The notes under the pieces are model-generated. The model saw only the letters and a program-made list of their open reading frames with translations. It did no database searches and was not told the origin of the DNA. A program made the translations under genes and the position numbers. This document shows, in pieces, positions 1 through 64,000 of a stretch of DNA of 64,000 nt; positions within the stretch are counted from its first letter, which is position 1; the number at the start of each line of letters is the position of its first letter. The DNA is from an uncultured Clostridia bacterium (GTDB taxonomy: Bacteria; Bacillota; Clostridia; TANB77; CAG-508), in contig CALXVB010000003.1 of NCBI GenBank assembly GCA_944391855.1, positions 1-64,000 of the forward strand. Reading direction: 5' to 3'.

Positions 1-483
1 ATATGAAATGTATTTTTTTATTTCTGCTCTACGATATGCTTGTACAAATTGTTCATAAATTTTCTTGATATACGAATTACTTAAATCTTTAATGGAATTT
101 AAAAATTCTTGAATATCATCTTTGGTTATATCTTGTATTTTCATATTTCCAATATTGCTATTTTTAATTTTGTTAATAGTCCATTTTAATCTAGCATATT
201 GACCGCCTGAAATTGTATTAGATGCCAATTTTTCTTCTCTTATATCTTCCATAATTTTTACTAATTCGATTCCATTCTTTTCAACATACATGTCATTATT
301 CATTTTATATTTAATCTCATTTAATTTATTTAAAACTTCTTTTTGAGTTTTGCCATATACTGATTTTCTAATGGCTTTTCCATCTGCAGATGTTCCTGAT
401 ATATATTGCCCAATCCATCTTTTATTCTTCTTATCTTCAAATATTGTACCTTCACCATTTCCTCTTCTTCTTTTCTTCTTCAT
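1..483 (-). CDS. Tyrosine-type site-specific integrase, N-terminal part; the gene runs off the left edge
   Basis: Reverse-complement translation from ATG at 483 gives MKKKRRRGNGEGTIFEDKKNKRWIGQYISGTSADGKAIRKSVYGKTQKEV..., a typical phage/ICE integrase N-terminal SAM-like region. The ORF stays open to position 1, so it is missing from the ORF track. Confidence 0.55.
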   Translation of the reverse strand, partial: MKKKRRRGNGEGTIFEDKKNKRWIGQYISGTSADGKAIRKSVYGKTQKEVLNKLNEIKYKMNNDMYVEKNGIELVKIMEDIREEKLASNTISGGQYARLKWTINKIKNSNIGNMKIQDITKDDIQEFLNSIKDLSNSYIKKIYEQFVQAYRRAEIKKYISY

Positions 484-495
484 AATTTTGACCTC

Positions 496-1299
496 CTATT
501 TTGCAAGTTCATTTATCAAACTTGAAATATAATATTCTATTATGTTTTCTATATTTTTATTTTTTAAGATATTACCAAATACTTTTTCTAGTATAGGTAA
601 AGTTAATTTTTCTAATAATTCCCCCTGTTTATTGTCATATAATCTTTTTACTGCCAACTGATATAGTTTTATTTGATTTAGTGCACTCTCTGGTAAATAA
701 TCAAAGCTTTCAAAATATATTTTCTTTTGTCTAAAAATTGCATTATATTTTGTTATTTCTTCTTGTACTAAATTTGTTTTATTTAATTTTAAATTAATTA
801 AATCTAATCCATCATTCAATCCATTATTTTCTATATCTTCATCTATCTCTATATCTAACTCTTTATCTATATCTATCTCTAGTGGACTATTTGGTGGACA
901 TTGTCCACTTAATAATTTTTGCTTTTCTCTTTGTTCTCTTTTTTGTTTTGCCCAACTAGTTTCACTACCTACCATATTTTCAAAACCTGCGATTTTTAAG
1001 CAAATTCCATCATCTGTATATATCAAATTTAATTTTTTAAATAATTCCATTCCTACAATGACAGTATCTTTACTAAAATATTTAGTATCTCTTGCTATCT
1101 TATCTGGATCATATGGAATAATCATTTCTCCAATTCTTGATGCTAATTCTCCATTATTATTAGCAGTTTGCAAACATAGCATTTGATATAAAACTATATA
1201 TTGACAACCATCTTTTTGTGATAATAAAAAATCTATTTCATCTAAATTAAAGAAATCAGTTTTTAATTTTATCCAATAATATCTTTTGGCTTTTTCCAT
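496..1299 (-). CDS. Phage replisome organizer, N-terminal domain protein
   Basis: 267 aa. The N-terminus MEKAKRYYWIKLKTDFFNLDEIDFLL...CQYIVLYQMLCL matches the phage replisome-organizer N-domain pattern. It lies between the xis-like and int genes. Confidence 0.55.
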   Translation of the reverse strand: MEKAKRYYWIKLKTDFFNLDEIDFLLSQKDGCQYIVLYQMLCLQTANNNGELASRIGEMIIPYDPDKIARDTKYFSKDTVIVGMELFKKLNLIYTDDGICLKIAGFENMVGSETSWAKQKREQREKQKLLSGQCPPNSPLEIDIDKELDIEIDEDIENNGLNDGLDLINLKLNKTNLVQEEITKYNAIFRQKKIYFESFDYLPESALNQIKLYQLAVKRLYDNKQGELLEKLTLPILEKVFGNILKNKNIENIIEYYISSLINELAK

Positions 1300-1458
1300 A
1301 ATTTACTCACTTTCCAGTATTTCTACTTAATTTTCTATTGTTAAAAATAAGGAAAAATGATATACTATTTATATAAAGATTGCGAATATCTTTATGTGGC
1401 ATTTGTGCAAAAGTCTGCTCTCCAAAGTGTACTTTTGTATAAATGCTTTTTAAATTTT

Positions 1459-1704
1459 TCATATAACATCAATCCTTTTTTCCATTTTCCAAAGAATATA
1501 AGCAATTTTTTGGATTTTTCTTGTTTTGCCTATATTAACAGAAGGGAAGTCTGCACGATTAAATATTTCATTTGTTTTGTTTTCTCCCATATATAAATCT
1601 TTTGCTACATCTTTTACAGTTAGCATTTTAAATGGGTCATCTAAGTTTTTTATAGCTTGTTTTACTAATTCTTTCTTTAGTTCTTCACTAAAATTTTCAT
1701 TCAT
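1459..1704 (-). CDS. Small HTH DNA-binding protein, excisionase/Xis-like
   Basis: The likely start is MNENFSEE at 1704, preceded by an AGGAGG-type ribosome-binding site at 1713-1720. The motif MLTVKDVAKDLYMGENKTNEIFNRADFPSVNIGKTRKI resembles excisionase/MerR-type HTH proteins. The gene lies upstream of int in the same orientation. Confidence 0.45.
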   Translation of the reverse strand: MNENFSEELKKELVKQAIKNLDDPFKMLTVKDVAKDLYMGENKTNEIFNRADFPSVNIGKTRKIQKIAYILWKMEKRIDVI

Positions 1705-1734
1705 AATTTTTGTCCTCCTTTGAAATCCTATAAA

Positions 1735-1957
1735 TCCATTTTGGATACTTAATAAGTAAAAAAATAAATATTTATTCATATTTTTAATTTTATAGCATAC
1801 CTCCTTTCAAATTTGTCTATATCCACTTTGGATATTTATATAATAATCCAAAATGGATATATTGTCAATACCTTTTTCAAAATTTTTTAAACTTTCTAAA
1901 ACTTTTATAGTAAAAATATTTAATTATCAACAATCATTGACTTTCCAAAATGGATAT
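1735..1957. promoter_or_regulatory. Four operator-like inverted repeats ATCCA-N5-TGGAT in the divergent xis/XRE intergenic region
   Basis: Sites at 1735-1749 (ATCCATTTTGGATAC), 1821-1835 (ATCCACTTTGGATAT), 1846-1860 (ATCCAAAATGGATAT) and 1943-1957 (TTCCAAAATGGATAT). The last site sits in the spacer between a -35 TTGACT (1937-1942) and a -10 TAAAAT (1960-1965) of the XRE gene. Confidence 0.5.
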
Positions 1958-1995
1958 GATAAAATTTAAGCATAAATTGAGAAGGAGAAAATATT

Positions 1996-2745
1996 ATGAC
2001 AAATGGCGAAAGAATAAAGTATTTAAGAGAAAAAAATGGTTTTACTCAAAAAGATATTGCAACAAGATTAGGAGTAGAGCCTGCAGCAATATCAAAATAT
2101 GAATTAGATATGAGAGAACCAAATATAGAAGCAATAAAAAAGCTAGCCACAATTTTTAATGTTTCAATAGATTATTTACTTGGAAGAACACCAGATGTTT
2201 TTGTAGATGAAACAGATAGAGATACACTTGATATATCTGGTATTAAAGATAAATACAACTTTACAAAAAAGAGAATGGATAAAGTAAAAGAAATCTACAA
2301 AAATGATACTACACTAAGCACAGCCATAAACGAATTATGTTGTGGAGTAGGAAAAACTACTTTTGGAGAAACTATAACAAATACAAATATTTCAATGTTA
2401 GAAATAGAAAGCATATTTAATGATTTTATAAATAGCAAGGATCCTAAGCCACAAATTATGATGAAAGTTAAAGATTTAGAAAATAGTATTATAATTGTTG
2501 AAATTGATTCTTTTGACGATGAAGAAATGCCACTTGATGCAACTGATAGAATTGCTTTATATACTACAAAATTATCACAAAAATATAATGTGCTTGGTTT
2601 AGTAATGACAATTGATAAAGATGAAAATTGTAAAGTTATTGATGCTATATATCAAAAAAATAAAGATACTTATTATACTCAATTACATTTGCCTAGAACA
2701 GTATTAACTGCTGGAGAGTATATTGATATAATGAGTAGATTGTAA
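1996..2745 (+). CDS. XRE-family HTH transcriptional regulator; the C-terminal domain has unknown function
   Basis: N-terminus MTNGERIKYLREKNGFTQKDIATRLGVEPAAISKYELDMREPNIEAIKKLATIFNVSIDYLLGRT is an HTH_3/XRE domain. A ribosome-binding site GGAGAA precedes the ATG. Confidence 0.7.
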   Translation: MTNGERIKYLREKNGFTQKDIATRLGVEPAAISKYELDMREPNIEAIKKLATIFNVSIDYLLGRTPDVFVDETDRDTLDISGIKDKYNFTKKRMDKVKEIYKNDTTLSTAINELCCGVGKTTFGETITNTNISMLEIESIFNDFINSKDPKPQIMMKVKDLENSIIIVEIDSFDDEEMPLDATDRIALYTTKLSQKYNVLGLVMTIDKDENCKVIDAIYQKNKDTYYTQLHLPRTVLTAGEYIDIMSRL

Positions 2746-2807
2746 GAAAATTAATTTAATATGTATATTTTGTTATAAATCTAATAAAATAAGAAGGAGA
2801 AAATATA

Positions 2808-4260
2808 GTGAGAGACGAAAAATATTTAAAAGAATTAGTCGAATATTTAAGAAAATTCCCAAAAGAAACTGACTGGTTAGAATTTAAAACTAATTATTAT
2901 GAACCTCAAATTATAGGTGAATATATAAGTGCATTATCTAATGCAGCAGCATTGAATAATGTTCAATATGGTTATCTAATATTTGGTATAGATGATGATT
3001 CTCATGAAATAGTTGGCACGAATATAGTATTAAAAAACAAGAAAAAAGGAAATGAAGAATTAGAATCATGGATAACTAGATTACTTAATCCTAAAATTAA
3101 TTTTAATTTTTATGATATAGAAATTAATGGTAAGAAAGTAGCTATAATTGAAATTAAAAGAGCAGAATACACAATTACAAAGTTTGAAAGTACAGCTTAT
3201 ATGAGAATAGGAACAAATAAGAAACCACTAAGTGCTTTTGTTGGAAAAGAAAAAGAATTATGGAGGGTAATAAATTCTATGCCTTTTGAAATGTGTATTT
3301 CTATTGGAAATCTAACAAGTACAGAAGTACTACAAAAATTAGAGTATTCTTCATATTTTGAATTATTAGGTATTCCATTACCAGACAATGTTACACGGAA
3401 TATTAAATTATTTACAGGAAGAGGAATTTATAAAAAAGAATGAAAATGGAAAATGGGATATTACTAATTTAGGTGCGATTTTATTTGCAAAAAATCTGAA
3501 TGATTTTAAGAATATTAAAAGAAAAAGTATTAGAGTAATTCAATATGACGGAAAAAATAAATTAAAGACAATTAGAGAAGAAGTAGGAGATAAAGGGTAT
3601 GCAATTATATTTGAAGGAATTATAAAGTATATTAATACAATAATACCTAAAAATGAAATTATAGGAGAAGCATTAAGAAAAGAAGTATCTATGTATCCTG
3701 AATTAGCAATTAGGGAAGCTGTTGCCAATAGTTTAGTACACCAAGATTTTAATATATCAGGAACTGGACCTATGGTAGAAATTTATACAGATAGAATAGA
3801 AATAACAAACCCTGGGAAACCCTTAGTAAAAATTGATAGATTTATTGATAATCCTCCAAAATCAAGAAACGAACAATTAGCTTCTTTTTTAAGAAGAATA
3901 GGTGTATGTGAAGAACGTGGCAGTGGATTTGATAAAATAGTATATTCCACAGAAATATATCAATTACCTGCACCCAAAATTGAAGTTTATGATGAAGATA
4001 CTAAAATAACACTATATGCACATATGGCTTATGAGGATATGAGTAAAGAAGATAAAATAAGAGCTTGCTATATGCATGCATGTTTAAAATACGTTAGCAA
4101 TGAACATTTAACAAATGCATCTTTGAGGAAACGATTTGGAATAACACAAAATTCAGTTGTATCTAAAGTAATAAAAAAAGCATTAGATGATGGAAAAATA
4201 AAACCTTATGATAAAGATACAGCACCTAGATATATGGAATATATTCCTTATTGGGCTTAA
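2808..4260 (+). pseudogene. AlbA_2 (Schlafen-like) plus HATPase_c_4 putative DNA-binding ATPase/regulator, split by a frameshift near 3388-3443
   Basis: ORF 2808-3443 carries an AlbA_2-like N-domain (LEFKTNYYEP...YGYLIFGIDDDSHEIVGT). ORF 3388-4260 carries an HATPase_c_4-like C-domain (LAIREAVANSLVHQDFNISGTGPMVEIYTDRIEITNPG). The two are in different frames and overlap by 56 nt. Intact homologues are single proteins of about 480-500 aa. A one-base indel around 3395-3415 would fuse them. Confidence 0.5.
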
Positions 4261-4404
4261 TTTAAGTTTCCGGTAAGTTTCCATTATACTATTAAAATTT
4301 AGTTGATAAAAATTTAGAATTCTTGAATTCCTTGATAATCAAGGAATTCAAGAATTTATGTAAATTTTAAAAATAACAATTTAAGTTTCCGGTAAATTTC
4401 CATT
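4259..4404. repeat. Two 27-bp direct repeats, AATTTAAGTTTCCGGTAA(G/A)TTTCCATT at 4259-4285 and 4378-4404, flanking a perfect 39-bp palindrome at 4318-4356
   Basis: Read directly from the sequence. The palindrome is AATTCTTGAATTCCTTGAT-A-ATCAAGGAATTCAAGAATT. The block lies between convergent genes at the presumed right boundary of the integrative element. Confidence 0.6.
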
Positions 4405-4415
4405 CTTCATATTTT

Positions 4416-4607
4416 TTATTTTTTATTTGTAATTATTTCTTCTTCATGTCCATCATCATATACCCAATGAATGTATTTAAAATCTCCACCAATTCTTGTA
4501 TATTCGTTTCCACCATCAATTGAACATGCTCCACATTTACATTTTTTATAATCGTGAACGCTTAAAGATTCAATTATATCATTACATTTTAAACATTTAA
4601 TTTTCAT
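4416..4607 (-). CDS. Small cysteine-rich zinc-ribbon protein
   Basis: 63 aa with CxxC...CxC...C cysteine spacing (KCLKCNDI...CKCGACS). Confidence 0.35.
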   Translation of the reverse strand: MKIKCLKCNDIIESLSVHDYKKCKCGACSIDGGNEYTRIGGDFKYIHWVYDDGHEEEIITNKK

Positions 4608-4820
4608 ATTTTCACTCGCCTTTTATAATTTTTATTTAAAGTTATTATACAGAAATTTAAAAAATTTTTCAATAAAATTTATTTACTGCATTCAAACTAC
4701 ATTCAAAAAATGTCGAAGTGCTAGAAAATAAGCAATTTTCAAAAGTAAATTCTCCTCACCTCGACCAGTAATAAAAAACCATACAAGTATTGAATTATCA
4801 ATATTCTGTATGGTTTATTT

Positions 4821-5006
4821 TTATGGATAATATGGATTAGGCTTTAGAATAAGAATTATCAGATCAAATATAACTCCTATTCCAAATAGTCCTCCAGTTA
4901 ATAAGTATATAATTCCAAATAAAATTCTTCCTTCATAAAATTTATGTGCCCCAAATATTCCAAGAAATAAACATAGGAAAAACGCTACCCATTTGCTTTT
5001 TGCCAT
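4821..5006 (-). CDS. TM2 domain membrane protein
   Basis: 61 aa with [11 protein letters not shown]-like TM2 motif and two hydrophobic helices. A downstream hairpin AACCATACA...TGTATGGTT plus a T-run at 4773-4818 acts as the terminator. Confidence 0.5.
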
Positions 5007-5019
5007 ATATTTCCCTCCT

Positions 5020-5940
5020 TTATGTATTATTTTTATTTATATTATCTATAATAATATTTTCATTTTCTTCATCTTTATGCCCTGGGTTTGTTAATAAAGT
5101 ATCTTTTAATGAGTTTTTTAACTTATCACAACATGGCTTAAAAGATACAAATGTAATACCTCCTCCTATTACACCACCAACAACTGGGATAGCCTTCTTA
5201 AAAAATCCAGCAAATACTTCTTTAGTCATTTTTACACCAAACCATTTAGCAATGCTCTTTACTATTGGATACACTGTTCCTTTAGTAAGTGCCGTGTTTA
5301 TTAATTTCTTTTCTACACCTACAGCAAGTGCTTTTGCTATAGACTTTATTGCATTATTTGCACCTGCTACCCCATACATAACACCTAAACATATAGTTAA
5401 TATATTTAATGTTTCTGTATCAAATGCTTGACCTTTTTCATATATGTTTATTTCTGGAAATCCATATAAATACATTAGTTTTTGAGCTGCTCTTAGCATA
5501 TACCCATAATATTGTATAATATCTGCGGGAATAGTTGCTGCCATTGCCGCGCCTCCAGGAGTACCTAGTGCTGCAGATATTCCTGTTACGCAATTTCTTT
5601 CAAAAGCAATTACTTCATCAGCTATTTTATTAATTTCATTAAGAGGTATACCTGCATTTATTGGTGTAGTCTCTATTGCTCTTTCTACTGTTTCTCTTGA
5701 ATATTTTTTACTAAATTCTTTTTCTAGAAAATTTCTTCTATTAATTCCTATTCCCGGAATCCTTAATCCCAGAATAATTATATCTTGTATATCTATTTTT
5801 CCATCTCCGTTTGCATCCATTGCAGTTGTAATTTTATCTTTTGATTTAGCAGTAATTTCTTTTGCTTTGTTCGAAATATTTGTAGTAGTTTTCTTAGCAC
5901 TATTTACAATATTTTCGACTTTTTCTTTCTTTATTTTCAT
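5020..5940 (-). CDS. EcsC family protein
   Basis: 306 aa. [27 protein letters not shown] is typical of the EcsC family. Confidence 0.55.
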
Positions 5941-6070
5941 ATATTGTTCCTCCTTCTTATTTTCTTTATATAGTATTTGTAAATTTCGCGAATATTTTTT
6001 TACCTCAAAAAAATTTTAACCTAATTACTAGTATAAATCAATGATTCGGCTAAAATTCATTTCAATATTA

Positions 6071-6109
6071 TATAAAAACTCTTCAACAACCAATCGGTTT
6101 GTTGAAGAG
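6071..6109 (-). terminator. Rho-independent terminator: hairpin CTCTTCAACAA/TTGTTGAAGAG followed by a U-run on the minus strand
   Basis: Inverted repeat 6079-6089/6099-6109. The A-run at 6071-6078 is the T-run on the minus strand. It lies just downstream of the 6121-6330 gene. Confidence 0.6.
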
Positions 6110-6120
6110 TCTTTCTTAGC

Positions 6121-6330
6121 TCACTCGTCAGTATCATCCTTTTGTTTTCTTGCACGAAACTTGAAGCTCGCCAGAAACATAGTTGCTGCACCAAGAAGGT
6201 AGCTAATTAGCCGATCCAGTGGAAATGCCTTGATGGCGTTCCAAATTTCACTGCCGTAGGTAATAGCCAATACGATAATGAATACCAGAACCGACAATAG
6301 AATAAACTTTACCCAACTTGTGACTCTCAT
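6121..6330 (-). CDS. Small membrane protein in a GC-richer block
   Basis: 69 aa with two hydrophobic helices. Local GC is clearly higher than the surroundings. It has its own terminator. Confidence 0.35.
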   Translation of the reverse strand: MRVTSWVKFILLSVLVFIIVLAITYGSEIWNAIKAFPLDRLISYLLGAATMFLASFKFRARKQKDDTDE

Positions 6331-6458
6331 AATGTATCCTCCTATTGCTTTATTGGGTTTTAGGAACTATTTCCTATATACATTATTATACATTAAATTT
6401 ACACATATTGCAAATTTATGTAAATATGGTTCTTAATAATAAATATCTTCTATATATT

Positions 6459-7964
6459 TTATAGATCTTTTACACTTGGTCCATATATTAGTTTTCCTTT
6501 ATAATCATACCTAGAACCATGACATGGGCAATCCCAAGTTTTATCTAAATTATTCCACGTTAATTCACAGCCTAAATGCTTACAAACTGGATTTATTTTA
6601 TATATTTCACCTTTTTTATTTTTATATACCCCAACTTTCTTACCATCAATTTCAACTATTTTGCCTTCTCCATTTTGTATTTGGTTTATTTCTTCTTTTG
6701 GTATTTCTAATTTTTTTATGACTAATGAGTCTATACTAGTCTTTACTATATTTCCCACTTCTTTTATATTCTTTATTGGTTCTACTCTTGTGGAAGTAAA
6801 TATTTCTTCATATTTGTTTTCAAATCCCATTATCTTATCAGTAATTATATCTGCAGCTATTTTTGAAGTTGTAATTCCCCATTTATTAAATCCTGTAGCC
6901 ACATAACATTTGTCCCATACTTTAGAAAATTCTCCTATATATGGTATTTTATCAAGTGTTATACAATCTTCTGTGTTCCAGTGATATTTTATTTCTCCTT
7001 TTGGGTATATTTCTTTTGCTATTTTCTCTAATTTTGTATATGAATTACTTAAATCCTTTTCTTCTCCTGTTTTATGGTCTGAGCCAACAACAATTAGTAT
7101 ATAGCCATCCTTATCCTTTGCCATTCTTAATGATATAGTAGGTTTTTCTGAATTTATATACATTCCATTAAAAATTTTTTCTTTTGTTTTCATTCCTATT
7201 CCATAACTTGTCCCTTGATACATTTTTAAGAAATAAAATCCTGGTATGTTTACTATTGGATATTTAGTTGCTAATACTAAGTATTTAGTTTTTATTTCAC
7301 AACCATTTTGTGTTTTAACTAAATAGCCGTTTTCTTCGTCTATTATGTCTATAGCTTTTGTATTTTCATATATTTGTAGTCTACTTCCACTACAAATTTT
7401 TGCCAATGCATTTGCATATTTATATGGGTTAAATTGTGCTTGGTTTTCAAATTTTACACCAGCTACTACTTTTACTAAGCTACTTACTTCAATATCTTTT
7501 GCTTCTAAATATTCGGCTTTCCCTCCAAAACTATTTACAACTTCTGCTTCATCTTTTAATTTTTGCATATCTGCTATTGTTCCTGTAAATACATAGCTTG
7601 GTTGATATTCAAAATCACAGTCAATATTTTCTTTTTTTATGATATTAGCTATTCCTTCTATTGCCTCTTCATTTGCTTTATAGTATTCTTTTGCAAAATC
7701 TATCCCTTTTGAATCGGCCAAATATTTATATATCAATCCATGCTCGCTTGTTATTTTAGCAGTACTATTACCACTTGCTTTTCTACATATTCTATCTTTT
7801 TCTATTAAAATAGTTTTTATATTATATTTTCTTAAATTATATGCAAGGTTAAGTCCAGTTAAACCTCCACCTATTATACAAATATCTGTATCTACATTTT
7901 CTTTTAAAGCTTCAAATTTATTAATCTCCTTTTCATTTAAACTATTAATCCAATATGACTTCAT
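6459..7964 (-). CDS. FAD-dependent oxidoreductase fused to a C-terminal Rieske [2Fe-2S] domain
   Basis: 501 aa. N-terminal GGGLTGL dinucleotide-binding motif. C-terminal CKHLGCELTW...CPCHGSRY Rieske motif (CxH...CxxH). Confidence 0.75.
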   Translation of the reverse strand: MKSYWINSLNEKEINKFEALKENVDTDICIIGGGLTGLNLAYNLRKYNIKTILIEKDRICRKASGNSTAKITSEHGLIYKYLADSKGIDFAKEYYKANEEAIEGIANIIKKENIDCDFEYQPSYVFTGTIADMQKLKDEAEVVNSFGGKAEYLEAKDIEVSSLVKVVAGVKFENQAQFNPYKYANALAKICSGSRLQIYENTKAIDIIDEENGYLVKTQNGCEIKTKYLVLATKYPIVNIPGFYFLKMYQGTSYGIGMKTKEKIFNGMYINSEKPTISLRMAKDKDGYILIVVGSDHKTGEEKDLSNSYTKLEKIAKEIYPKGEIKYHWNTEDCITLDKIPYIGEFSKVWDKCYVATGFNKWGITTSKIAADIITDKIMGFENKYEEIFTSTRVEPIKNIKEVGNIVKTSIDSLVIKKLEIPKEEINQIQNGEGKIVEIDGKKVGVYKNKKGEIYKINPVCKHLGCELTWNNLDKTWDCPCHGSRYDYKGKLIYGPSVKDL

Positions 7965-8103
7965 ACAAAACCACTCCTAAACAAATAAAAAAACTAATTA
8001 TATTATTTCCTATAATTAGTTTTTTAATCATATTTCTTACTAAATCATGTTTATAATTAATTGAATATTTTTAAATATCTTTCATTTATTAATTTTTGAT
8101 AAT

Positions 8104-9393
8104 CTACTTATTTCCAATGTATTTGATTACGTCTCCATACACATAAAAGCTTCCTATAACAAAATTTACTGTGTTTTGTCTATTTTCTCTTTTTATCTCT
8201 TTAATTGCTTCTTCTAAGGATTTTATTTTTATTTTTTGATTTTCTCTTTTATATTTTATAGCTATTTTATATAGTTCTTCTGCAGAAGCATATCTTTCTT
8301 TATCATTTCCACTTGTTAATATGAATGATGCCTTCTCATCACTAAATAACAATTCTAGCATGGTTTCATAGTCTTTTCTTTTTAATATAGATATTATATA
8401 TGTTCTATTTAAATCTTTATAATACATATTAACAGAGTTTAGTAGATTTTTTATCGCTGGTTCGTTATGCCCTCCATCATATATAATTAATGGATTTTTA
8501 CATATTTCTTCCATCCTTCCTCTATGAATAACTGTCGAAAGGCCTTTTCTTATGCTCTCTTCTCTTATCTTATATCCTAAGTTATTTAATATTTCCATTG
8601 TTTTTATACATATTGATGCATTATTTATTTGTACTAGCCCTTTTAGATTTACTTTTATATTTTTTAAATTATCATAGTCAAAATATTGATATTCAGTATC
8701 ATAACTATAATTAGTTATATCTGTTTTCTTTATAAGGTACAACTTATTATTTTTTTGCATACAAATATCTTTAAATATTTTATCTATTTCATCATTATTT
8801 TCAAATACAACTGTATTTGAATTTTGCTTTATTATTCCTGCTTTTTGTATTGCTATTTCTTCTAAACTGTTCCCTAAAATGTGCATGTGGTCATATCCTA
8901 TTGACGTAATAATAGATACCAGTGGTTTTGTTATTACATTTGTACAATCGTATATTCCACCTAGCCCAGTTTCTAAAACCACAAAATCCACATTGTTTCT
9001 ATAAAAATAGAGCAGAGCTATTATTGTTTCAAGTTCAAATAAAGTTACTTGTATGTTACTTATTTTATTATATTCTTCTATTTTAGGCTTTAATTCTTCT
9101 ATTAATTCTATCAATTCCTTGTTTGATATATTAATATTATTAATGCTTATTCGTTCATTGTATTCTATTAAATGTGGAGATAAAAACTTTCCCACTTTAT
9201 ACCCTTGATTTATTAAAATATTAGTCACCATTTCTGTGCAACTACCTTTTCCATTTGTTCCTGCAATATGGATAAATTTCATGTTTTTTTCAAAGTTATC
9301 ATATTTATTTATAAAATATTTCATTGCATCTAGTGATGGATTTTTTGTTCCTTTAAAAAAATTATTTAAAAATTCTTCTACATTTTTTATCAT
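8104..9393 (-). CDS. folC: Folylpolyglutamate synthase/dihydrofolate synthase (Mur ligase family)
   Basis: 429 aa. HIAGTNGKGSCTEM P-loop and Mur-ligase architecture. Confidence 0.8.
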   Translation of the reverse strand: MIKNVEEFLNNFFKGTKNPSLDAMKYFINKYDNFEKNMKFIHIAGTNGKGSCTEMVTNILINQGYKVGKFLSPHLIEYNERISINNINISNKELIELIEELKPKIEEYNKISNIQVTLFELETIIALLYFYRNNVDFVVLETGLGGIYDCTNVITKPLVSIITSIGYDHMHILGNSLEEIAIQKAGIIKQNSNTVVFENNDEIDKIFKDICMQKNNKLYLIKKTDITNYSYDTEYQYFDYDNLKNIKVNLKGLVQINNASICIKTMEILNNLGYKIREESIRKGLSTVIHRGRMEEICKNPLIIYDGGHNEPAIKNLLNSVNMYYKDLNRTYIISILKRKDYETMLELLFSDEKASFILTSGNDKERYASAEELYKIAIKYKRENQKIKIKSLEEAIKEIKRENRQNTVNFVIGSFYVYGDVIKYIGNK

Positions 9394-9441
9394 ATTTATA
9401 TCCCCTATTTTTTAATCATTTACTTCTTCATTTATATCTTT

Positions 9442-10581
9442 TTATATTTTCTTTTTTAAAGTAGCTTCTATTTCAAAATTTCTAAAATTTCTTTGTATTT
9501 TTAGAGTTACCTTATTTCCTGGTTTTTTTGTATAAATATAGCACCTTAAATCACACATTCTTTCTAAAGGCTTTCCATCTATTGAAAGTATAATGTCTCC
9601 TTGCCTTAAACCAGCCGCTTCTGCCGCTGAATTTTTATTTACACTTTCAATATATATTCCTTCATTAAATCTTAAATTATCATCAATATATCCTAGTACG
9701 TTTTTGTCAAATGCAAATACCCCTAAACTTGCTTCTTCAAATCTACCACTGTTTTTAAAACCCTCTATTACTGCCTTTACTGAATTAATTGGTATTGCAA
9801 AACTTATTCCTTCTGCTGAAGTTATTTTTACCCCATTTATTCCTATTACTTCTCCATTAATATTAATAAGTGGCCCTCCACTATTTCCAGGATTTATTGT
9901 CGCATCTGTTTGAATTAAGTCTTCCATATATGTTTCTTTTTCATCTTCTTCAAACTTAATTGTTCTATTAACTGCACTTATTATTCCAGAAGTTACGCTT
10001 CTTTGAAATTCATATCCTATTGGATTTCCTATAGCATAAACTGTTTCTCCTACTTCTACTTTATCTGAATCTCCTAATGTTGCAGTAGTAAGACCTTTTT
10101 GATTTATTTTTACTATTGACATATCTATATCTGTATTAGACCACACAACCTGTCCGTTATACGTTTTCCCGTCTACTAAAGTCACATAGCATTTACTATA
10201 CTTTTCTCCACTTACATGAGCATTTGTTAAAATATATCCATTTTCTGATACTATTACCCCTGTGCCCAAACCTAAATTTGTTATATTGTCCCACGAAAAT
10301 ATACTACTTCCGGTATTTTCTATTTTAGAAATTCCAACTACAGAATTACTTAAATTAGAAAGCATATCTGTAACTGTCTCATTTTTTTCTTGAGCCTCTT
10401 CTATTGTTTGTGAGGTTTTTTCTATTAGTACATTTTCTTCTGCTAGTTTCTCCTCATTTACTTGTGTAGTTTGATAAATTATGTAAGATAAAATTAGTAT
10501 TAAAAAAACTAAAAGAAATATTAATATTTTTATTAAATTTTCTTTTAGGTTTTTTTTCTTATCTCTTTTTATATAATCCAT
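9442..10581 (-). CDS. htrA: HtrA/DegP-family trypsin-like serine protease with N-terminal TM and C-terminal PDZ domain
   Basis: 379 aa. ILTNAHV, GNSGGPL and PDZ GLRQGDIILSIDGKPL motifs. Confidence 0.8.
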   Translation of the reverse strand: MDYIKRDKKKNLKENLIKILIFLLVFLILILSYIIYQTTQVNEEKLAEENVLIEKTSQTIEEAQEKNETVTDMLSNLSNSVVGISKIENTGSSIFSWDNITNLGLGTGVIVSENGYILTNAHVSGEKYSKCYVTLVDGKTYNGQVVWSNTDIDMSIVKINQKGLTTATLGDSDKVEVGETVYAIGNPIGYEFQRSVTSGIISAVNRTIKFEEDEKETYMEDLIQTDATINPGNSGGPLININGEVIGINGVKITSAEGISFAIPINSVKAVIEGFKNSGRFEEASLGVFAFDKNVLGYIDDNLRFNEGIYIESVNKNSAAEAAGLRQGDIILSIDGKPLERMCDLRCYIYTKKPGNKVTLKIQRNFRNFEIEATLKKKI

Positions 10582-10695
10582 ATATTTTCCTCCAGGTAAA
10601 ATATTTATTATATATATTTTTACCTAAATTTGTTAATTTAAACATGTGGATTTGAATTATATGTTATTTATTTTTCTGGCTGTTTTGTTTGTTTT

Positions 10696-12402
10696 TTATT
10701 TTGTCTTTTCAAGTTTTTTTAATTCTACAAATCTTTTTACCTTTTGTGTTGTAGTTTTTTCTAGTGGCTTATCTGTTAGAATAATTTCTTTTATATGTTT
10801 AAAAGTAGGTAATTCTTTATTTATATTTTTTATATCTTCCCATACTAATTTCTCATATTCTTTTTCTGTTTTTTCTCCAAAGTGATCCTTTATATTGTCC
10901 TTGTTATACACAATTTTTGCACAAAGTACAGTGTCTGTTTTACTCTTGTTACGTGCATATACCATGTTTTCTTCTACATATGGAAGTTTATTTATTAAAA
11001 ATTCTAATTCTTGTGGATAAATGTTTTTACCGTTTTTTAATACAATAATATCACTCTTTCTTCCAGTTATATATATAAATCCATCATTATCTATATATCC
11101 ATAGTCCCCTGTGTGAAGCCAGCCATTATCTAATGTTTTTTTAGTTGCCTCTTCATTCTCATAATATCCTAGCATTATGTTAGGGCCTTTTCCTAGTATT
11201 TCTCCTATTCCATTTTTATCTGGATTATCTATTTTTATTTCTACATTTTTAAGTGGTATTCCTATTGAGCCTGCTCTTTTCTTATCAGAAGATTCTGCTG
11301 TAAGTACAGGTGAACTTTCTGTTAAACCATATCCTTGAATTAGTTCTATTCCTAAATCGTTATACCATTCTATAGTTACTTTATCCATAGGCGCTGCACC
11401 ATAAAGTACAACTCTTAAATATTCATCAAATTGTTTTAATACAGGCTTAAATAATTTCTTTCTTACGTCTATTTTACACTTTAGAAGTCCGTGAGAAAGT
11501 TTAGTCATTTTATCTATTAAACCTTTTTTTCCGCTATCGCTAATTGCTTTTTGAATTTTTTTAGCCATTGTTTCAAGTACTAGTGGAACTGCAACAAATA
11601 CGGATACCTTAAATTCTTTTAAATTATCTGCTATATATCTTAATCCTTCACAAAACGCTATTGTTGCACCACAAAATGTACCATATAAAAATGTTATGCT
11701 ACACTCAAAAGTATGGTGTATTGGCAAGAAAGAAAGTAGTGTATCTGTTTCATATATCATAAAATTATATTGATAATTTGAAACATTTTTACAAATATTT
11801 TCTTGTGAAAGCATTACTGCTTTTGGTTCATTAGTTGTGCCTGAAGTAAATAGCATAATGTACATTTCATTTTCATTAAGTTTAATTTCGTCGTATTTTG
11901 CTTTACCTGCCTTTATTACGTCTTCTCCATCTTTTAGCATATTTTCAAATTTTAATACTCCGTCTTTTTCTATATTATCCATGCATATTTTGTATTTTAT
12001 GTTACAGCCTTGGCTAATGGCTTCATCTACTGCATTTTGATATTTTTCTTCATATACTATTGCGTCTACCCCGCTTCTTTTTAAAAGTTTTTCTATTTCT
12101 TTATCTGTTAATGCCTTATCTAATGGTACTATTATTCTTCCAGCTGTTGTTACTCCTAAATATGTTATACACCATTCATACCTATTATTTCCTATAACAG
12201 CTACTCTTTTGACATCTGAAGAAATTACTTTTTCCGCTACTTTTTTTATGTCTCCTACATATTTACTATATGTTACTTCTTCTACTTTTCCATTTCTTTT
12301 ATACTTAAAAGCAATGTTTTCTCCATAGCCTTCATATTTTTTTACTAATTCTCTGAAGTTCGATATCTCTTCATAATACTTGATTTTATCTTTTTTTCTC
12401 AC
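10696..12402 (-). CDS. Long-chain fatty acid--CoA ligase (AMP-binding), divergent from the NRPS gene
   Basis: 568 aa. LFTSGTTNEPKAV and GYGLTES AMP-binding motifs, eukaryote-like LACS/FadD type. Confidence 0.8.
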   Translation of the reverse strand: MRKKDKIKYYEEISNFRELVKKYEGYGENIAFKYKRNGKVEEVTYSKYVGDIKKVAEKVISSDVKRVAVIGNNRYEWCITYLGVTTAGRIIVPLDKALTDKEIEKLLKRSGVDAIVYEEKYQNAVDEAISQGCNIKYKICMDNIEKDGVLKFENMLKDGEDVIKAGKAKYDEIKLNENEMYIMLFTSGTTNEPKAVMLSQENICKNVSNYQYNFMIYETDTLLSFLPIHHTFECSITFLYGTFCGATIAFCEGLRYIADNLKEFKVSVFVAVPLVLETMAKKIQKAISDSGKKGLIDKMTKLSHGLLKCKIDVRKKLFKPVLKQFDEYLRVVLYGAAPMDKVTIEWYNDLGIELIQGYGLTESSPVLTAESSDKKRAGSIGIPLKNVEIKIDNPDKNGIGEILGKGPNIMLGYYENEEATKKTLDNGWLHTGDYGYIDNDGFIYITGRKSDIIVLKNGKNIYPQELEFLINKLPYVEENMVYARNKSKTDTVLCAKIVYNKDNIKDHFGEKTEKEYEKLVWEDIKNINKELPTFKHIKEIILTDKPLEKTTTQKVKRFVELKKLEKTK

Positions 12403-12548
12403 TAAATTTCCTCCTAATTATTGACTTATATTATATGTTAGATATTTTATAACAAATTCACAGTTTTTTCAATATAGCTGTCATTTTATATTGCTTTTTG
12501 TAATAAAAAATTATATAATATCTTCAAATTTATAAAATCAATATTAGG

Positions 12549-15500
12549 GTGAAAAATATGTTAGAAAAAAATGTTTACGGACTTACAGGTCCACAGAAAA
12601 ATATTTGGAATACAGAACTATTTTTTAATAATTCCAACGTTAATAATGTATGTGCTTCAGGTATTCTTCATGAAGCATTGGATTTTGATTTACTAAAGCA
12701 GGCTTTAAATATACTTGTTAAAGAAAACGATAGTTTTAGAGTTCGCATACAAGTAAAAGATAATGTTCCTGTTCAATATTTTAGTGATTTTGTTCCCTTT
12801 GATGTAGACATATTAAATGCAAATAACAAGAAAGACTTTGCAAAAATAGAGCAAGAAACAGTTTCTAAAAAATTTAATATTTTGGATTCTGATTTATTCT
12901 TATTTAAATTAGTCAGATTTCCTGATAGTACAGGTGGAATAATTTTAAATGTTCACCATATTATTTCTGACTCTTGGTCTTTAGGACTTGTTATACAAGA
13001 GATTATTAAAATTTACCATGCTTTAAAAGCAAATATTGATTATGTACCTGATACATTTTCATATATAGAATATATCAATTCTGAAGAGAAATATAAATCA
13101 AGTAAAAGATATCTATCTGACAAAGAATTTTGGTCAGACTATTTAAGTTCACTCCCTGAACCTGTTACAATTCCAGGTTTAGTTACTTCCACCTCTTCTT
13201 CTAGAGGAAATAGACTTTCATATACAATAGATAAAAAAACTTGTAATTTAATAAATGAATATTGTAGAAGTAATAATATTTCTAACTATGTTTTCTTTAT
13301 GTCTATTTTTGCTTTATATATTGCAAATATTTCCGACTCATTAGACTTTATAATAGGTACACCTATATTAAATAGAACTAATTTTAAAGAGAAAAATACC
13401 ATTGGTATGTTTGTAGAAACAGTACCTTTTAGATTTTCTTTAGACATTTCTTCTAGTTTCAAGGAACTTTCTTCTAAAACTAGTCTTAATTTAATGTCTT
13501 TATTAAGACATCAAAAATATTCATATACAGATATGTTAGAAGATTTGAGAAAACAAGATAATAATATTCCTAATTTATATAATATAGCCATTTCGTATCA
13601 AATTACTAAAGCTTTTTCTAGTGATATTGGAGATTATGAAACAAATTGGGCTTTTAATAACAACTCTTTAAATGATATGAATATACATATATATGATATT
13701 AACGATACTGGATCTTTACAAATCAATTATGATTATCTAATTGATAAATATGCAGAAAAAGATATTGAATTTTTACATTTAAGAATATTAAATATTATTA
13801 AACAAGTGCTAAATTCATCTAATAATTTAAAATTAAGCGATATTAAAGTTATTACTGATGAAGAATTTGGCCAATTAAGTAAATTTAACAACTACACATT
13901 GAACTATTCAACAGCTACTGTTAATGAATTAATTTCAGAAGCTGCTGATAAATACCCTAATAATATTGCAGTGGTAGATAATAATAGGAGAATAACATAT
14001 AGTCAACTCGAGAATTATTCTAATATTATTGCTAACATTTTAATAAAGAATAATATTAAAAGCAATGAAATAGTAGGTATATATATGCCTGAGAAAAATA
14101 TAGATTTAATTTGTTCTGCCTTAGGCATTTTAAAAACTGGTAGCGCTTTTTTAGGTATATATAATGAATATCCTTTAGATAGAATTATATATATGCTTAA
14201 GGATAGCAATTCAAAATGTCTTATTGTAGATGACCTAAATAATCCAAATGTTAAAGCTATAAAAACTGCTATTCCTAATATTTTATTGATTGAAACTAAT
14301 TCTTTAGATTTTTCTAAAAAGTTAGATTTTAAAATAAATACTAAAATAGATTTAGACTCAAATGCATATATAATATATACGTCAGGATCTACTGGTAAGC
14401 CTAAAGGAGTATCATTATCTCATAAGAACTTAATAAACTTTGTATATAGCTTTAGAGAGCATCTACAAGGTGTTGATATAACTGATAGATTTATTAGTGT
14501 TACTAATATTTGTTTTGATGTTAGTATGTCCGAAATATTTACACCTTTGTTTTTTGGTGCAAGTCTCTATTTGTATAAAGACTTAAATTATAGTACACCA
14601 AAAGAACTTGCTGAATATATTACAAAGAATGAGATTACATTTTCATATTTTCCACCTGCTCTACTCTCTCATGTATGTAATGAACTTAAAAAATTAGATG
14701 GTGTAAAATTGTGTAAAATGTTAGTCGGCGTTGAGCCAATTAAAGCCGCTACACTTTCTGAATTTTTGAAAATAAATCCTAATATGAGAATTGTAAATGG
14801 TTATGGTCCAACAGAGACAACTATATGCTGTACAATGTATGATTTTGGTAATACTCTTCCTGCTGATTCTATAGTACCTATAGGTATGCCATTGTATAAC
14901 AATCATCTTTATGTTTTTAATAAATTTATGAACTACTTGCCTATTAATTATCCTGGTATTTTGTGGGTAGCTGGTGATAACGTAGGAAATGGATATATAG
15001 GACAAGCAAAAAATACCACTGATACATATAAAGTATTTAATGGCACTAATTTCTATAATACTGGAGATTTAGTAAAATGGGATGAAAACGGTGTTTTACA
15101 TTTTATTGGTAGAAAAGATAACCAGATTAAATTTCATGGTTATAGAATCGATTTAGGTGAAATTGAAGCTGCAATAAAGAAATTTGAAAATGTAAGTAAT
15201 TGCTTTGTCTTGTCAAATAAAACAAATGAAGTGGATAGATTGGTAGCTTTTATAACTTCTCATTCTATAATAAATGAATTTGATATTAGAACATTTATAT
15301 CTAATATCTTGCCACATTATATGATTCCAAGCGAATTTATCTTTTTAGATACTTTCCCATTAACTCCTAATGGAAAGATAGATAAAAAAGCTTTATTAGA
15401 GCTTGCTAATGTTAAATTTAACAGTTCTAAAGATAATGTAAAACCTAGCTCTCCACTAGAAAATACTCTTGCTAATATATTTTCTAGCGTACTTGGTATA

Positions 15501-18500
15501 TCACAAATTAGTGTGAACGATAACTTTTTTGAACTTGGTGGTGATTCACTAAATGCAATTAAATTAATTGGTAAAATAGAAGAAGAATTACACATGAAAA
15601 TATTAATAAAAGATATTTTTAGCTTTCCTACAGTTGCATCAATGGCTAAATATATAGATCAATACTCTTCAAAAAGTGAAAAAAGAACTATTACGCCAAC
15701 TACTAAAGAAGAGTTTTACCCTCTAAGTTTTGCACAAAAAAGAATATATTATACAGTAAAATTAAATGAAAATTCTATTGTATATAACACACCATTTGGA
15801 ATTATCTTTGACAAAATGCCTGATACTTTAAAATTAGAGGCTTGCTTTAATACAATAATAGATACTAATCAAGCATTACGTACATACTTTGATATAGAGA
15901 ATGGAGAAGTTGTACAGAAAGTTAAGGATAAGATAGATTTTAAATTAGATGTTGTAGAAACAGAAAATAAGAGTATTAATGAAATTTTTGATGATTTCGT
16001 ACAACCTTTTGATTTAAATACAGCACCACTATTTAGAGCCAAATTTGTAAAATCAGGAAATATATATATTTTGCTTGTAGACATGCATCATATTATTTGT
16101 GATGGTCAATCAGCTAATATATTAGCAGATAAACTTTGTAAATTATATAATGATACTTCTATAGAAAAAAATGATATTGACTATATTGATTTTGTAGTTT
16201 GGGAAAGAAAAAACTCTCAAACAGAAGAGTTTGAAAAATCAAAAGAGTTTTGGGTAAATAATTTTAAAGGAGAATTACCTGTTTTAAATATGCCTTTACA
16301 AAAAACTAGACCTAAGGTTCAGTCTTTTAGAGGAAATAAAATATATGATAAAATAGAAGATACAGCTAAATTATATGAATTATGTAAGAACCTTAATGTT
16401 ACACCATATATGCTATTACTATCTTTATATTATGTATTATTATATAAATACACCGGTCAAGACGAATTTGTTGTAGGTTCTCCTATTACAGGTAGGGATA
16501 ATATTCAAACTTCTAATATTATTGGTATGTTTGTTAATACTTTACCTTTAAAGGCTACAGTTAATAAAAATACAAGTTTCCATAACTTGTTAAGCCAAGT
16601 AATGAATAATTGTATTAGAGCTTTTGAAAATCAGTTATATCCTTTTGATGAGCTTGTAAAAGAATTAGATATTCCAAGAGATTCTAGTACTACTCCTATA
16701 TTTAGCACAATGTTTACATTCCAAAATACAGGTGTTCCAAGTTTAGAATTAAATGGTTTGAATGTAAAATATTATATTCCTGATAATAAGACTGCTAAAT
16801 TTGATTTTTCGTTGGAGATATCTCCAATAGGTAATGATTTAGACTTAAATTTAGAATATTGTATTGATTTATTTGATAAGGAATTTATGCAAGATTTTCT
16901 AAAACATTATATTAATATTTATAACTATATATTAAATAATGATATGGAAGTTTTAATAAAAGATATACCTATATTATCTAAAGAAGAAGAAAATTCCTTG
17001 ATATATGAATATAATGATACATATATTGAATATCCTCGTGATAAAACAATAATACAGTTATTTGAAAAACAGGTAAAAGAAACTCCAAATAAAACTGCTA
17101 TTATATTTAATAATAAATCTATAACATATAAAGAATTAAATAAAAAAGCTAACCAAATTGCTTATTATTTAAGGGAAAATGGTATTAAACCTAATAATGT
17201 AGTTGGTATAATGGTAAATCGTTCTTTCGAATTAATTGCTTGCATGCTGGGAATTTTGAAGTCAGGCGCTGCATATTTGCCAATAGACCCAACATATCCA
17301 CAAGAAAGGATAAATTATATTATTAAAGATAGTAATGTTAATATATTACTTACATTAGATAACTTGATAAATAATATTAACATAGATTCTAATGCTAAAG
17401 TTTTACCTGTAAATTTTGATACTAGTGCAATCTACAATTTACCTGATGATAATTTAGATACTGTAAATAAACCAGAAGATTTAGCATATTTAATATATAC
17501 TTCTGGTTCTACTGGTAATCCAAAAGGAGTTATGCTTACACATAGAAATGTTAATAATTTTATAGAAGCAACCTGTAAAGAAATAGAATTTGAAAATATA
17601 ATAGTTTCTGTTACAACTTTCTGTTTTGATATATTTGTGTTAGAATCATTACTTCCTTTGCAAAAAGGATTAACAATAGTACTTGCAAATGAAGAAGAAC
17701 AAAACATACCTCAAAGACTAAATGAACTATGTAATGCCAATAACGTACAAATGTTACAGACAACTCCTGCTAGAATGTCTTTGCTCTTAAGTGATAAAGA
17801 TTCTTTAGAATATATCAAAAACTTAAAAGTAATAATGCTTGGAGGAGAACCATTCCCTCAAAAATTACTTGAAGAACTTAAAAGATTAACAGAGGCAAGA
17901 ATATATAATATGTATGGTCCAACAGAAACTACAGTATGGTCTTCTATAAAAGAACTTACAAATACCTCTGAAATAACTATAGGAAGGCCAATGGGTAATA
18001 CCCAATTCTATATTTTAGATAATGATAATAATCTCTTATCTGCCGGTATGGAAGGACATTTATTCATTGGTGGAGATGGTGTAGGTAACGGATATTTACA
18101 TAGAGTAGAATTAACTAAAGAAAAATTTATAAATAACCCATATAGAGAGAATGATATAATATATGATACAGGAGATATGGCAAAATGGAATAATGAAAAA
18201 GAAGCTATTTGTTTAGGAAGATCTGATTTCCAAGTAAAACTTCACGGTCTTAGAATTGAACTTTCTGAAATAGAAAATAGAATTGTACAATTTCCGAATA
18301 TATCCAAAGCAGTTGTTTGTGTAAAAAAGGATAATTTAGAAAGAGATTTCTTATGTGCTTATTTCGTATCTAAAAGTAGAATAAGTACACCTGCCTTGAA
18401 GGACTTTTTAAGTAAATTCTTACCTACTTACATGGTACCAAATAAATTTAAACAATTATCTGATTTCAAATACACACCTAACGGAAAGATAGATAAGAAA

Positions 18501-19994
18501 GCTTTGCCAGAAATTAGATTTCAAACAAAGAAAGATAACATAGAATTACCTAAAACAGCAACAGAAAAAAAATTGTCTAAAATATATGAAGAGCTTTTAA
18601 GTATTTCTCCAATAAGCATTAATGATAATTTCTTCGAAATTGGTGGAGATTCAATGCTTGCATTAAAGTTGCAAATTAAGTTATTAAATGATAATATATA
18701 TATCACCTATGCAGATATTTTTAAATATCCTACAATAAGACAATTAGCAAATAAGCTTGATACTAATATAGAAAATAATAGTATTTCTGTAGAAAATTAC
18801 GATTTTTCTAATATTCATTCACTTATAAAAGTTAATAGTATAGAAAATATCAAAAGTATATCAAAATTAGAAAAAAGAGAAACCGGAAATATTATTCTTA
18901 CTGGTGCTACTGGCTTTTTAGGTGCGCATATATTATCGCATATATTAGATAATACAAATCTAAAAGTTTATTGTTTATTACGACCTGATTTAAGTATAGA
19001 TATAAATACTAAATTATTAAAAAGATTACAATATTATTTTGGTAATAAATATGATAAATTAATGAATATAAGGATATTTGCAATATCTTCAGATATTACT
19101 AGTGAAGGACTTGGCTTAAACATTGATACACTTACCCTATTGAATAAAGAAGCTTCTTGTGTTATAAATAGTGCTGCTATTGTAAAACATTATGGAGATT
19201 ATTCAGATTTTGAAAAGATAAATGTAAATGGAGTAAAAAATTTAATAAATTTCTGTATTAATAATAATAAAGAATTAATACAAATTTCTACAACTAGTGT
19301 GTCTGGAAATACCTTGTTTGATTTAGCTATTGATAATAATAACTTTAAGGAAGATATTGAATTTAATGAAACTAATTTCTACATTGGACAATCTTTGGAA
19401 AATGTATATGTGCGTAGTAAGTTTGAAGCAGAAAAAATTATATTTGAAAATATGTTTCATAATAACCTAAGGGCATTAATATTAAGAATAGGAAATATAA
19501 CTAATAGAAGTACTGATGGTAAATTTCAGCCCAACGCTTCTGAAAATGCATTTTTAAATAGATTAAAAGCATTTTTAGAGTTAAAATGTGTTCCAAACTA
19601 TTTAAAAAACATATATATTGAATTTAGCCCAGTAGATAAAGTAGCAGAAGCTATATATAAAGCAATATGTTACTCAAATAAATTTAATGTTTTTCACATA
19701 TATAATCCAAACCATATATATATGGAAGATTTAGTTCAGTTATTACCTGAAAATAAATTGACTTTTGTAGAAGATGAAGTATTTGATAAGAAATTACATA
19801 ACTTTATGAAAAAGGTTAGCGATACTACTTCTGTTTCTTACTTAATAAATGATTTAAATAAAGACCAACATATAAATTATGATAATTATATAAAAATAAA
19901 AAATGACTTTACTACTTACTTTTTAAATAAATCTAACTTTAGATGGAATAAAATTGATAAAGATTATATTGAAAAACTATTAAAAAACTTTTAA
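12549..19994 (+). CDS. Two-module nonribosomal peptide synthetase, domain order C-A-T-C-A-T-R with a terminal thioester reductase
   Basis: 2481 aa. C1 has HHIISDSWS (nt ~12954). A1 has YTSGSTGKPKG (~14380) and PNGKIDKKAL (~15367). T1 has GGDSL (~15538). C2 has HHIICDGQS (~16085). A2 has YTSGSTGNPKG (~17497) and PNGKIDKKAL (~18478). T2 has GGDSM (~18640). R has GATGFLGAHIL (~18904) and YVRSK (~19405). Confidence 0.9.
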   Translation: MKNMLEKNVYGLTGPQKNIWNTELFFNNSNVNNVCASGILHEALDFDLLKQALNILVKENDSFRVRIQVKDNVPVQYFSDFVPFDVDILNANNKKDFAKIEQETVSKKFNILDSDLFLFKLVRFPDSTGGIILNVHHIISDSWSLGLVIQEIIKIYHALKANIDYVPDTFSYIEYINSEEKYKSSKRYLSDKEFWSDYLSSLPEPVTIPGLVTSTSSSRGNRLSYTIDKKTCNLINEYCRSNNISNYVFFMSIFALYIANISDSLDFIIGTPILNRTNFKEKNTIGMFVETVPFRFSLDISSSFKELSSKTSLNLMSLLRHQKYSYTDMLEDLRKQDNNIPNLYNIAISYQITKAFSSDIGDYETNWAFNNNSLNDMNIHIYDINDTGSLQINYDYLIDKYAEKDIEFLHLRILNIIKQVLNSSNNLKLSDIKVITDEEFGQLSKFNNYTLNYSTATVNELISEAADKYPNNIAVVDNNRRITYSQLENYSNIIANILIKNNIKSNEIVGIYMPEKNIDLICSALGILKTGSAFLGIYNEYPLDRIIYMLKDSNSKCLIVDDLNNPNVKAIKTAIPNILLIETNSLDFSKKLDFKINTKIDLDSNAYIIYTSGSTGKPKGVSLSHKNLINFVYSFREHLQGVDITDRFISVTNICFDVSMSEIFTPLFFGASLYLYKDLNYSTPKELAEYITKNEITFSYFPPALLSHVCNELKKLDGVKLCKMLVGVEPIKAATLSEFLKINPNMRIVNGYGPTETTICCTMYDFGNTLPADSIVPIGMPLYNNHLYVFNKFMNYLPINYPGILWVAGDNVGNGYIGQAKNTTDTYKVFNGTNFYNTGDLVKWDENGVLHFIGRKDNQIKFHGYRIDLGEIEAAIKKFENVSNCFVLSNKTNEVDRLVAFITSHSIINEFDIRTFISNILPHYMIPSEFIFLDTFPLTPNGKIDKKALLELANVKFNSSKDNVKPSSPLENTLANIFSSVLGISQISVNDNFFELGGDSLNAIKLIGKIEEELHMKILIKDIFSFPTVASMAKYIDQYSSKSEKRTITPTTKEEFYPLSFAQKRIYYTVKLNENSIVYNTPFGIIFDKMPDTLKLEACFNTIIDTNQALRTYFDIENGEVVQKVKDKIDFKLDVVETENKSINEIFDDFVQPFDLNTAPLFRAKFVKSGNIYILLVDMHHIICDGQSANILADKLCKLYNDTSIEKNDIDYIDFVVWERKNSQTEEFEKSKEFWVNNFKGELPVLNMPLQKTRPKVQSFRGNKIYDKIEDTAKLYELCKNLNVTPYMLLLSLYYVLLYKYTGQDEFVVGSPITGRDNIQTSNIIGMFVNTLPLKATVNKNTSFHNLLSQVMNNCIRAFENQLYPFDELVKELDIPRDSSTTPIFSTMFTFQNTGVPSLELNGLNVKYYIPDNKTAKFDFSLEISPIGNDLDLNLEYCIDLFDKEFMQDFLKHYINIYNYILNNDMEVLIKDIPILSKEEENSLIYEYNDTYIEYPRDKTIIQLFEKQVKETPNKTAIIFNNKSITYKELNKKANQIAYYLRENGIKPNNVVGIMVNRSFELIACMLGILKSGAAYLPIDPTYPQERINYIIKDSNVNILLTLDNLINNINIDSNAKVLPVNFDTSAIYNLPDDNLDTVNKPEDLAYLIYTSGSTGNPKGVMLTHRNVNNFIEATCKEIEFENIIVSVTTFCFDIFVLESLLPLQKGLTIVLANEEEQNIPQRLNELCNANNVQMLQTTPARMSLLLSDKDSLEYIKNLKVIMLGGEPFPQKLLEELKRLTEARIYNMYGPTETTVWSSIKELTNTSEITIGRPMGNTQFYILDNDNNLLSAGMEGHLFIGGDGVGNGYLHRVELTKEKFINNPYRENDIIYDTGDMAKWNNEKEAICLGRSDFQVKLHGLRIELSEIENRIVQFPNISKAVVCVKKDNLERDFLCAYFVSKSRISTPALKDFLSKFLPTYMVPNKFKQLSDFKYTPNGKIDKKALPEIRFQTKKDNIELPKTATEKKLSKIYEELLSISPISINDNFFEIGGDSMLALKLQIKLLNDNIYITYADIFKYPTIRQLANKLDTNIENNSISVENYDFSNIHSLIKVNSIENIKSISKLEKRETGNIILTGATGFLGAHILSHILDNTNLKVYCLLRPDLSIDINTKLLKRLQYYFGNKYDKLMNIRIFAISSDITSEGLGLNIDTLTLLNKEASCVINSAAIVKHYGDYSDFEKINVNGVKNLINFCINNNKELIQISTTSVSGNTLFDLAIDNNNFKEDIEFNETNFYIGQSLENVYVRSKFEAEKIIFENMFHNNLRALILRIGNITNRSTDGKFQPNASENAFLNRLKAFLELKCVPNYLKNIYIEFSPVDKVAEAIYKAICYSNKFNVFHIYNPNHIYMEDLVQLLPENKLTFVEDEVFDKKLHNFMKKVSDTTSVSYLINDLNKDQHINYDNYIKIKNDFTTYFLNKSNFRWNKIDKDYIEKLLKNF

Positions 19995-20019
19995 TTATAT
20001 TATAGGAGGAAAACATAGG

Positions 20020-21822
20020 ATGACCACTTTTTTACTATTATATTTTTCGGTAATAATTATTCTTGTAATAATACTTTTAATCAACAGAACCAAAAATAAC
20101 AATCAGCTAGCAAAAATATATACATGTAGCTTAGTTTGTATATTAATATGGGTTACGGCATTACTGTGTCAAATGACTTTTGCTGAAAGGTATAACATTC
20201 CTCCTATATATTTTGATTATGTAGCATATATAGGTATATGTTTTCTGCCTATTAGTGTACTCTTTACTGGTATATGCTTTTCAAAAACGCATGTTACTTT
20301 TAAGAAAAAGCATCTATTGCTATTTATTGTACCAATCATAACTTTGCTATTACTTTGGACAAATGACTACCATCATTTATTATATGAGCACTATTCTATA
20401 TACTTAAACGACTGCGTTTCCGGTCCATATATGATAATGCATAATATATATTCATACGGTTTGCTCTTGATTGGTGTAATGTATTTATTAATATTTTCTT
20501 TTAGGAACTCAGGATTTTTCTCAAAACAATCAGTACTGATTTTTATTGGAATGCTTATTCCTTTAGTAGTTAATGTTTTGGGAACATTCAAAATTCTACC
20601 TATGACAATATATATAACACCTATGACATTTACTCTAACAATGATATTTACTGCACTTGCAATTTTTAAATTTAACTTTTTGTCCGCAACGCCTATTGCA
20701 CTTCAGCGTATTGTCGACACTATGTCTGATGGATATATAGTTCTAAATACTTATAATGTTGTAGTAGATTTTAACTTATCTTTGTTAAAAATGTTAAACA
20801 CAACTGAAGAGAAAGTTAGAAACAAGGATTTTATAGAGCTTCTTAATTTCACTGAATTTACTAAATCTGAAATTAAGAAAGTGGCTCACTATATAGCCTT
20901 ATCAAAAAGCAATAATAAAACTTATACTATGGATAAAGAAAGCAAAGTAACAGAAAAGTATTTTCATATAGAAATAAGTGGATTAATGTCTGAAAATACT
21001 AATATAGGAACTTTAATACTCCTTAAAGATACGACTCAGCACATGATAGATTTACATACCATACAAAATAGTCAAAATTTACTTATGGAAAGAGAGCGTT
21101 TAGCATCACTTGGACAATTAATCGGTGGTATTGCACATAACTTAAAAACACCTATAATGTCAATTTCAGGTGCAGCTGAAGGTTTAACAGATTTAATTCA
21201 TGAATATGATACTTCTATAGGTGACCCGGAAGTTACAAATGATGATCATCATGCCATTGCAAAAGATATGTCAGAATGGGTTAGTAAAATTAAATCATAT
21301 ACAGAATACATGTCAGACGTAATTACAGCTGTTAAAGGGCAGGCAGTTACTCTTTCTGAAAATGATTCTACTTCTTTTGATATTGACGAATTAGTTAAAA
21401 GAGTAAATATATTGATGAGGCATGAATTAAAAAATGCTTTAGTAACATTAAATACAGAGATGAATATAGACAAAAGTACAACTTTGCATGGTGATATAAC
21501 TAGTCTAGTTCAAGTTATTAACAATATGATTTCTAATAGTATTCAAGCATATAATGGAGAGCCTAATAAAGTAATTGATTTAATAATAAAAAAACATGCT
21601 TCAAATGTAGTTATTTCAGTAAGAGATTATGGAAATGGTCTTCCAGAAGAAGTAAAAGAAAAATTATTTAAAGAAATGATAACAACAAAAGGGAAAAATG
21701 GTACTGGTCTTGGATTATTTATGTCTTACTCTACAATAAGAGCACATTTTAATGGAGATATAACATTTGAAACTAAACAAGGTAAAGGTTCTACATTTAA
21801 TATAGTTATACCTATTAAATAA
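20020..21822 (+). CDS. Sensor histidine kinase with N-terminal 7TM domain
   Basis: 600 aa. Seven hydrophobic helices in the first ~220 aa. H-box LGQLIGGIAHNLKTP. HATPase G-box GTGLGLF. Starts 25 nt after the NRPS stop, with a ribosome-binding site GGAGGA. Confidence 0.8.
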   Translation: MTTFLLLYFSVIIILVIILLINRTKNNNQLAKIYTCSLVCILIWVTALLCQMTFAERYNIPPIYFDYVAYIGICFLPISVLFTGICFSKTHVTFKKKHLLLFIVPIITLLLLWTNDYHHLLYEHYSIYLNDCVSGPYMIMHNIYSYGLLLIGVMYLLIFSFRNSGFFSKQSVLIFIGMLIPLVVNVLGTFKILPMTIYITPMTFTLTMIFTALAIFKFNFLSATPIALQRIVDTMSDGYIVLNTYNVVVDFNLSLLKMLNTTEEKVRNKDFIELLNFTEFTKSEIKKVAHYIALSKSNNKTYTMDKESKVTEKYFHIEISGLMSENTNIGTLILLKDTTQHMIDLHTIQNSQNLLMERERLASLGQLIGGIAHNLKTPIMSISGAAEGLTDLIHEYDTSIGDPEVTNDDHHAIAKDMSEWVSKIKSYTEYMSDVITAVKGQAVTLSENDSTSFDIDELVKRVNILMRHELKNALVTLNTEMNIDKSTTLHGDITSLVQVINNMISNSIQAYNGEPNKVIDLIIKKHASNVVISVRDYGNGLPEEVKEKLFKEMITTKGKNGTGLGLFMSYSTIRAHFNGDITFETKQGKGSTFNIVIPIK

Positions 21823-21991
21823 TATAATTTATATAAAAGAGGTTAGAAAATATAGTAAAAATATATGCTATATTTTCTTTTTTAATTTTATAGTAAAGTT
21901 TAATCTCTTTTAATTTTTTTATAAAAAGTATCTTGATTTTTTGTCAAACTACTAATATAATTAGTTATATTCTGAATAAGAAGGTGATATT

Positions 21992-23047
21992 ATGAGAAAA
22001 AATGAGAATATTGCAAAATCTAATGGATATAAGATTATAGCAGTTGATGATGAAGAAGGAATAGTAGATTCACTTTCTATATTCCTAAAAAGGTCAGGTT
22101 ATCAGTTTACAGGAGTTACCGATCCACTAGAGGCAATAGAAAAAGTAAAAAATGAACACTTTGATTTAATGATTTTGGACTTTATAATGGAACCTATACA
22201 TGGTGATAAGGTTGTAGAAGAAATTCGTAAATTTAATAAAGAATTATACATTTTATTACTTACTGGTCATAAAGATTTAGCCCCACCGCTTGAGACTATT
22301 AGAGAATTAGACATTCAAGGATATTGCGAAAAAAGTGATAAATTTGACCAACTTTTATTACTTATAGAGTCAGGAATTAAATCTATTGAACAAATGAATG
22401 AAATTAAGAGAATAAATGAAGAGCTTTCCGAAACTTATGAAAGATTGGAAAAGGCTTACTTAGATAGTATACAAACACTAAGGTATACAGTTGAAGCAAA
22501 GGATCCATATACAAGAGGTCATTCTGATAGAGTATCTGAGTATTCTGTTTTAATAGGCAAGAAGTTAGGTTTATCAGATGATGATTTAAAAACCTTACGT
22601 GTTGGCGGGTTATTCCATGATATTGGTAAGATTGGAATACCAGACAGTATACTTTTAAAAGAATCAAAATTAACAGATGATGAATATTCAGAAATAAAAA
22701 GTCATCCATCTATTGGTGCACATATTCTTTGTAATGCAGAAGTATTTAAAGATATCATACCAATAGTAAAGCATCACCACGAAAGATATGATGGAAGAGG
22801 ATATCCAGGGCAATTAAAAGGAGAAGATATTCCATATTTTGCAAGAATTGCTGCTGTGGCTGATAGCTTTGATGCGATGACCTCAAAAAGGACTTATAGA
22901 AATTCATTAGATATTTCTATAGTACGTTCTGAAATAGAAAAGAATCTAGGAACTCAATTTGACCCTAAATTAGGCAAAATTTTCATAGATATAATTGATA
23001 ATGAATATGATAAAATAAAGGAAATACAGGAAAAATATCCTTCATAA
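21992..23047 (+). CDS. Response regulator with REC plus HD-GYP domain (c-di-GMP phosphodiesterase type)
   Basis: 351 aa. REC domain (IIAVDDEEG...DLMILD). HD-GYP core HSDRV...GLFHDIGKIGIP...HHERYDGRGYPG. A hairpin-U7 terminator lies at 23053-23078. Confidence 0.85.
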   Translation: MRKNENIAKSNGYKIIAVDDEEGIVDSLSIFLKRSGYQFTGVTDPLEAIEKVKNEHFDLMILDFIMEPIHGDKVVEEIRKFNKELYILLLTGHKDLAPPLETIRELDIQGYCEKSDKFDQLLLLIESGIKSIEQMNEIKRINEELSETYERLEKAYLDSIQTLRYTVEAKDPYTRGHSDRVSEYSVLIGKKLGLSDDDLKTLRVGGLFHDIGKIGIPDSILLKESKLTDDEYSEIKSHPSIGAHILCNAEVFKDIIPIVKHHHERYDGRGYPGQLKGEDIPYFARIAAVADSFDAMTSKRTYRNSLDISIVRSEIEKNLGTQFDPKLGKIFIDIIDNEYDKIKEIQEKYPS

Positions 23048-23052
23048 TAATT

Positions 23053-23078
23053 TCCCCGGTTAGCCCGGGGATTTTTTT
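23053..23078 (+). terminator. Rho-independent terminator: CCCCGG-ttagc-CCGGGG followed by T8
   Basis: Stem 23054-23059/23065-23070, followed by ATTTTTTT. Confidence 0.7.
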
Positions 23079-23131
23079 ACTTATATAAAATTGTGGACAA
23101 ATGGAAGTAGCCCCTTTTGTCCACGATTTTC

Positions 23132-25312
23132 TTAAATTTTCATACTTAATTTTACTTTTTGTCTTTCACTATCTATTCCTATAACTTTGACTTTTACTAC
23201 GTCTCCAACTGAAACTATATCTGATGGATTTTTTACAAAACTATTGCTCAATTCTGATATATGTACTAATCCATCATGCTTTACTCCTACATCTACAAAT
23301 GCACCAAAATCTGTTACATTTCTTACTGTTCCTGTTAATATTTGCCCTTCTCTTAAATCTTCGAACTTAAGTACATCTGCTCTTAATATTGGTTTTGGCA
23401 TTTCTTCTCTTGGGTCTCTTCCTGGTTTAGATAATTCTTCTATTATATCTTTTAAGGTTATCTCTCCTACATTTAACTCTTTTGCTGTGGTCTCTATTTT
23501 TATATTTGCTAATTTTTCTTTTATTTCTTTTAATTTGTTCTTATCTGTTAAATCTTCCTTTTTATATCCAACTTTATTTAATAAATTTTCTGCTACTTCA
23601 TAGCTTTCCGGATGCACGGCTGTTATCTCTAATGGATTTTTACCGTCTGGTATTCTAATAAACCCTGCGCATTGTTCAAATGCTGCTTTTCCGAGTTTTG
23701 GTACTTTTAATAGTTCTTTTCTTTCTTTTATTTTTCCATTTGCGTCTCTATATTTTACAATATTATTTGCTATTGTTTTATTTATTCCTGCAATATATTG
23801 TAATAATGATGGTGTAGCTGTATTTATATCTACTCCTACTTTGTTTACTGCATCTTCCACAACACCGGTTAAACTTTCTGATAGCTTCTTTTGATCAACA
23901 TCATGTTGGTATTGTCCTACTCCTATTGCTTTTGGATCTATTTTTACAAGTTCTGCTAATGGATCTTGTAATCTTCTTGCTATTGATATTGCACCTCTTA
24001 AAGAAACATTTATATCTGGATATTCTTCAGTTGCAAGTTTCGAAGCAGAATATACTGATGCACCAGCTTCTGATACTATGGTATAGTAAACATCTTTATT
24101 TAATTCTTCTTTTGCCTTTTTTATTACACCTGAAACAAATGCTTCTGATTCTCTTGATGCAGTTCCATTTCCTATGGCAAACATATTAGCATCATATTTT
24201 TTGATTAAATCTAACAATACTTTTGTCGCACCTTCTTCGTCGTTTTGTGGCTCTGTTGGATAGATTGTAGTTGTATCTAATACTTTACCTGTTTCGTCTA
24301 TTACAGCAATTTTACAACCTGTTCTATATGCTGGGTCAAAACCTATTACAGTTAAATTTTTTATTGGTGCACCTAGAAGTAGCTGTTTTGCATTACTTCC
24401 AAATACTTTTATTGCCTTTTCCTCTGCTTTTTCTGTTAAATCAGAACGTATCTCTCTATCTATTGATGGTTCTATTAATCTTTTCCAACTATCTAAAATA
24501 GTAGCTTTTAAATATTCTTCAAACTGGGTATGTCCTTTTAGTATATCTCTTTCCATAAAATATATTATTTTATCTTCTGGCTTATCTATTTTTACCTTTA
24601 AAAATTCTTCCTTTTCTCCCCTATTTATAGCTAAAATCCTGTGGCTTGGTAATCTATTTATTTTTTCGTTAAAATCATAATACATATTATAGCTAGAATT
24701 TTCTTCTGGTTTTGTACCTTTTACATTCATTATTCCTTCTCTATAGCAAATACCTTTTATCTTCTTTCTATATCTAGCATTATCAGATATATTTTCTGCA
24801 ATTATATCTAACGCACCAGAAATTGCTTCATTCACATTTGCAACTATTTTTTCTTTTGGAGTGTCTTTTTCCACATTTACAAAATCTTTTGCTATTTCTT
24901 TTATTGGTCTACTTTCAGCTTGTTCATATATTATATCAGCCAAGGGCTCTAGTCCCTTAGCTTTTGCTATGGTTGCTCTAGTTTTCTTTTTAGGTTTATA
25001 TGGTCTATATATATCTTCTACATCTGCTAAAGTTACAGCATCTGCTATTGACTTTGAAATCTCTTCTGTAAGTTTTCCTTGTTCTTCAATAGATTTTAAT
25101 ACTTCTTCTTTTCTTTTTTCTAGATTTCTTAAATATGTAAGTCTATCTCCTAAATCTCTTAATATTTCATCAGATAGGCCTCCAGTTACTTCTTTTCTGT
25201 AACGAGCAATAAATGGAATAGTATTTCCTTCATCTATTAAATTTACAGTTGCCTCTACCTGTTTTTCTTTAATATTTAACTCTTCTGCAATAATTTTTAT
25301 AATCTTATCCAT
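23132..25312 (-). CDS. tex: Transcription accessory protein Tex (YqgF plus S1 domains)
   Basis: 726 aa. N-terminus MDKIIKIIAEELNIKEKQVEATVNLIDEGNTIPFIARYRKE is canonical for Tex. Confidence 0.9.
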   Translation of the reverse strand: MDKIIKIIAEELNIKEKQVEATVNLIDEGNTIPFIARYRKEVTGGLSDEILRDLGDRLTYLRNLEKRKEEVLKSIEEQGKLTEEISKSIADAVTLADVEDIYRPYKPKKKTRATIAKAKGLEPLADIIYEQAESRPIKEIAKDFVNVEKDTPKEKIVANVNEAISGALDIIAENISDNARYRKKIKGICYREGIMNVKGTKPEENSSYNMYYDFNEKINRLPSHRILAINRGEKEEFLKVKIDKPEDKIIYFMERDILKGHTQFEEYLKATILDSWKRLIEPSIDREIRSDLTEKAEEKAIKVFGSNAKQLLLGAPIKNLTVIGFDPAYRTGCKIAVIDETGKVLDTTTIYPTEPQNDEEGATKVLLDLIKKYDANMFAIGNGTASRESEAFVSGVIKKAKEELNKDVYYTIVSEAGASVYSASKLATEEYPDINVSLRGAISIARRLQDPLAELVKIDPKAIGVGQYQHDVDQKKLSESLTGVVEDAVNKVGVDINTATPSLLQYIAGINKTIANNIVKYRDANGKIKERKELLKVPKLGKAAFEQCAGFIRIPDGKNPLEITAVHPESYEVAENLLNKVGYKKEDLTDKNKLKEIKEKLANIKIETTAKELNVGEITLKDIIEELSKPGRDPREEMPKPILRADVLKFEDLREGQILTGTVRNVTDFGAFVDVGVKHDGLVHISELSNSFVKNPSDIVSVGDVVKVKVIGIDSERQKVKLSMKI

Positions 25313-25458
25313 TGTTTCTTCCTTTCTTTTAATATTTACTTTTTAAGTAAAAACATATATTTTATTATATCACTTTTTTCTTCAATTATGCAAATGTTGT
25401 TTTTTGTCTAAAAATATTATATAATGTATATGTATTAAAAAATAAAGGAGGACGTTTT

Positions 25459-26142
25459 ATGGGAATCGCTTCATTTGTTGTAGGAATTACGTGTTTAATT
25501 CTATCACCATTTTTATCTGTATTGTTAATTTTACCTTCACTTCTAGGACTTATTTTAGGTATAGTAGATACAGTTATAAAATCAAAGAAAAAACAACCAA
25601 AAGGACTTTCAATAGCTGGTATTGTCCTTTCTACAATAGCTTTAGTGATATGTATCTTTGTTGTGGTAGTTGCTGTTACAATATATACTAATGCAACAGA
25701 AGCTGTATCAAGCAGTACAAGTAGCACTTTAGAAGATTTATTACCTCTTAATCAAACTTGCAATGTTGGTGAAAGTGCAACATTAGATGATATTAAAGTA
25801 ACTTTAGTTTCTGTAGACACAGATTTTGAGGATTATTACAGTTATGCGTTAGTAGATGACGATTGTAATATTGTACAAGCAAATTTTGAATTTGAAAATG
25901 TAGGAGATTACACAGAATATGTTTCATACTATGACTTCACATGCTTTGCAGATAAATTTTCTTGTGATTCTTTCTATTCTGTAGAAGGTTCTTATTTCTA
26001 TGAAACAATAGAGAGTGGTAAAAAAGCTAGAGGATCTGTATATTTTGAGGTTCCTAAAGATGCAGATACAATAGAAATAGAATATGATGGAAATTCATAT
26101 GATGACTCAGAAATAACATTTATCGTAAAAGATGCTGAATAA
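25459..26142 (+). CDS. DUF4190/DUF4352-type membrane-anchored protein
   Basis: 227 aa. N-terminal TM helices, Ser/Thr-rich linker and a C-terminal beta-rich domain (TLVSVDTDFEDYY...GSVYFEVPKD). Confidence 0.45.
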   Translation: MGIASFVVGITCLILSPFLSVLLILPSLLGLILGIVDTVIKSKKKQPKGLSIAGIVLSTIALVICIFVVVVAVTIYTNATEAVSSSTSSTLEDLLPLNQTCNVGESATLDDIKVTLVSVDTDFEDYYSYALVDDDCNIVQANFEFENVGDYTEYVSYYDFTCFADKFSCDSFYSVEGSYFYETIESGKKARGSVYFEVPKDADTIEIEYDGNSYDDSEITFIVKDAE

Positions 26143-26226
26143 TCATTCACTTATACACAAAATATACATTAAATTATCCACAGAGTTTTACACACTGTGG
26201 ATAATTTTTGTTTTTTGTTCATATTT

Positions 26227-27807
26227 TTATTCAATTCCTAAATACTCGTTATATGTTACTTCTCTATCAATTAACTTATCTTTCTTTAAATCTATTATTC
26301 TATTAGCAACTGTTTGAGTTAATTGATGGTCATGTGAAGTAAATAGTATAATTCCTTTATATTTGCTCATTCCTTCGTTTAATGCTGTAATACTTTCCAT
26401 ATCTAAATGGTTAGTTGGCTCATCAAATATTAATAAATTTGCACCAGAAAGCATTAATTTAGAAAGCACACATCTTACTTTTTCTCCTCCAGATAGAACA
26501 TTTACCTTCTTAAGAGCTTCTTCCCCAGAGAATAACATTCTTCCTAAGAAGCTTCTTACATAAGTTTCATCTGGGTCTTTTGAATACTGTCTTAACCAGT
26601 CTGTTATTGATAAATCAGATTCAAATAAATAGTTGTTATCTTTTGGGAAATAATTTGTTGTTATTGTAGTTCCATACTTAATAGTTCCTGAATCTGGTTC
26701 CATTTCTCCTGCTAAAATTTGGAACAATACTGTTTTTGCATTTTCATTATCTGCTAAAAATGCTATTTTATCATTTGGTTTCACTACAAAAGATACTTTG
26801 TCCAATATTTTTTCGCCATTTATTGTTTTACAAACATTTCGTACTTCTAATATATCTTTTCCTGGTTCTCTATCTGGTTTAAAATCTATATATGGATATC
26901 TTCTATTAGATGGTTTTATTTCATCTAATTCAATCTTTTCTAAAGACTTCTTTCTTGAAGTAGCCTGTTTTGATTTAGAAGCATTTGCACTAAATCTAGC
27001 AATAAACTCTTGAAGCTCTTTTATCTTTTCTTCTTTCTTTTTATTAGCTTCTTTCATTTGTTTTAATGCAAGCTGGCTAGATTCATACCAGAAATCATAG
27101 TTTCCAGGATATACCTTAATCTTACCAAAGTCGACGTCAGCTATATGTGTACATACTTTATTTAAAAAATATCTATCATGTGATACTACAATTACAGTAT
27201 TTTCAAAGTTAATTAAGAATTCTTCTAACCAATTTATACTCTTTAAATCTAGGTCATTTGTAGGCTCATCTAAAAGTAGAATATCTGGATTACCAAATAA
27301 AGCTTGAGCAAGCAAAACTTTAACCTTTTCCTTTGGTTCTATTTCGCTCATCAATTTATAGTGCTTTTCTGGTTCAATACCTAAATCATTTAAAAGTACT
27401 GCGCTATCGGCTTCTGCATTCCAGCCATCAAGTTCAGCAAATCTCTCTTCTAGTTTTGCAGCCTTCATACCATCTTCTTCAGAGAAATCTGGTTTGGCAT
27501 AAATTGCTTCTTTCTCTTTCATAATTTTATATAGCTCATTATTTCCCATTATAACTGTATCCATAACAGTATATTGTTCAAAAGCAAAATGATCCTGTTT
27601 TAAAACAGATAATCTTTCATTTTTATCTTTAGAAACTTCACCTTTACTTGGTTCTAACTCTCCAGAAAGAACTTTAAGAAAAGTAGATTTACCAGCACCA
27701 TTGGCGCCTATAATTCCATAACAACAACCTTTATTAAATTTAATATTTACGTCTTCAAATAAAGTTCTTTTTCCAAATCTAATTGTAACTCCTGTTGCAG
27801 TAAGCAT
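26227..27807 (-). CDS. ABC-F family ATPase with two ABC domains and no TMD (EttA/Uup-like)
   Basis: 526 aa. Two Walker A motifs (GANGAGKST, and one in the second half) plus a linker. Confidence 0.85.
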   Translation of the reverse strand: MLTATGVTIRFGKRTLFEDVNIKFNKGCCYGIIGANGAGKSTFLKVLSGELEPSKGEVSKDKNERLSVLKQDHFAFEQYTVMDTVIMGNNELYKIMKEKEAIYAKPDFSEEDGMKAAKLEERFAELDGWNAEADSAVLLNDLGIEPEKHYKLMSEIEPKEKVKVLLAQALFGNPDILLLDEPTNDLDLKSINWLEEFLINFENTVIVVSHDRYFLNKVCTHIADVDFGKIKVYPGNYDFWYESSQLALKQMKEANKKKEEKIKELQEFIARFSANASKSKQATSRKKSLEKIELDEIKPSNRRYPYIDFKPDREPGKDILEVRNVCKTINGEKILDKVSFVVKPNDKIAFLADNENAKTVLFQILAGEMEPDSGTIKYGTTITTNYFPKDNNYLFESDLSITDWLRQYSKDPDETYVRSFLGRMLFSGEEALKKVNVLSGGEKVRCVLSKLMLSGANLLIFDEPTNHLDMESITALNEGMSKYKGIILFTSHDHQLTQTVANRIIDLKKDKLIDREVTYNEYLGIE

Positions 27808-27825
27808 AATAAATTCCTCCTTATT

Positions 27826-28785
27826 TTAATCAAGCATTCCTTTTTTCTTAAGCCATACTGATGCTACTACTCCTATTAATATAGAGAATACTACTATTAG
27901 CACAAATCCAAATGGATTTTCTTGTAGTGGAACAGGTACGTTCATTCCCCAGTAACTTGCAATCATTGTTGGAATTGCTAAAATAATTGTTATTGAGGTT
28001 AAATACTTCATTACTCCATTTAGATTGTTTGAAATAATTGAAGCATACGCATCCATTGTTCCTGTTAAAATATCTCTATATATCTTTGCCATCTCTATGG
28101 CCTGTTTATTCTCTATAATAGCATCTTCTAATATATCTTCATCTTCGTCATAAAGTTTTATTAGGTTTCCCCTCATTGTTTTTTCCATTACTACCTCATT
28201 TGATTTTAAAGAAGTAGTAAAATATACAAGTCCTTTTTCTAAACTTAATAATTTTAATAATGCTTTATTCTTCATAGAATTCTTTAAAACATTCTCTGCT
28301 ATTTCTGTTTCTTTATTTAACTTTTTTAATAAGTTTAAGAACATTTCCGCATTTGAATAAAATAACTGTAAAAGCATTCTGCTCTTTTTATATGTAATTA
28401 TGTTCTTTATTTTTCTTTTTTCTAAATCTTCTAATATTGGATTTTTGTTTAATGATACGGTTATTATATAATCGTCTCTAACGAAAATAACTCCTATAGG
28501 TGCTGTACTATATACTTTTGTCCCTGATTCGATTTCCATTATTGGAGTATCTACAATAAATAATATTGTGTTATCGTCATCTTCTACGTCTATTCTGGCT
28601 TTCTCTTCTGGGTCTAATGCGTATCTAATGAAGTCTTCTTGTATGTTAATGTTTTCACATATTGTCTTTATTTCTTCATCACTCGGTGAAACTACGTTAA
28701 TCCAATTTCCCCTTATAAATTCTTTTGTCTCTTCAGTTATATTTGTTTCTATATTTGTATTATACATTTTAAACATAGTTATCAC
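27826..28785 (-). CDS. corA: CorA-family magnesium/cobalt transporter
   Basis: 319 aa. C-terminal YGMNV (GMN) motif and two C-terminal TM helices. Confidence 0.85.
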   Translation of the reverse strand: MITMFKMYNTNIETNITEETKEFIRGNWINVVSPSDEEIKTICENINIQEDFIRYALDPEEKARIDVEDDDNTILFIVDTPIMEIESGTKVYSTAPIGVIFVRDDYIITVSLNKNPILEDLEKRKIKNIITYKKSRMLLQLFYSNAEMFLNLLKKLNKETEIAENVLKNSMKNKALLKLLSLEKGLVYFTTSLKSNEVVMEKTMRGNLIKLYDEDEDILEDAIIENKQAIEMAKIYRDILTGTMDAYASIISNNLNGVMKYLTSITIILAIPTMIASYWGMNVPVPLQENPFGFVLIVVFSILIGVVASVWLKKKGMLD

Positions 28786-28898
28786 CCCTTAGGACAATAT
28801 ATTAACATAATTTTCAAGTTATTACAACTTAAATTTGAAAAAATATTGACAAATCCTTCCTCAGGAATTATAATAGTTATGTTGTTTATATTATATAT

Positions 28899-28974
28899 GC
28901 GCCATTAGCTCAGTTGGTAGAGCAGTTGACTCTTAATCAAATGGTCGGAGGTTCGAATCCTCTATGGCGCACCA
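28899..28974 (+). tRNA. tRNA-Lys (anticodon CTT)
   Basis: GCGCCATTAGCTCAGTTGGTAGAGCAGTTGACTCTTAATCAAATGGTCGGAGGTTCGAATCCTCTATGGCGCACCA folds as a cloverleaf. Anticodon loop is CT-CTT-AA. CCA is encoded. Confidence 0.8.
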
Positions 28975-28978
28975 TTTT

Positions 28979-29008
28979 AAAAGATGCTAAACTTTTAGCA
29001 TCTTTTTT
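28979..29008. terminator. Bidirectional rho-independent terminator: AAAGATGCTAAA-ct-TTTAGCATCTTT flanked by A- and T-runs
   Basis: Stem 28980-28991/28994-29005. It lies between the tRNA-Lys on the plus strand and the convergent minus-strand gene ending at 29024. Confidence 0.65.
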
Positions 29009-29023
29009 AAGTTAAATTTATTT

Positions 29024-30394
29024 CTATTTCTTTTTTGGTGGAACTGGTGGTATTGTTTCAAATAATTTTCTTAGTTCTTCTACAGAGTCTGCTCGTACCC
29101 ATTGGCTCATTCCTTGTTTCCAAACTAGACTATCTCTAAAGAATTGTCCATTATTAGCCATTTGTTGTAATGTTTCTATATTGTATGGTCCTGTTACCTG
29201 TCCATCTACAGCCACATTATACCTTGTTTCAGGAATAGGTGGTGGTGTATTATTATTTGCTTGTGATACTGTATTACTTGACATTATTCCATTCATTGTA
29301 TTAGCAAGATTTTGTCCTACAGCACCTCCAAGTGCCATTCCTGCCATCATGGCTGCTGGATTAAATCCTGAATCTCCATTTCCTAAATCAACACTTCCAG
29401 CATTATTTTCTCCCATTTTACCCAATGCATTAGCACCAGCAATTCCAACTTCTGATTGTTTCTCAATTTTATAAGCATCAATATTATTAGATTGTGTTTG
29501 CTTATGTTGCGCATACTGCCCTTCTTCACGTTGAATACGTAATTTTCCTTCGTAATCTTCGACTTCAATACGTTGTTTGTCTGCAATATCTTTTATCTTT
29601 GCTTCTGCTTCTGCTTTTTTTGTTGCTGCTGTAATGTCTTTTGTTACACTCATAAGTTGACGATATCCTTCGCTTGATTTATCAAGTTCTATTGAAGCAA
29701 TATCTACCCCTGATACGTCCACTCCAAAGTCTTCTTTCAATCTTTCTTTAATGTCATATTCTATAATATCATTTATTTGAGATATTTTAGTCTCAATTTG
29801 AATAAGTGGAATATTATTTGCTGACGGTGCATTTGCTACTATATCTTTTGCATAACGAACTACTGTATCACGTATTTGGTTTTGGAAATCCTCAAGACTA
29901 AAATTATTTAGTCTATGTAATTTTATAAATTCTTTATAATCACTTATTTTAAAACTAATTGTTCCCCTAACGGCTAAAGGTACACCAAAATCTTCAAATC
30001 TTGGATCATATACATCAAAGTATGGTACTGCAAACTTCACTTGTATAATTCTAGCCAAGTTTATAAAGTAAACTTCTGCTTGAAAGGGAGTTCCTCCATC
30101 ATATGCTAAACCAATGATATTAGCTAGTATAGGTAAGTTAGCTGTTTTTAATATTTGGTCAAATGGTCCTACTATAAAATCTTGCATTGTTCCATTTTTT
30201 TGTTTATATACAAAAACTGCAACTTCTCCATCTTTTACTCTCAAGGAAGATCCCCAACGAATAGAGTTCTCTCTATTATTATCTCCTTCCTTTGAATCTT
30301 TAGGATGCCATTTCCATATCAAATATGATGGTTCATCACAACGGATTTCATCCATAATTCCTCCATTTTTTTCATTTCTACTAAATAACCCCAT
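29024..30394 (-). CDS. SPFH/band-7 domain protein with C-terminal DUF4339 (GYF-like) domain
   Basis: 456 aa. SPFH-like central region, coiled-coil, then C-terminal VDGQVTGPYNIETLQQMANNGQFFRDSLVWKQGMSQWVRA. Confidence 0.55.
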   Translation of the reverse strand: MGLFSRNEKNGGIMDEIRCDEPSYLIWKWHPKDSKEGDNNRENSIRWGSSLRVKDGEVAVFVYKQKNGTMQDFIVGPFDQILKTANLPILANIIGLAYDGGTPFQAEVYFINLARIIQVKFAVPYFDVYDPRFEDFGVPLAVRGTISFKISDYKEFIKLHRLNNFSLEDFQNQIRDTVVRYAKDIVANAPSANNIPLIQIETKISQINDIIEYDIKERLKEDFGVDVSGVDIASIELDKSSEGYRQLMSVTKDITAATKKAEAEAKIKDIADKQRIEVEDYEGKLRIQREEGQYAQHKQTQSNNIDAYKIEKQSEVGIAGANALGKMGENNAGSVDLGNGDSGFNPAAMMAGMALGGAVGQNLANTMNGIMSSNTVSQANNNTPPPIPETRYNVAVDGQVTGPYNIETLQQMANNGQFFRDSLVWKQGMSQWVRADSVEELRKLFETIPPVPPKKK

Positions 30395-30410
30395 ATTAAT
30401 TCTCCTTTTT

Positions 30411-31259
30411 TTATTTTTTAGCCCCTATGGACTTAAATTGTTCAACAATATCTTTATAGCTTTTTTGCAAAGTTTCCATCGTATTCTTACCTGCTTTTTG
30501 TATGTCTTCTGTTTTATTTTCATTTATAGATTTATTCTTTCCCTCTTCATTTTCTTTCGAAATAGAATAAACCCACACAGGGGCCAGAAGGAAGTTTATT
30601 CCAAGGATAAGAAGCATCATTCCACCATATGACATTCCCCAGTTTTCCTCCATTGAAACAACACTCATAATAACAATACCAACAATAAGCATTATTATTC
30701 CAACACCTACCAAGAGTGCACTAAGACATAGTTTTTTGTTCTTTCTTACAAAATTCATGGTTCCACGCTTGGATACTTTTGCAATCGTCTTTTTGTATAA
30801 TTCTTCAATATATGCAAATTCCGGTGTGTTGCCAAATGAAAGTTTTGCTTTATGATATGTCTGTTCCAATTTAGCCATCCAAGCATCATCTGTCTCATAA
30901 TTAGTGTCTTCTAAATTCGAAACTGCCAAAATAAAGAAATCGTAAATATCCTCTTTTGTATTAGTGACATAGAAATTGGTTATCAACTCAATTTTCTTGT
31001 CGACAGTTTCAGTTTTCTCTATCTTTCGAGCAAGTTCACTAACTAGACTATCAACTTTTACGCTTCGGAGTTCATATCCACAAGAAGGACAGTTCGTAGC
31101 AAAAGATTTTAGTAACTCTCCACAATTAGGACACTTATGTATTTCACCATCATATTTTATTTTTCTTTCTAAAGTCTCTTTTTCTATTGGATTTCCACAT
31201 TTTGAACAAAACTTATCATTATCTTTAAGTTCATTTCCACAATTTTTACAATATATCAT
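30411..31259 (-). CDS. Zinc-ribbon domain membrane protein
   Basis: 282 aa. Two CxxC...CxxC ribbons (CKNCGNEL...CSKCGNPI; CPNCGEL...CPSCGYEL) and C-terminal TM helices. Confidence 0.4.
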   Translation of the reverse strand: MIYCKNCGNELKDNDKFCSKCGNPIEKETLERKIKYDGEIHKCPNCGELLKSFATNCPSCGYELRSVKVDSLVSELARKIEKTETVDKKIELITNFYVTNTKEDIYDFFILAVSNLEDTNYETDDAWMAKLEQTYHKAKLSFGNTPEFAYIEELYKKTIAKVSKRGTMNFVRKNKKLCLSALLVGVGIIMLIVGIVIMSVVSMEENWGMSYGGMMLLILGINFLLAPVWVYSISKENEEGKNKSINENKTEDIQKAGKNTMETLQKSYKDIVEQFKSIGAKK

Positions 31260-31287
31260 ATTATTTCCCCTTTATTTTTTCTTTTAT

Positions 31288-31500
31288 TTATATATTATTC
31301 TCTTTTACTGCATCACAAATGTCCCCAATATTGCAATCTAAATATTCGCAAATTCGTAGAAGAATAGAAAGTGCTACTTCTTCGTTTCTACGTAACTTTG
31401 TCATTGTTCCTGTTGCAATATTTAATTCCTTCCTGAGTGTAGCTTGTGATATATCTTTTTCAATAAGTAATATCCATAATTTTTTATAACTTATCTTCAT
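31288..31500 (-). CDS. Cro/C1-type XRE HTH regulator
   Basis: 70 aa. ISQATLRKELNIATGTMTKLRRNE is an HTH_3 core. Confidence 0.55.
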   Translation of the reverse strand: MKISYKKLWILLIEKDISQATLRKELNIATGTMTKLRRNEEVALSILLRICEYLDCNIGDICDAVKENNI

Positions 31501-31628
31501 TCTATGACACCCTATCCTTATAAATTATATACTTCATGTGTTAAAAAATCAAGCTTTTTTCGCATCTTTTTTGTTGTTTTTCTTAAGTTCTTGCGATTTT
31601 TTTATGTTTCATTTATGTTTAAAATTTA

Positions 31629-32048
31629 TTATTTACTATATGGAATTATAAATATATTATTTCCACCTGTTTCTTCACCATTAAATATTATTTTTACAGA
31701 ATCTTCTTGCCACTCTACTTTATAGTTATCTTCATGTAGCCTGGCCCCATCATTTGCTAATTCTGTCTCAAAAGTAACTTCATTAACTTTATCTAAATCA
31801 TCATTCTTGAGCCAATTTCCATAAAAACGTACAGCTATTTTCTGTGGTCCAAAAAACATAGATTCTCCTACTGTATAGCAGCTAACAACGTATTTTCCAT
31901 CAGCAGATTCTTCTTTAAACCATAAAACCTCATTATCTCCAATTAAAAATCCTATTAAATTGAAAAACAAAACAATTCCTAAAATCACGGCAGTAATAAT
32001 AAACAGTACCATAAATGTTGTGTATTTGTTATCTTTCATATATTCCAC
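31629..32048 (-). CDS. Hypothetical membrane-anchored protein
   Basis: 139 aa with one N-terminal TM helix. No motif recognised. Confidence 0.3.
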   Translation of the reverse strand: MEYMKDNKYTTFMVLFIITAVILGIVLFFNLIGFLIGDNEVLWFKEESADGKYVVSCYTVGESMFFGPQKIAVRFYGNWLKNDDLDKVNEVTFETELANDGARLHEDNYKVEWQEDSVKIIFNGEETGGNNIFIIPYSK

Positions 32049-32070
32049 ACCTCTTATACTTTATTTACTC

Positions 32071-33651
32071 TTAATACACATAATACGCATCACAAGAAGT
32101 TAATCTTTGCAAATATCTAGAATTATCTAAATCTAACGCATCTTTTACTGTATTTATTATAATATCTGTATTTTCTCCTTGATTTAGTAAAACAATAACT
32201 CCTTTTGACGTATCTTTTCCTTTAAACATTTTTTGTATGTTTTCTTCGGTGTATTCCATATCTTTTGTAATATATGAGTTATTAAGTTTTTCAAATGTTA
32301 AAATATCATCAAATAATCTATCTTTTCCTGATTCATATAAATAAATTGTTGGTACATTTAGTTCTCCACTTATTTCATTCATAAATCCTTTCAAATCGTC
32401 ATATAATAGTTCTGGTTTTAATTTAAAAATAAATGGAGATATTAATATTATACAAAATAGTAATGATATAGTTATGTTAGTTATTTTTTCTCCAAATCCA
32501 TTTTGTAAAAGTTTGTATAACCAATAAATAGCTAGTACAAATATAATTCCACATACTGGCGCTACATATCTTAAAACATGCCATGGTGAAGCAATAGCTG
32601 TTATTAAGATAAAGATAATACTAGGCACACTTATCATTATTAAAATATTTTTTGTTTCTTTTTCTAATCCTATTTTTCCTTTTTTTCGTATTTTTGTATA
32701 AATCCACGCTAATATTACTACAATTAAAATAAAGTATAGTAAATTGTTAAATCCATATTCATTTAATACATTTATCTGCTGTGCTATTCCTGTAATAAAT
32801 AAATCTGTAGCCTTTAAATTTTCTATTACTCCTTGTCCTCTATATCCAAAGAACATGTGCTTAATTGAATATGGGAATATTATTAAAGAAATTATTCCTG
32901 CAATAGCCATTGTTAAAGTGTAATATGCAAGTTTCTTTATTTGTTTTTCTCTAATATATTTTACCAAAAATACTAAGTATGTTGGTAACAAATAGAATAA
33001 GTAGTAGTAATGTGTTAATACTCCAGCAAGTACTGTAATTCCAATTAATATTAATAGTTTAAAGTTTATTTCTTCCTTTTTTGATAATTGTATATGTAAA
33101 AATATCGTTATTAATACTTCTAATGTTAATAGACAGTACATTCTAACATATATTACATTGCTTATTGCTGCTAACGTAATTGAAGATATGAACGCTAACA
33201 ACATTGACTTAATATTCGCATTTTTATCATTTTTAAATAGCTCTTTTAATATTAAATACGTAAATATTGTAATAAAAATATATATGATAAAGTTTAGTAT
33301 AAAACCTGGCCATTGAGAAAAATGTCCGTCTGTAAATTCCATACAAATTCTAAGTAGTAAATAATATAATGGTGGGTGTACGTCATTTTTTTGATTTTCA
33401 TATACTGGTCTAAAATCCCATTTTTCATCTTCTTGTACTGCTAGATAATCGTCAAAATACTCTCCGCTGTGCCATGTATTATAAAAGTCTGGATTATCTT
33501 GTATTTCAATTTTATCGTAATTTGTAAGTCCAAATGAATATGCCTCATCTATGTGTAAATATGGATTATTCATTCCAACAAAAATATATATTATAGTTTG
33601 CAATACTAAAAGAATAATAAATAAAATTATTTCTTTCTTTTTCATTAACAT
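32071..33651 (-). CDS. Polytopic membrane glycosyltransferase, GT39/ArnT/PMT-like
   Basis: 526 aa with more than 10 TM helices. An early loop carries HIDEAYSFG (a DE motif, as in PMT_2/ArnT). Confidence 0.45.
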   Translation of the reverse strand: MLMKKKEIILFIILLVLQTIIYIFVGMNNPYLHIDEAYSFGLTNYDKIEIQDNPDFYNTWHSGEYFDDYLAVQEDEKWDFRPVYENQKNDVHPPLYYLLLRICMEFTDGHFSQWPGFILNFIIYIFITIFTYLILKELFKNDKNANIKSMLLAFISSITLAAISNVIYVRMYCLLTLEVLITIFLHIQLSKKEEINFKLLILIGITVLAGVLTHYYYLFYLLPTYLVFLVKYIREKQIKKLAYYTLTMAIAGIISLIIFPYSIKHMFFGYRGQGVIENLKATDLFITGIAQQINVLNEYGFNNLLYFILIVVILAWIYTKIRKKGKIGLEKETKNILIMISVPSIIFILITAIASPWHVLRYVAPVCGIIFVLAIYWLYKLLQNGFGEKITNITISLLFCIILISPFIFKLKPELLYDDLKGFMNEISGELNVPTIYLYESGKDRLFDDILTFEKLNNSYITKDMEYTEENIQKMFKGKDTSKGVIVLLNQGENTDIIINTVKDALDLDNSRYLQRLTSCDAYYVY

Positions 33652-33795
33652 TCCCCTTTTATTTACTTTAGTTTACACAAAGATTATACAACAAAAATAT
33701 TTAATTAGCAATTATGGGTTTTATAGTTATATAATTGATTTCGTTTTTTTACTATGGTAATATATATGTATATTTAAAATATTAGGAGTAACGAA

Positions 33796-34029
33796 ATGTG
33801 CCGAAAAAAATGGGATGAAAGAATGTATGATAAAAAGTGGGATGAAATGCAAAAATACAAAGAATTTGATAAAAGCAACTTTAAAGGAATTGATCATTTT
33901 TCTAAAATATTTAATATAATTTTTAACTTTTTTAGGTTTTCCTTTTTAGGAATTTGTATTCTTGCAATTGTTATAGCTTTGCTAATTTACGTTATATATA
34001 TAATTACTTTTCCAGGTTTTAGTTTTTAG
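33796..34029 (+). CDS. Small hypothetical membrane protein
   Basis: 77 aa with one C-terminal TM helix. Weak call. Confidence 0.2.
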   Translation: MCRKKWDERMYDKKWDEMQKYKEFDKSNFKGIDHFSKIFNIIFNFFRFSFLGICILAIVIALLIYVIYIITFPGFSF

Positions 34030-34083
34030 GTAATACATATAAACACCTAAATGAATTATTAATCATTTAGGTGTTTTCTTTGT

Positions 34084-35856
34084 TTAATCTCTTATTTCAT
34101 TTACATTATCATTTGGGCTCGTTTCTGTTTTTTCCTCATTTCCTTTATTATTTTCTGTTGTACTTGTACTTTCGCTAGGTTTTTGTGTTGTTTCATTTTT
34201 CTTTGTTCCTCTTCTTATTATTCTAGTCATTGGGTCATATGTGTCTTTAGAAAGTAATGTTTTAGAAACAACTTCTCCATTTAATTTTAAAATTTTATAT
34301 GCTTCACTTGTACAACCTGTATATCCTGACTGTTCTACTACTTCTTTTCCTTCTTCTAAAGTATTATCATTTTCATATTTTGTAGTATATGGTATATATG
34401 AAAGTATTACTGATTGTATAACAACCTCATATTCTGTCTCTTCTTTTATTCCATATATACTCATTGTACATACTCCATTTTCTGCTACTGCTTCTATTTT
34501 TATAGGGTATGTTCTATTGTTTTTAAATTGAAAATCTATTGACCCCCAAGCTACTGTAGCATCTCTTCCTGCTGAAACATATGAAGTTAAGAATTGATGA
34601 TTGCTTCTATCTACAATTTCTAAATTTGCATATAGAACCGCGTTATATAGTGTGGATGAAGTTTGGCATATTCCTCCTCCAACGTCTTGCACAACTTTTC
34701 CGCCTGCATAAGCACCAGCTTCTTTATACCCTTCTGCTATTGTTCTTTCTCCTACAACTTGGTTATATGAAAAAGTTTCTCCAGGCATTACTATTGTCCC
34801 GTCAATTTTTTTAGCTGATATTGAAATATTATTGCTTCTATTAAGATTTGTTGGATCATATCTCGTTGTATATGTACCTAGTTCATCTGGGAAAGCTTCC
34901 TCTCCTAAATCTTCTAATGTTTTGTCTGGAATAGTAATTTTTAATGGAATTACATATTCTTCTTTGTCTTCTTCTAATATTTTTTGAGCTTCTTCCATTG
35001 ATATTGCAAAATCAACACCATTTACATGTGTATGTACTGTTGTTGGGTTTTTTGATACATATGCATCTTGTGGCTCTTTATATATTTCATTTCTTATTTG
35101 CTCTAAATTTATTTCATCTGGTTCTACTTCTTCTGTTGGAATTGTAACTATATCATACTTTTTGTTTACGTCTTTTATTTTACTTAATATGTTTTCTTTT
35201 AATTCATCCTTTCTAATAGAAATTCCTGGAGTTCCTTTTACTATAATTAGTTCTTCATCTTCTATATAGTAACTATTTTGAACAACTGCCCCTGGAAGTT
35301 TTGAAGAAATATCATCAATTTTTTTATTTAACGATTCTTCGTCAAAATTGAAATTACATTCTATATTTTTCCCAAATAGCCATGTACCTAGTATTCCATA
35401 ATTATTTGTAATAATGTTTCCATCTCTTCCTATATTGTATGCCTCATTTACCGCTGTATCTATATCAAATTGCGCATTTATCTGATTAGCATTTAAGCTA
35501 GTTTCGTAGTCATCCTTTTTCAAAATTAATTCTTCTTGCACTTTAGTATTAATTACTTCTGTTACAGCTTCTTTTGCTTTTTCTTTTGACATGTTGCTAA
35601 CGTCAATTCCCATTATTGAAACATTATTCAATATATTTTCATTATTTATACTTATTAAAGAGAAAATTACAGAAAAAATTAATAGAAAAATTATTAAAAC
35701 AGAACCCGCTATTATTGGTAGCATAGATTTCTTTTTGCCTTTATTTTTTTCTTTTTGTCCTACCTCTTTTTTGTTACTTTTTTCTTTAGCTACTATTTTT
35801 TCATTTTTTTCTTCTTTCTCATTGTTTTCGTCCATAAAATCTATTTCTCCTATCAT
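34084..35856 (-). CDS. VanW family protein
   Basis: 590 aa. N-terminal TM. C-terminal VanW core GGGICQTSSTLYNAVLYANLEIVDRSNH. Confidence 0.7.
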   Translation of the reverse strand: MIGEIDFMDENNEKEEKNEKIVAKEKSNKKEVGQKEKNKGKKKSMLPIIAGSVLIIFLLIFSVIFSLISINNENILNNVSIMGIDVSNMSKEKAKEAVTEVINTKVQEELILKKDDYETSLNANQINAQFDIDTAVNEAYNIGRDGNIITNNYGILGTWLFGKNIECNFNFDEESLNKKIDDISSKLPGAVVQNSYYIEDEELIIVKGTPGISIRKDELKENILSKIKDVNKKYDIVTIPTEEVEPDEINLEQIRNEIYKEPQDAYVSKNPTTVHTHVNGVDFAISMEEAQKILEEDKEEYVIPLKITIPDKTLEDLGEEAFPDELGTYTTRYDPTNLNRSNNISISAKKIDGTIVMPGETFSYNQVVGERTIAEGYKEAGAYAGGKVVQDVGGGICQTSSTLYNAVLYANLEIVDRSNHQFLTSYVSAGRDATVAWGSIDFQFKNNRTYPIKIEAVAENGVCTMSIYGIKEETEYEVVIQSVILSYIPYTTKYENDNTLEEGKEVVEQSGYTGCTSEAYKILKLNGEVVSKTLLSKDTYDPMTRIIRRGTKKNETTQKPSESTSTTENNKGNEEKTETSPNDNVNEIRD

Positions 35857-36015
35857 AATAAATTTTATACATTTTAATAAATTTATATTACCATAAGTGT
35901 TTATTTTTTACAATATTTTTTTCTCCTTTATTTTACAAAAAAATCTTTTTTTAGCTAGACTTTTATTTTGTTTTTAGGTATAATAAAATAAATTTTGGAG
36001 AAGAGGTTGGTATAA

Positions 36016-36603
36016 ATGATTGGAGATTTGATATCTAGAATACGTACAGAGAGAAACATGTCAAAAGCAGAACTTGCAAGGCATACAAATATTAATATTG
36101 GACACATTGCTCATATTGAAAAAGAGGAAAGAAATCCTAGTCATAGAGCATTGAGGTCTATTTGCAGAGCTTTAGAAGTTCCTTGTCAACCTTTAATGTA
36201 TACATATGATAAGATTTTTACTGAAGAACAAAAAAATAACAAAATGCCTGAACATATTTCATATAATAAAATTTTGGCGGTAGATTCACTAGACTCATTT
36301 ATGGAATGTCCTGTTGACTTTCCTACAGCTGCTTTAGCTTTAAAAGTTCCTGATGATTCAATGGCACCACGTTTAGAAAAGGGTGTATTTGCTTTTATAG
36401 AGCTTAACTCTCCTTTAGAGAATAAAGATATTGGTCTTTTTGAGTATGATGGAAAGATTATTATGCGTAGATATGTAATAAGAAAAGATTCATTAGTTTT
36501 AAGAGCTGATAATAAAGAATTTACAGATATAGCTCTTACGGAAAATACTAAATATACTATTATAGGTAAAATCCTTGGAACAAATACAGGTCTAATTTTC
36601 TAA
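36016..36603 (+). CDS. LexA/phage-repressor-like regulator: XRE HTH plus S24 peptidase domain
   Basis: 195 aa. N-terminal HTH (MSKAELARHTNINIGHIAHIEKEERNPS). C-terminal VPDDSMAPRLEKG...K resembles the S24 Ser/Lys dyad domain. Confidence 0.6.
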   Translation: MIGDLISRIRTERNMSKAELARHTNINIGHIAHIEKEERNPSHRALRSICRALEVPCQPLMYTYDKIFTEEQKNNKMPEHISYNKILAVDSLDSFMECPVDFPTAALALKVPDDSMAPRLEKGVFAFIELNSPLENKDIGLFEYDGKIIMRRYVIRKDSLVLRADNKEFTDIALTENTKYTIIGKILGTNTGLIF

Positions 36604-36729
36604 ATATACTTATCAAAAACTTATCAAAAAATATAAAATTTTACAATTTTTTTCAAAAAAGTATTGAATATTTTATTTTTTAATAATATAATTTAATATA
36701 TTATTAACGAGAGATAAAAGGAGTTAGAG

Positions 36730-37194
36730 ATGGAGTTAGTAAAGAATATATTTTTCAATACAGATAAATTAATAGAAAATGATACAGTTAAAATTTCATA
36801 TACAGGTAAGCTTTTTCAAGAAGATTCTGAAGAAGTCTTTGTTCACTATGGCTTCGGAAATAGCTGGGAAAACTTAAATGAGATACAAATGGAAAAAACT
36901 GAATTAGGATTTCAAGCAGAAATTGAATTAATGTCTAGTGACACATTAAATTTATGTTTTAGAAATTCAAATAATGAGTGGGATAACAATGATTCTCAAA
37001 ACTATATCTTTCCTATAGAAAAGGCAGAACTTTCTTTAGTAGTAAAAGAAGATGCTGAAGTAGATGCCCCACGTAGACTAAGAAAAACATATTTATGGAG
37101 TAAGAAAATACGTTTAGCAGTATATAAAATAATAACTTATTTACCAAAAATAATTTCAGGAAATTATAAAAGAAAAATTAAAAACGAAGAATAA
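36730..37194 (+). CDS. Putative carbohydrate-binding (CBM25/26-like) protein
   Basis: 154 aa. The pattern HYGFGNSWEN...LCFRNSNNEWDNNDSQNYIF resembles starch-binding CBM25/26 signatures (WDNN...NY). Confidence 0.3.
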   Translation: MELVKNIFFNTDKLIENDTVKISYTGKLFQEDSEEVFVHYGFGNSWENLNEIQMEKTELGFQAEIELMSSDTLNLCFRNSNNEWDNNDSQNYIFPIEKAELSLVVKEDAEVDAPRRLRKTYLWSKKIRLAVYKIITYLPKIISGNYKRKIKNEE

Positions 37195-37251
37195 TAATTT
37201 GATATAAATATATAAAAGTAGTAGAAAAATTTAGTTTCTACTACTTTATTT

Positions 37252-38010
37252 TTACATATACCATCCACCATTTATCGAAATAACTTCTCCTGTTGTATAA
37301 TCATCTTCTATAAGCCATTTTACACATTTCGCGATATTTTGTGCCTGTCCTATTCTTTCTAATGGAATTTCCTCTTTTATTCTTTTTATATCTTCTTCAG
37401 AATATTCTTTATTCATATCTGTATCGATTATTCCTGGTGCTATTGCATTAACACGTATATTTGAAGGTCCTAATTCTTTAGCAAGTGCTTTAGTAAATCC
37501 TATTAACCCTGCTTTCGCTGTAGAATAATGCACTTCCATGCTACTTCCGGTAATTCCCCATATAGAGGAAATATTTATTATTAATCCATTTTTTTGATTA
37601 ATCATGCTTTTGGATGCTTTTCTTGTACAATAAAATGCTGAATTTAAATTATTATTTATCATATTATTCCAGTCTTCATCTGTTATTTCTGTAAATAATT
37701 TTGACTGTGCTATTCCAGCATTATTAATAAGTACGTCTATTTTTCCATACTTATCTAAGGCATATTGTATTAGACTTTCTGCTTCTTCTTTTTTAGACAC
37801 GTCTGCTTTATATATATCTACAGAAATTCCTGCTTCTTTTAACTCATTTTCCACATTTTTGGCACAGTTTTCACTTTTGTTATAGTTTAGTATTACAGTA
37901 TATCCTCCCATTGCTAAATACTTTACTATTTCTCTACCTATTCCTCTTGAGCTTCCTGTTACTATAACTACTTTATTATTTAGTGTATTTTTTTCTTGAT
38001 TTTCTACCAT
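37252..38010 (-). CDS. SDR family oxidoreductase (FabG-like)
   Basis: 252 aa. TGSSRGIG cofactor motif and YSTAK catalytic motif. Confidence 0.85.
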   Translation of the reverse strand: MVENQEKNTLNNKVVIVTGSSRGIGREIVKYLAMGGYTVILNYNKSENCAKNVENELKEAGISVDIYKADVSKKEEAESLIQYALDKYGKIDVLINNAGIAQSKLFTEITDEDWNNMINNNLNSAFYCTRKASKSMINQKNGLIINISSIWGITGSSMEVHYSTAKAGLIGFTKALAKELGPSNIRVNAIAPGIIDTDMNKEYSEEDIKRIKEEIPLERIGQAQNIAKCVKWLIEDDYTTGEVISINGGWYM

Positions 38011-38036
38011 GATTTAAATTCGCCCCCTTATATGTT

Positions 38037-38069
38037 GAAAAAAAGAAGAACTAGAAATTCCAGTTCTTC
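38037..38069 (-). terminator. Terminator for the tRNA cluster: GAAGAACT...AGTTCTTC hairpin plus U7 on the minus strand
   Basis: Stem 38045-38052/38062-38069. The A7 run at 38038-38044 on the plus strand is the T-run on the minus strand. Confidence 0.6.
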
Positions 38070-38077
38070 TTTTAGCT

Positions 38078-38390
38078 TGGAGCCACTTGTCCGACTTGAA
38101 CGGACGACCTACTGATTCATACTACTATAATTTTCATTACCACCAAAGGTGTTTGTAGTCTGGACTTTCTCTTTACCATAGCTTATTTGCCTTAGGTACA
38201 CCGTATAAAGTCTCTACACTCGAAGATATAATCTTCTAGCTCGGGATTAGCATATATATAATTTAGCCTTCCCCGAATTAGCGGTGTCCACTATATATGT
38301 TTCCACATATAGGTGCAAGATAGTTCAAAATAAAACTTAAGTTTTATCTATCCCACAAGTCAGTTGCTCTACCAACTGAGCTAAAGTGGC
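38078..38390 (-). tRNA. tRNA-Thr (anticodon UGU) interrupted by a 237-nt intron between positions 36 and 37
   Basis: The exons GCCACTTTAGCTCAGTTGGTAGAGCAACTGACTTGT and AATCAGTAGGTCGTCCGTTCAAGTCGGACAAGTGGCTCCA join into a canonical tRNA-Thr(UGU) cloverleaf. The joined sequence is nearly identical to the Bacillus tRNA-Thr core. Confidence 0.75.
38118..38354 (-). ncRNA. Group I intron (small, tRNA-type) within tRNA-Thr
   Basis: 237 nt, starting with G and ending with omega-G. It carries P/Q/R/S-like elements in order: TAATTCGGGGAAGG, then AATCCCGAGC (a P4 pairing, TCGGG/CCCGA), then CAGACTACA, then GTAGT (a P7 pairing, ACUAC/GUAGU). Confidence 0.6.
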
Positions 38391-38394
38391 ATCT

Positions 38395-38470
38395 TGGTGA
38401 CCCCGACGGGAATCGAACCCATGTCTCCGCCGTGAAAGGGCGATGTCTTAACCGCTTGACCACGGGGCCA
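38395..38470 (-). tRNA. tRNA-Glu (anticodon TTC)
   Basis: Reverse complement reads GGCCCCGTGGTCAAGCGGTTAAGACATCGCCCTTTCACGGCGGAGACATGGGTTCGATTCCCGTCGGGGTCACCA. Confidence 0.85.
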
Positions 38471-38505
38471 TAAATCTGCACCAGGGCTTTGCAGCCCTAG
38501 TAGAT

Positions 38506-38581
38506 TGGTGAGCCATCGCGGACTCGAACCGCGGACAACTTGATTAAAAGTCAAGTGCTCTACCACCTGAGCTAATGACCC
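38506..38581 (-). tRNA. tRNA-Lys (anticodon TTT)
   Basis: Reverse complement reads GGGTCATTAGCTCAGGTGGTAGAGCACTTGACTTTTAATCAAGTTGTCCGCGGTTCGAGTCCGCGATGGCTCACCA. Confidence 0.85.
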
Positions 38582-38718
38582 AGATTTAGGCTTGCGTTTG
38601 TTTTGTAAACGCAAGTATTATTTTAAACTATTTTTTTTAGTTTGTCAATACAATTTGTGAATTTTCTGTGAAATTTCCAATTATTTTTTAGTTTTTATAA
38701 TAATTTATATAAAATAAA

Positions 38719-38904
38719 TTATTTATTTAGCTTTTCTACTAGCTCATCTACATTTATTCCATGGACTTCACATGCTTCTTCAATAGTTTCTGCTTGAGAA
38801 GCTGGGCATCCTAAACAGTGCATACCTGCATCTAATAAAATTTCTGCTTTCTCTGGTGCCATTTCTAATAATTCTCCAATTTTTATATCTTTATCGATTT
38901 TCAT
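38719..38904 (-). CDS. DUF1858-type small redox-disulfide domain protein
   Basis: 61 aa. A CLGCPASQ motif sits within a small conserved domain. Confidence 0.5.
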   Translation of the reverse strand: MKIDKDIKIGELLEMAPEKAEILLDAGMHCLGCPASQAETIEEACEVHGINVDELVEKLNK

Positions 38905-39504
38905 TCTGTATTCTTCCTTTCTTTTAATATTTATTTTCTTATTTTATCCACTTCTAAAATAATATACATAAAATTTTATCACAAATTTTCAAAAAAGTAT
39001 AGACAAAATTTAAAAAATGTTGTATTATTGGTAGAAATTGGAAGGCGGTGTTTGAATTTACTATTCTAGATTTATTTTTCATATTTTTTATTATCCATCT
39101 TTTTATCAGTCTTTATTCAATTTATTTATTTTTCAATAATAAATTATTTCATAATTTACAAGGCGCAAAATTAAATTTAAAATCTAAACATTTTTCTAAT
39201 AAAAACTAAAAGAGGTGAATACTTTATTAGACGTTTACTATTTATTCTTATTTTTTCTTTTTTCTACTGCTATTTAGGCTATAAACTTTTTTCTGATATT
39301 ATTTATTCTAATTCAGTAATAATCCCCTATGGAATACACCCATTTGATATTTGTATTAAAAATCCTGATTTATGGAAATATATTAAAATTACTTTTGTTT
39401 TTACCTATATCTTTTCTTCCTTTATCATTTCTAATTCTTTTTATTTAATCCTGTCTTCTTTAAGTAAAAGAATAAAAGATAAAATTAGTAATTTTCCTGT
39501 AAAA

Positions 39505-41085
<1,581 letters not shown>

Positions 41086-41102
41086 TTACAAGGAGGTTTT
41101 CT

Positions 41103-41450
41103 ATGAAAAAATCTAAAAATAAATTTATTTTATTCTATTTTATGTTTCTATTATTCATATTTTTAATGTTATTCAATAATATATGTAAATCTGCTCTTTT
41201 TGATAGCCCTCCCGCGTTAGTAGATAAATTGACTAATGCATTTGAAAGCATTAAAAGTTGGCTTATTACTCTTGCTACTCCTGCTGCTGCAGTTGCTGTA
41301 GGTGTTGGAGTTTTTATGAAAAAGTTTAGTTTTGGCGATGAAGAAAGAATTAGAGTTGCCAAAAAGTTAATTAGAGGTTCTTTATTTTCTTATGCTTTTA
41401 TTCTTGCAATTAATTTAATTTTATCTGCAATTAAATCTTTAATAGAATAA
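41103..41450 (+). CDS. TrbC/VirB2-like pilin-type protein
   Basis: 115 aa. Signal-peptide-like N-terminus, then a hydrophobic helix (ITLATPAAAVAVGVGVF), a short charged loop, and a second helix. This is the VirB2 topology. Confidence 0.45.
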   Translation: MKKSKNKFILFYFMFLLFIFLMLFNNICKSALFDSPPALVDKLTNAFESIKSWLITLATPAAAVAVGVGVFMKKFSFGDEERIRVAKKLIRGSLFSYAFILAINLILSAIKSLIE

Positions 41451-41465
41451 TTATGGAGGTGTACT

Positions 41466-42362
41466 TTGGAAGAAAGTGTTTCAAGTGCTGAACTTACTAA
41501 TATTTCGCAAGTTATTATAGATACTATAAATAATTTATTAAATTCCCTATTTTCTTCTATTGATAATAGTGTTTATGATACTCTAGATGAATTAACTTTT
41601 ATAGGTACAGATATTTTAAATGATTCTTTATTTTCTAAAATATTTGGACATGGTTCAAATAACGGTTTACTAATAATTGCAAATTCTCTGCTTGTTGCAG
41701 TTTGTTTATACTATTGTTTTAAATTAATTTATTCACATTTTACGGGTATTTCTATTGAGAAACCATATCAGTTTGTTTTTAAATTATTAATATTTGCAAT
41801 GTTTATTAATTGTTCTTATTTTATATGTGAATTTTTTATATATTTTACTGATTTAATTTCTTCGTTAATTCGTCAAATTGGTGCTTCTATTTTAAATACA
41901 GAAATTTCTTTTTCTGCATTAGTAGAAAACTTAAATTCAGTTATTACAATTGATTCTACTAATATTAATGTGTTTTCTTTTGATGGAATTTTAAGAAGTA
42001 TTATATCTTTTAGTTTTGTAAGTTTATTATTTACCTATTCTTTAAGATATATAATGATAAAAGTTCTAATATTATTAATGCCTTTTGCTTTTCTCACACT
42101 AATAAACGCTTCAAGCGCATGGTTTTTCAAGGCTTGGCTTAAAATCTTTTTATCTCTTCTTTTTATTCAGCCATTTATTTCACTTATTCTTTTAATATCT
42201 TCTTCCTTAGATTTTTCTTCTTCTGATATTATCTCTAAATTACTATGTATTGGTTCATTATATGCTCTGATAAGAGCTAATTCATATACTCAACATTTTA
42301 TAGGTGGAATTTCCACAGATGTTTCACAAAGTTTTAAATTAATGAAAGGACAAGTTAAATAA
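41466..42362 (+). CDS. Polytopic membrane protein, VirB6/TrbL-like
   Basis: 298 aa with 5-6 TM helices. TTG start with a ribosome-binding site GGAGGTG. Lies in the operon between the pilin-like and PrgI-like genes. Confidence 0.4.
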   Translation: MEESVSSAELTNISQVIIDTINNLLNSLFSSIDNSVYDTLDELTFIGTDILNDSLFSKIFGHGSNNGLLIIANSLLVAVCLYYCFKLIYSHFTGISIEKPYQFVFKLLIFAMFINCSYFICEFFIYFTDLISSLIRQIGASILNTEISFSALVENLNSVITIDSTNINVFSFDGILRSIISFSFVSLLFTYSLRYIMIKVLILLMPFAFLTLINASSAWFFKAWLKIFLSLLFIQPFISLILLISSSLDFSSSDIISKLLCIGSLYALIRANSYTQHFIGGISTDVSQSFKLMKGQVK

Positions 42363-42364
42363 TT

Positions 42365-42649
42365 ATGAAATTTATTTTTCCACAAAATTATAATTTTGAT
42401 AGTAAATTACTCGGTTTTATTGACTATACTACTGTTATTTTAAATATTTTATGGGGATTATTTATATTTTTAATATCTTATTTTATTATTCCAAATATTA
42501 CTTTTAAAATAAGTTTTTTCATTGTTTTCTTTTTTCCTTTTTTCTTGTTTAGTATTATCGGATTTAATCATGAAAAAATGTTATATATTATTAAATATTT
42601 ATTTAAATACATTTTTTCTCCTAAAATATATTTATATAAAAAATATTAA
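42365..42649 (+). CDS. PrgI/VirB3-like small membrane protein
   Basis: 94 aa with two TM helices. The N-terminal FPQNYNFDSKLLGF and C-terminal KYLFKYIFSPKIYLY resemble the PrgI family. Translationally coupled to the upstream gene. Confidence 0.45.
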   Translation: MKFIFPQNYNFDSKLLGFIDYTTVILNILWGLFIFLISYFIIPNITFKISFFIVFFFPFFLFSIIGFNHEKMLYIIKYLFKYIFSPKIYLYKKY

Positions 42650-42786
42650 ATCTTAATAAAACCCATTTTTCACTGTTTTTCTACTTTATACTACTATTTT
42701 CTATAGTATTTTACAATTTTTCTAATTGTATTTTTAAATATAAAATGATATAATTTTATTCATACTTTTAATAGGAGGAATTACTT

Positions 42787-43755
42787 ATGAAATTAGAAAG
42801 TTCAGACTTATCTTCATTATTTTCAAACACATTAATACCAGATATATTCTTTTCAGAATATTTGTCTGAAGCCAGTGGTGACTTCATAAAAGTATATTTA
42901 TATATGTTGTTTTTATCAAAATATGATAAAGATATAAAGATAAATGATTTATCTAAGAAACTAGTATTACCTGTGAAAACTATTCAAGATGCAGTTAAAT
43001 ACTGGGAAGATAAATGTTTAATTACTAAAAAGAATACAGGATATGTTGTCAATAGTATTCAAGAAATAGAACTACATAAATTATATAAACCTAAAACAGC
43101 TTTATCTGCAGAACAATTACAAAAATCTGCTGAAAATCAAAAAAGAGCTAAAGCAATTGACTTTATCAATAATAAATATTTTTCAGGACTTATGCCTACT
43201 ACTTGGTACCCTGAAATTGAACTATGGTTTAAGAAATATGGTTTTGATGAAGAAGTTATGATAGCTTTGTTCGGATATTGTTTTGATATGTCAGCTCTTC
43301 ATAAAAATTATGTTCAGGCAGTAGCAGAAGCTTGGAATAAGAATAATATTAAAAACTTTAACGATTTAGATTTATATTATGAAAAACAAGAAAAACTTAA
43401 GGTTATTGCCAAAACAATATCAAAGAAGCTAGGACTATCTCGTAGTCTTACTCAATATGAATACGCATATATAGAAAAATGGGTTATAGATTATGGTTAT
43501 TCTTTAGATATTATAGAAATAGCTCTAAAGAAAACTACTTCTAAAGCAAATCCAAACTTTGACTATCTAGATAAATTATTAAGTGATTGGCACGATAGAG
43601 GGTTTAAAACTGCTAATGATATTCAAACTTTCTTATCAGATATGAAAGAAAAGAACAAAAATGTTAAACAATTAGAAAAAACTACAGGATATAATAAGTA
43701 TGAACAAAGAACTTATGATAATTTAGATAATTTATATGCAAACTTTAAAAAATAA
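42787..43755 (+). CDS. DnaD-domain replication initiation/helicase-loader protein (DnaB-like, Bacillus sense)
   Basis: 322 aa with a DnaD/DnaB_2-like C-terminal region. Immediately upstream of dnaI. Confidence 0.65.
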   Translation: MKLESSDLSSLFSNTLIPDIFFSEYLSEASGDFIKVYLYMLFLSKYDKDIKINDLSKKLVLPVKTIQDAVKYWEDKCLITKKNTGYVVNSIQEIELHKLYKPKTALSAEQLQKSAENQKRAKAIDFINNKYFSGLMPTTWYPEIELWFKKYGFDEEVMIALFGYCFDMSALHKNYVQAVAEAWNKNNIKNFNDLDLYYEKQEKLKVIAKTISKKLGLSRSLTQYEYAYIEKWVIDYGYSLDIIEIALKKTTSKANPNFDYLDKLLSDWHDRGFKTANDIQTFLSDMKEKNKNVKQLEKTTGYNKYEQRTYDNLDNLYANFKK

Positions 43756-43775
43756 CTTAATTTGGAGGTGCATTA

Positions 43776-44771
43776 GTGGACATAGTTTTAAAAAACATAT
43801 TGGCACAATATGATAAAAAAAGAATTCAGGAAGAATATGCTGCACAAAATAGAAAAACCGAGTTATACAAAAAATATCCTAAACTTCAAAGTATAGATGA
43901 TAAATTAAGTTCTCTTGCAATATCTACTACTAAATCTTTAATTTCAAATAATGATAAAAATTTATTACAAGAACTTAATAATAATATAAATAAATTAAAA
44001 GAGGAAAAAAATAAAATATTAGAAAAACTTAATATTTCTGAAGATTATTTTAAGCCACATTATGAGTGTTCTCTTTGTAAAGATACTGGCTATATAACAA
44101 ACAGTGATTATTCTGTCTCTATGTGTAACTGCTTGAAACAGAAATTATATAATGAACAATATAATAAAGCTAATATTTCTAATTTAGATACACAGAATTT
44201 TGATAATTTTTCTGATTTACTATATTCTGATAAACCAGATGAAGCCAGATATAATACTAAATTGTCTCCTAGAGAAAATATTAATCAAATTAAAGATATT
44301 TGTTTTAAATTTATAGAGAACTTTGATGATAAGAATCAAAAGAATTTATTGTTTACAGGAAATACTGGACTTGGAAAAACTTTTTTATCTAGCGCTATAG
44401 CAAATGAATTATTGAAAAAGGGCAAAAATGTTCTTTATCAAACTGCTTCAGTTATGCTAGATTCAATTATAGATTATAGGTTTGGAAAAACAAATGATTC
44501 AAATATATTAAAGTCTATACTTAATGTTGATTTGTTAATAATAGATGATTTAGGAACAGAGAATCCTAATAATCTTAAATCTTCGGAACTTTTTAATATA
44601 ATTAATACTAGACTATTAAATCAAAATAAAATTACTAAAACAATAATTTCTACTAATTTAAATTTACGTAATCTATATTCTAATTATGATGAACGAATTG
44701 TTTCAAGATTTATTGGAAATTATGATATTTGCTATTTCTTTGGAGAAGATATTAGGTTTAGAAATATATAA
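43776..44771 (+). CDS. dnaI: Primosomal helicase loader DnaI (DnaC/IstB-like AAA+) with N-terminal zinc-binding module
   Basis: 331 aa. GTG start. CSLCKDTGYI...CNC zinc module. Walker A LLFTGNTGLGKTFL. Walker B LLIIDDLG. Confidence 0.8.
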   Translation: MDIVLKNILAQYDKKRIQEEYAAQNRKTELYKKYPKLQSIDDKLSSLAISTTKSLISNNDKNLLQELNNNINKLKEEKNKILEKLNISEDYFKPHYECSLCKDTGYITNSDYSVSMCNCLKQKLYNEQYNKANISNLDTQNFDNFSDLLYSDKPDEARYNTKLSPRENINQIKDICFKFIENFDDKNQKNLLFTGNTGLGKTFLSSAIANELLKKGKNVLYQTASVMLDSIIDYRFGKTNDSNILKSILNVDLLIIDDLGTENPNNLKSSELFNIINTRLLNQNKITKTIISTNLNLRNLYSNYDERIVSRFIGNYDICYFFGEDIRFRNI

Positions 44772-44831
44772 ATAAAATTAAAAAAGACTATTTACTTCTA
44801 TTTTTAAATTTTAAAGTAAATAGTCTTTGTT

Positions 44832-45074
44832 TTATCTTTCTTGCTCTTGCTTTTTCTTTTTATTTGCCTCTAACATTTTATTTAATTTATCAAGAGTTAT
44901 TTGTTTATAATTTTCTACTCTATATGCCTCTGGTAAATCCTCCCAAAAGTCCTCTATCATTTCTCTTCTTTTTGCATTTATATCTTTTATTTCTGTTCCT
45001 TCTGATAAAACTTTTATTCTAGGATATAGACTTAATTCAATCAAAATATTTAAATAATGTAAGTTCTGATCCAT
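44832..45074 (-). CDS. Hypothetical small protein downstream of gyrA
   Basis: 80 aa. No motif recognised. Confidence 0.3.
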   Translation of the reverse strand: MDQNLHYLNILIELSLYPRIKVLSEGTEIKDINAKRREMIEDFWEDLPEAYRVENYKQITLDKLNKMLEANKKKKQEQER

Positions 45075-45085
45075 ATTACCACTTC

Positions 45086-47524
45086 CTATTCTTGTTCTTT
45101 TTCTTCCATAGAAATTGTTTCTATACTAACTACTTTTCCTTCATTTGTCCTCATTAAGGTTACACCTTGAGTAGAACGTCCTAATACACTTATGTCTGAA
45201 ACTTTAAGTCTAATTATTGTGCCTGTATCAGTAATTAGCATTACGTCTTCATCATCTGTAGCAATTCTTATTCCAACTAAATTTCCTGTTTTAGATGTTA
45301 CTTTATATGTTATTACACCTTTTCCTCCTCTTGTTTGAACTCTATATTCATCAAGTTCTGTTCTTTTTCCGAATCCATTTTCTGTTATTGCAAGAAGAGT
45401 TGCCTTACTTCCTTGTATTATTGATTCCATTCCTATAACATAGTCTCCGTCGTCTAATCTAATGCCAATAACTCCTTGAGATACTCTTCCCATAGGTCTT
45501 ACATCTTTTTCGTCAAATGTTATACACATTCCTTTATGTGTTACAAGTACTACATTGTCTTCTCCATCAGTGAGTCTTACGTCTATAAGTTCATCTTCAT
45601 CTTTTAAGGTTATTCCTATTAATCCAGTCTTTCTTACAGACATATATTCATTAAGAGAAGTCTTTTTAATTATTCCGTTTTTTGTAGCCATTAACAAATA
45701 TTTTCCTTCTGCAAAGGTTGCAATAGGTATAACTGCAGAAATCTTCTCTCCACCGTCTAACATTAAAAGGTTTACTATTGCAGTACCTTTAGCAGTTCTT
45801 CCTGCTTCTGGTATTTCATATCCTCTTAATCTATATACTTTACCTTTATTACTAAAGAATAATATTGTATCATGTGTAGAACATGTAAATATTTCTTTTA
45901 CGAAATCTTCTTCTCTAGTAGCAATTCCTGTTATTCCTTTTCCTCCTCTTTTTTGGCTTTTATATGTGTCTATTGGCATTCTCTTTACATAGCCAAAGTG
46001 AGTTAGTGCAACAACGCATTGTTCCTCTTTTATTAAATCTTCTACGTCGAATTCTCCTTCTGCTGCAACTATTTTTGTTTTTCTTTCATCTCCATATTTG
46101 TCTTTTATTTCTAATAATTCTTCTTTTATAATGTCATATACAAGCTTATCACTTGCAAGTATTGCTCTTAAATGCTCAATTAATTTCATTAATTCTGCAT
46201 ATTCTTCTTCTATTTTTTCACGTTGCAAACCTGATAATGTTTTTAATCTCATATCTAGGATAGCTTGTGCTTGTATATCAGAAAGTCCAAATCTTTCCAT
46301 TAATCTTTCTTTTGCATCGTCATAAGAATTTCTAATTATTTCAATTACTTCATCTATGTTATCTAATGCAATTTTTAATCCTTCTAATATATGAGCTCTT
46401 GCTAATGCTTTATCTAAATCAAATTGTGTTCTACGAAGAATTACTGTTTTTCTATGGTCTATATAATATTCTAAACATTGTCTCAATGTTAGTATTTTTG
46501 GTTCTCCATTAACTAATGCTAACATTATAACTCCAAAAGTATCTTGCATTTGTGTATATTTGAATAATTGATTTAATATTACTTGAGCATTTACATCTCT
46601 TTTTAGCTCTACAACTATTCTTACTTTTTCTTCTCTATCTGATTCATCTCTTACTTCTGAAATTCCTTCTATTCTTTTTTCTTTTACTAAGTTTGCAATA
46701 TTTTCAATTAATTTTGCTTTATTTACTTGATATGGCAAAGATCTAACAATTATTCTTTGTTTGTTTCCACTCATTTCTTCTATTTCCGCCTCTGCTCTCA
46801 TTGTTATTTTACCTTTACCTGTTGTATATGCTTCTTTTATTCCATCTCTTCCTAAAATTAAACCTTCTGTAGGAAAATCTGGTCCTTTTATAATGCTCAT
46901 TAATTGTTCATCTGTAACATTGTCATCATCAATTATCTTAACTATTCCATTTATAACCTCTGTTAAGTTATGTGGTGGAATGTTTGTTGCCATACCTACG
47001 GCAATTCCTGAAGAACCATTTATTAAAAGTGTAGGTATTTTAGCTGGTAAAACAGTTGGCTCTTGTAATCTATCATCATAGTTTGGCATAAAATCAACTG
47101 TATTTTTCTCTATATCTGTAAGCATTGTTTCTGCTATTTTTGACATTCTTGCTTCTGTATACCTCATAGCTGCTGGTGCATCACCATCAACAGAACCAAA
47201 GTTTCCATGTCCATCAATTAGTGGATATCTCATAGAGAAGTCTTGTGCCATTCTTACCATTGCATCATAAACCGATGCATCCCCATGTGGATGGTATCTT
47301 CCTAAAACTGAACCTACTGTATTAGCACTTTTTCTGTAAGGTTTATCAGAAGTTATTCCATCTTCATACATGGCATATAGGATTCTTCTATGTACTGGTT
47401 TTAAACCATCTCTTACATCTGGAAGTGCACGAGAAACAATAACGCTCATAGCATAATCGATATATGATGTTTTCATTTCTGTTTCAATATTTCTTTCGAT
47501 AATTTTTCCTTCATTTTCTTCCAT
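45086..47524 (-). CDS. gyrA: DNA gyrase subunit A
   Basis: 812 aa. The catalytic-Tyr region and a GyrA-box QKRGGKG in the C-terminal domain distinguish it from ParC. Confidence 0.95.
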
Positions 47525-47589
47525 TTTATTTTTTCCGTCCTTTCCAAAATGTTCAATAACTACTCTTGTATTATACTATAAATACAGCA

Positions 47590-47630
47590 AAATTTGCAAG
47601 TGAAAAAGGCTAATTCTTTTTGAAAAAATA
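47590..47630 (-). terminator. Terminator for the 47716-48435 gene: AAAAGGCTA...TAGCCTTTT hairpin plus U-run on the minus strand
   Basis: Stem 47594-47602/47619-47627. Confidence 0.55.
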
Positions 47631-47715
47631 GCCTTTTTTGATAAAAAATTCTTAATATTTTTTTATTATTTTTTATTTTAAATTTTTAATATTTTTTATT
47701 TAATAAATTCTATAT

Positions 47716-48435
47716 TTATGTTAATAAATTAGCTAACTCTCTTTGTTCATCTGTTAAATTAAAATCATGATTATTATTTTTAATTAAACTATGTAGATTT
47801 TCTATAATGCGAGCTTCTTTTATTGTATTTTCTAAAGGCATTAATTCTTCTAATTTTTCTTGTATTTTTTCATATTCTCTCTCCATACCATCAAAATCTT
47901 TATTTTCAAAATATTCTTTCCAATTGCTTTCATATTTTGCTAGTTTTTCTACTCCATCTATTTGCTCTGTAAATTCATTTTCTATCCTATCACTTACACT
48001 ATTTAATATTGCATCTTTACCACTACTAATTATGTTTGCAATATTACCACTTATTAGTCCTGAAGAACTTGTCTTGTCTAATACTTTATCTAATACATTT
48101 GAAATTCCATCTATTATTCCTCCATTTTTTACAGCATCTCTCGCTTGAGAAATACTATCAAAGTCTCCTGTAAATATTCCAATAACGCTTTTTCCTAAAT
48201 TAATTGCACTATTTATTGCTGTGTCTATTCCTTCTTTAAATCCACCTTGAAAAAAAGCATCTTTTATTTCTACTATCCCCTCTTCTATAAAATCAGGTAA
48301 AACCATTCTAAGTCCTATATCTAAAGCAGAATTAACAGCTTTTCCTATATTAGATTGTAAAAAATTATTTTGTTCTTGTGCAAGATTCTCTTCATTTAAA
48401 TTATTATTTAAATCAACATTATTTTCTAATTCCAT
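47716..48435 (-). CDS. Hypothetical protein, first gene of the gyrB-gyrA insertion
   Basis: 239 aa, Gly/Ser/Ile-rich. No motif recognised. Confidence 0.3.
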   Translation of the reverse strand: MELENNVDLNNNLNEENLAQEQNNFLQSNIGKAVNSALDIGLRMVLPDFIEEGIVEIKDAFFQGGFKEGIDTAINSAINLGKSVIGIFTGDFDSISQARDAVKNGGIIDGISNVLDKVLDKTSSSGLISGNIANIISSGKDAILNSVSDRIENEFTEQIDGVEKLAKYESNWKEYFENKDFDGMEREYEKIQEKLEELMPLENTIKEARIIENLHSLIKNNNHDFNLTDEQRELANLLT

Positions 48436-48459
48436 AATTTTTCTCCTTATTTTTTATTT

Positions 48460-49782
48460 TTAAATATTATTTAATTTATTATTAATATCTATATATTCTT
48501 TCTTTAATTTTTCATCTAATAAATTATATTTATTATTTTTATTGATTAATTTATTATATATTTTTCTATAATTTAATTTTCCTATTACATTAAATTCACT
48601 AAATATATTTTTTAATAAATTAAAATTAATTGATTCAGAATTATATTTATTAAATATTATTTTTATTTTATTAATTTTAATATTTAATTTATTTATATAT
48701 ATATCTAATAATTTTATTGATTTATTTATTTCCAATAAATTGGTATCTGAAATAAATAGACAAAAATCACATATCTCTATTATATTTTTTATATAATTTG
48801 TTTTTTTATTATAATTAGTATCAATTATTATAAGCTCATACATTTCTTTTAAAAAATTTATATTTTCAATTATTTTATTTAAAAATATATTTTCATTATT
48901 TTCTTCTATCTTTTCTCTTATTTTTTCTTTTTTTAAAATTAATAAATCTATTTTTTTATTAATTTTAATTATATTAAAATATTCAAAAATATTATTAAAA
49001 TTATTTTTTGAATATTTATTATTTATTTCATAATTTATTTTTTCTATATAAGTATTTGCATTTTTTGATATGTTTTTAAGACCTAAAATTGTGTTAATAG
49101 AATTATTAAAAAAATCTGAACCAATAATTAAAATCTTATTATTTTTATAAGCATTAATTTTAGCTAAATTTATAGATATAATTGTTTTTCCAACTCCTGG
49201 AGGTCCTGTTATAGAAAATGTTTTATTTTTTATTTTATTTTGAAATGATTTTTTTGAATTTAATTTAATTTTTTTTGAATTTAATATTTTAATTAAATGA
49301 TTATCTATTATATTTTTTGCTGTTTTTTTTATTAATAATATTTTTTTATTTTTATTTTTTTCGTTTTTTTCTTGTTTAATTTTATTAACTATATTTTTAT
49401 TTTCATAATTATTATCTATATTATTATCTATTATTTCTATTATTTTTTGTGTATTAATTTTGTCATTTTTATCTAAATAAATAATTTTATATATATTTTT
49501 ATAATTTAAATATTTTTCTATTTCTTTTTCATTATTTTCTATAATAATTATTATTTTAATACTTTTATTAATTATATAAATTTGTTTTATTAAATCTTCT
49601 ATTTTTATTTCACCTTGTAATATATTATTTATTATTATATAATCAACTTCATTTTTTTCTTCTAGAATTTCAATTATTCCTTCTTTATATTGAATATCAT
49701 TTAAAATAATATTTATATTCTTTTCTTTTTTTAATTCATTATTTATAGATTCATTTCCAATGGCAGTTATTATTTTTTTCAT
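48460..49782 (-). CDS. Receiver-like N-domain plus P-loop NTPase of the ParA/MinD/FlhF (SIMIBI) type; hyper-AT gene
   Basis: 440 aa. Walker A FSITGPPGVGKTIISINLA. Downstream ILIIGSDF and IIIDTNY (DTxG-like) follow with ParA/FlhF-like spacing. The N-terminal ~120 aa resemble a REC fold. GC of many 60-nt stretches is below 10%. Confidence 0.4.
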   Translation of the reverse strand: MKKIITAIGNESINNELKKEKNINIILNDIQYKEGIIEILEEKNEVDYIIINNILQGEIKIEDLIKQIYIINKSIKIIIIIENNEKEIEKYLNYKNIYKIIYLDKNDKINTQKIIEIIDNNIDNNYENKNIVNKIKQEKNEKNKNKKILLIKKTAKNIIDNHLIKILNSKKIKLNSKKSFQNKIKNKTFSITGPPGVGKTIISINLAKINAYKNNKILIIGSDFFNNSINTILGLKNISKNANTYIEKINYEINNKYSKNNFNNIFEYFNIIKINKKIDLLILKKEKIREKIEENNENIFLNKIIENINFLKEMYELIIIDTNYNKKTNYIKNIIEICDFCLFISDTNLLEINKSIKLLDIYINKLNIKINKIKIIFNKYNSESINFNLLKNIFSEFNVIGKLNYRKIYNKLINKNNKYNLLDEKLKKEYIDINNKLNNI

Positions 49783-49800
49783 ATTTATTCCTTTTTAGTT

Positions 49801-51654
49801 TTAATTAAATTTAATTTTGTTTTCTATAATTTCTTTTTCAAAATCTGCTGCATATATTTTATTTAATATATGCTCATCTCCTATGAATGTTAAGCACTCT
49901 CCTCTTTTCAAAGATTTTATTTCTATTTTTTCTTTTTCAGATAAATTAGTAAACTTTTCTAATATTTTTATATTTTCTTCTTCTAAAGAAAAAAATGTTT
50001 TTATACTAGAATTATTTAAAATACTTTTTCCATATACTCCATCTTCTAAGCTGAAAATATCTGATATGTCCTGAGTAACCGCAACTCCACTCCCTCCATA
50101 CTTTCTAATAGTTTTAAATATTTTATATATAAAACTGGCAACGTCTTTATTAGAAGTAACACCTATTAGTCTCCATATTTCATCTAAATATATTGCTTTT
50201 TTTATTTTTCTATCTTTTTTTATTTTATCCCAAAATAATTCAGTAAATAAATACATTCCATATTTTAAATTTTCTTCTCCTAATTCATATACGTCTGCTA
50301 CAATTAATTTATTATTTAATTCTACATTTGTATAATTATTAAAAAAGTTTAAAGAACCTTTTATAAATGGAATTAATTTTGTTTTAAATATTTTTGTTTT
50401 TTCGTCTTTATCTAATATATTATAAAAGTCTTGTAAAATTGGCATGTCTTTACTTTCTTTAAACATTATATTGTTTATTTCATTTTCCAAATCATTTTCT
50501 TTATATTTATATAAACTTTTATCATCAAAAGTAATACCTTTTGTAGAATATAATTCTATTAATTTTTCTTCTAAAATTGCTTTTTCCTCTTCATTTATTT
50601 TTCCAAATATAAGATTAAAAAAACCTATTAATTTACTAATTTTATTTGCTAAATATCCTTGTTCATCATCTTCAATACTTTCTTTTCTTATATCAAACAC
50701 ATTTATGTATGTATCTGAGCCTGGTCCTATTTTTAAAAGAGTTCCATTTAAATTTTCACACAAATTATTGTATTCTCTTTCAGGATCTATTATGTATTGC
50801 TCTATTCCTAGTATTCTATATCTCAAAATTAATAATTTTGTATAAAAAGATTTCCCAGCACCAGAAGTTCCAAAAATGCACATATTCGCATTTTTATATT
50901 TTTGTGTATTGTATCTATCCACAAATATCAAAGAATTATTATATATATTTATTCCAATAAATATTCCTGTATCATCAAAAATGGCAGAAGATATAAATGG
51001 GTATGTACATACAAGACCACTAGTTAATACATTTCGCTTTGAAACTTCTTTTAGTAATTTATTATTTTCCATTAAAGGTAAACATGCTCTATATGCTTGT
51101 TCTTGCCTAAAATACGCTCTTCTTGTATGCAATCCTTTACTTTCTATTATTCCTTCTATTTTATTTAAAATATTTTCTATTTCATTTAAATCTTGAGAAT
51201 ATATACATACATAAATATATAAATAATATAAATCTTCGTTATTTATTTGTAATTCTTTTCTAATGTATTTTGCATCATTATATGTAAAAGCTGCTATATC
51301 TATGTCTTGCCTATTCTGATTATTTCCTTTCAAATCCGCACCAACATTACCTATATGATATGTAAGTTCTCTTATTGCTTTATAACTATCTTGTTTTTCA
51401 TAAAAAATTGAAATATTTATATCTATATTTGTATCTATTAATGTTTTTAAAAGTAATTCATTTTGTTCTCTAAAATAATTTACTATTAATATTGATGAAA
51501 AATAATTATTATCTATTTCAATATATTTTGGATTAGATAAATCAATACATGATGGTGCTAAAAAATCATTATCTGAAAATGTCCCTTCTAAAAAATTTAA
51601 TTTTTCTTTTTTATTTTTTTCTATTTTTCTTTTCAATTTAAAAATATTTTTCAT
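49801..51654 (-). CDS. VirB4-like conjugative/T4SS ATPase (PrgJ/TrsE/TcpF type)
   Basis: 617 aa. Walker A CIFGTSGAGKSF. Walker B YLDEIWRL. A TQ motif AVTQDISD. The N-terminal PSCIDLSNPKYIEIDNNYFSSILIVNYF...DINISIFYEKQD matches the Gram-positive VirB4 N-domain pattern. Confidence 0.6.
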   Translation of the reverse strand: MKNIFKLKRKIEKNKKEKLNFLEGTFSDNDFLAPSCIDLSNPKYIEIDNNYFSSILIVNYFREQNELLLKTLIDTNIDINISIFYEKQDSYKAIRELTYHIGNVGADLKGNNQNRQDIDIAAFTYNDAKYIRKELQINNEDLYYLYIYVCIYSQDLNEIENILNKIEGIIESKGLHTRRAYFRQEQAYRACLPLMENNKLLKEVSKRNVLTSGLVCTYPFISSAIFDDTGIFIGINIYNNSLIFVDRYNTQKYKNANMCIFGTSGAGKSFYTKLLILRYRILGIEQYIIDPEREYNNLCENLNGTLLKIGPGSDTYINVFDIRKESIEDDEQGYLANKISKLIGFFNLIFGKINEEEKAILEEKLIELYSTKGITFDDKSLYKYKENDLENEINNIMFKESKDMPILQDFYNILDKDEKTKIFKTKLIPFIKGSLNFFNNYTNVELNNKLIVADVYELGEENLKYGMYLFTELFWDKIKKDRKIKKAIYLDEIWRLIGVTSNKDVASFIYKIFKTIRKYGGSGVAVTQDISDIFSLEDGVYGKSILNNSSIKTFFSLEEENIKILEKFTNLSEKEKIEIKSLKRGECLTFIGDEHILNKIYAADFEKEIIENKIKFN

Positions 51655-51796
51655 TTTATTTTTCCTCTCTAAAGTTAAAGAATTATTTTTTATTTGTTTT
51701 TATAATTAATTTAAATAATTATTTTATTTTTGATTTTTATCCTTAATTTTTATTTGTTTTTATTGTTGATTTTCTCGTTTAAGTAATAATTAATTA

Positions 51797-52399
51797 TTAT
51801 TTATTATTAGTATAAATTCTTGTATTAAAAAAAGAAAATAATATATGTTTTATTTGTTTTTTATCATTTATATCTGTAGCAATATTTCCGCATCTTGATA
51901 ATCCATCTTTAATTTTAAAATATTTATTATTTAAATTTTCTGTTGCATTAGTTTGAATATCTATAATTTCATTGTTTTTATTAATATATTCTAAAATTAT
52001 ATAATAATTTTTTGATGACGATTTTTTATTATTATTTAATTCTTTTATTTTTTCTATATATTTTTTTGATATTTCTTGGATGTTTTTTTCTTCTTGAATT
52101 AAATGATTATTTATTTGAGAAAAATGATTAGATAAATCTACTTTATTACTTTGTATTAATATTTGAAAATTAAAATCACATGTTTTTAAAAAAATTTTAT
52201 ATGAATTTAAAATAGCTTCTTTTTCTAAATCTGATTTTAAATTAAAATTAATCGGATTTATTTTAATTATTTTTAAATATCTATTATCCTTTGTTTTAAT
52301 TATTCCATTTTCTAATATTTCTTCTATTTTTAACCATTCCTGGCTAGAATTAATATTGTTTTTTTTATTTATTTTAATTATATATTCCTCCTTTCTCAA
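51797..52399 (-). CDS. Hypothetical protein (hyper-AT) upstream of the VirB4-like gene
   Basis: 200 aa, Asn/Lys/Ile-rich. No TM helix and no recognised motif. Confidence 0.3.
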   Translation of the reverse strand: MRKEEYIIKINKKNNINSSQEWLKIEEILENGIIKTKDNRYLKIIKINPINFNLKSDLEKEAILNSYKIFLKTCDFNFQILIQSNKVDLSNHFSQINNHLIQEEKNIQEISKKYIEKIKELNNNKKSSSKNYYIILEYINKNNEIIDIQTNATENLNNKYFKIKDGLSRCGNIATDINDKKQIKHILFSFFNTRIYTNNK

Positions 52400-52749
52400 T
52401 TAATTAATAAAAATAAATAATTAAATATATATTTATATATTATATTTCTATTAAAATTAATTTTTTTATTAATATTTTATTTATATTTAATTAAATAAAT
52501 TATTTTTTGAATATTTAAAGATTAAAATTATTTTGATATTAATTTTTGAAAAAATTATTAAATAATATAATATAAGATAATATGATTAAAATCAATTAAT
52601 TTTTATTTTCTTTTTTATACCATATTTCTATCAACTTTTCAAGAAAAATCGTAATCCTTTTTTCGACATTTTTTGCACAGTATTTTGTTAATTTTTTATT
52701 AATATTCTATTATTATTAATTTATTTTAATTTTTGAAAAAATATATAAA

Positions 52750-52800
52750 AAATAGGTAAATAATTAATATTTAATTTATTAATTATTTTACCTATTATTT
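52750..52800 (-). terminator. gyrB terminator: imperfect AT-rich hairpin plus U-run on the minus strand
   Basis: ATAGGTAAATAATTAAT at 52752-52768 pairs with ATTAATTATTTTACCTAT at 52778-52795. T-runs follow on the minus strand. Confidence 0.45.
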
Positions 52801-52819
52801 TTACAAATTATTATATGTC

Positions 52820-54769
<1,950 letters not shown>

Positions 54770-55018
54770 CTATCTGCTAGCTCTTTTAGCAATAGTACTC
54801 GAAGAAATATTAGTAATATACCCTAAAATCTTATCATTTTTTTCTAAAATTATCAAAGATTTTTTATTTTCTTCTGATACATCTATTATATTACCACTAA
54901 TTTTTAAATTTTGTAATACTTCTTCTAATTTTTTCTTTTTTTCTAATGATTCTATATCTAAAATTGATATAATATTTTCTGAATTTATGACTACATCTTT
55001 CCCTATATGAACATACAT
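54770..55018 (-). CDS. DUF370 protein (RemB/YaaB-like) between recF and gyrB
   Basis: 82 aa. Its position and size match Bacillus yaaB. Confidence 0.55.
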   Translation of the reverse strand: MYVHIGKDVVINSENIISILDIESLEKKKKLEEVLQNLKISGNIIDVSEENKKSLIILEKNDKILGYITNISSSTIAKRASR

Positions 55019-56082
55019 TATACAACTTCTCCTTTTTTTATATTATATAAATTATATTCTAAATTAGGCAAATCTATTTTTTCAGTTCCTGTTAAAATAA
55101 CTTGAGTATCTTTTATATTATTTAAAAAATTCTTTCTTCTCTCTTCATCTAATTCAGACATAAAATCATCTAATAATAATATTGGATATTCTCCTATTTC
55201 TTCATAGACGACATTAAGTTCTGAAAGTTTTAAAGATAAAATTACTGTTCTATTTTGCCCTTGTGAACCATAAATATTTACTTCTTTACCATTAATATAT
55301 ATCATAAAATCATCTCTATGTACACCCTTTGTAGTAAAACCTTTTATTATATCTAATTTTCTTCTTTCTTTTAATAATTTTAAATAACTTTCTTTGTCTT
55401 CACAATTTGATATATAATCAATTTTTAATTCTTCTTTATTTTCAGTAATTTCTCCATGAATTTTATTAATTTTCTTTGAGATTTTTTCTATAAATTCATT
55501 TCTATAATTAAATATTTTTTCTCCATAATCCGCTAATTTTTCATCCCAGATTTCTAACATTTCTTCTGGTTTATTTTCTTCTTTTATTTGTCTTAAATAA
55601 TTATTTCTTTGTTCAATAGTTTTTAAATACATATTTAAGTTGTATACATAGTTTGGTCTTAGTTGTCCTATCATCATATCTAAAAATCTTCTTCTATTTG
55701 CGGGACCATCTTTTAATATATTTATATCGTCTGGAGTAAATATAACAATATTTATATTTCCCAAAAGTTCACTAAGTTTTTTAATCTTTATACCATTTAA
55801 ATATATTTGCTTTCTATCCCCTATTTCTATCTTAATTTTTCCGTCTCTATCTTTTTTTTGATAATATATTTCAACTATTGAATTACTTTCATTAAATTTT
55901 ATCATTTCTTTTTCTTTAGACGTTCTAAAAGATTTTCCGAAACTACATAAAAATATGGATTCCAAGATATTAGTTTTTCCTTGTGCATTATTTCCATATA
56001 TAATGTTTATATTTTTATTTAAATTTAAATCTAATTGTTCATAATTTCTAAAATTTTGAAGTTTAATTTTCTCTATGTACAT
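55018..56082 (-). CDS. recF: DNA replication and repair protein RecF
   Basis: The likely start is MYIEKIKLQNFRNY at 56082. The ORF track extends it to 56157. Walker A GNNAQGKTNILE. Confidence 0.9.
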   Translation of the reverse strand: MYIEKIKLQNFRNYEQLDLNLNKNINIIYGNNAQGKTNILESIFLCSFGKSFRTSKEKEMIKFNESNSIVEIYYQKKDRDGKIKIEIGDRKQIYLNGIKIKKLSELLGNINIVIFTPDDINILKDGPANRRRFLDMMIGQLRPNYVYNLNMYLKTIEQRNNYLRQIKEENKPEEMLEIWDEKLADYGEKIFNYRNEFIEKISKKINKIHGEITENKEELKIDYISNCEDKESYLKLLKERRKLDIIKGFTTKGVHRDDFMIYINGKEVNIYGSQGQNRTVILSLKLSELNVVYEEIGEYPILLLDDFMSELDEERRKNFLNNIKDTQVILTGTEKIDLPNLEYNLYNIKKGEVV

Positions 56083-56462
56083 TAGGATTCCTTTTCTTTC
56101 TTTTTTATCATTGCATTTATTATTATTTCTGTAATTAATAAAAATACAATAACACATGTAATAATACTTATTATAATATTTGTATAATTTAAAACACTTT
56201 GTGCAATCATATCAGGTTTTCCAAAATTTAAACTCCAAGGAATAATACAAGCCATAATTATTATAGATATTAAAATTAAAATATAAAAAAATATAAAGAT
56301 TCTTTTTTCCTTAATACTTTTAGATTTTTTCTTTATATAATACAATCTTAATAGAAAAACAGACACGATTACAATACAAATAATTAATAATATTAAATTA
56401 TATCTTGGTACATAATATTTCATAACACTTGGAGTTAAATTAAATTCCATATTTATTAACAC
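56082..56462 (-). CDS. Small polytopic membrane protein between dnaN and recF, in the position where Bacillus has yaaA
   Basis: 126 aa with 3-4 TM helices. Its stop overlaps the recF start (TAATG). Confidence 0.35.
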   Translation of the reverse strand: MLINMEFNLTPSVMKYYVPRYNLILLIICIVIVSVFLLRLYYIKKKSKSIKEKRIFIFFYILILISIIIMACIIPWSLNFGKPDMIAQSVLNYTNIIISIITCVIVFLLITEIIINAMIKKKEKES

Positions 56463-56496
56463 TTCCTTTTGTTTTTACCACAAGTTATTAACATTT

Positions 56497-56760
56497 TTGT
56501 GGATAACTTGTTGGTATTTTCATCATTATTTTTAATAATTCATTCTACGTTGGAAAAAGAATTGATTTTTGGCTAGGCGTACTTTATTAAAAATTTATGA
56601 GTCGTACTTTGTGTACGCCCACTTAAATTTTTAATGAAGTGCAAACATTTATTATTCCAACACTTTTTTAATTTTAAAATAATTGATGGTTTGACTAGGC
56701 AAACGAGCAAGAAAACCGGAAGCGTACTTGGTGTACGCTGAGGATTTTCGCATGCGAAGT
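56497..56760. promoter_or_regulatory. DnaA box (TGTGGATAA, 56499-56507) plus two GC-rich hairpin elements
   Basis: The hairpins are GCGTAC-N5-GTACGC, at 56608-56626 and 56720-56738. Each is preceded by T(G/A)GCTAGGC (56569, 56691). The elements are GC-rich within an AT-rich spacer. Confidence 0.45.
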
Positions 56761-56796
56761 TTAACAACGTCAAAGCGCAATTATTTTAAAAGGATT

Positions 56797-57915
56797 CTAT
56801 TCTTTCATTCTAATTGGAAGAACCATATAAATATAATCTCCACCCTCTTCTACAGGTCTTATTATACATGGTGATATGCTTGTACCAAAATCAATAAATA
56901 CTTCTTGATCATCTATATTTCTTAATGCATCTAGAAAATATTTAGGATTAAATCCTGCTTCTAAATTTTTTCCTTCTGTTGTAACATACATTTCTTCTTT
57001 TGCATCACCTGTTTGATTTGTACAAGAAATTGTTACTTTTCCTATATCTACATTTACTTTTACAGGATATTTTTTCTCTTTTTCTATACTAGATGATGAA
57101 ATAAGGCTAATTCTTTCAAAACAATTTTGTATTGTATTTTTGTCCACGCGTATTCTTGTTTCCCAATTTTCTGGAATTACACTTGAATAATTCAAAAATT
57201 CTCCATCTAATAATCTAGTAACTATTTTACAATTTTCCATTTCAAATAATGCTTGATTTTTAGCAACTCCTATTTTTATAGGTTCATAAGAATCTATCAT
57301 TATCTTATTTATTTCATTTAAAGTTCTTCCAGGAATTACTGCTGAAAAATCATTTATCTTATTTTGTAAGAATTTACTTTTCCAAGCTAATCTAAAACCA
57401 TCCACTGCAACTACATTTAATTTATTATTTTTTATTTCAAATAAACAACCTGTAAATATTGGTCTATTTTCTTCAGTACTTACTGCAAATATTGTTTTTC
57501 TAATCATATCTTTTAATGAATTTTGTTCCATTTCGATAGAATTTTCTATATTTATTTGTGGAAGTTCTGGAAATTCGTCTGGATTCATTGTTGCAAGTTT
57601 ATATAAAGAACCTTCACATTCTATAACTAATAAATTTTTTTCATCTAAAGTAATTTTTATTTCAGAATCTGGTAATCTTCTAATAATTTCACTAAACATT
57701 ATTGCATTAACTACTGTTGCACCTTGCTCTTTTACTTCACATTTAATTATATATTCTATACCAATTTCTAAATCATATGTTGTAAATTTAACTTCATTAT
57801 CATTTGTTTGAATTAATATTCCTTCCAGTATAGGCATTGTTGTTTTTGTAGCTACCGCTTTTGTTACGGAATTAAGTGCTTTAAGGATATTATCCTTTTC
57901 ACAAATAAGTTTCAT
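56797..57915 (-). CDS. dnaN: DNA polymerase III beta sliding clamp
   Basis: 372 aa. Canonical DnaN N-terminus MKLICEKDNILKALNSV. Confidence 0.95.
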   Translation of the reverse strand: MKLICEKDNILKALNSVTKAVATKTTMPILEGILIQTNDNEVKFTTYDLEIGIEYIIKCEVKEQGATVVNAIMFSEIIRRLPDSEIKITLDEKNLLVIECEGSLYKLATMNPDEFPELPQINIENSIEMEQNSLKDMIRKTIFAVSTEENRPIFTGCLFEIKNNKLNVVAVDGFRLAWKSKFLQNKINDFSAVIPGRTLNEINKIMIDSYEPIKIGVAKNQALFEMENCKIVTRLLDGEFLNYSSVIPENWETRIRVDKNTIQNCFERISLISSSSIEKEKKYPVKVNVDIGKVTISCTNQTGDAKEEMYVTTEGKNLEAGFNPKYFLDALRNIDDQEVFIDFGTSISPCIIRPVEEGGDYIYMVLPIRMKE

Positions 57916-57919
57916 TTTG

Positions 57920-58242
57920 CTCTCTCTCCTTTATAATATAATATAATATTTTTAGTAGTAGTAGTAGTAGGTTATGTGGATAATGTGGAAAACTATGTGG
58001 AAACCTTATCTCCCTAATGAATTTTATGTTGATAATTTAGTGGATAATTAAAAAAGTTATCTACAAAAATTTTTTTCTTATGTGTAAAACTAAAATATCA
58101 ACAGGTTATTAACATACTTTTCACATTATTATGTGGATAGTCTTTCTGGCTGTTCCGTAAGTAAAGATTGATTGTTTTTATATCAAACATTTATTTTTCA
58201 AACGTATTTTTTATAAATTGCATTTAAGTCTTCTATTTGCAA
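57920..58242. promoter_or_regulatory. oriC dnaA-dnaN box cluster with (TAG)5 microsatellite
   Basis: TGTGGATAA 57975-57983, TGTGGAAAA 57984-57992, TGTGGAAAC 57996-58004, GTGGATAAT 58040-58049, GTTATCTACA 58056-58065, TGTGGATAG 58132-58140. (TAG)5 at about 57952-57968. Confidence 0.7.
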
Positions 58243-59583
58243 TTATTTGTCATTAAGCAATATGTTTTTCACACTTTCCACAATTCTTTTTGTACTTACA
58301 TTATTTTGTATTTCTTTTTCTATTTTTGTGCATGCGTGTATTACAGTTGTGTGATCTCTTTTACCAAATCCATCCCCTATCTTAGTTAAAGGTAATTGTG
58401 CAACATTTCTACATAAATACATTGCTATTTGCCTTGGAAAAGTTACGTCATTTGATCTTTTCACACCTTTTAATTCCTCTACTGTCACATTAAAATATTT
58501 TGACACTGTTTCTTGTATTAACTCTAATGATAATACTTTATCCTTTTTAGTAATAACATCATTAATTGATTTTTCTGCCATTTCCATAGTGATTGGAGTA
58601 TTAGTTAATGATGCATTAGCAATTAGTTTATTTAGAATTCCTTCTAGTTCTCTTATGTTTGAATCTATTTTTGTTGCTATATCACTTAGAATTTCGTCAT
58701 CAATTATTATATTATCTAATTGAGCCTTTTTTCTAAGTATTGCTAAACGAGTTTCATAATCTGGATTTGAAATATCTGCAATTAATCCCCATTCAAATCT
58801 AGATTTTAATCTATCTTCTATTAAATTTATATCTTTTGGAGGTTTATCACTTGAAATTATTATTTGTTTTCTATTCTCATGTAATGTGTTGAAAGTGTGG
58901 AAAAACTCCTCTTGAATTCTTTCTTTTCCTGCTATAAATTGAATATCATCTATTAAAAGTACGTCTATATTTCTATATTTATTTCTAAACATTTCACCTT
59001 TACCATCTTTTATAGCGTTAATTAACTGATTGGTAAAAGTCTCAGAAGTAACATATAGAATTTTTGCACTTCTGTTATTTAATAATATTTCATTTGCTAT
59101 AGCTTGCATTAAATGTGTTTTTCCAAGTCCAACACCACCATAAATAAAAAGTGGATTATAAGCTGTCGCTGGTGCTTCTGCTACTGCTAAAGCTGCCGCG
59201 TGTGCAAATCTATTATTGTTTCCAACAACAAAGCTTTCAAAAGTATATTTTGGATTTAATGTAGAATTTGGATAATTATTAACTGTATTTGATAATTGTT
59301 TAGCGACCTGCAATTCTTCTTCTGAAACATCATCTTTTAAAATTACAGTAATTTCACAATTTCTATTAGTTATATAATTAAATGTGTTTTTAAATAAATC
59401 ATGATATCTTGAAAGTATTGATTCTTTTTGAAATGCGTTATTTGCTATTAAAACTATGTTATTGTTTTCAGCGCTTTCAATATCTAAATCTCTTATCCAA
59501 GTCTCATAGGCAATCTTTGTAACTTCGTTCTTTAAAAGTTCTTTTGCTTTTGTTAAAAGTTCATTTAATTCTTCTCTTTGCAT
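58243..59583 (-). CDS. dnaA: Chromosomal replication initiator DnaA
   Basis: 446 aa. AAA+ GGVGLGKTHL. C-terminal DnaA-box binding domain. Confidence 0.95.
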   Translation of the reverse strand: MQREELNELLTKAKELLKNEVTKIAYETWIRDLDIESAENNNIVLIANNAFQKESILSRYHDLFKNTFNYITNRNCEITVILKDDVSEEELQVAKQLSNTVNNYPNSTLNPKYTFESFVVGNNNRFAHAAALAVAEAPATAYNPLFIYGGVGLGKTHLMQAIANEILLNNRSAKILYVTSETFTNQLINAIKDGKGEMFRNKYRNIDVLLIDDIQFIAGKERIQEEFFHTFNTLHENRKQIIISSDKPPKDINLIEDRLKSRFEWGLIADISNPDYETRLAILRKKAQLDNIIIDDEILSDIATKIDSNIRELEGILNKLIANASLTNTPITMEMAEKSINDVITKKDKVLSLELIQETVSKYFNVTVEELKGVKRSNDVTFPRQIAMYLCRNVAQLPLTKIGDGFGKRDHTTVIHACTKIEKEIQNNVSTKRIVESVKNILLNDK

Positions 59584-59833
59584 TGCTTTTCAGTCCTTCC
59601 AAAATATTATGAGTAAATTTATATATAAAGTGTATAAAAAAGTTATACACATAATTATCCACAATATTGTTATATAATATCAAATAATTTATAAAATAGT
59701 CAATATAAAAAAATATTTATTTAAAAAATGTGGATTTTATATTGACTTGACGGGAATTTTAGGATATAATAATAAAGCTTATTATTAGTAAAAATCCGGA
59801 GACGGTTATATATATTCAAGTAGGAGGTGCAAA
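59584..59833. promoter_or_regulatory. oriC upstream box cluster plus rpmH sigma-A promoter
   Basis: TTATCCACA 59655-59663. TGTGGATTT 59729-59737. Inverted repeat GTGTATAAaaaagTTATACAC. Promoter -35 TTGACT at 59744-59749, 17-nt spacer, -10 TATAAT at 59767-59772. Confidence 0.65.
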
Positions 59834-59968
59834 ATGAAAAGAACATATCAACCAAAAAAAAGACAAGAACAAAAAGAACATGGATTCATGAAAAGAATGA
59901 AAACTAAATCAGGAAGAAATGTATTAAAAGCTAGACGTGCAAAAGGAAGAAAAAAACTAAGTGCATAA
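59834..59968 (+). CDS. rpmH: 50S ribosomal protein L34
   Basis: [44 protein letters not shown]. 44 aa, too short for the ORF track. Confidence 0.9.
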
Positions 59969-60008
59969 AATATTAGGTCACTTAAAAGTGATCTTTTTTG
60001 AAATATGA

Positions 60009-60359
60009 GTGATTTTAATGAGAAAAATAAGAACTTTAAAAAAGAATTATGAATTTAAAAATGTATTATCAAGAGGAAGATTTTATTTAGGAAAGCAAAT
60101 ACATATATATGTTTTAAAAAATAATAAAAATATTAATGTAATTGGTATAGCCGTAAGCATTAAAGAATGTGGTGCTGTCAAAAGAAATAGAATAAAAAGG
60201 TTAATTAGAGAAAATTATAGATTAATAAAAAATGAATTAAAACAAGGATATGATATTGTTTTTTTATGGAATAAAAAAGAAAGGGCAGATGAAGCTAATT
60301 ACTATATTATAAAAAATGATATGATAAATTCACTAAAAAAATCTAAATTATTAGATTAA
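60009..60359 (+). CDS. rnpA: RNase P protein component; the start may be the ATG at 60018
   Basis: 116 aa. NRIKRLIRE motif. Position after rpmH. Confidence 0.85.
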   Translation: MILMRKIRTLKKNYEFKNVLSRGRFYLGKQIHIYVLKNNKNINVIGIAVSIKECGAVKRNRIKRLIRENYRLIKNELKQGYDIVFLWNKKERADEANYYIIKNDMINSLKKSKLLD

Positions 60360-60379
60360 GCTTCATTATATAAGATATT

Positions 60380-60598
60380 ATGAAAAAAATATTACTTTTC
60401 TTATTAAAATTATATAAAAAATTTATTTCACCAATTTTTAAAGAAATTGGTATAGAATGTAAATATTATCCTACTTGTTCTGAGTATATGAAGCAAGCTA
60501 TTGAAAAATATGGTGCTTTAAAAGGAACTTTTTTAGGAATAAAAAGGATTTTTAGATGTAATCCATTTTCAAAAGGTGGATATGATCCATTAAGATAA
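60380..60598 (+). CDS. yidD: Membrane protein insertion efficiency factor YidD
   Basis: 72 aa. CKYYPTCSEY motif. Confidence 0.8.
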   Translation: MKKILLFLLKLYKKFISPIFKEIGIECKYYPTCSEYMKQAIEKYGALKGTFLGIKRIFRCNPFSKGGYDPLR

Positions 60599-60610
60599 TT
60601 TGGAGGAAAT

Positions 60611-61471
60611 ATGGGCGCAATTTCAAGTTTATTTGGATATTTATTAAATGCTTTATATACAGTATTTAATAATTATGGTATTGCTATAATTGTATTTTCA
60701 ATAATATTAAGAATTATATTAATACCAATTACCATAAAACAGCAAAAATCATTAAAAAAATCAGCAAAACTTCAAGAGGAAATGAAAGAAATACAAAGAA
60801 AATATAAGAATAATCCAGAAAAGCTTAATCAAGAGACTATTGACTTATATAAGAGAGAAAAATTAAGTCCCTTTGCGGGTTGCTTTAGTTCTATAATACA
60901 GATTGTAATAATTCTTTCAGTATTTTGGCTTGTAAGTCAACCTTTAACATATATGAAAAAGATAGATACTAATGTAATTAATGATTATAAAACTCAACTA
61001 CAAGAGAGTGGAGAACAATCAACATATACAGAAATAGCAATAATTAATAAATTTGGTCCACAAGATGCAAGAGTAAATTTAAATATGGATTTTCTTGGAT
61101 TAGATTTAAGTAAAGTACCAAGTAGTAATTTAAATGATTGGACAGTATATATTATTCCACTTTTATATGTAATTTCATCTGTATTATCTATTAAAATAAA
61201 TAATAACATGACTAAAAAGAAGAAAGATGAAAGAAAAGCTATTACTGACGGTACAAACCAAGAAGTTCAAAACGAACCAAATGAAATGGAAGCAATGGAG
61301 GCAATGAATAAAAACATGATGTATATGTTACCATTGATGTCTGTATTTATTGCATTTATAGCGCCTTTAGGATTAGCATTATATTGGTTTATAAGTAATA
61401 TTTTAGTTATTATAGAAAAATTAATTATAGATGCTTTTATGAAACGCAAGGAGGAAAATCAAAATGCCTAA
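60611..61471 (+). CDS. yidC: YidC/SpoIIIJ/OxaA membrane insertase
   Basis: 286 aa with multiple TM helices. Position in the conserved rnpA-yidC-jag operon. Confidence 0.85.
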   Translation: MGAISSLFGYLLNALYTVFNNYGIAIIVFSIILRIILIPITIKQQKSLKKSAKLQEEMKEIQRKYKNNPEKLNQETIDLYKREKLSPFAGCFSSIIQIVIILSVFWLVSQPLTYMKKIDTNVINDYKTQLQESGEQSTYTEIAIINKFGPQDARVNLNMDFLGLDLSKVPSSNLNDWTVYIIPLLYVISSVLSIKINNNMTKKKKDERKAITDGTNQEVQNEPNEMEAMEAMNKNMMYMLPLMSVFIAFIAPLGLALYWFISNILVIIEKLIIDAFMKRKEENQNA

Positions 61472-62162
61472 ATCTATTATAGCAGAGGGAAAAACAACAA
61501 CAGAAGCAATTTCTAATGGTTTAAAAATGTTGAATACTTCAAAAGATAATGTTAATATAAGAATATTAGAAGAACATGATAAAAGAAGCTTCTTTAGTAT
61601 ATTAGCACCAAGAGTAGTGAAAATAGAAATGTCTCTAAAAGAAAATAGAGAAAATGAAGAAGAAAACAGAAAACATATAGAAAAAGAAGTTAAAATAAAT
61701 GAGAATGAATTAAATTTATCAAAAGAAAAAATAGATAAATTTTTAGATGAGTTTGTTAAAGAATTTGATGACTTAAGTTATGATACTAATGTAGATTTAG
61801 AAAATGGATTTTTAAAAGTTAACATAGATGGAAATGATTCAAAAATGTTAATAGGATATAGGGGAGAAGTACTAAATGCTCTTCAAGTAATATTAAATTC
61901 TGTTTCAAATAGAGCATCAAAGGAAAAAACTAGAATTATATTAAATATCAGTAATTATAGAGAAAAAAGAGAAAAATCATTAGAAGAGTTAGCAGATAAA
62001 ATCTCAAAAACAGTTATTAGAACAGGAAAATCAATTACACTAGAGCCAATGATGGCTTATGAAAGAAAGATAATACATAATAGATTACAATCTAGTAATA
62101 AAGTAAAAACTTATAGTATAGGGGAAGAACCATACAGAAAAGTTGTAATTTCAAAAAAATAA
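61464..62162 (+). CDS. khpB: Jag/KhpB RNA-binding protein (KH plus R3H)
   Basis: 232 aa. Canonical position after yidC. C-terminal R3H-like region. Confidence 0.75.
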   Translation: MPKSIIAEGKTTTEAISNGLKMLNTSKDNVNIRILEEHDKRSFFSILAPRVVKIEMSLKENRENEEENRKHIEKEVKINENELNLSKEKIDKFLDEFVKEFDDLSYDTNVDLENGFLKVNIDGNDSKMLIGYRGEVLNALQVILNSVSNRASKEKTRIILNISNYREKREKSLEELADKISKTVIRTGKSITLEPMMAYERKIIHNRLQSSNKVKTYSIGEEPYRKVVISKK

Positions 62163-62309
62163 TATAAAATCCGAAGTCAAAGTGAAGATTTTAGTTACAT
62201 ATAGATAATTTAAATTTTATTTATATATACTATAAATTTACTTTGACTTTTATTTGTATAAAAATATTAAGTATCATTAAATTAAATTTATAAATTGAAA
62301 GGAGAAAAA

Positions 62310-63692
62310 ATGAATAATACCATAGCAGCAATATCTACAGCTTCAGGCACGGGAGGAATTGGAATTATACGTATGAGCGGCGATAAGTGTTTTGAAGTAT
62401 TGAAGAAAATATTTGTACCTAAAAATAAAAATGTAGATATAGATAAAGTAGAAGGATATACCATAAAATATGGATATATAATAGACTCAAACACAAAAGA
62501 AAAAATAGATGAAGTATTAGTATCTTTTTTTAGATCACCTAAAAGTTATACAACGGAGAATATGTGTGAAATAAATTCTCATGGTGGAATTATTATAGAG
62601 AAGAAAATATTAGAACAATGTTTAAATAATGGTGCGGATTTAGCTGAGCCAGGAGAATTTACTAAAAGAGCGTTTCTAAATGGAAGAATTGACTTATCTC
62701 AAGCTGAATCAGTTATAGATATCATAAATGCTAAAACAGATAAAGAGGCAGAAGCTTCATTTGAACAATTACAAGGAAATCTATCAAGAGAAATAGAGAA
62801 AATAAGAGGTAATTTATTAGATATTATGTCAGATATAGAGGCTTCTATTGATTATCCAGAATATGATATTGAAGAAACTACAGAAGAAAAAGCTATAAAT
62901 TTTTTTAAAAAAGAAAAAGAAAGGCTAGAATCATTAGAAAAAAGTTTTGAAAGTGGAAGATTATTAAAAGAAGGTATAAAAACCATTATAATAGGAAAGC
63001 CAAACGCAGGAAAATCTTCTTTATTAAATGTAATATTACGAGAGGAAAGAGCAATCGTAAGTGATTATGCAGGAACAACAAGAGATACCATAGAAGAATT
63101 TATTAATATAAATGGAATACCATTAAAGCTAGTAGATACAGCAGGAATAAGAGATACAGAAGATTTTGTAGAGAAAATAGGAGTAGAAAAGGCAATAAAA
63201 CTTGCACAAGATTCAGATTTAATAATCGCAATTTTTGATAGTTCTAAAAAATTAGAAGAAGAAGATTTTAAAGTGCTTGAATTAATAAAAAACAGAAAAA
63301 GTATAATATTATTAAATAAATGCGATTTAAGCCAAAAAAACAACGAAACAATAAATTATATATCTAGTTTAAATAAAACGGTTATAAAGGCTTCTATGAA
63401 GACAGAAGAGGGGATTAAAGAATTATATGACGAAATTTCAAATTTATTTAACAAAAAAGAAATAGAAGTAAATGATGGAATTATAATTACAAATATTAGA
63501 CATAAAAATTTGATACATAAAGCAGTAGATAACACTACAAAAGCAATAGAAAGCATACAGGATAAAATGCCAATAGATATTACAGCAGTATGTATTAAAG
63601 AAATATTAGAAAACTTAGGAGAGATTACCGGAAACAATGTTTCAGAAGATATAATAAATAAAATTTTTTCAAAGTTTTGTTTAGGAAAATAA
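62310..63692 (+). CDS. mnmE: tRNA modification GTPase MnmE; ATG at 62310 preferred over the TTG at 62295
   Basis: G1 motif GKPNAGKSSLLN. C-terminal CLGK. A ribosome-binding site AAAGGAG lies 8 nt upstream of the ATG. Confidence 0.9.
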   Translation: MNNTIAAISTASGTGGIGIIRMSGDKCFEVLKKIFVPKNKNVDIDKVEGYTIKYGYIIDSNTKEKIDEVLVSFFRSPKSYTTENMCEINSHGGIIIEKKILEQCLNNGADLAEPGEFTKRAFLNGRIDLSQAESVIDIINAKTDKEAEASFEQLQGNLSREIEKIRGNLLDIMSDIEASIDYPEYDIEETTEEKAINFFKKEKERLESLEKSFESGRLLKEGIKTIIIGKPNAGKSSLLNVILREERAIVSDYAGTTRDTIEEFININGIPLKLVDTAGIRDTEDFVEKIGVEKAIKLAQDSDLIIAIFDSSKKLEEEDFKVLELIKNRKSIILLNKCDLSQKNNETINYISSLNKTVIKASMKTEEGIKELYDEISNLFNKKEIEVNDGIIITNIRHKNLIHKAVDNTTKAIESIQDKMPIDITAVCIKEILENLGEITGNNVSEDIINKIFSKFCLGK

Positions 63693-63971
63693 AGGAAAAA
63701 CGTCTTTTTGACAAAACAGGAAGTATATTACGAGAAAAAACGACACAAGTACACCTTTACCAATCAGTAAAATCAACACTTGCAGAAAAAATGACAAATT
63801 TCGACAAAATCATTCGACTGTCAATAAGACAATAAAACAAACAAATAAATAAAACACTGATTATATAAAGAAAAAATAAAAATAATAAAAATGAAAAAGT
63901 AAATAATATTGTTTGTTAAGAATATGTCAAGTTTCATATTATTAAAATTTGGAAAGAAAAGGAGTAAAAAA

Positions 63972-64000
63972 ATGGAATATAACGCTGGAAAGTATGATAT
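63972..64000 (+). CDS. mnmG: Start of MnmG/GidA (partial, runs off the window)
   Basis: MEYNAGKYD... follows a GGAG ribosome-binding site. Position after mnmE. Confidence 0.45.

What the first reader, a model, noticed from the sequence alone, without database searches (positions are those of the whole stretch)
12549..19994. C-A-T-C-A-T-R NRPS with a starter condensation domain and divergent fatty acyl-CoA ligase: predicted (N-acyl) dipeptide aldehyde, pyrazinone-type product
The domain order (condensation, adenylation, thiolation twice, then a terminal NAD(P)H thioester reductase with GATGFLGAHIL and YVRSK) is the architecture known to release dipeptide aldehydes. These cyclise spontaneously to dihydropyrazinones and pyrazinones, as with gut Clostridia protease-inhibitor aldehydes and S. 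aureus aureusimines. An N-terminal C domain (HHIISDSWS, the G of HHxxxDG replaced by S) placed before the first A domain suggests N-acylation. The divergently transcribed FadD-like ligase could supply the acyl-CoA. The A-domain binding-pocket residues differ between modules (after the FD motif: DVSMS in A1, DIFVL in A2), implying two different amino acids.
Basis: partly seen in the sequence, partly recalled or inferred. Interest (0 to 1): 0.72.

Follow-up and report, generated by a model that had tools for sequence, protein, structure and literature searches.

The report
Peptide-aldehyde synthetase wired to a sensor kinase
This is a real two-module peptide-making enzyme of the kind gut Clostridia use to release short peptide aldehydes. 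Its constant partner is not the neighbouring fatty-acid ligase but a membrane sensor kinase and a c-di-GMP-degrading regulator that swap together with it between strains, as signal-and-receptor pairs do.

Summary
One ORF (12549/12558..19994, +) encodes C-A-T-C-A-T-R with every quoted motif present. It is a new member of the known reductase-terminated dimodular NRPS kind (gut Clostridia peptide aldehydes, AusA-like), from an uncultured low-GC Clostridia MAG.

Refinements:
- A2 carries a glycine-type code (DILQLGMVWK). A1 (DVSYVVGICK) is unassigned.
- C2 is a canonical LCL domain. C1 is clearly not LCL, is as conserved as C2, and matches acyl/aryl-accepting first C domains best. A starter role is likely but unproven.
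- The FadD-like ligase is not a conserved partner: 6 of 52 metagenome loci and 4 of 12 locus types examined individually (11 relatives plus the window).

This pairing holds in 11/11 relatives looked up and in 76 of 77 informative metagenome loci. Near-identical genomes (flanks 98-100% nt identity) carry different NRPS modules together with different kinase sensor domains, a pattern like agr/comQXP pherotypes. The most interesting reading, not proven, is that the peptide aldehyde or its derivative is a self-signal sensed by the adjacent kinase.

The parts
10696..12402 (-). FadD-like acyl-CoA ligase (568 aa; GTG start with AGGAGG ribosome-binding site), divergent from the NRPS. An accessory partner, not a conserved one.
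   Evidence: Pfam AMP-binding 2e-65 plus AMP-binding_C_3. Best solved relatives are CoA-forming ligases: FadD13, 4CL, MenE. A homologue lies next to the NRPS in only 6 of 52 metagenome loci, plus the window, L005/6, L007/8 and L097.
12403..12557 (.). Divergent intergenic region between the ligase and the NRPS, holding promoter-like sites for both. No known RNA element.
   Evidence: Promoter-like hexamers at 12421-12448 (+) and 12472-12444 (-). No Rfam match at E<=1. Sequence read.
12558..19994 (+). NRPS gene, C-A-T-C-A-T-R. The ORF opens at GTG 12549; the likely start is ATG 12558.
   Evidence: P0001, 99% identical, is 2478 aa.
12558..13883 (+). C1: N-terminal condensation domain, starter-like (HHIISDSWS).
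   Evidence: H, H, D, S, W and G of the motif are invariant in 8 relatives at 40-81% identity. C1 is as conserved as C2. It is not LCL-like. Best NCBIfam match is the first C of PvdL-type synthetases, then MxcG and EntF.
13911..15428 (+). A1 adenylation domain, specificity code DVSYVVGICK (substrate unassigned; weak hint of Phe-like or hydrophobic).
   Evidence: Code read by column mapping in a family alignment where canonical codes fall in the same columns. Best single-domain solved hit is the Phe-activating TycA. The code was not found in the literature search.
15465..15656 (+). T1 carrier domain (GGDS, serine at aa 1000).
   Evidence: Pfam PP-binding at aa 973-1036. Motif located.
15708..17000 (+). 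C2: canonical LCL condensation domain (HHIICDGQS).
   Evidence: 298 bits to the TycC PCP-C structure 2JGP. 269 bits to the internal C of the AusA model.
17061..18518 (+). A2 adenylation domain, code DILQLGMVWK (glycine type).
   Evidence: DILQLGMIWK is a Gly code, and Gly codes vary at positions 299, 322 and 330 (PMC12283262).
18570..18764 (+). T2 carrier domain (GGDS, serine at aa 2035). Boundaries are approximate.
   Evidence: Two PP-binding stretches. Motif located.
18897..19991 (+). Terminal thioester reductase (GATGFLG, ISTTSV, YVRSK).
   Evidence: Pfam NAD_binding_4 8e-44. Solved relatives: 6VTJ NRPS PCP-R at 155 bits and AusA R (4F6C) at 130 bits, with YxxxK aligned.
20020..21822 (+). 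Sensor histidine kinase: about 7 TM helices (aa 1-216), PAS, HisKA (AHNLKTP), HATPase. Starts 25 nt after the NRPS stop, with an AGGAGG ribosome-binding site.
   Evidence: Pfam HisKA_7TM 3e-38, PAS, HATPase_c. Sequence; hydropathy. Directly downstream of an R-terminated NRPS in 11/11 relatives looked up and in 76/77 informative metagenome loci.
21992..23047 (+). Response regulator with REC and HD-GYP domains (HDIGK, HHERYDGRGYP) and no DNA-binding domain. Predicted c-di-GMP phosphodiesterase output.
   Evidence: Pfam Response_reg plus HD_5. NCBIfam NosR-family response regulator c-di-GMP phosphodiesterase at 2e-61, 208 bits, below its curated cut-off of 400. Motifs read.
23053..23071 (+). Strong intrinsic terminator (7-bp stem with 6 GC pairs, then T7) closing the NRPS-kinase-regulator unit.
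   Evidence: No comparable terminator was found between the NRPS and the kinase.

Best explanation
The ORF is a functional two-module nonribosomal peptide synthetase.

Proposed mechanism:
1. A1 loads an unassigned, probably hydrophobic, amino acid X. A2 loads glycine.
2. The canonical LCL domain C2 joins them.
3. The N-terminal C1 most likely caps X with an acyl group from an acyl-CoA. In this genome the divergent FadD-like ligase may supply it; in most relatives it must come from general metabolism.
4. The terminal NAD(P)H reductase releases (acyl-)X-Gly as a C-terminal aldehyde. If the amine is uncapped, this would cyclise to a 3-substituted (dihydro)pyrazinone.

The gene is the first of an operon-like unit with a 7TM-PAS histidine kinase and a REC–HD-GYP regulator. 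That is the conserved form of the locus in a clade of low-GC gut Clostridia.

Shown: domain anatomy, motifs, A-domain codes, conservation, synteny, and the mosaic co-replacement of NRPS and kinase sensor.

Inferred: the acyl cap, aldehyde rather than alcohol as the product, co-transcription, and any link between the product and the kinase.
For: - Domains and motifs.
- C2 is LCL: 298 bits to TycC.
- C1 is not LCL and scores best to acyl/aryl-accepting first C domains: PvdL-type 115 bits, MxcG 85, EntF 82, against AusA's internal C at 75.
- C1's catalytic motif is invariant, and C1 is as conserved as C2 across relatives at 41-81% identity.
- A-domain codes are DVSYVVGICK and DILQLGMVWK. The column mapping is validated because canonical Asn, Val and Thr codes appear in the same columns. 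The Gly code is supported by PMC12283262.
- The reductase is nearest to solved NRPS terminal reductases, including AusA R. The whole protein's best NCBIfam match is AusA.
- The kinase starts 25 nt after the NRPS stop with its own ribosome-binding site, and the only strong terminator lies after the regulator.
- NRPS followed by a HisKA_7TM kinase, with a REC–HD regulator on the same contig, was seen in every relative looked up. In L011 the regulator gene is cut off by the contig end.
- Peptide-aldehyde release with cyclisation to pyrazinones, and N-acyl tails that stabilise aldehydes, are established for AusA and the gut family (review PMC8210680; PMC10979478).
Against: - C1 does not clearly group with the solved lipopeptide starter C domains. 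With the family profile, RzmA-Cs scores 114 and SrfAA-Cs 104, against TycC LCL at 128.
- The G of HHxxxDG is S throughout the family.
- No acyl carrier protein, phosphopantetheinyl transferase, MbtH-like protein or exporter was seen among the ORFs of at least 150 aa that were scanned, which cover nearly all of the window.
- The ligase is absent from most relatives.
- The A1 substrate is unknown.
- Sequence cannot tell two-electron reduction (aldehyde) from four-electron reduction (alcohol).
- A weak AT-rich hairpin and a promoter-like site lie between the kinase and the regulator, so the regulator may also be transcribed separately.
Confidence: 0.7

Rival explanations
1. Signal-and-receptor reading. 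The NRPS product, a lipo-dipeptide aldehyde or its derivative, is a secreted self-signal. The membrane-embedded 7TM sensor of the adjacent kinase detects it. The kinase phosphorylates the REC–HD-GYP regulator and so changes c-di-GMP levels. NRPS specificity and the kinase sensor diversify together into specificity groups, as in agr or comQXP pherotypes. The gene layout resembles Rpf/DSF (ligase, synthase, multi-TM kinase, HD-GYP regulator).
For: - An R-domain ORF ends 4-95 nt before the kinase start in 73 of 80 metagenome loci, and 323 nt before it in 3 more. Three of the four remaining loci lack upstream sequence.
- Conspecific mosaics: L009 and L050 have flanks at 98-100% nt identity, but the block from mid-C2 to kinase aa ~287 is only 44-66% identical.
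- L032 vs L049 and L086 vs L050 show other breakpoints, and the 7TM region is always inside the variable block.
- With kinase core and regulator at >=97% identity there are up to 4 sensor alleles, each paired with its own NRPS code set.
- Among pairs with 7TM identity >=95%, 24 have identical codes and 9 differ only by I/V at one code position.
- Across backgrounds, L050 vs L052/53/56 share the same codes with 7TM at 0.84-0.86 while the kinase core is only 0.64.
- Partial Mantel tests on 34 dereplicated loci: 7TM~R beta 0.51, 7TM~C1 beta 0.45, both p=0.001. Kinase core and regulator do not track the NRPS.
- The regulator has no DNA-binding domain, so it cannot be a simple transcriptional regulator of the NRPS.
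- Pyrazinones derived from a peptide-aldehyde pathway act as autoinducers in Klebsiella oxytoca (PMC11480411).
Against: - Physical linkage alone could produce the co-replacement. The fast-evolving sensor lies between the NRPS and the next well-conserved recombination anchor, the kinase core.
- Identical 10-residue codes also occur with dissimilar sensors, at 0.53-0.57 (L042/L050, L028/L086).
- All loci come from one family-level clade (Tex 70-85% identical), so the synteny counts are not independent.
- In the window's own lineage no alternative alleles were sampled.
- No exporter gene is present.
- Nothing was tested experimentally.
Confidence: 0.4
2. Free dipeptide aldehyde giving a pyrazinone. 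C1 is catalytically idle or only structural. The enzyme releases unacylated X-Gly-H, which cyclises and oxidises to a 3-substituted pyrazin-2(1H)-one, as with aureusimines and most products reported for the gut NRPS family.
For: - The whole-protein best match is AusA.
- Published work describes C-A-T-C-A-T-R enzymes as the canonical pyrazinone makers (PMC10979478).
- There is no dedicated acyl donor in most relatives.
- C1 is not clearly in the starter clade.
Against: - C1 keeps an invariant HHxxxD motif and is as conserved as the working C2 over relatives down to ~40% identity, including trimodular variants. That is hard to explain for an idle domain.
- AusA itself has no N-terminal C; the match begins at aa 721 of the query.
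Confidence: 0.25
3. Protease-inhibitor reading. The released peptide aldehyde acts mainly as a covalent inhibitor of host or competitor proteases, or modulates the neighbouring HtrA protease. The two-component system is merely a syntenic neighbour.
For: - Gut-family dipeptide aldehydes inhibit host proteases (Guo et al. 2017 as summarised in PMC8210680, and PMC10979478).
- HtrA lies directly upstream of the NRPS in 28 of 52 metagenome loci and in most relatives looked up.
Against: - From general protease knowledge, not tested here: a C-terminal glycinal offers little side chain for P1 recognition.
- This reading does not explain why the kinase sensor is replaced together with NRPS modules.
- HtrA adjacency may be simple synteny, and it is lost in L009/L010.
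Confidence: 0.25

Closest known systems
Gut Clostridia NRPS family that makes dipeptide aldehydes, dihydropyrazinones and pyrazinones (Guo et al., Cell 2017); ruminopeptin rup pathway of Ruminococcus bromii (Schneider & Balskus 2018)
   Same: C-A-T-C-A-T-R architecture, gut Clostridia origin, reductive release, and an N-acyl tail in some members. Sources: reviews PMC8210680, PMC10979478 and PMC12327764. The two primary papers were not held in the library.
   Different: - The host is an uncultured lineage with ~26% GC.
- The last module is glycine-type.
- Here the NRPS is invariably followed by a 7TM kinase and an HD-GYP regulator and forms a swappable cassette with the kinase sensor. I found no mention of this in the searchable literature.
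- Sequence relatedness to the characterised clusters could not be measured.
AusA (aureusimine synthetase, Staphylococcus aureus), NCBIfam NF047350
   Same: Best-scoring curated model (1520 bits, query aa 721-2476). Shares the A-T-C-A-T-R core, and the solved AusA R domain is a close relative (130 bits).
   Different: The score is far below the equivalog cut-off of 2500. AusA has no N-terminal C domain, has Val and Tyr/Phe codes rather than X and Gly, and has no adjacent kinase.
Terminal reduction of glycine in linear gramicidin synthesis (LgrD reductase domain plus LgrE)
   Same: A glycine-loaded final module followed by a reductase gives a C-terminal glycinal. This comparison rests on my own knowledge of the pathway.
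   Different: That system builds a 15-mer with N-formylation, and a second enzyme reduces the aldehyde to ethanolamine. No LgrE-like reductase was seen near this locus.
Rpf/DSF signalling of Xanthomonas (RpfB ligase, RpfF synthase, RpfC multi-TM kinase, RpfG REC–HD-GYP). Also agrBDCA and comQXPA pherotype loci.
   Same: - Gene logic: a signal synthase next to a multi-TM sensor kinase and a REC–HD-GYP regulator, with a FadD-type ligase alongside.
- A hypervariable block covering the synthase and the kinase sensor, flanked by a conserved kinase core and regulator.

The comparison itself rests on my knowledge of those systems.
   Different: The synthase here is an NRPS, not an enoyl-CoA hydratase or a peptide-processing enzyme. 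There is no homology to RpfF, AgrB or ComQ. Signalling is untested. The kinase is not a hybrid kinase like RpfC.

Membership tests
Reductase-terminated dimodular NRPS (peptide aldehyde / pyrazinone type) | Domain order (C-)A-T-C-A-T-R in one polypeptide | tested here: met
   Pfam domains and their order; core motifs.
Reductase-terminated dimodular NRPS (peptide aldehyde / pyrazinone type) | Terminal SDR-type thioester reductase with a GxxGxxG nucleotide motif and a Thr/Tyr/Lys triad | tested here: met
   GATGFLG, ISTTSV and YVRSK are present. YxxxK aligns with 6VTJ. AusA R scores 130 bits.
Reductase-terminated dimodular NRPS (peptide aldehyde / pyrazinone type) | Carrier domains with the phosphopantetheine-attachment serine | tested here: met
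   GGDS in T1 (aa 997-1000) and T2 (aa 2032-2035).
Reductase-terminated dimodular NRPS (peptide aldehyde / pyrazinone type) | The product is a dipeptide aldehyde or its cyclised pyrazinone | not testable with these tools
   Needs expression and LC-MS.
AusA equivalog (NCBIfam NF047350) | Whole-protein score at or above the curated cut-off (2500 bits) | tested here: not met
   1520 bits, covering only aa 721-2476.
Starter (acyl-accepting) condensation domain | C domain at the N-terminus of the first module with no upstream carrier domain | tested here: met
   C1 begins at residue ~4. No other carrier or NRPS gene was found among the scanned ORFs of at least 150 aa, which cover nearly all of the window.
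Starter (acyl-accepting) condensation domain | Intact catalytic HHxxxD motif that is conserved in relatives | tested here: met
   HHIISDSWS. H, H, D, S, W and G are invariant in 8 relatives, and the G of HHxxxDG is S throughout.
Starter (acyl-accepting) condensation domain | Groups with known starter C domains rather than with LCL or DCL domains | tested here: inconclusive
   C1 is not LCL-like (63-84 bits to any solved C domain, against 298 for C2 to TycC). Best NCBIfam stretches are acyl/aryl-accepting first C domains. With the family profile, however, TycC LCL (128) scores slightly above RzmA-Cs (114) and SrfAA-Cs (104). No proper phylogeny with reference sets was possible.
Starter (acyl-accepting) condensation domain | Transfers an acyl group from acyl-CoA or acyl-ACP to the first amino acid | not testable with these tools
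   Needs an in-vitro assay.
Glycine-activating adenylation domain | Ten-residue specificity code of the DILQLGxxWK type | tested here: met
   DILQLGMVWK, against DILQLGMIWK for Gly, with known variation at positions 299, 322 and 330 (PMC12283262).
HD-GYP response regulator (RpfG type) | REC domain followed by an HD domain carrying the HD and HHExxDGxGYP motifs | tested here: met
   HDIGK and HHERYDGRGYP. Pfam Response_reg plus HD_5. The NCBIfam c-di-GMP phosphodiesterase response-regulator model scores 208 bits, below its cut-off of 400.
Pherotype-type signalling cassette (agr / comQXP-like) | Signal-synthesis gene adjacent to, and co-oriented with, the sensor kinase | tested here: met
   25-nt gap in the window. 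76 of 77 informative metagenome loci.
Pherotype-type signalling cassette (agr / comQXP-like) | Within-species polymorphism in which the synthase and the kinase sensor vary together while the kinase core and regulator stay conserved | tested here: met
   Seen in relatives, not in the window's own lineage. Linkage alone could give the same pattern.
Pherotype-type signalling cassette (agr / comQXP-like) | The kinase responds specifically to the cognate product | not testable with these tools
   Needs genetics or biochemistry.

The most novel reading that the evidence does not exclude
A clade of uncultured low-GC gut Clostridia may use NRPS-made short (lipo)peptide aldehydes, or their cyclised derivatives, as cell-cell signals. 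Each signal would be read by the 7TM sensor of the kinase encoded immediately downstream and converted into c-di-GMP turnover by a REC–HD-GYP regulator. NRPS modules and the kinase sensor are exchanged together between conspecific strains, which would create specificity groups (pherotypes). That would be a new chemical class of Gram-positive autoinducer. It would also give a bacterial-physiology role to the gut peptide-aldehyde NRPS family, so far discussed mainly as a source of host-protease inhibitors.
Probability: 0.4. Interest if true: 0.85.

Novelty: new variant of a known kind. Interest (0 to 1): 0.6.

Why it matters
Reductase-terminated NRPSs are among the commonest biosynthetic genes of gut Clostridia, yet what their products do for the bacteria is unsettled. 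This locus shows the synthetase fused into one unit with a membrane sensor kinase and a c-di-GMP phosphodiesterase regulator. Synthetase modules and the kinase's sensor are replaced together between near-identical genomes.

That turns a vague question about the purpose of these aldehydes into a direct experiment: does the product activate the neighbouring kinase, and only the matching allele? It also warns that nearby-looking 'helper' genes such as the ligase can be lineage-specific additions, while the real partners are regulatory genes that cluster-mining tools usually ignore.

Tried and rejected
1. Reading the primary papers. Guo et al. 2017 (tried by DOI and as PMC5302092) was not held, and no PMC id was available for Schneider & Balskus 2018. 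I relied on reviews.
2. Getting an explicit residue-by-residue alignment to GrsA PheA (1AMU) from the PDB search. Five LgrA entries filled the alignment slots. Codes were instead taken by motif anchoring and family-alignment columns. A first regex-only extraction was wrong and was discarded.
3. Classifying C1 by solved structures, with the single sequence and with a family profile. The result was equidistant and therefore inconclusive.
4. Looking for a riboswitch or other RNA element upstream of the NRPS. None was found.
5. A first small test of covariation between kinase sensor and product, using 9 loci, showed nothing. Only the 80-locus set revealed the mosaic.
6. Literature searches for the A1 code and for HisKA_7TM or HD-GYP linked to NRPSs returned nothing relevant.
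7. The genome-contig scan returned only the source MAG and one unrelated fragment, so the organism is known only as 'uncultured Clostridia bacterium'.
8. I considered and rejected the idea that the split HtrA and DAO genes in L003 mean an alternative genetic code. The 2477-aa NRPS on the same contig is intact.
Full report
**Observation.** The window has ~26% GC. It is 99% identical over the NRPS to contig CALXWW010000001.1 of an uncultured Clostridia MAG. ORF 12549..19994 (+) encodes 2481 aa. Pfam finds Condensation, AMP-binding, PP-binding, Condensation, AMP-binding, PP-binding and NAD_binding_4 in that order, with E-values from 1e-26 to 3e-175. The likely start is ATG 12558, behind an AGGGTG ribosome-binding site. 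This agrees with the 2478-aa, 99%-identical homologue P0001. The divergent 568-aa AMP-binding ligase sits at 10696..12402 (-).

**Adenylation domains.** I took the ten specificity positions by motif anchoring. I then checked them by aligning about 270 A-domain segments from 120 homologues. Both A domains of the query map to the same columns. Those columns also spell canonical codes in other proteins, for example DLTKLGEVGK, DAFWIGGTFK and DFWNFGMVHK, which validates the mapping.
- A2 reads DILQLGMVWK. DILQLGMIWK is a glycine code, and glycine codes vary at positions 299, 322 and 330 (PMC12283262).
- A1 reads DVSYVVGICK. I could not match it to anything in the literature.
- The best single-domain solved hit for A1 is the Phe-activating TycA. 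The '-ICK' ending is shared with the PheA code as I recall it. This is only a weak hint.

**Condensation domains.** C2 scores 298 bits to the TycC LCL structure and 269 bits to the internal C of the AusA model, so it is an ordinary peptide-bond-forming C. C1 is different in four respects:
- It scores no more than 84 bits to any single solved C domain.
- With a profile of eight relatives it sits about equally far from TycC LCL (128 bits), RzmA-Cs (114) and SrfAA-Cs (104).
- Against NCBIfam, C1 matches best the first C of PvdL-type synthetases (115 bits). By my knowledge that domain takes an acyl donor. Next come the aryl-capping C domains of MxcG (85) and EntF (82), ahead of AusA's internal C (75).
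- Its HHxxxD(S)W motif is invariant in relatives down to 40% identity. The domain is as conserved as C2.

C1 is therefore a working, non-LCL, N-terminal C domain. An acyl-capping role is the best reading, but clade membership is inconclusive.

**Reductase.** The GATGFLG, ISTTSV and YVRSK motifs are present. The best solved relatives are an NRPS PCP-R didomain (6VTJ, 155 bits) and the AusA R domain (130 bits). Sequence cannot tell aldehyde release from alcohol release.

**The ligase.** It is a generic CoA-forming ANL ligase; the best solved hits are FadD13, 4CL and MenE. Its distribution among relatives is patchy:
- Present in the window, next to the 69% relative (L005/6), three genes away from the 68% relative (L007/8), and in L097.
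- Absent next to the 80% relative and from seven other relatives.
- In 52 metagenome loci with enough upstream sequence, a homologue is present in 6. Two of these are divergent, as here. Four (one lineage) lie on the same strand and end ~15 nt before the NRPS start.

It is an occasional partner. The two different adjacent arrangements do hint at a real functional link where it occurs.

**What is always there.**
- The NRPS stop is followed after 25 nt by an AGGAGG site and a 600-aa kinase.
- The kinase has about seven TM helices, a PAS domain and a kinase core.
- Next comes a REC–HD-GYP regulator (HDIGK, HHERYDGRGYP) without a DNA-binding domain.
- The only strong terminator in the region lies just after the regulator, at 23053-23071.
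- All eleven relatives I looked up have the kinase directly after the NRPS and the regulator on the same contig, usually next to the kinase; in L011 the regulator gene is cut off by the contig end. They range from 37 to 80% identity and include trimodular versions.

Searching metagenomes with the kinase gave 455 relatives, of which the best 80 were kept. In 76 of them an R-domain ORF ends 4-95 nt before the kinase start (323 nt in three). Three others have no upstream sequence. One, L063, has the kinase without an NRPS. Tex next door is 70-85% identical across loci. This is therefore one family-level clade, and the counts are not independent.

**Mosaic structure.** The A-domain codes upstream of these kinases are very diverse. 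Contigs whose flanks are 98-100% identical at the DNA level differ sharply inside:
- L009 vs L050: only 44-66% identity from the middle of C2 to residue ~287 of the kinase.
- L032 vs L049: the whole NRPS plus the first ~270 kinase residues are replaced.
- L086 vs L050: A2 is shared, but the A1 side and the T2-R-7TM block differ.

Further tests gave these results:
- Grouping loci by kinase core and regulator (>=97% identity) gives up to four sensor alleles per background, each with its own NRPS code set.
- Among pairs with >=95% identical 7TM regions, the codes are identical (24 pairs) or differ only by I/V at one position (9 pairs).
- Some cassettes are shared across backgrounds: 7TM at 0.84-0.86 while the kinase core is 0.64.
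- In 34 dereplicated loci, sensor similarity tracks NRPS similarity after controlling for kinase core and regulator (beta 0.45-0.51, p=0.001). The kinase core and regulator do not track the NRPS.

Counter-points:
- Identical codes also occur with dissimilar sensors.
- Physical linkage to the next conserved recombination anchor could produce the same picture.

**Interpretation.** The base reading is a two-module NRPS that releases (probably N-capped) X-Gly reductively. It is well supported and ordinary for its kind. The gut family and AusA are the closest known systems, but the AusA equivalog threshold is not met.

The new element is the obligatory, co-varying kinase and HD-GYP partner. The layout resembles Rpf/DSF, and the polymorphism resembles agr/comQXP pherotypes; both comparisons come from my own knowledge. 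Pyrazinones derived from a peptide-aldehyde pathway act as autoinducers in Klebsiella oxytoca (PMC11480411). I found no paper linking these NRPSs to a two-component system. I put the signal-and-receptor reading at about 0.4.

**Verdict.** The finding is real. I file it as a new variant of a known kind. Interest is 0.6, driven by the kinase coupling rather than by the NRPS itself.

Noticed in passing
window 9442-10581 (-): An HtrA-type serine protease (Trypsin_2 plus PDZ) lies upstream of the NRPS here, beyond the ligase. It lies directly upstream in 28 of 52 metagenome loci and in most relatives looked up. Given that peptide aldehydes inhibit proteases, the adjacency may or may not be meaningful.
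   Followed up: partly
window 52820-63692: This is the chromosomal origin region. It holds dnaA (58243-59583, -), dnaN, recF and gyrB on the minus strand, and yidC and mnmE on the plus strand. The GC skew changes sign near 60 kb. The NRPS locus therefore lies about 40-47 kb from oriC.
   Followed up: partly
window 47716-52399: A stretch of extremely low GC (15-20%) sits between gyrA and gyrB. It carries a TraG-type P-loop ATPase, a ParA/CbiA-like ATPase and two ORFs with no Pfam match. It looks like an inserted mobile or defence element splitting the usual gyrB-gyrA pair.
   Followed up: no
window 496-4260: A cluster that looks mobile or phage-derived: a phage replisome-organiser N-terminal domain protein, an HTH regulator, a Schlafen/AlbA_2 protein and a HATPase_c_4 protein.
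   Followed up: no
L003 6202-7140 and 8624-9764 (also L004): In the 80%-identical relative, the HtrA gene and the DAO-Rieske oxidoreductase gene are each split into two ORFs, and the ligase is missing, while the NRPS is intact. This could be local gene decay or assembly error.
   Followed up: no
L007 5399-8602 (also L008): In the 68% relative, three genes are inserted between the ligase and the NRPS: a BNR-repeat protein, a RelA_SpoT-like small alarmone synthetase (toxSAS-like) and a SocA_Panacea antitoxin-like protein.
   Followed up: no
L014 16613-20921: In the 41% relative, a conjugation-type insert (TraG/T4SS coupling protein, DnaJ-like protein, NT5C) separates the kinase from its HD-GYP regulator, yet both are retained.
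   Followed up: no
L063 1-1059: The only informative metagenome locus where the 7TM kinase has no R-domain NRPS in the ~1 kb upstream. That region has no long ORF, so it may be a deletion derivative.
   Followed up: partly
window 21847-21961: An AT-rich hairpin followed by a T-run sits just after the kinase stop, and a promoter-like TTGATT-17-TATAAT lies before the regulator gene. The regulator may therefore also have its own transcript.
   Followed up: no

Follow-up and report, generated by a model that had tools for sequence, protein, structure and literature searches.

A two-module non-ribosomal peptide synthetase, a seven-helix sensor kinase and an HD-GYP response regulator as a candidate signaling module in uncultured gut Clostridia

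The window analyzed here is a stretch of 64,000 nucleotides from an uncultured Clostridia bacterium. On its forward strand lie, in this order, a C-A-T-C-A-T-R non-ribosomal peptide synthetase (NRPS; open reading frame 12549/12558..19994), a 7TM-PAS histidine kinase (20020..21822), a REC-HD-GYP response regulator (21992..23047) and a terminator. An earlier note on this DNA had proposed that the three genes could form a circuit leading from a metabolite to c-di-GMP, and all the features it named were found at the coordinates it gave, as judged from open reading frames, sequence and Pfam matches.

The proposed signal synthase, a protein of 2478 aa, most likely starts at the ATG at 12558, which is preceded by an AGGGTG site, and not at the GTG at 12549. 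Its Pfam domains are two Condensation, two AMP-binding and two PP-binding domains, followed by NAD_binding_4, and the expected motifs are present (HHIISDS at 133, HHIICDG at 1177, GGDSL at 994, GGDSM at 2029 and a GATGFLG Rossmann motif). The adenylation pockets read DVSYLGGIC (A1) and DILQMGMVW (A2), the latter of which we take to be Gly-like. Domain order and motifs give the AusA-type two-module arrangement with a terminal reductase (…A-T-C-A-T-R), and AusA is also the nearest NCBIfam model (residues 720-2473; 1518.8 bits, under the equivalog cutoff of 2500). The domain order suggests that the product is probably an N-acyl dipeptide aldehyde or alcohol. Because the enzyme begins with a condensation domain, its product probably carries an N-acyl group and would then not be a pyrazinone precursor with a free amine. 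Both this domain, with its HHIISDS motif, and the FAAL and ACP genes of related operons predict N-acylation. Given the N-terminal condensation domain, the term "pyrazinone-class" used in the earlier note appears imprecise.

The NRPS stop codon (TAA, 19992-19994) and the kinase ATG at 20020 are separated by 25 nt (19995..20019, forward strand). This spacer holds an AGGAGG ribosome-binding site at 20004-20009 and no hairpin, confirming that the kinase has its own ribosome-binding site with no terminator in between, an operon-type junction. At homologous loci the gap has a median of 12 nt (range -14 to 244 nt) and is at most 40 nt in 56 of 66. The gap between kinase and regulator, given before as 170 nt, is indeed present (169 nt) but is not empty. 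It contains an AT-rich 13-bp hairpin with a U-run on the forward strand (21845..21887; RNA fold -16.3 kcal/mol, z -3.6), which is terminator- or attenuator-like, and a promoter-like TTGATT-17-TATAAT upstream of the regulator gene (21933..21961, forward strand; 10/12 matches in a consensus scan). At 31 of 54 related loci a similar hairpin with a T-run was seen just behind the kinase stop codon, a raw count uncalibrated by shuffled sequence. The promoter is a weak inference, with consensus matches not above chance in this AT-rich region. Given the hairpin and the promoter-like site, NRPS-kinase and regulator are likely separate transcription units. In the window's clade the three genes would thus probably occupy two units, with the regulator transcribed separately. 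Of the single unit closed by a terminator that had been suggested, the strong terminator at 23053-23078 stands, while the single unit probably does not. This terminator, detected by scanning both strands, is a bidirectional GC-rich hairpin (23053-23071 and onwards) with a 7-bp stem containing 6 GC pairs, followed by a T-run, and is common to the regulator and the convergent tex gene (23132-25312, reverse strand).

Upstream of the NRPS, the divergent intergenic region 12403..12557 presumably carries the promoter or promoters of the NRPS-kinase transcript and of a ligase gene; it contains a promoter-like TTGACT-16-TATTTT at 12421-12448, identified by consensus matches only. The ligase gene (10696..12402, reverse strand) is fatty-acyl-AMP/CoA-ligase-like, with Pfam AMP-binding and AMP-binding_C_3 domains; its best NCBIfam match, long-chain-fatty-acid--CoA ligase, falls below the cutoff. 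It shares 28% identity with the FAAL-like gene of outgroup operons and is an accessory part that only some of the related loci carry. Its probable role is to provide the NRPS with its acyl starter.

The kinase consists of HisKA_7TM, PAS, HisKA and HATPase_c domains. Residues 1-225 (20020..20694, forward strand) form a seven-helix membrane sensor that matches Pfam HisKA_7TM (PF16927) with 132.3 bits against a cutoff of 28.6, and we propose it as the ligand-binding module. Its predicted structure is a GPCR-like bundle of seven helices, which would fit a small hydrophobic ligand. The literature we found to mention HisKA_7TM reports no ligand for it. The PAS domain follows at residues 226-350 (20695..21069, forward strand), and the DHp and catalytic ATPase domains at residues 351-600 (21070..21822, forward strand) make up a conserved transmitter. 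The H-box, HNLKTP, is of the canonical HisKA type, with the phospho-acceptor position at His373.

The response regulator combines a REC domain (residues 1-135; Pfam Response_reg) with an HD-GYP phosphodiesterase domain (150-351; Pfam HD_5/HD) and has no DNA-binding domain detectable with Pfam. The catalytic and metal-binding motifs are intact, with HD at 209 and HHHERYDGRGYP at 261 (HHE..DG.GYP). Among solved structures, the HD-GYP domain aligns over its whole length with V-cGAP3 (5z7c, 1.7e-45), a 3'3'-cGAMP phosphodiesterase, and with PmGH (4mcw, 4.5e-40), a c-di-GMP enzyme. In NCBIfam, the closest family is one of response regulators with c-di-GMP phosphodiesterase activity, with 208 bits where the cutoff is 400. 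We propose that, as its output, the regulator hydrolyzes c-di-GMP or some related cyclic dinucleotide; the substrate is ambiguous. The link to c-di-GMP turnover made in the earlier note should be put more cautiously, as c-di-GMP is not established as the substrate and the best solved relative is the 3'3'-cGAMP phosphodiesterase. Neither a diguanylate cyclase nor an effector was seen within the window.

The association of these genes extends well beyond the window. Across the kinase-bearing set of 80 species-level genomes, which are uncultured gut Clostridia and include members of TANB77/CAG-508, an NRPS of 2,400-2,550 aa lies directly upstream of the kinase in every locus with upstream sequence. 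In a distant branch of Bacillota from gut, fermentation and hydrocarbon metagenomes, where the sensor is only about 30% identical and the flanking genes are unrelated, the NRPS is upstream of the kinase in 37 of 38 loci and the regulator follows within 300 nt in 39 of 40. Several of these loci (L100/L101, L107, L109, L113, L115, L119, L120 and L131) have the order NRPS-kinase-regulator-FAAL-ACP-PPTase with overlapping genes. The partner NRPS may be C-A-T-C-A-T-R, C-A-T-TE or C-A-T-R, but the first domain is always C. Exceptions exist: the NRPS is missing at 3 of 74 testable loci of the metagenome and outgroup set, and in some genomes insertions have moved the regulator away, or it lies in inverted orientation or is missing from the flank. 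Co-occurrence over homologous clusters, the test named beforehand, thus comes out strongly in favor of the association, and it supports the proposed circuit from NRPS metabolite through membrane sensor to HD-GYP regulator, with RpfC/RpfG logic. Judged by gene content and order, the link between the three genes is due neither to chance nor to local synteny.

It could be argued that the adjacency is simply the inherited gene order of a clade with small, little-rearranged genomes and has no functional meaning. The block HtrA-NRPS-kinase-regulator-Tex-ABC-F-CorA is indeed largely syntenic in the window's clade. However, the flanks vary there too (insertions, inversions, a lost ligase gene), and the NRPS-kinase junction is never broken. 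Together with the recurrence of the trio amid unrelated genes in distant Bacillota, this leaves the explanation with very little probability. The outgroup census already effectively refutes it.

The relationship between synthase and sensor becomes clearer from how the parts of the locus vary. Mean pairwise identity is 0.42 for the NRPS, 0.48 for the 7TM and 0.46 for the PAS domain, compared with 0.71 for the kinase core, 0.82 for REC, 0.75 for HD-GYP, 0.79 for Tex and 0.87 for ABC-F. In 1,091 triplets in which the NRPS contradicts Tex, the 7TM sides with the NRPS by 671:91, whereas the kinase core sides with Tex by 739:57. Individual pairs illustrate both directions: L051 and L052 share 74% identity in Tex, yet 94% in the NRPS and 88% in the 7TM, and in their nucleotide profile the shared block stops about 600 nt into the kinase gene; L088 and L094 are 96% identical in Tex and 91% in the kinase core but only 46% in the 7TM. 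Comparison of 68 switched with 16 unswitched close pairs places the end of the divergence at kinase residue 350, the PAS/DHp junction, and from residue 351 on the switched/same identity ratio is 0.93. These profiles indicate that the NRPS and the kinase sensor half (residues 1-350) are a hypervariable cassette exchanged between species. The kinase core, the regulator and the neighboring genes track the species tree, and the cassette boundary is the sensor/transmitter junction.

Within this cassette, synthase and sensor change together. In 17 independent sister pairs, the partial Spearman correlation controlling for Tex is 0.75 between NRPS and 7TM (p 5e-4) and 0.88 between NRPS and PAS (p 4e-6), while that between NRPS and REC (0.33) is not significant. 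Species that are equally related have a 7TM identity of 0.81 if both adenylation pockets match and of 0.48 if neither does. In two pairs only A1 was swapped. Here identity remains at 85-96% in the R domain and kinase core on either side, and the 7TM has a dN of 0.18 and 0.25, compared with 0.02-0.08 for the flanking segments. In L013/L019, dS equals that of the neighboring kinase segments, and in L014/L031 it is somewhat higher. A single recombination tract cannot be the cause of the raised 7TM dN between conserved flanks. The transmitter behaves differently. Kinase core and REC vary together (Mantel r 0.75, or 0.72 as a partial correlation with Tex controlled for), supporting a cognate two-component pair; 7TM and REC do not (Mantel r 0.08).

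These observations bear on an explanation that we regard as rather unlikely, namely that the genes do form a functional module but that the kinase, instead of binding the product, reads another membrane or environmental cue. The NRPS would then merely be co-expressed with it, or the 7TM would dock the NRPS product or help to export it through contact between proteins, and NRPS and sensor would co-vary by hitchhiking during homologous recombination. Linkage can be a source of their co-inheritance: the partial Mantel r of 0.64 exceeds by only about 2 SD what a simulated shared-tree null yields by itself, 0.43 +/- 0.10. The co-variation is strongest between physically adjacent segments, A2/R and 7TM, and past the NRPS, highly conserved DNA is first reached in the DHp region, where crossovers would be favored even without selection for matching. 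Kinase sensor domains also generally evolve faster than transmitters. Convergence gives no clear signal, since distant genomes with the same pocket-type combination have sensors hardly more alike than others (0.53 vs 0.46), and sensor dN/dS never exceeds 1. Yet hitchhiking leaves unexplained why the triad is kept in very distant lineages despite other flanking genes and NRPS architectures, and many loci have kinase and regulator inside the biosynthetic operon. Of the two sensor domains, PAS lies at the greater physical distance from NRPS module 1, and yet it tracks that module. Pairs with a similar R domain but a dissimilar 7TM, or the reverse, were not found (0/12 and 0/16), and the A1-only swaps, with dS not raised in L013/L019, also speak against hitchhiking.

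Alternatively, the two-component system may regulate the NRPS through cyclic dinucleotides in response to an external cue, with the metabolite acting outward, for example as a protease inhibitor against host or competitors, and not signaling to its producer. Biosynthetic clusters commonly contain pathway-specific regulators, and the regulator here is near c-di-GMP phosphodiesterase families. Related gut NRPS products are peptide aldehydes reported to inhibit host cathepsins (summarized in PMC12282076), which would suit an outward role. Nevertheless, we consider this explanation improbable. The regulator lacks a DNA-binding domain, and no c-di-GMP riboswitch or other Rfam element occurs upstream of the NRPS or anywhere else in the window. 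An external cue would not require replacement of the sensor at each change of NRPS specificity, and the kinase, located downstream on the NRPS transcript, would be made together with the NRPS and not ahead of it. Of the two possibilities raised in the earlier note, control of NRPS expression by the two-component system thus finds no support, and sensing of the NRPS product is favored, as it is the sensor half, and not the kinase core or the regulator, that switches together with the NRPS.

We therefore consider it reasonably probable that the NRPS, the 7TM-PAS kinase and the REC-HD-GYP regulator constitute one signaling module in which the cell's kinase would sense a small molecule made by the cell. 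An acyl group would be loaded by the fatty-acyl ligase and the N-terminal condensation domain, the two modules would add two amino acids, and the terminal reductase, as the domain order suggests, would release an N-acyl dipeptide aldehyde or alcohol. The co-variation suggests that this lipophilic product may bind the GPCR-like seven-helix bundle, the PAS domain or both in the co-transcribed kinase. Binding would alter autophosphorylation at His373 and phosphotransfer to the receiver domain, for which co-variation points to cognate pairing, and would thereby switch the HD-GYP phosphodiesterase, altering how much c-di-GMP or related cyclic dinucleotide is present. Joint swapping of synthase and sensor half could then give rise to many "dialects" on one conserved transmitter and regulator, similar to agr/com pherotypes.

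The arrangement resembles the Rpf/DSF system of Xanthomonas (RpfB-RpfF-RpfC-RpfG) in that the synthase of a lipid-like diffusible signal (here a proposed one) adjoins a polytopic membrane sensor kinase, and a cognate REC-HD-GYP regulator of the RpfG type turns, or here would turn, the signal into cyclic-dinucleotide hydrolysis. An acyl-CoA-ligase-type gene is also nearby (RpfB in Rpf, a FAAL-like gene here). In contrast, the synthase is a two-module NRPS instead of the crotonase-family RpfF, and no crotonase domain occurs among the 41 window ORFs of at least 150 aa. The kinase has only HisKA_7TM-PAS-HisKA-HATPase_c, unlike RpfC, a hybrid with REC and HPt, and the host belongs to Bacillota/Clostridia and not to Proteobacteria. 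To our knowledge, synthase/sensor hypervariability of the kind seen here is undescribed for Rpf. It does recall agr (AgrB-AgrD-AgrC-AgrA) and com (ComC-ComD-ComE), in which one contiguous hypervariable cassette, exchanged between close relatives to give specificity groups, spans the genes for signal synthesis and the kinase's membrane sensor half, and in which kinase core and regulator are conserved, as the triplets, nucleotide and residue profiles and sister pairs show here. However, the signal of our locus would be non-ribosomal, whereas agr and com use a ribosomal precursor peptide with a dedicated processing protein; the kinase, with its canonical HisKA H-box, is not of the HPK10 type; the regulator is an enzyme and not a LytTR transcription factor; and the variation is between species-level genomes.

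CqsA/CqsS of Vibrio and LqsA/LqsS of Legionella place an alpha-hydroxyketone synthase beside a multi-pass kinase that senses this hydrophobic compound inside the membrane. They share with our locus the adjacency of an autoinducer synthase gene (in our case a proposed one) and a multi-pass membrane kinase gene, but differ in chemistry (PLP-dependent acyl-CoA transferase instead of NRPS) and in output (phosphorelay to LuxO or LqsR), and we know of no cassette hypervariability in either. With the AusA and gut dipeptide-aldehyde NRPS family (A-T-C-A-T-R; aureusimines, pyrazinones, cathepsin-inhibiting peptide aldehydes), the enzyme shares two modules, the terminal thioester reductase and an origin in gut Clostridia. 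It differs in the extra N-terminal condensation domain, with FAAL/ACP genes in its relatives, and the N-acylation predicted from these would block pyrazinone formation. No sensor or receptor for that family was found in the searchable literature. The best reading of these comparisons, from comparative genomics, is that the module may combine Rpf-like logic with agr-like diversification.

More broadly, and more tentatively, the locus may belong to an unrecognized, widespread class of Gram-positive cell-cell signaling, a proposal that we hold at somewhat less than even confidence. NRPS-made N-acyl amino-acid or dipeptide aldehydes (alcohols, acids) would serve as autoinducers, read by GPCR-like 7TM-PAS kinases and passed on to cyclic-dinucleotide turnover, and combinatorial A-domain shuffling with matched sensor replacement would create private "dialects", dozens to hundreds in number, in uncultured gut Clostridia (TANB77/CAG-508) and in other Bacillota. 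We found no earlier description of an NRPS/matched-sensor signaling system in the literature.

What is known of the NRPS peptide aldehydes of gut Clostridia is chiefly their inhibition of host proteases, from heterologous expression, and the locus suggests a native role. If the proposal is correct, this NRPS family would gain a native function, with each NRPS paired with a predicted receptor. Non-ribosomal lipopeptide signals and a GPCR-like bacterial kinase would join the known means of cell-cell communication, and NRPS signal chemistry would be tied to cyclic-dinucleotide signaling in Gram-positive anaerobes. The many synthase/sensor pairs on one conserved transmitter would suit ligand deorphanizing, studies of receptor-specificity evolution and the design of orthogonal sensors. 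The carrier organisms are uncultured. TANB77/CAG-508 is a prevalent uncultured gut order associated with cancer immunotherapy response (PMC11680825), and with its members among the carriers, any handle on their physiology or on signals for their cultivation would be valuable.

The locus has the three-gene layout that the earlier note had read from the DNA, with one addition in the spacer before the third gene. The NRPS (12549/12558-19994, plus strand; the ATG at 12558 is the likely start) has the Pfam domain order C-A-T-C-A-T-R, and its motifs are intact: HHIISDS and HHIICDG in the condensation domains, GGDSL and GGDSM around the carrier serines, and GATGFLG in the Rossmann fold of the reductase. 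Its stop lies 25 nt from the start of the kinase gene (20020-21822), which is preceded by AGGAGG at 20004-20009. The 600-aa kinase comprises HisKA_7TM, PAS, HisKA (H-box HNLKTP, His373) and HATPase_c domains, as identified by Pfam and motifs. The regulator (21992-23047, 351 aa) joins REC to an HD-GYP-type HD_5 domain whose HD and HHHERYDGRGYP motifs are intact. The addition concerns the 169-nt kinase–regulator spacer, which holds a 13-bp AT-rich hairpin with a U-run (21845-21887; −16.3 kcal/mol, z −3.6) and a promoter-like site (21933-21961). A similar hairpin and T-run is found 3′ of the kinase gene in 31 out of 54 related loci. The unit ends in a strong, GC-rich terminator (23053-23078) that also serves the convergent tex gene, and a divergent fatty-acyl-ligase-like gene lies upstream (10696-12402). 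No NCBIfam model reached its cutoff for any protein of the locus.

The window, with a G+C content of ~26%, adjoins the chromosomal replication origin, and the NRPS–kinase locus lies ~35-45 kb from oriC. The genes dnaA (58243-59583, minus), dnaN, recF, gyrB and gyrA (minus), and yidC and mnmE (plus) are located within 45086-63692, and the GC skew flips sign near 59-60 kb. An insertion between gyrB and gyrA (47716-51654) encodes a TraG-like P-loop protein, a ParA/CbiA-like protein and two ORFs without a Pfam match; its G+C content of 15-20% is low even against the rest of the genome. A set of TrwB-like, DnaB_2 and IstB/DnaA-like genes lies upstream of gyrA (39505-44771). At 496-4260 there is a phage- or defense-like region with Phage_rep_org_N, an HTH_3 protein, and a Schlafen AlbA_2 protein followed by a HATPase_c_4 protein.

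The NRPS and the kinase are neighbors throughout the clade. The NRPS sits immediately before each kinase orthologue examined, at 80, 74, 65, 63 and 60% identity, also in those whose other flanking genes are not the same. Scanning one genome per species for kinase relatives gave at least 567 genomes, and the best 80 were taken; all 80 are MAGs of uncultured gut Clostridia, from human, rabbit, mouse and goat hosts. In every one of these best 80 loci with upstream sequence, ORF calling and blastp placed an NRPS of 2,400-2,550 aa immediately 5′ of the kinase. The two genes are separated by a median of 12 nt (−14 to 244 nt) and by 40 nt at most in 56 of 66 loci. Between kinase and regulator the median is 177 nt, 18 of 57 loci exceed 300 nt, and in some genomes the regulator has been moved by insertions, inverted, or placed beyond the examined flank. 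The possibility that the kinase is a core clade gene beside an inserted NRPS is ruled out by the retention of the NRPS upstream across orthologues. Among the 80 kinase-bearing genomes is Clostridium sp. CAG:273, which GTDB assigns to TANB77/CAG-508 (PMC13508870).

The NRPS–kinase link is tighter than that between kinase and regulator. Among the loci L074, L084, L086, L014/L015/L019, L043, L057, L061, L066, L069 and L082, three genomes have an inverted regulator, and in others a transposase or 1-8 kb of inserted DNA separates it from the kinase. In two further loci (L008/L026), the TrwB-like/DnaB_2/IstB-DnaA-like set that the window has upstream of gyrA follows directly after the kinase (L008/L009/L026 12449-17878) and the stretch from the regulator to CorA is gone from the locus, which implies that a deletion or rearrangement took the regulator away. 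The NRPS is broken into two or three ORFs in several MAGs (L011, L012, L039, L041, L042, L063, L065, L086, L090, L093), which could reflect pseudogenization or a sequencing or assembly frameshift.

The association extends far beyond this clade. We searched the sensor half of the kinase (7TM and PAS, residues 1-350) against 1.84 billion representative proteins, which returned 134 clusters at E ≤ 1e-30 and 4,521 at E ≤ 1e-10, the top match being just 47% identical. In distant relatives the 7TM-PAS module forms part of hybrid kinases or is joined straight to a GGDEF cyclase, which suggests that this sensor has been tied repeatedly to cyclic-di-GMP signaling. Representative proteins P0247, P0205 and P0195 carry the module fused to a GGDEF diguanylate cyclase or to hybrid kinases with GAF or hemerythrin domains. 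A distant, non-window branch was sampled from P0170, a protein of the same architecture with a sensor 30% identical, and from the contigs of its relatives. On a 936-kb contig (L096), a C-A-T-C-A-T-R NRPS is followed after 5 nt by the kinase and after a further 18 nt by a REC-DUF3369-HD-GYP regulator. Hydrocarbon-metagenome loci (L097/L098) have the order PPTase, NRPS, kinase, regulator, FAAL-like, ACP, and Peptococcaceae MAGs (L100/L101) the order NRPS, kinase, regulator, FAAL-like, ACP, PPTase, with 4-nt overlaps. On a 914-kb contig (L099), a single-module C-A-T-TE NRPS overlaps the kinase, which in turn overlaps the regulator. None of these loci shares a flanking gene with the window.

A metagenome scan with the P0170 branch, followed by an ORF census, provided counts for both branches. 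The earlier note had named co-occurrence of NRPS, kinase and regulator across homologous clusters as a check on its proposed circuit, and this co-occurrence holds in the clade and is near-obligate in the distant lineages: in the non-window branch the NRPS is directly upstream in 37/38 loci and the regulator within 300 nt downstream in 39/40. For window-type loci in the same census, the figures are 34/36 for the NRPS directly upstream and 35/35 for the regulator in the flank. Only three loci (L130, L146, L158) have no NRPS. The partner NRPS is C-A-T-C-A-T-R, C-A-T-TE or C-A-T-R, in all cases with a condensation domain first, and FAAL-like, ACP and PPTase genes often lie 3′ of the regulator in the non-window branch. 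Since the trio recurs in loci with unrelated flanks, the conserved synteny of one clade is excluded as the cause of the adjacency. Further cyclic-dinucleotide genes adjoin these outgroup operons: a REC-HD-GYP-GGDEF protein in L100/L101 (16210-18240), and a second REC-HD-GYP regulator with a hybrid kinase-HPt protein in L099 (15647-19200).

Within the clade, the NRPS and the kinase sensor half are co-inherited as a cassette bounded at the sensor/transmitter junction. Over 46 species-level loci, the mean pairwise identity is 0.42 for the NRPS, 0.48 for the kinase 7TM and 0.46 for PAS; it is 0.71 for the kinase core (DHp-CA), 0.82 for REC, 0.75 for HD-GYP, and 0.79 and 0.87 for the flanking Tex and ABC-F proteins. 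The kinase core and the receiver co-vary (Mantel r 0.75; partial 0.72 given Tex), which is what a cognate pair would be expected to show. The 7TM correlates with REC at r 0.08 and with the NRPS at 0.68 (partial 0.64). However, unlinked fast-evolving domains simulated on the housekeeping tree already yield a partial r of 0.43 ± 0.10, so the partial Mantel test alone is indecisive, and triplets, sister pairs, and nucleotide and residue profiles were used instead. In the same simulation fast domains are expected to track the backbone at r 0.85-0.95, whereas the real NRPS reaches 0.46 and the real 7TM 0.30.

Among triplets in which the NRPS and Tex topologies disagree (1,091 in all), the 7TM sided with the NRPS in 671 and with Tex in 91, and PAS in 361 and 216, respectively. 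The corresponding numbers are 57 and 739 for the kinase core, 235 and 533 for REC, and 133 and 506 for HD-GYP. Individual pairs illustrate the pattern. L051 and L052, from distant species (Tex 74%), share 94% identity in the NRPS, 88% in the 7TM, 56% in PAS and 64% in the kinase core, and their shared nucleotide block (87-100%) stops ~600 nt inside the kinase gene. The close loci L088 and L094 (Tex 96%, kinase core 91%) have NRPSs only 66% and 7TMs only 46% identical; L031/L032 and L013/L014 behave as this pair does. We located the boundary from close pairs (Tex ≥ 86%), 68 with a switched NRPS against 16 with the same cassette. The switched/same identity ratio is 0.34-0.85 over kinase residues 1-350, 0.93 at residue 351 and 0.77-0.96 thereafter, with 0.82-0.99 for the regulator and 0.95-1.00 for Tex; the rise at residue 351 therefore places the end of the cassette at the PAS/DHp junction. 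Phylogenetically independent sister pairs (n = 17) give a partial Spearman correlation, with Tex held constant, of 0.75 for NRPS with 7TM (p 5e-4), 0.88 for NRPS with PAS (p 4e-6) and 0.33, not significant, for NRPS with REC. In no pair did the R domains resemble each other while the 7TMs differed, or the 7TMs while the R domains differed. The C1 domain is often kept with the species background while the remaining NRPS is swapped.

The NRPSs of these cassettes differ widely in their predicted pockets. With positions anchored on the FDxS, GGE and NxYGPTE motifs, the A domains fall into about nine pocket types, most of them found at either A1 or A2, in 46 distinct combinations among 62 loci. The window carries DVSYLGGIC at A1 and DILQMGMVW at A2. 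From their likeness to Stachelhaus codes, we take DILQLGLIW to be Gly-like, DAFWLGGTF Val-like, DVQFIAHVA Pro-like and DFWNIGMVH Thr-like. Pocket types recur at A1 and A2 across loci (window A-domain regions about 14500-14830 and 17400-17950), and the sequences point to module or A-domain shuffling in this family. At Tex ≥ 0.84, loci matching in both pocket types have a 7TM identity of 0.81 and a kinase-core identity of 0.86, compared with 0.48 and 0.79 where neither matches. At greater species distance, the difference in 7TM identity shrinks to 0.53 vs 0.46. Most of the association therefore reflects whole cassettes that are identical by descent, and it is weak evidence for convergence.

The main rival to a functional relation between NRPS and sensor is hitchhiking, in which cassettes recombine and the crossovers fall in the first conserved DNA, that is, the DHp region. 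Pure linkage of this kind is at odds with the retention of the triad over very large evolutionary distances and with differing NRPS architectures, and with the many loci that have kinase and regulator inside a biosynthetic operon. PAS also tracks module 1 (rho 0.94 for C1, 0.81 for A1), although it lies farther from it than the 7TM does. Furthermore, in two pairs where A1 alone was replaced, the 7TM has diverged between conserved flanks. For L013/L019, dN is 0.18 in the 7TM, 0.019 in R and 0.020 in the kinase core, with a 7TM dS of 0.95 vs 0.96-1.12 in neighboring kinase segments; for L014/L031, dN is 0.25, 0.081 and 0.059, with a 7TM dS of 1.36 vs 0.86-0.97. In unswapped pairs, the 7TM dN is just 0.6-2.7 times that of the kinase core. 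It looks as if the sensor protein evolves faster after a product change, though in just these two cases and with dN/dS below 1; no computed dN/dS value exceeded 1, the level that would point to positive selection. In the sister pairs, PAS follows module 1 (C1, A1) and the 7TM follows module 2 and the reductase, an arrangement that DNA distance does not explain. PAS and 7TM may read different parts of the product, or this may be small-sample noise.

Several sensor residues stand out. The segment W113-T-N-D-Y-H-H119 in the longest outer loop (20356-20376) is largely kept in the 30%-identical branch, where T114, N115 and one His are invariant, and Cys74 in TM3 (20239-20241) is invariant in the window's kinase branch. 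We speculate that Cys74 and the W113-H119 loop contact a constant part of the ligand; the literature we found mentioning HisKA_7TM reports no ligand for it. On the output side, the nearest relatives of the HD-GYP domain are V-cGAP3, a 3′3′-cGAMP phosphodiesterase (5z7c, 1.7e-45), and then PmGH, a c-di-GMP phosphodiesterase (4mcw, 4.5e-40). Sequence does not assign the substrate, and c-di-GMP, whose turnover the earlier note put forward, is one candidate. Rfam detected no c-di-GMP riboswitch in the window, and Pfam no GGDEF, EAL or PilZ domain in its ORFs of at least 150 aa.

We propose, as the most likely mechanism and one that the sequence data make moderately probable, that the NRPS product is sensed by the co-transcribed 7TM-PAS kinase, which drives the HD-GYP regulator. 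The NRPS would make an N-acylated dipeptide aldehyde or alcohol (for the window, one of predicted N-acyl-Xaa-Gly type), the kinase would sense this product as its ligand, and phosphotransfer would set the regulator and, through it, cyclic-dinucleotide levels. Sequence comparison shows the order of the genes, their domains and intact motifs, the near-obligate co-occurrence, the co-inherited cassette with its boundary, and the co-variation of kinase core and receiver; the structure of the product, its role as ligand, the sign of regulation, the nucleotide substrate and the downstream phenotype are inferred from these. The window NRPS has its relatives in the AusA/gut dipeptide-aldehyde family, from which an extra starter C domain sets it apart. 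The system resembles Rpf/DSF in its logic of lipid-like signal, membrane kinase and REC-HD-GYP, and agr/com in its population structure of hypervariable synthase and sensor on a conserved transmitter; it belongs to neither, as its synthase and its classes of kinase and regulator are not those that define them. In kind, it would pair the gene of an autoinducer synthase with that of the kinase sensing the signal, an arrangement already known. In the literature searched, with incomplete coverage of subscription journals, no earlier account was found that links an NRPS to a 7TM kinase plus HD-GYP regulator, nor any paper on nonribosomal synthesis in which TANB77 is named. The mechanism would give a prominent gut microbiome metabolite family candidate receptors and a native role, in a system found in a prevalent uncultured gut order, and supplies many natural specificity variants for testing.

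Follow-up and report, generated by a model that had tools for sequence, protein, structure and literature searches.

Among described group I introns, that of the Azoarcus sp. BH72 pre-tRNA-Ile(CAU) (subgroup IC3; Ile2.5Ug in tFind) occupies the same anticodon-loop site, 36/37, as the intron analyzed in this study, a 237-nt insertion in a Clostridia tRNA-Thr(UGU) gene, and shares with it the U-1·G pair and the terminal G. It is likewise compact and ORF-less and is built from P1-P2, P3-P8, P4-P6, P9.0 and P9; GAAA tetraloops are found on its P2 and P9, with a CCUAAG/UAUGG receptor in P8. The Azoarcus intron differs in its host tRNA and phylum, is G+C rich and has low sequence similarity, scoring 21 bits against the hidden Markov model (HMM) of the Thr intron family; additional features of the Thr intron are a P1a hairpin and a separate P9/P9a pair. 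The 36/37 site is also used by the IC3 introns of alpha-proteobacterial tRNA-Arg(CCU) genes (Arg.5Ug; Bbo3 in the tFind seed), the second-best reference (75 bits, with almost the full model covered), which have the same 3' end, ...GUGGUAUG, closed by P9.0, but differ from the Thr intron in tRNA, guide sequence and host phylum. The best reference (80.5 bits) is an IC3 intron at 35/36 of tRNA-Asn(GUU) in the Bacillota_A genome GCA_022846035.1 (Table S5 of PMC13011429). This intron is also found in Clostridia, is 210 nt long, contains no ORF and has nearly the same P7-P3-P8 segment (GUGUAGAGACUUUACACGG...), but it is inserted one position upstream and in another tRNA. The tRNA-Leu(UAA) introns of cyanobacteria and plastids (Leu.3Ug) share the IC3 core and its order of elements, but are located at 34/35 of a different host tRNA.

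Introns in tRNA-Thr have been recorded previously. The Thr 36/37 class, Thr.5Ug, is an entry of the 2020 tFind catalogue (Williams, 2020; bioRxiv 10.1101/2020.01.27.920355), and the intron described here has the site features of that class, namely insertion behind nucleotide five of the anticodon loop (36/37) in a tRNA-Thr, U-1 and a G at omega. The published representative, Rba53.Thr.5Ug, has the anticodon GGU and is G+C rich, unlike the Clostridia UGU intron, and gave no nhmmer match to the family HMM at E<=10; the class groups introns by their insertion site rather than by common descent. Thr.3Ug (Mti5) does reside in tRNA-Thr(UGU), with 68 bits against the family HMM, but its site is 34/35. 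The 'divergent' tRNA-Thr(GGU) 36/37 introns of Patescibacteria (PMC13011429) also split tRNA-Thr, but they group with subgroup IA. For the Bacillota groups, Table S5 of that study, which covers complete genomes only, has no Thr(UGU) intron at 36/37; its single Bacillota_A entry is at Asn 35/36. In the texts consulted, we found no description of the Clostridia Thr(UGU) 36/37 family. With regard to detection, the tFind preprint describes the seed of Rfam RF00028 as containing no bacterial introns and tFind as accepting scores of ~18-20 bits (Williams, 2020).

The whole stretch of DNA analyzed here (the window) is 64 kb long and comes from a bacterial host with dnaA, gyrB and gyrA. ARAGORN in intron mode called tRNA-Thr(tgt) i(37,237) on the minus strand (38390-38078), whereas its default mode did not call the split gene in the window. 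The first-pass annotation, made from the sequence alone, had described a tRNA-Thr(UGU) interrupted at 36/37 by 237 nt that begin and end with G, and whose exons rejoin into a perfect tRNA. All of this was confirmed: the terminal bases of the intron are G 38354 and G 38118, and the rejoined exons form a 76-nt cloverleaf in the ARAGORN intron mode. The gene is the last of a Lys(UUU)-Glu(UUC)-Thr(UGU) operon with its own promoter-like site and terminator (Table 1). The upstream site presumably acts as the promoter, judging from its consensus match, and the hairpin that closes the operon was missed by the consensus scan because it contains few G-C pairs. The other tRNAs detected by ARAGORN in the 64-kb window were Lys(CUU), Lys(UUU) and Glu(UUC) only, with no second tRNA-Thr(UGU). 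ACA is the commonest Thr codon in the long ORFs of the window, accounting for 55% of Thr codons. Among intron-bearing genes the T-stem covaries (GUCCG/CGGAC, GCCCG/CGGGC and AUCUG/CAGAU), and on this basis we consider that the exons are also under selection. The identical intron-bearing locus (100%) is present in metagenome assembly L002, and a second, independent metagenome assembly (L004) matches at 99.2% with zero differences within the Thr gene. The best matches among the 119 genome loci listed show ~95% identity in the tRNA region and ~80% in the flanks.

Table 1. Features of the tRNA-Thr(UGU) operon and its intron (positions in the window)
Feature	Positions	Strand	Details
Promoter-like site, TTGACA-17 nt spacer-TAAAAT, upstream of tRNA operon	38620..38648	-	Consensus scan, 11/12 matches
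tRNA-Lys(UUU), cluster gene 1	38506..38581	-	ARAGORN; Rfam tRNA 66.5 bits
tRNA-Glu(UUC), cluster gene 2	38395..38469	-	ARAGORN; Rfam tRNA 64.4 bits
tRNA-Thr(UGU) exon 1	38355..38390	-	36 nt, positions 1-36, end ...CUUGU; ARAGORN intron mode; anticodon U34 G35 U36 at its 3' end; alignments of intron-less orthologues stop at 38355
Group I (IC3-type) intron	38118..38354	-	237 nt, no ORF, omega-G at 38118; RF00028, family HMM 233 bits, covariation
P1 5' strand (exon UGU + intron GGGAUAG)	38348..38357	-	Pairs with 38323-38314; splice site after U 38355
P1a hairpin within P1 loop	38330..38347	-	Compensatory changes in 6/7 pairs
P1 3' strand, internal guide sequence CUAUCUUGCA	38314..38323	-	Alignment and fold
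P2 hairpin	38291..38312	-	Invariant GAAA tetraloop 38303-38300; compensatory changes in 7/9 pairs
P3 5' strand, ACACC	38283..38287	-	Pairs with GGUGU 38202-38198; 3/5 pairs compensatory
P4 (UCGGGG/UCCCGA), J4/5 AA and P5 hairpin	38241..38276	-	P4 invariant in 73 sequences
P6 hairpin	38219..38239	-	Compensatory changes in 6/8 pairs; insertion site of endonuclease gene in relatives
P7 5' strand, GACU	38209..38212	-	Pairs with AGUC 38166-38163; pseudoknot with P3; Rfam alignment
P8, two-part hairpin with CCUAAG...UAUGG motif	38175..38197	-	Outer and inner stem covary
3' domain, P9.0 (ACUAC/GUAGU) around P9 and P9a	38121..38159	-	Covariation
P9; P9a with GAAA loop	38151-38141; 38139-38128	-	Both inside P9.0
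tRNA-Thr(UGU) exon 2	38078..38117	-	40 nt, positions 37-76, CCA encoded; ARAGORN intron mode; alignment of intron-less orthologue L218 stops at 38117
Terminator-like hairpin and U run, closes tRNA operon	38036..38073	-	15 bp, -17.4 kcal/mol; ViennaRNA fold

In a search of 801 nt, the Rfam model RF00028 (Intron_gpI) matched the intron at 38342-38141(-) over the full model (1-253) with 39.3 bits (E=2e-8), and group I was the only Rfam family matched. The score lies below the gathering score of 50, and whole-window Rfam scans (at the gathering threshold and at E<=0.01) returned no group I match. The intron has 35% G+C, compared with 26% for the genome; it contains no ORF apart from a 30-aa chance frame, and no maturase gene lies within or adjoining it. 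All helices could be placed, with a P3-P8 core in canonical order and a P3/P7 pseudoknot. Covariation was analyzed in an alignment of 73 of the at least 80 homologous introns, in which 98.2% of cells were paired under the P1-P9 structure itself, as against 35-41% when the partners were slid. Compensatory changes were found in 33 of the 71 pairs, a level reached by none of 500 shuffles. Most of the same helices were recovered independently by RNAalifold and also appeared in the single-sequence minimum-free-energy fold. Thus, the interpretation of the insertion as a group I intron is supported by the full-length Rfam match, the ARAGORN intron mode, the covariation among 73 homologues and the existence of exact intron-less alleles (see below).

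The individual helices also allowed parts of the first reading to be corrected. No canonical P1 guide sequence had been seen by eye, but P1 does exist (38357-38348 with 38323-38314), and its wobble at the 5' splice site, U36 (38355)·G (38316), is present in all 73 homologues, with a neighbouring pair of P1 changing from G-C to A-U in 21 sequences. A putative P10 would consist of the guide UU opposite A37 and A38 of exon 2, a 2-bp pairing seen by eye only, and covariation is uninformative here because it is invariant. Clear examples of compensation are a C-G to U-A change in P3 (22 sequences) and a P5 pair that occurs as A-U, G-C, C-G and G-U; P5 is a simple hairpin with no P5abc. The earlier assignment of the P-like and Q-like elements to P4 was correct. 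The R-like/S-like pair, CAGACUACA/GUAGU, had been read as P7; both motifs are present and their pairing is real, but the helix that they form is P9.0. P7, the presumed guanosine-binding helix, is invariant in 73 sequences, and covariation is neutral on P4 and P7 because neither varies. In the 3' domain, U-A was replaced by C-G in P9.0 (18 sequences) and in P9a (23 sequences), and C-G by U-A in P9 (31 sequences). The outer stem of P8 changes from A-U to G-C in 26 sequences and from C-G to U-A in 4, and its CCUAAG...UAUGG motif would represent an 11-nt GAAA-tetraloop receptor, a role taken from the Azoarcus intron. The GAAA loops L2 and L9a are both invariant, and P1a, P2, P5 and P6 are made mostly of A-U pairs. 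Two variants of the model were rejected: an extension of P3 by pairing G74 G75 with C167 C168, since C167 and A166 show covariation with their partners in P8, and splicing after U33 or U34, which would leave anticodon loops of 8-9 nt and is contradicted by the intron-less alleles.

With regard to subgroup, IC3 tRNA introns scored 16-80 bits against the family HMM, whereas the IB2 intron reached 7 bits and the IA1 intron gave no match (subgroup labels of the reference introns were taken from Table S5 of PMC13011429). The tRNA-Leu(UAA) intron of megaphage LR756501.1 scored 63 bits. The architecture is also that of IC3 introns: 237 nt in length, without P5abc, with GAAA on L2 and L9a and CCUAAG/UAUGG in P8. 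We therefore regard the intron as IC3-type, an assignment made by similarity and architecture and not by a subgroup classifier. Protein-spliced BHB introns, which occur in archaea and eukaryotes at the canonical position 37/38 and are removed by a host splicing endonuclease, were also considered as a model and rejected, as the position is 36/37 rather than 37/38, the insert is a group I ribozyme and the host is bacterial.

A scan of species-representative genomes identified at least 80 tRNA-Thr(UGU) genes that are interrupted by a homologous intron at the identical site. Most carriers are uncultured gut Clostridia, including Clostridium sp. CAG:508, CAG:245, CAG:492 and CAG:780. A major family within TANB77, an uncultured order, bears the matching name CAG-508 (PMC11680825), and TANB77 is therefore the likely host order. 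All of the at least 80 introns run from G to G, 78 intron sequences are distinct, and both U-1 and the terminal G (omega-G, 38118 in the window) are kept in every one of them. Thus, the description of such an intron as unusual in Firmicutes was overstated, considering that it is fixed across many uncultured gut Clostridia and that Thr.5Ug was already catalogued in 2020. Intron variants follow exon haplotypes, with a divergence of 0.10 between introns in identical exons and of 0.14-0.23 otherwise, and the intron seems to be inherited largely together with its host gene. BLAST against phage genomes revealed no homologous Thr intron, the matches being those of exons to annotated tRNA-Thr genes and of the megaphage tRNA-Leu(UAA) intron; an exon-anchored pattern search of viral contigs likewise found no member of the family, only short non-group-I insertions in phage tRNA-Thr.

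Intron-less alleles of the same gene were also found. In 20 metagenome contigs an uninterrupted tRNA gene is identical at 76/76 positions to the predicted spliced product, and most of these genes sit in the same Lys-Glu-Thr cluster. Alignments of the window with the intron-less orthologous loci L163 and L218 break exactly at 38355 and 38117, and more than 120 intron-less genes share the acceptor stem with the window gene. This presence/absence polymorphism at one locus argues that the intron is dispensable. Such cognate alleles in related genomes are potential homing sites of the kind used by mobile introns, whereas an endonuclease ORF is absent from the intron of the window. Relatives with Bacilli-type genomes do bear endonucleases: an HNH gene lies inside the intron of L043, L088 and L136, a PD-(D/E)XK gene inside that of L140, and a frameshifted remnant in L091. 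The family-HMM match of these long variants is interrupted between P5 and P6/J6/7 (profile positions ~93-98 or ~124-128). Taken together, this corresponds to the usual life cycle of a mobile group I intron after the loss of its endonuclease.

On the basis of these results, it is very probable that the insertion is a compact, ORF-less IC3-type group I intron at 36/37 of a chromosomal tRNA-Thr(UGU) gene, with the splicing and history usual for such introns. Drawing on group I chemistry, we suggest that the anticodon U34 G35 U36 of the precursor would pair with the guide sequence to form P1, with U36 in the G·U wobble. A free guanosine bound in P7 would then attack after U36, the terminal G 38118 would take over the same site, and ligation of the exons would yield the 76-nt tRNA-Thr(UGU), whose anticodon loop, CUUGUAA, is normal. 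The fold would be clamped by the GAAA tetraloops of L2 and L9a together with the P8 receptor, CCUAAG/UAUGG, as in the Azoarcus intron. The family to which the intron belongs resides at one site in at least 80 species-level genomes, is missing from the locus in some relatives and still has homing-endonuclease genes in Bacilli-type genomes.

Among the other explanations, the one that survives best, although we consider it unlikely, is that the group I intron does not splice by itself in vivo and requires a host chaperone or a maturase-like factor. This was proposed because the peripheral helices are A-U rich: A-U pairs make up most of P1a, P2, P5 and P6, P10 has 2 bp only, and an intron of 35% G+C in a 26% G+C genome with so many A-U helices may rely on a protein chaperone or on high Mg2+ in vivo. 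However, the core required for catalysis, the two GAAA tetraloops and the receptor motif of P8 are all intact and do not vary, there is no maturase gene in or beside the intron, and IC3 tRNA introns of similar size (Anabaena and Azoarcus) self-splice in vitro. It should be noted that dependence on a host protein would modify the main explanation rather than compete with it. Quite improbable, in our opinion, is a co-opted function, in which the endonuclease-free intron would serve as a gate, dependent on GTP or Mg2+, that controls how much tRNA-Thr(UGU) is supplied, or would shield the tRNA gene or its anticodon loop from integrating elements or anticodon nucleases. Such a putative role was raised because the intron is conserved and catalytically intact in a large, genome-reduced clade of uncultured gut Clostridia, in what is possibly the sole ACA-reading tRNA gene.

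Even less credible is the possibility that the locus is a pseudo-tRNA, in which a non-splicing intron disrupts a dispensable gene copy and an intact tRNA-Thr(UGU) elsewhere decodes. The tRNA set is known for only 64 kb of the genome, and the Rfam score below the gathering threshold would also agree with such a view. Nevertheless, decay would be expected in this case, yet in the 73 homologues all helices are retained, with compensatory changes, both U-1 and the terminal G have persisted in all of the at least 80 introns, the exons still form a perfect cloverleaf whose T-stem covaries, and the gene occupies the site of the uninterrupted tRNA-Thr(UGU) of its relatives. Finally, three metagenome contigs with the neighbouring gene break inside the intron, but an assembly artefact or another element (IS, MITE, group II intron or protein-spliced BHB intron) has practically no chance of being correct and is already refuted, as the same sequence is present in two independent metagenome assemblies with homologues in at least 80 genomes, the intron contains no terminal repeats or transposase, group I is the sole Rfam family matched, and the site is 36/37, not 37/38.

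The recognition of a group I intron in this gene has consequences for genome annotation. Default tRNA finders and the curated Rfam threshold miss the gene, and therefore many gut Clostridia genomes, including the clade around Clostridium sp. CAG:508, will seem to be without tRNA-Thr(UGU), which affects tRNA-based estimates of genome completeness and the modelling of codon usage. An equivalent annotation point has already been made for Patescibacteria (PMC13011429). The Thr(UGU) intron leaves the existing understanding of how tRNA group I introns work unchanged. On the other hand, the ~80 species with short introns, the relatives with HNH or PD-(D/E)XK genes, the frameshifted remnant and the intron-less alleles provide a compact natural series in which to follow how a group I intron is gained, decays and is lost.

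Coordinates of the split tRNA-Thr(UGU) gene and its flanking elements are shown in the table below. The gene is the third and last of a Lys(UUU)-Glu(UUC)-Thr trio on one strand of the window (26% G+C), which carries dnaA, gyrB and gyrA and therefore comes from around the replication origin of a bacterial chromosome. With default settings, ARAGORN called only tRNA-Lys(CUU), tRNA-Glu(UUC) and tRNA-Lys(UUU) in the whole window, and the split gene was not called; with introns allowed, it returned tRNA-Thr(tgt) i(37,237), and the two exons, once joined, gave a 76-nt cloverleaf free of defects, its anticodon loop being CUUGUAA. Thus, the observation of the first-pass annotation, a tRNA-Thr(UGU) interrupted at 36/37 by 237 nt that begin and end with G and perfect when its exons are rejoined, is confirmed by this call and by intron-less alleles. 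An annotated uninterrupted 76-nt phage tRNA-Thr gene also aligned to both exons in BLAST (92% identity). Elsewhere in the window, a VirB4-like conjugal-transfer ATPase (49801-51654, minus strand; CD1110 family model, E=1.4e-84, below the cutoff of the model) and neighbouring ORFs (47716-52399, minus strand) lie between gyrA (45086-47524) and gyrB (52820-54733), near dnaA; these genes resemble a conjugative element, or a module for type IV secretion, that entered the chromosome near its origin.

Features of the tRNA trio and the split tRNA-Thr(UGU) gene in the window
Feature	Coordinates	Strand	Basis or remark
Promoter-like site TTGACA-17-TAAAAT	38648-38620	-	Sequence match
tRNA-Lys(UUU), first gene of the trio	38581-38506	-	ARAGORN
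tRNA-Glu(UUC), second gene of the trio	38469-38395	-	ARAGORN
tRNA-Thr(UGU) exon 1	38390-38355	-	36 nt; ARAGORN with introns allowed
Group I intron	38354-38118	-	237 nt; first and last base G
tRNA-Thr(UGU) exon 2	38117-38078	-	40 nt, CCA included
15-bp hairpin and U run	38073-38036	-	Fold

To locate intron-less alleles, we searched metagenome contigs for the uninterrupted junction and acceptor stem of this tRNA-Thr and found at least 120 loci, most of those listed being in a Lys(UUU)-Glu(UUC)-Thr(UGU) cluster. The gene was identical to the predicted spliced tRNA (76/76) in at least 20 contigs, and at least five exon haplotypes of intron-bearing genes also exist without the intron. In two intron-less orthologous loci (L163 and L218), whose flanks are 77-91% identical to the window, the alignments stop exactly at 38355 and 38117. 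Such exact alleles fix the splice sites, and shifted boundaries, which trouble tRNA-intron calls of this kind (PMC13011429), are therefore ruled out. Intron presence varies within the clade at the normal tRNA-Thr(UGU) locus.

The group I interpretation is supported by both model search and comparative folding. The Rfam scan that had been proposed as a check matched the full Intron_gpI model at 38342-38141 (39.3 bits, E=2e-8 in an 801-nt search), below the gathering score of 50, and no Intron_gpI match was reported for the whole window. Considering also the default ARAGORN result, standard annotation would miss intron and tRNA alike. We then wrote the full group I structure onto an alignment of the window intron and 72 distinct short homologues, with eight flanking exon bases on each side, and scored it against slid partners and shuffles. 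Standard pairs filled 98.2% of cells, compared with 35-41% when the 3' partners were slid by 1-3 columns; compensatory changes were present in 33 of the 71 pairs, and none of 500 shuffles reached the observed paired percentage or covariation score. These changes fell in P1, P1a, P2, P3, P5, P6, P8 (two parts), P9.0, P9 and P9a, and no variation was found in P4 (UCGGGG/UCCCGA) or P7 (GACU/AGUC), which is normal for the catalytic core. RNAalifold and the single-sequence fold each independently recovered most helices.

This structure amends the first-pass reading at two points. A canonical P1 guide had not been recognized by eye, but P1 does exist: exon U34 G35 U36 and intron GGGAUAG (38357-38348) pair with CUAUCUUGCA (38323-38314), the splice-site wobble U36·G occurs in 73/73 sequences, and a single P1 pair changes from G-C to A-U in 21 of them. 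The proposed P and Q elements are indeed P4; the R/S pairing is also real, but it had been mislabelled as P7 and is P9.0 (ACUAC, 38159-38155, with GUAGU, 38125-38121; U-A to C-G in 18 sequences), which closes the 3' domain immediately ahead of the terminal G. No more than 2 bp of P10 can form, between A37 A38 and UU in the guide sequence. Invariant GAAA tetraloops cap P2 and P9a, and CCUAAG...UAUGG in P8 is the classical 11-nt GAAA receptor motif; in the Azoarcus intron such tetraloops and the P8 receptor act as clamps, and by analogy they would hold the fold here. In addition, exon GACUU on the 5' side of the anticodon arm (38358-38362; alignment columns 2-6) is fully complementary to AAGUC (38163-38167; columns 214-218), a segment sharing bases with the 3' strand of P7. 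RNAalifold pairs GACUU with AAGUC; all positions are invariant, and the complementarity may reflect chance or an alternative pairing before splicing.

Relatives were sought in species-representative genomes with a pattern combining the 5' half of tRNA-Thr(UGU) and a non-A after U36. At least 119 loci matched, and at least 80 of them have tRNA-Thr(UGU) interrupted at 36/37. Of the 80 introns listed (78 distinct sequences), all have G...G ends, 74 are 218-245 nt and six are 437-659 nt long, and 64 host genes lie in the Lys(UUU)-Glu(UUC)-Thr(UGU) cluster. Among the matches listed, hosts were mostly metagenome-assembled genomes of "uncultured Clostridia/Clostridium sp." from rabbit, Hadza human, sheep, wild-mouse and other gut samples, including Clostridium sp. 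CAG:245, CAG:492, CAG:508 and CAG:780, and a few were labelled Lachnospiraceae, Bacilli, Mollicutes, Erysipelotrichaceae or Oribacterium; among these matches, the gene order of the window was conserved in the nearest loci, at ~80% identity. Within the uncultured order TANB77, whose genomes are reduced, CAG-508 forms a major family (PMC11680825), and the window probably belongs to this clade. An identical intron-bearing locus was found in two independent metagenome assemblies. Three independent contigs from metagenomes (L001, L003 and L005), with an identical downstream SDR gene, all end within the 3' portion of the intron (window ~38131 and ~38181), for which mixed intron-plus and intron-minus strains are one possible cause.

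Some long variants carry endonuclease genes, namely HNH genes at three loci (L043, L088 and L136) and a PD-(D/E)XK gene (PF11645, E=4.7e-14) at L140, and L091 retains a frameshifted HNH remnant. In Clostridium sp. CAG:780 (L121, 6284-6796), an internal partial duplication brings the intron to 437 nt, and the duplicated stretch includes a copy of the 3' intron end and the first bases of exon 2. L140 (5658-7086; Bacilli metagenome-assembled genome DAOOPL010000001.1) has two adjoining tRNA genes with long group I introns, Thr(UGU) with the 649-nt endonuclease-encoding intron and Tyr(GUA) with one of 619 nt. An ORF search in the 237-nt window intron found none. Among the short introns listed, sequence variants go with the exon haplotype: 16/16 genes of the GAU/GCCCG exon type have GGAAUAG in P1, and mean intron divergence is 0.10 when exons are identical and 0.14-0.23 otherwise. 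This pattern fits mainly vertical descent of an endonuclease-less intron, plus losses or occasional homing.

A profile of the family was scored against reference tRNA introns from two published tables. The highest scores were obtained for Bacillota_A tRNA-Asn 35/36 (IC3, 80 bits), Arg.5Ug (Bbo3, 75 bits), Thr.3Ug (Mti5, 68 bits) and a megaphage tRNA-Leu(UAA) (62.9 bits), the last three without subgroup label in the source, followed by Azoarcus-type Ile2.5Ug (21 bits), a known IC3 intron, and tRNA-Lys (IB2, 7 bits). No match was found for tRNA-Ile2 36/37 (IA1) or Rba53.Thr.5Ug (unlabelled); the latter, which represents class Thr.5Ug in tFind, sits in tRNA-Thr(GGU) and has no sequence relationship to the present family. 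The profile scores, the length, the absence of P5abc and the arrangement of tetraloops and receptor together argue that the intron is IC3-type. In the phage collection, the nearest relative was that tRNA-Leu(UAA) intron of the uncultured 735-kb megaphage LR756501.1 (L270, 1361-1651; 205 nt, IC3, at 34/35). A viral contig (L012, IMGVR_UViG_3300045988_126685, ~2900-3230, minus strand) carries an ARAGORN "tRNA-Stop(tta)" with a 225-nt intron and a weak profile match (E=5e-7), which is most likely a group I intron of the tRNA-Leu(UAA) type whose boundary was called out of place, a phage suppressor tRNA being a less likely reading. Many phage tRNA-Thr(UGU)-like genes (viral contigs L006, L013, L012, L016, L017, L009, L021, L030 and L023) have 34-115 nt inserts directly after ...CUUGU in the anticodon loop; CACCA and T-arm-like (GTTCAAATC) motifs occur in these inserts, which are no group I introns and look like nested or permuted tRNA pieces.

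From the anatomy established by these comparisons, we infer the following splicing route. The tRNA operon would be transcribed and the tRNAs cut out; in the Thr precursor, anticodon and guide sequence would form P1, and a P7-bound guanosine would attack after U36. The terminal G (38118) would then take the place of the guanosine and the exons would be joined into a tRNA whose anticodon loop is intact. Across 38 long ORFs in the window, 55% of threonine codons are ACA, and the split gene occupies the ordinary tRNA-Thr(UGU) locus of its relatives; thus, splicing is probably needed for growth, unless a second tRNA-Thr(UGU) gene lies beyond the 64-kb window.

Classical sites of tRNA group I introns are Leu 34/35, fMet 33/34, Arg 36/37 and Ile 36/37. 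Williams (bioRxiv 10.1101/2020.01.27.920355) extended the tRNA/site classes to 21, with 5292 introns, and included Thr.5Ug, Thr.3Ug and Thr.2Ug in the seed alignment. The 2013 CAG assemblies would probably have passed that pipeline, so its total may already contain the CAG Thr(UGU) introns. For the Bacillota groups, a survey published in 2026 and covering 4934 complete genomes lists no Thr(UGU) 36/37 intron (PMC13011429), an absence to be expected, since practically all genomes of the clade are assembled from metagenomes. We found no literature description of a Clostridia tRNA-Thr(UGU) 36/37 intron family. The intron is a well-conserved, clade-wide IC3-type intron at an already catalogued site. 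Specialists would not find it surprising; its use lies in annotation and in the natural series of intron gain and loss that the family provides.

Follow-up and report, generated by a model that had tools for sequence, protein, structure and literature searches.

An AT-rich gene block between gyrB and gyrA of an uncultured gut Clostridia lineage: probable half of a type IV secretion system inherited with the chromosome

In many Firmicutes, gyrB and gyrA adjoin. In the uncultured Clostridia bacterium studied here, they are separated by 5295 nt filled with intact minus-strand open reading frames (ORFs) of 200, 617, 440 and 239 aa, termed N200, V617, P440 and X239 in the following. This layout, first described in a sequence-only reading, raises the question of what these genes encode and whether they were inserted at this site or inherited with it. 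We conclude that the four ORFs are probably one half of a vertically inherited, co-opted type IV secretion system (T4SS) of Gram-positive (MPF_FATA-like) type, which was captured from a conjugative element and fixed near the replication origin. All coordinates refer to the window, i.e. the whole stretch of 64 kb that was analysed.

Predicted features of the gyrB-gyrA interval and of the region beyond gyrA
Feature	Position	Strand	Description
gyrB	52820-54733	-	
gyrB-N200 spacer	52400..52819	-	intergenic, 8.8% GC
N200	51797..52399	-	predicted stand-alone N-terminal domain of VirB4, TrsD-like architecture
V617	49801..51654	-	predicted VirB4 middle and C-terminal ATPase part
P440	48460..49782	-	predicted TadZ/CpaE-like protein
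X239	47716..48435	-	soluble all-helical orphan (predicted), lineage-restricted
X239-gyrA spacer	47525..47715	-	hairpin (AAAGGCTA...TAGCCTTT) and T run, then promoter-like site (pattern matches)
gyrA	45086-47524	-	
o94	42365..42649	+	putative two-TM VirB3/PrgI-like protein
o298	41466..42362	+	polytopic membrane protein, VirB6/TrbL-like candidate
o115	41103..41450	+	VirB2-like T4SS pilin candidate
o526	39181..41085	+	predicted type IV coupling protein (VirD4/T4CP)

Composition and inheritance of the interval

The extreme AT-richness ascribed to the interval was borne out, with a GC content of 17.3% compared to 26.8% elsewhere in the window. GC falls below 0.15 in 23 of 636 sliding 500-nt sections, and all 23 lie between gyrB and gyrA. 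Blocks of 60 nt contain a median of 10 G+C in the interval (minimum 1) and of 19.5 in gyrA. As had been remarked, the encoded proteins are dominated by I, N and K; together with Y and F, these residues account for 57-67% of N200 and P440.

The gyrB-N200 spacer presumably contains the promoter region of the block and holds no Rfam family. Among relatives it varies between 206 and 6816 nt in length, and in one of them (L022) cargo genes are inserted there. The sequence-only reading had given gyrB its own terminator and gyrA its own promoter. An AT-rich hairpin with a T run can be read directly past the gyrB stop codon, and another after the 239-aa ORF, but the terminator scan, which demands three G-C pairs, called neither. 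Upstream of gyrA, the pattern TTGCAA-18-TATAAT was matched at 47599-47570, although such promoter-like sites are not enriched in the window (81 versus 86.9 expected from shuffles).

Relatives were represented by 80 species-level loci, of which the 48 holding both gyr genes are informative for gene order. The order gyrB, VirB4, gyrA is found in 48 of these 48, and a distant relative (L091) has the same layout despite identities of 68% in gyrA and 51% in dnaA. N200 is never missing where a locus extends far enough upstream, nor is X239 where it extends far enough downstream. The GC profile across about 70 species (N200 ~0.15, V617 ~0.21, P440 region ~0.12, X239 ~0.25, gyr genes ~0.31) matches that seen here. 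Relatives thus carry the block at comparable GC, an outcome which the sequence-only reading itself had held to speak against its proposal of an insertion of foreign, compositionally anomalous DNA; that proposal is abandoned here. In dS, the block genes do not differ from the housekeeping genes that flank them, and their identities co-vary with those of gyrA, gyrB, recF and DnaD (rho 0.56-0.92). Measured against the five nearest relatives in the comparison (L008, L009, L012, L016, L011), N200, V617, X239 and the four genes beyond gyrA have a dN/dS of 0.05-0.26, which rises to 0.34-0.43 at larger distance. Purifying selection acts on the four ORFs and the four genes beyond gyrA alike, in agreement with the earlier suggestion of selection on function rather than decay, and their divergence follows that of the chromosome.

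The GC3 values of V617 (0.099) and X239 (0.087) lie at or just below the lower end of the host range (0.091-0.22). The GC deficit is located mostly in codon positions 1 and 2 and therefore reflects amino-acid drift under AT pressure. AT-richness is a by-product of strong AT mutation pressure on loosely constrained protein segments and no mark of foreign origin. A genomic island or ICE fragment recently inserted at this site would fit the conjugative ancestry of the genes, the position of the lowest GC of the window in the block, the gyrB-gyrA adjacency in other Firmicutes and the variable cargo in the gyrB-N200 spacer of some relatives (L021, L022). It is nevertheless extremely improbable, given the shared block, order and GC profile in all informative relatives and in the one with 68% gyrA identity, the housekeeping-like divergence, the near-host GC3 of V617 and X239, and the absence of flanking repeats, a tRNA target or an integrase at the block.

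VirB4 pieces and the genes beyond gyrA

The motifs read from the 617-aa product are present, namely Walker A (GTSGAGKS, 262-269), Walker B (DEIW, 491-494, within YLDEIW at 489) and TQ (527-528), and are invariant across 10 orthologues with 83-93% identity. Its assignment to the VirB4-family ATPases was confirmed by Pfam models P-loop_TraG (PF19044; 5.7e-22, 78.4 bits, cut-off 25.8) and AAA_10 (4.1e-13, 49.5 bits) and by the NCBIfam model of CD1110-type VirB4 (1.4e-84), where its 284.8 bits lie under the equivalog cut-off of 325. V617 is at least 67% identical in 80 species genomes and at most 35% identical to any PLSDB plasmid protein; its dN/dS to close relatives (0.05-0.09) is as low as that of recF.

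N200 (dN/dS 0.09-0.34) matches positions 2-161 of the CD1110 VirB4 model (8.7e-8) and positions 87-260 of the Mycoplasma-type VirB4 model (6.4e-8) of NCBIfam, and in blastp the N-terminal ~200 residues of some 80 full-length VirB4 proteins (best 1.7e-26). The profile of its orthologues aligns to a VirB3-VirB4 fusion of Vescimonas (942 aa) over residues 124-288 of the latter (hhalign E = 7.5e-15, probability 98%). By these matches, the 200-aa ORF encodes the N-terminal domain of VirB4, detached from the remainder, which is encoded by the 617-aa ORF. The sequence-only reading had missed that both belong to the same VirB4. The split is conserved, and each part has its own Shine-Dalgarno sequence. 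The true start of N200 is probably ATA 52381 or ATT 52378, downstream of GGAGG at 52391-52387, and not the listed TTG.

The third piece is o94, the profile of which aligns to residues 10-97 of the Vescimonas fusion, annotated as ‘PrgI family’ (hhalign E = 5.4e-5, probability 67%). In tblastn it matches the small genes that immediately precede VirB4 in the relaxase-bearing mobile element L093 (9e-10) and in L095 (3e-12). The order o94, N200, V617 is collinear with the single 942-aa protein. As judged by these alignments, VirB4 is encoded in pieces, with o94 as VirB3/PrgI-like membrane anchor, N200 as N-terminal domain and V617 as ATPase.

The block is half of a larger system, which had also escaped the earlier reading: genes for a T4CP and for pilin-like, VirB6-like and VirB3-like proteins lie past gyrA. 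In L067 and L081, both gene clusters are contiguous and gyrA is not between them, which points to one system. The T4CP gene, o526, matches TrwB_AAD_bind (26.5 bits, cut-off 20.5), TraG-D_C (1.1e-3) and SXT_TraD (4.2e-8), contains the Walker A motif GTIGTGKT at residue 90, and shares 43% identity (2.5e-110) with the L093 T4CP; its dN/dS is 0.05-0.16. The listed start is ATG 39505, but the frame is open from 39181, adding two N-terminal TM helices, and translation likely starts at ATT 39226, after GAGGTG. In the window, neither o526 nor N200 has a canonical start codon where the Shine-Dalgarno sequences point; this may indicate weak translation, or a T4CP truncated at its N-terminus and devoid of TM helices.

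Scores are weak for the two remaining genes, both listed as candidates. The o115 product has a signal/TM segment and a hydrophobic hairpin (TM-like segments). It matches T4SS_pilin (PF18895) at 1.9e-4, under the cut-off, a PF18895-annotated gene of L093 in tblastn (6.3e-10) and a ‘fimbrial protein’ of Vescimonas (hhalign E = 1.2e-3, probability 19%). For o298, with at least five TM-like segments, 3 of 30 orthologues weakly match Pfam TrbL/VirB6 (best 0.016). In tblastn, o298 hits the gene that opens the T4SS cluster of L095 (2e-17) and a 316-aa protein located after the hydrolase of L093 (3e-6); no match to pSK41 TrsL or to a 309-aa Vescimonas protein was obtained. Neither a VirB8-like nor a VirB1-like component was identified.

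In the mobile element L093, a single cluster unites homologues of o94, an unsplit VirB4, o115, o526, o298 and a P440-like protein. In a neighbor-joining tree (no support values), the gyr-linked VirB4 proteins form a single clade, outside of which fall L095 and then L093. Pfam matches to relaxases, integrases or hydrolases were absent from the scanned ORFs of the 64-kb window and from the genes called within +/-10 kb in relatives. Two of the relatives (L061, L074) belong to genus UMGS1663, which is placed in the order TANB77 (PMC11680825); this one genus name is the basis for assigning the clade to TANB77.

P440 and X239

P440 comprises an atypical receiver-like domain (1-120), a low-complexity linker (~124-183) and a MinD/ParA-type ATPase (185-440) with Walker B IIIDT; the Walker A motif GPPGVGKT pointed out earlier is present at residue 193. 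The proposed pairing of a receiver-like domain with a ParA/MinD-type P-loop NTPase was supported by the CbiA match (1.5e-8), a (beta-alpha)5 N-domain in the AF2 model (pLDDT ~85-90 in both domains), profile matches in PDB to MinD, Soj and BY-kinases, and Foldseek matches to MinD/ParA and, over the full length, to 3fkq, a two-domain protein of E. rectale. FlhF-like spacing, also proposed, found no support (TIGR03499, E = 0.086). The modelled architecture is TadZ/CpaE-like, as in Tad (Flp) pili, where a non-canonical receiver is likewise joined to a MinD/ParA-type ATPase. In L093, L094 and L095, the P440 orthologue precedes Tad-type genes (RcpC-like, CpaE-like, T2SSE, T2SSF-like), with T2SSE (TadA-like) ATPases following it in L094 and L095. 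Unlike TadZ/CpaE, P440 lacks the deviant-Walker signature lysine, has a long low-complexity linker and no adjacent TadA in the window, and reaches a TM-score of just 0.35-0.43. Residues G193, G198, K199 and D321 are invariant. P440 is the fastest-evolving block gene (dN/dS 0.36-0.52) and the most AT-rich one (11% GC, 58% I+N+K). A subclade of eight species lacks it, with no more than 152 nt between V617 and X239, so the core can do without it.

Neither a TM segment nor a signal peptide is seen in X239, which has no family in Pfam, NCBIfam or PADLOC and a poor all-helix AF2 model (pLDDT 44). It has 2722 homologues, the best 120 of which are 231-259 aa long (nearly all 239) and without Pfam domain; the homologue in the distant L091 is 34% identical. 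Its dN/dS is 0.12-0.26.

Known systems and possible function

The closest analogue appears to be the T4SS of Patescibacteria (CPR), which is MPF_FATA-derived, chromosomal, clade-wide, devoid of a relaxase and often located beside dnaA/dnaN (PMC12102498, Quinonero-Coronel et al. 2025). It consists of VirB4, a stand-alone homologue of the VirB4 N-terminus (TrsD), VirB3/PrgI, VirB6 and VirB2-like pilins (PF18895) (PMC12102498), and a reference cited in PMC12102498 is quoted there for its being essential for epibiotic growth in Ca. Southlakia. The system described here shares the monoderm class, these characteristics and parts, and a small-genome uncultured host. It differs in its host, a Clostridia lineage unmentioned in PMC12102498, in its position between gyrB and gyrA beside dnaD/dnaC, in an adjacent T4CP (usually distant in CPR), in a single pilin gene instead of arrays, and in the added TadZ-like ATPase and X239 orphan. 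The likeness is one of content, location and the lack of a relaxase nearby.

Among MPF_FATA ICEs and plasmids, V617 scores best with the VirB4 model of the CD1110/CTn2 type, of which L093 and the cluster on Vescimonas fastidiosa pMM35_02 (L090) are examples; in L093, homologues of o94, N200, V617, o115, o526 and o298 follow in similar order. In contrast to these elements, relaxase, MobC, wall hydrolase and integrase are missing here, VirB4 is divided into separate polypeptides, and the genes are passed on vertically at a constant place in the chromosome. A gene of ~200-230 aa followed by one of ~620-670 aa is also known from TrsD/TrsE of pGO1/pSK41 (PMC12102498), but profile comparisons of the hhalign type gave no match to pSK41 TrsB, TrsC, TrsD or TrsL (N200 versus TrsD, E = 0.37). 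Since N200 aligns directly to the N-termini of CD1110-type VirB4 and not to TrsD, the split probably arose independently.

In our proposal, the ancestor of an uncultured low-GC gut Clostridia clade (TANB77-type, genomes of ~1.6-1.9 Mb) would have captured the system. The o298 and o94 products may form the membrane translocon, on which N200 and V617 would assemble via o94 as VirB4 motor, the T4CP may pick and feed the substrate, and o115 may build a short pilus or conduit across the wall. VirC1 of Agrobacterium is a ParA-like ATPase which recruits substrate to the T4SS; P440, TadZ- or VirC1-like, might serve as nucleotide-dependent positioning or recruitment hub, and in relatives it would tie the T4SS genes to a Tad-type pilus module. 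As relaxase, integrase and wall hydrolase are missing alongside, the machine was most likely co-opted for non-conjugative, contact-dependent translocation of protein or DNA between neighbouring cells, a role like that suggested for the system of Patescibacteria.

A still-conjugative system, with a relaxase and oriT elsewhere or very divergent, might move chromosomal DNA or mobilise other elements in an Hfr-like or ‘helper’ manner. The site adjoins replication genes, the nearest outgroup is relaxase-bearing, and the T4CP is strongly conserved; proteins of this class typically accompany conjugative systems and others that export substrates, and their genes often lie away from virB4 (PMC12102498). 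With strictly vertical inheritance, no wall hydrolase, and no relaxase in the regions scanned here and in relatives, we regard this as unlikely. The same T4CP, pointing to substrate transfer, argues against a machine in which P440 and the VirB4/VirB2-like genes, instead of forming a channel, cooperate with the Tad-type pilus of TANB77 in making or placing a surface filament. The TadZ architecture of P440, its Tad-type neighbours in L093, L094 and L095 and the VirB2-like pilin would suit such a filament, and TANB77 does have an order-specific Tad cluster (PMC11680825). That cluster, however, carries its own TadZ-like and CpaE-like genes (PMC11680825), P440 has no TadA, TadB or TadC gene beside it in the window, and the T4SS genes remain in the eight species that dispense with P440, so that this role is improbable.

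Finally, the block could be a non-functional fossil of an ancient ICE, retained for the difficulty of deleting DNA between two essential genes. In favour of this are the missing relaxase, hydrolase and VirB8, the fragmented VirB4, the apparently non-canonical start codons, and a P440 that is degenerating in composition and lost in some species. The ORFs, however, are all intact in about 80 species with invariant Walker motifs, low dN/dS and a V617 constrained like recF, the two VirB4 parts are kept with their own Shine-Dalgarno sequences, and L067 retains the system away from the gyr genes; decay is thus very improbable. The co-opted T4SS remains our preferred reading. On this reading, the gyr-linked block would be an old T4SS half belonging to a whole clade of gut Clostridia, much like the system of the Patescibacteria.

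Composition and conservation of the gyrB-gyrA region

The mean GC content of the window is 26%, with 17.3% in the gyrB-gyrA region versus 26.8% elsewhere, and the 23 of 636 sliding windows of 500 nt that fall below 15% GC all lie within this region. The switch in GC skew and the gene order place the origin of replication near 60 kb, flanked by rpmH-rnpA-yidC-jag and, in the other direction, by the minus-strand genes dnaA-dnaN-recF-remB-gyrB. The ORF map and the GC windows confirmed four intact and extremely AT-rich ORFs in the gap between the gyrase genes, far beyond chance expectation; they are named N200, V617, P440 and X239, the numbers giving their length in amino acids. Every gene of the window has a low GC content at third codon positions (host range 0.091-0.22). 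V617 (0.099) and X239 (0.087) are at or just under the host minimum, and only P440 (0.036) and N200 (0.070) lie clearly below the range. The GC deficit of the block falls mostly on codon positions 1 and 2, and I, N, K, Y and F make up 45-67% of the residues.

Features of the gyrase region and of the genes located beyond gyrA
Feature	Coordinates	Strand	Description or family match	GC in relatives	dN/dS vs close relatives
gyrB	52820-54733	-		about 0.31	
N200	51797-52399	-	intact ORF, 200 aa	about 0.15	0.09-0.34
V617	49801-51654	-	intact ORF, 617 aa	about 0.21	0.05-0.09 (recF-like level)
P440	48460-49782	-	intact ORF, 440 aa	about 0.12 (P440 region)	0.36-0.52
X239	47716-48435	-	intact ORF, 239 aa	about 0.25	0.12-0.26
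gyrA	45086-47524	-		about 0.31	
o526	39505-41085	+	T4CP; TrwB_AAD_bind 26.5 bits (cut-off 20.5), SXT_TraD 4.2e-8		
o115	41103-41450	+	pilin candidate; T4SS_pilin PF18895 1.9e-4, sub-threshold		
o298	41466-42362	+	polytopic membrane protein; weak TrbL/VirB6 matches in 3/30 orthologues		
o94	42365-42649	+	two-TM protein; profile match to the PrgI/VirB3 part of a fusion protein		

The sequence-only reading took this block for an insertion that had split gyrB from gyrA. A horizontally acquired island should be absent from close relatives and deviate in synonymous composition. With each species represented by one genome, a scan yielded 314 relatives of V617, of which the best 80, at 67-95% identity, were analysed; all of these are gut MAGs labelled "uncultured Clostridia/Clostridium" from human, chicken, rabbit and ruminant hosts, and they include one closed chromosome of 1.57 Mb. 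The order gyrB, VirB4, gyrA on one strand was found in all 48 loci holding both gyrase genes, and N200 and X239 were present in every locus with sufficient flank. Block and GC profile are the same in all relatives and thus lineage-typical, an outcome that the sequence-only reading had itself named as speaking against its claim. At synonymous sites the block has diverged as far as its housekeeping neighbours, and the identities of gyrA, gyrB, recF and DnaD correlate with those of V617, N200, X239 and o298 (Spearman 0.56-0.92). Judged by these comparisons, the insertion claim is wrong; where GC drops to a local extreme in a very AT-rich genome, the genes concerned can be native and under weak constraint instead of foreign. 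The AT-rich hairpins that had been read as terminators were not called by a consensus terminator scan. The gene-level calls of the same reading proved largely right, and all the motifs it quoted were found in the products.

One relative carries the label UMGS1663, a genus belonging to the uncultured order TANB77 (PMC11680825, a 2024 paper), and with this caveat the clade is called "TANB77-type" here. P440 is absent from one subclade (L043, L064, L066, L076, L082, L084, L085 and L087), in which X239 begins 3-152 nt past the V617 stop and about 850-1060 nt with HTH-type regulators separate X239 from gyrA. In some species the gyrB-N200 spacer has grown to 3-7 kb (L021 5505-8861; L022 2187-9004; L038) and encodes cargo unrelated to the block: membrane proteins and peptidase M14-like, Nudix-like and abortive-infection-like proteins. 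Small insertions thus seem to collect at this junction as a local hotspot, the block itself being fixed.

N200 (start region 52376-52391, minus strand) and the coupling protein gene (start region 39212-39228, plus strand) appear from comparison of loci L008-L087 to begin at non-canonical codons. In the window, both show a strong Shine-Dalgarno sequence (GGAGG or GAGGTG) and, 5-8 nt beyond it, ATA or ATT; none of ATG, GTG and TTG lies within reach. In about 65 species, the best-positioned codon downstream of the N200 Shine-Dalgarno sequence is ATA (28), ATG (23) or ATT (10), and ATT or ATA was found for the coupling protein in 7/7 loci reaching that far, such matches being inflated by AT-richness.

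Elsewhere in the window, a non-ribosomal peptide synthetase of 2481 aa (12549-19994, plus strand) has two modules and a terminal reductase domain (C-A-T-C-A-T-R). Its flanks encode a stand-alone AMP-binding enzyme (10696-12402, minus strand), a 7TM histidine kinase (20020-21822, plus strand) and a REC-HD response regulator (21992-23047, plus strand); presumably it resembles the dipeptide-aldehyde/pyrazinone type of gut Clostridia. A frameshift seems to have divided a single gene into two overlapping ORFs at 2808-4260 (plus strand; 211 aa with Schlafen AlbA_2 and 290 aa with HATPase_c_4); adjacent to them are an HTH regulator (1996-2745) and a phage replisome-organiser-like gene (496-1299).

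A divided VirB4 and its partner genes

According to its family matches, V617 is a VirB4-family ATPase. It matches P-loop_TraG (PF19044; 5.7e-22, 78.4 bits, cut-off 25.8) and AAA_10 (PF12846; 4.1e-13, 49.5 bits, cut-off 27.5) as well as the NCBIfam equivalog NF045971, "VirB4-like conjugal transfer ATPase, CD1110 family" (1.4e-84, 284.8 bits), the cut-off of which (325 bits) is reached neither by V617 nor by N200 (30.9 bits). Walker A (G262-S269) and Walker B (D491-R495) show no substitution among 10 orthologues with 83-93% identity. The PADLOC search, which bears on a role in defence, gave just generic ATPase similarity (mad8, DndH), and this reading of V617 was rejected. The alignment of V617 to NF045971 starts only at model position ~183, and N200 covers positions 2-161. 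The N-terminal domain of VirB4, which interacts with the membrane and VirB3, is thus absent from the V617 polypeptide and encoded by the separate N200, so that VirB4 is made as two polypeptides. N200 also aligns with the first ~200 residues of ~80 full-length VirB4s (best 1.7e-26), and a 942-aa VirB3-VirB4 fusion encoded on a Vescimonas plasmid is matched at residues 124-288 by the profile of N200 orthologues (E = 7.5e-15, probability 98%). The split is seen in all 80 loci, and each gene has its own Shine-Dalgarno sequence. The two-gene VirB4 layout is like that of TrsD/TrsE of pSK41; since the N200 profile gave nothing significant against TrsD, this likeness is claimed as an architectural analogy alone. 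A second V617-like copy (72% identity) was observed in a UMGS1663 MAG (L074, 835-3384), fused in frame to the N-terminus of a REC-LytTR response regulator (849 aa in total). It lies on a contig of 4.9 kb with flanks of compositionally different appearance (GlnS-like fragment) and represents a genuine fusion or paralogue, or else an assembly chimera.

Beyond gyrA and on the opposite strand follow o526, a type IV coupling protein (T4CP), o115, o298 and o94, and then replication genes encoding a DnaD-domain and a DnaC-like (PRK06835) protein. The frame of o526 is open for 108 codons further upstream, where two TM helices are encoded, and its product is 43% identical to the T4CP of L093, a mobile element described below. 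Tblastn linked o298 to cluster genes of L093 (3e-6) and L095 (2e-17); a comparison of o298 with a 309-aa Vescimonas protein gave nothing. In the Vescimonas VirB3-VirB4 fusion, the PrgI/VirB3 part at residues 10-97 was matched by the o94 profile (E = 5.4e-5, probability 67%), so that this one polypeptide would correspond to o94, N200 and V617. Orthologue profiles of o298, o115 and o94 found nothing significant in TrsL, TrsB and TrsC of pSK41, and the system is therefore not assigned to the pGO1/pSK41 subclass. The four genes occupy the same place in relatives and show dN/dS values of 0.05-0.25 versus the five closest of those compared (L008, L009, L012, L016 and L011). Two species (L067 and L081) have both halves side by side on the same strand, uninterrupted by a gyr gene, which ties the halves together as one system.

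P440 has, by its AlphaFold2 model and its homologues, the TadZ/CpaE architecture of an N-terminal atypical receiver and a C-terminal MinD/ParA-like ATPase. In the model, residues 1-120 form a (beta-alpha)5 receiver-like domain, which is predicted well, and a linker of low complexity leads on to a MinD/ParA-type ATPase. P440 matches CbiA (1.5e-8, 35.1 bits, cut-off 25.4), profile matches in the PDB were MinD and Soj, and Foldseek retrieved MinD/ParA proteins and, over the full length, the two-domain E. rectale protein 3fkq (E = 7.9e-9, 437 columns), which is the published TadZ structure. The P440 orthologue of L095 matches Response_reg (2.4e-4). An FlhF/SRP reading was abandoned in favour of MinD/ParA/TadZ, as its matches reached no better than E = 0.02-0.09. 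The neighbourhood of P440 in the window has no T2SSE (TadA/CpaF-type) gene; genes of tad/cpa loci adjoin the P440 orthologue only in relatives, with T2SSE in L094 and L095 and RcpC in L093. X239 is predicted to be soluble and all-helical. Family searches assigned it to no family, its AlphaFold2 model from 30 homologues (pLDDT 44) was unusable, and its profile showed no similarity to DUF5697, DUF6100 or a hypothetical protein of the Vescimonas T4SS cluster. A PHROGs match to a tape-measure protein (E = 0.007) is not credible.

On sequence evidence, then, the gene set is conserved, selected and homologous to the inner-membrane core of monoderm type IV secretion systems (T4SS), comprising split VirB4, T4CP, putative VirB3-like and VirB6-like and candidate VirB2-like pilin genes together with a TadZ-like ATPase and an orphan.

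Conjugation genes and deeper relatives

The T4CP (o526) is one component expected of a conjugative element. Neither a Pfam match to a relaxase or MobC, nor an integrase, nor a peptidoglycan hydrolase (VirB1/CHAP/M23) was found among the scanned ORFs of the window or in the gene tables of relatives within 10 kb on either side. The scan for att-like or flanking repeats gave AT-rich low-complexity matches only, and Rfam and tRNA scans gave nothing in the block. Without an integrase, with a fixed position in the 48 loci and co-diverging with housekeeping genes, the locus lacks the hallmarks of mobility.

Plasmids in PLSDB reach at most 35% identity to V617, and a search of 1.8 billion cluster representatives gave a gradient from the clade (71%) through relatives at 44-53% to generic ICE and plasmid VirB4s at 30-38%. 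The genomic context of four intermediate relatives (L091, L093, L094 and L095) was examined. L091 (GC 0.24; gyrA 68% and dnaA 51% identical to the window) has, on a single strand, dnaA-dnaN-recF-gyrB, two genes, N200-V617, an X239-like gene before gyrA, and further on T4CP-o115-o298-o94-DnaD. The gyr-linked arrangement is therefore old, and the window clade differs just by an inverted segment from the T4CP to dnaC. L094 carries a T4CP, an N200 remnant, V617, a P440-like gene, a T2SSE ATPase and a T2SSF-like gene upstream of gyrA. In L095, VirB6-like, VirB3-like, N200-like, V617-like and P440-like genes (the latter also matching AAA_31) lead directly into RcpC-like, CpaE-like, T2SSE and small pilin-sized genes; by its gene content, L095 unites a T4SS cluster with one for a Tad-type pilus. 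L093 (GC 0.35) is a bona fide mobile element which, in contrast to the surroundings of the window system, has MobC, a relaxase of 1121 aa (PF03432) and a Peptidase_M23 hydrolase. Its T4SS order is an o94-like gene, an unsplit VirB4 of 849 aa, a PF18895 pilin, the T4CP, the hydrolase and an o298-like gene, and it also encodes ParA and a 430-aa REC+CbiA protein adjoining RcpC. Among relaxase-bearing elements L093 is the one nearest to the window system, and a cargo unusual for conjugative elements was seen at its positions 3059-8791, where a RelA_SpoT-domain protein and an HD_4 protein adjoin the relaxase, which is a relaxase-DUF3991-primase fusion.

A rough neighbour-joining tree without support values unites the gyr-linked VirB4s (window clade, L091 and L094) and leaves L095 and then mobile L093 outside. 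In the distant relatives the VirB4 genes lead to a Tad-type module of P440-like REC-MinD, RcpC-like, CpaE-like, T2SSE, T2SSF-like and small pilin-sized genes (L095 1-12946; L094 10001-16119; L093 20481-22550). This points to an ancestral element in which T4SS and Tad genes were combined, and the TANB77-specific Tad cluster of PMC11680825 may be its other half. In the simplest history, an L093/L095-like conjugative element would have been captured near gyrA once, in the distant past; its relaxase, MobC and hydrolase would have been lost and the N-terminal domain of its VirB4 split off. As far as gene content and synteny tell, the locus is a monoderm T4SS that was captured and, lacking a relaxase in its vicinity, is fixed next to dnaD/dnaC and in the gyrB-gyrA gap throughout a clade of uncultured gut Clostridia.

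Proposed function and significance

The closest described system is the T4SS of Patescibacteria, which is MPF_FATA-derived, chromosomal, clade-wide, relaxase-less and often located beside dnaA/dnaN, with a stand-alone VirB4-N-terminal homologue (TrsD), VirB3/PrgI, VirB6 and VirB2-like pilins (PMC12102498). For one species it is essential for epibiotic growth, as PMC12102498 reports from its reference 37. Shared features are the clade-wide chromosomal site near the origin, here with dnaA-dnaN-recF-gyrB directly upstream, and the lack of a relaxase nearby. Because the host is a member of the Clostridia, the window VirB4 is unlikely to fall inside the monophyletic Patescibacteria clade, and the likeness is one of organisation. 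PMC12102498 does not mention Clostridia, and the TANB77 paper (PMC11680825) describes a Tad pilus cluster, which corresponds to genes 927-938 of HRGM_Genome_2725 and is lacking in CAG-492 species, and no T4SS; in the literature, TANB77 has been linked to immunotherapy response via its order-specific Tad pilus. Literature searches on VirB4 between gyrB and gyrA, on TANB77 with type IV secretion and on domesticated T4SS of Firmicutes found no description of the locus.

In the proposed machine, o298 and o94 would form the translocon, N200 and V617 docked on o94 would act as assembly and translocation motor, the T4CP would recruit the substrate and o115 would provide a conduit or short pilus. P440 would have a role in positioning or recruiting the machine like that of TadZ in Tad pili, and might link the machine to the known Tad-type pilus of TANB77; X239 could be a soluble accessory factor or a substrate. 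As the relaxase is gone, the function is probably not self-transfer, and contact-dependent translocation of protein or DNA is more likely, with export favoured over ComB/Ced-like import since the T4CP is retained. From the comparisons made here, the identity of the system and its vertical inheritance seem near-certain and a functional machine is quite probable; for a specific non-conjugative role the chances appear evenly balanced. A wider reading, based on the T4SS and Tad genes still joined in L095 and L093, is doubtful: a core, origin-proximal, co-opted T4SS of TANB77-type bacteria, equivalent to that of Patescibacteria, and the Tad pilus might be halves of one captured conjugative element and mediate an obligate contact-dependent interaction with bacteria or the host. 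If true, this would help to explain the resistance of TANB77 to cultivation.

TANB77-type gut Clostridia are uncultured and have small genomes. Should the reading as a co-opted T4SS hold, an order-level clade of abundant uncultured Clostridia of the human and animal gut would keep a conjugation-derived secretion machine as a core trait beside oriC, and a second, independent case of a relaxase-less repurposed monoderm T4SS would be known outside Patescibacteria. The gyrB-virB4-gyrA arrangement would serve as a marker locus for the clade, and VirB3, VirB4-N and VirB4-C as naturally separate polypeptides would be useful for dissecting VirB4 assembly. The locus would then be a Firmicutes counterpart of the CPR system and a clue to the lifestyle of TANB77, pointing to contact-dependent exchange and a possible dependence on partner cells.
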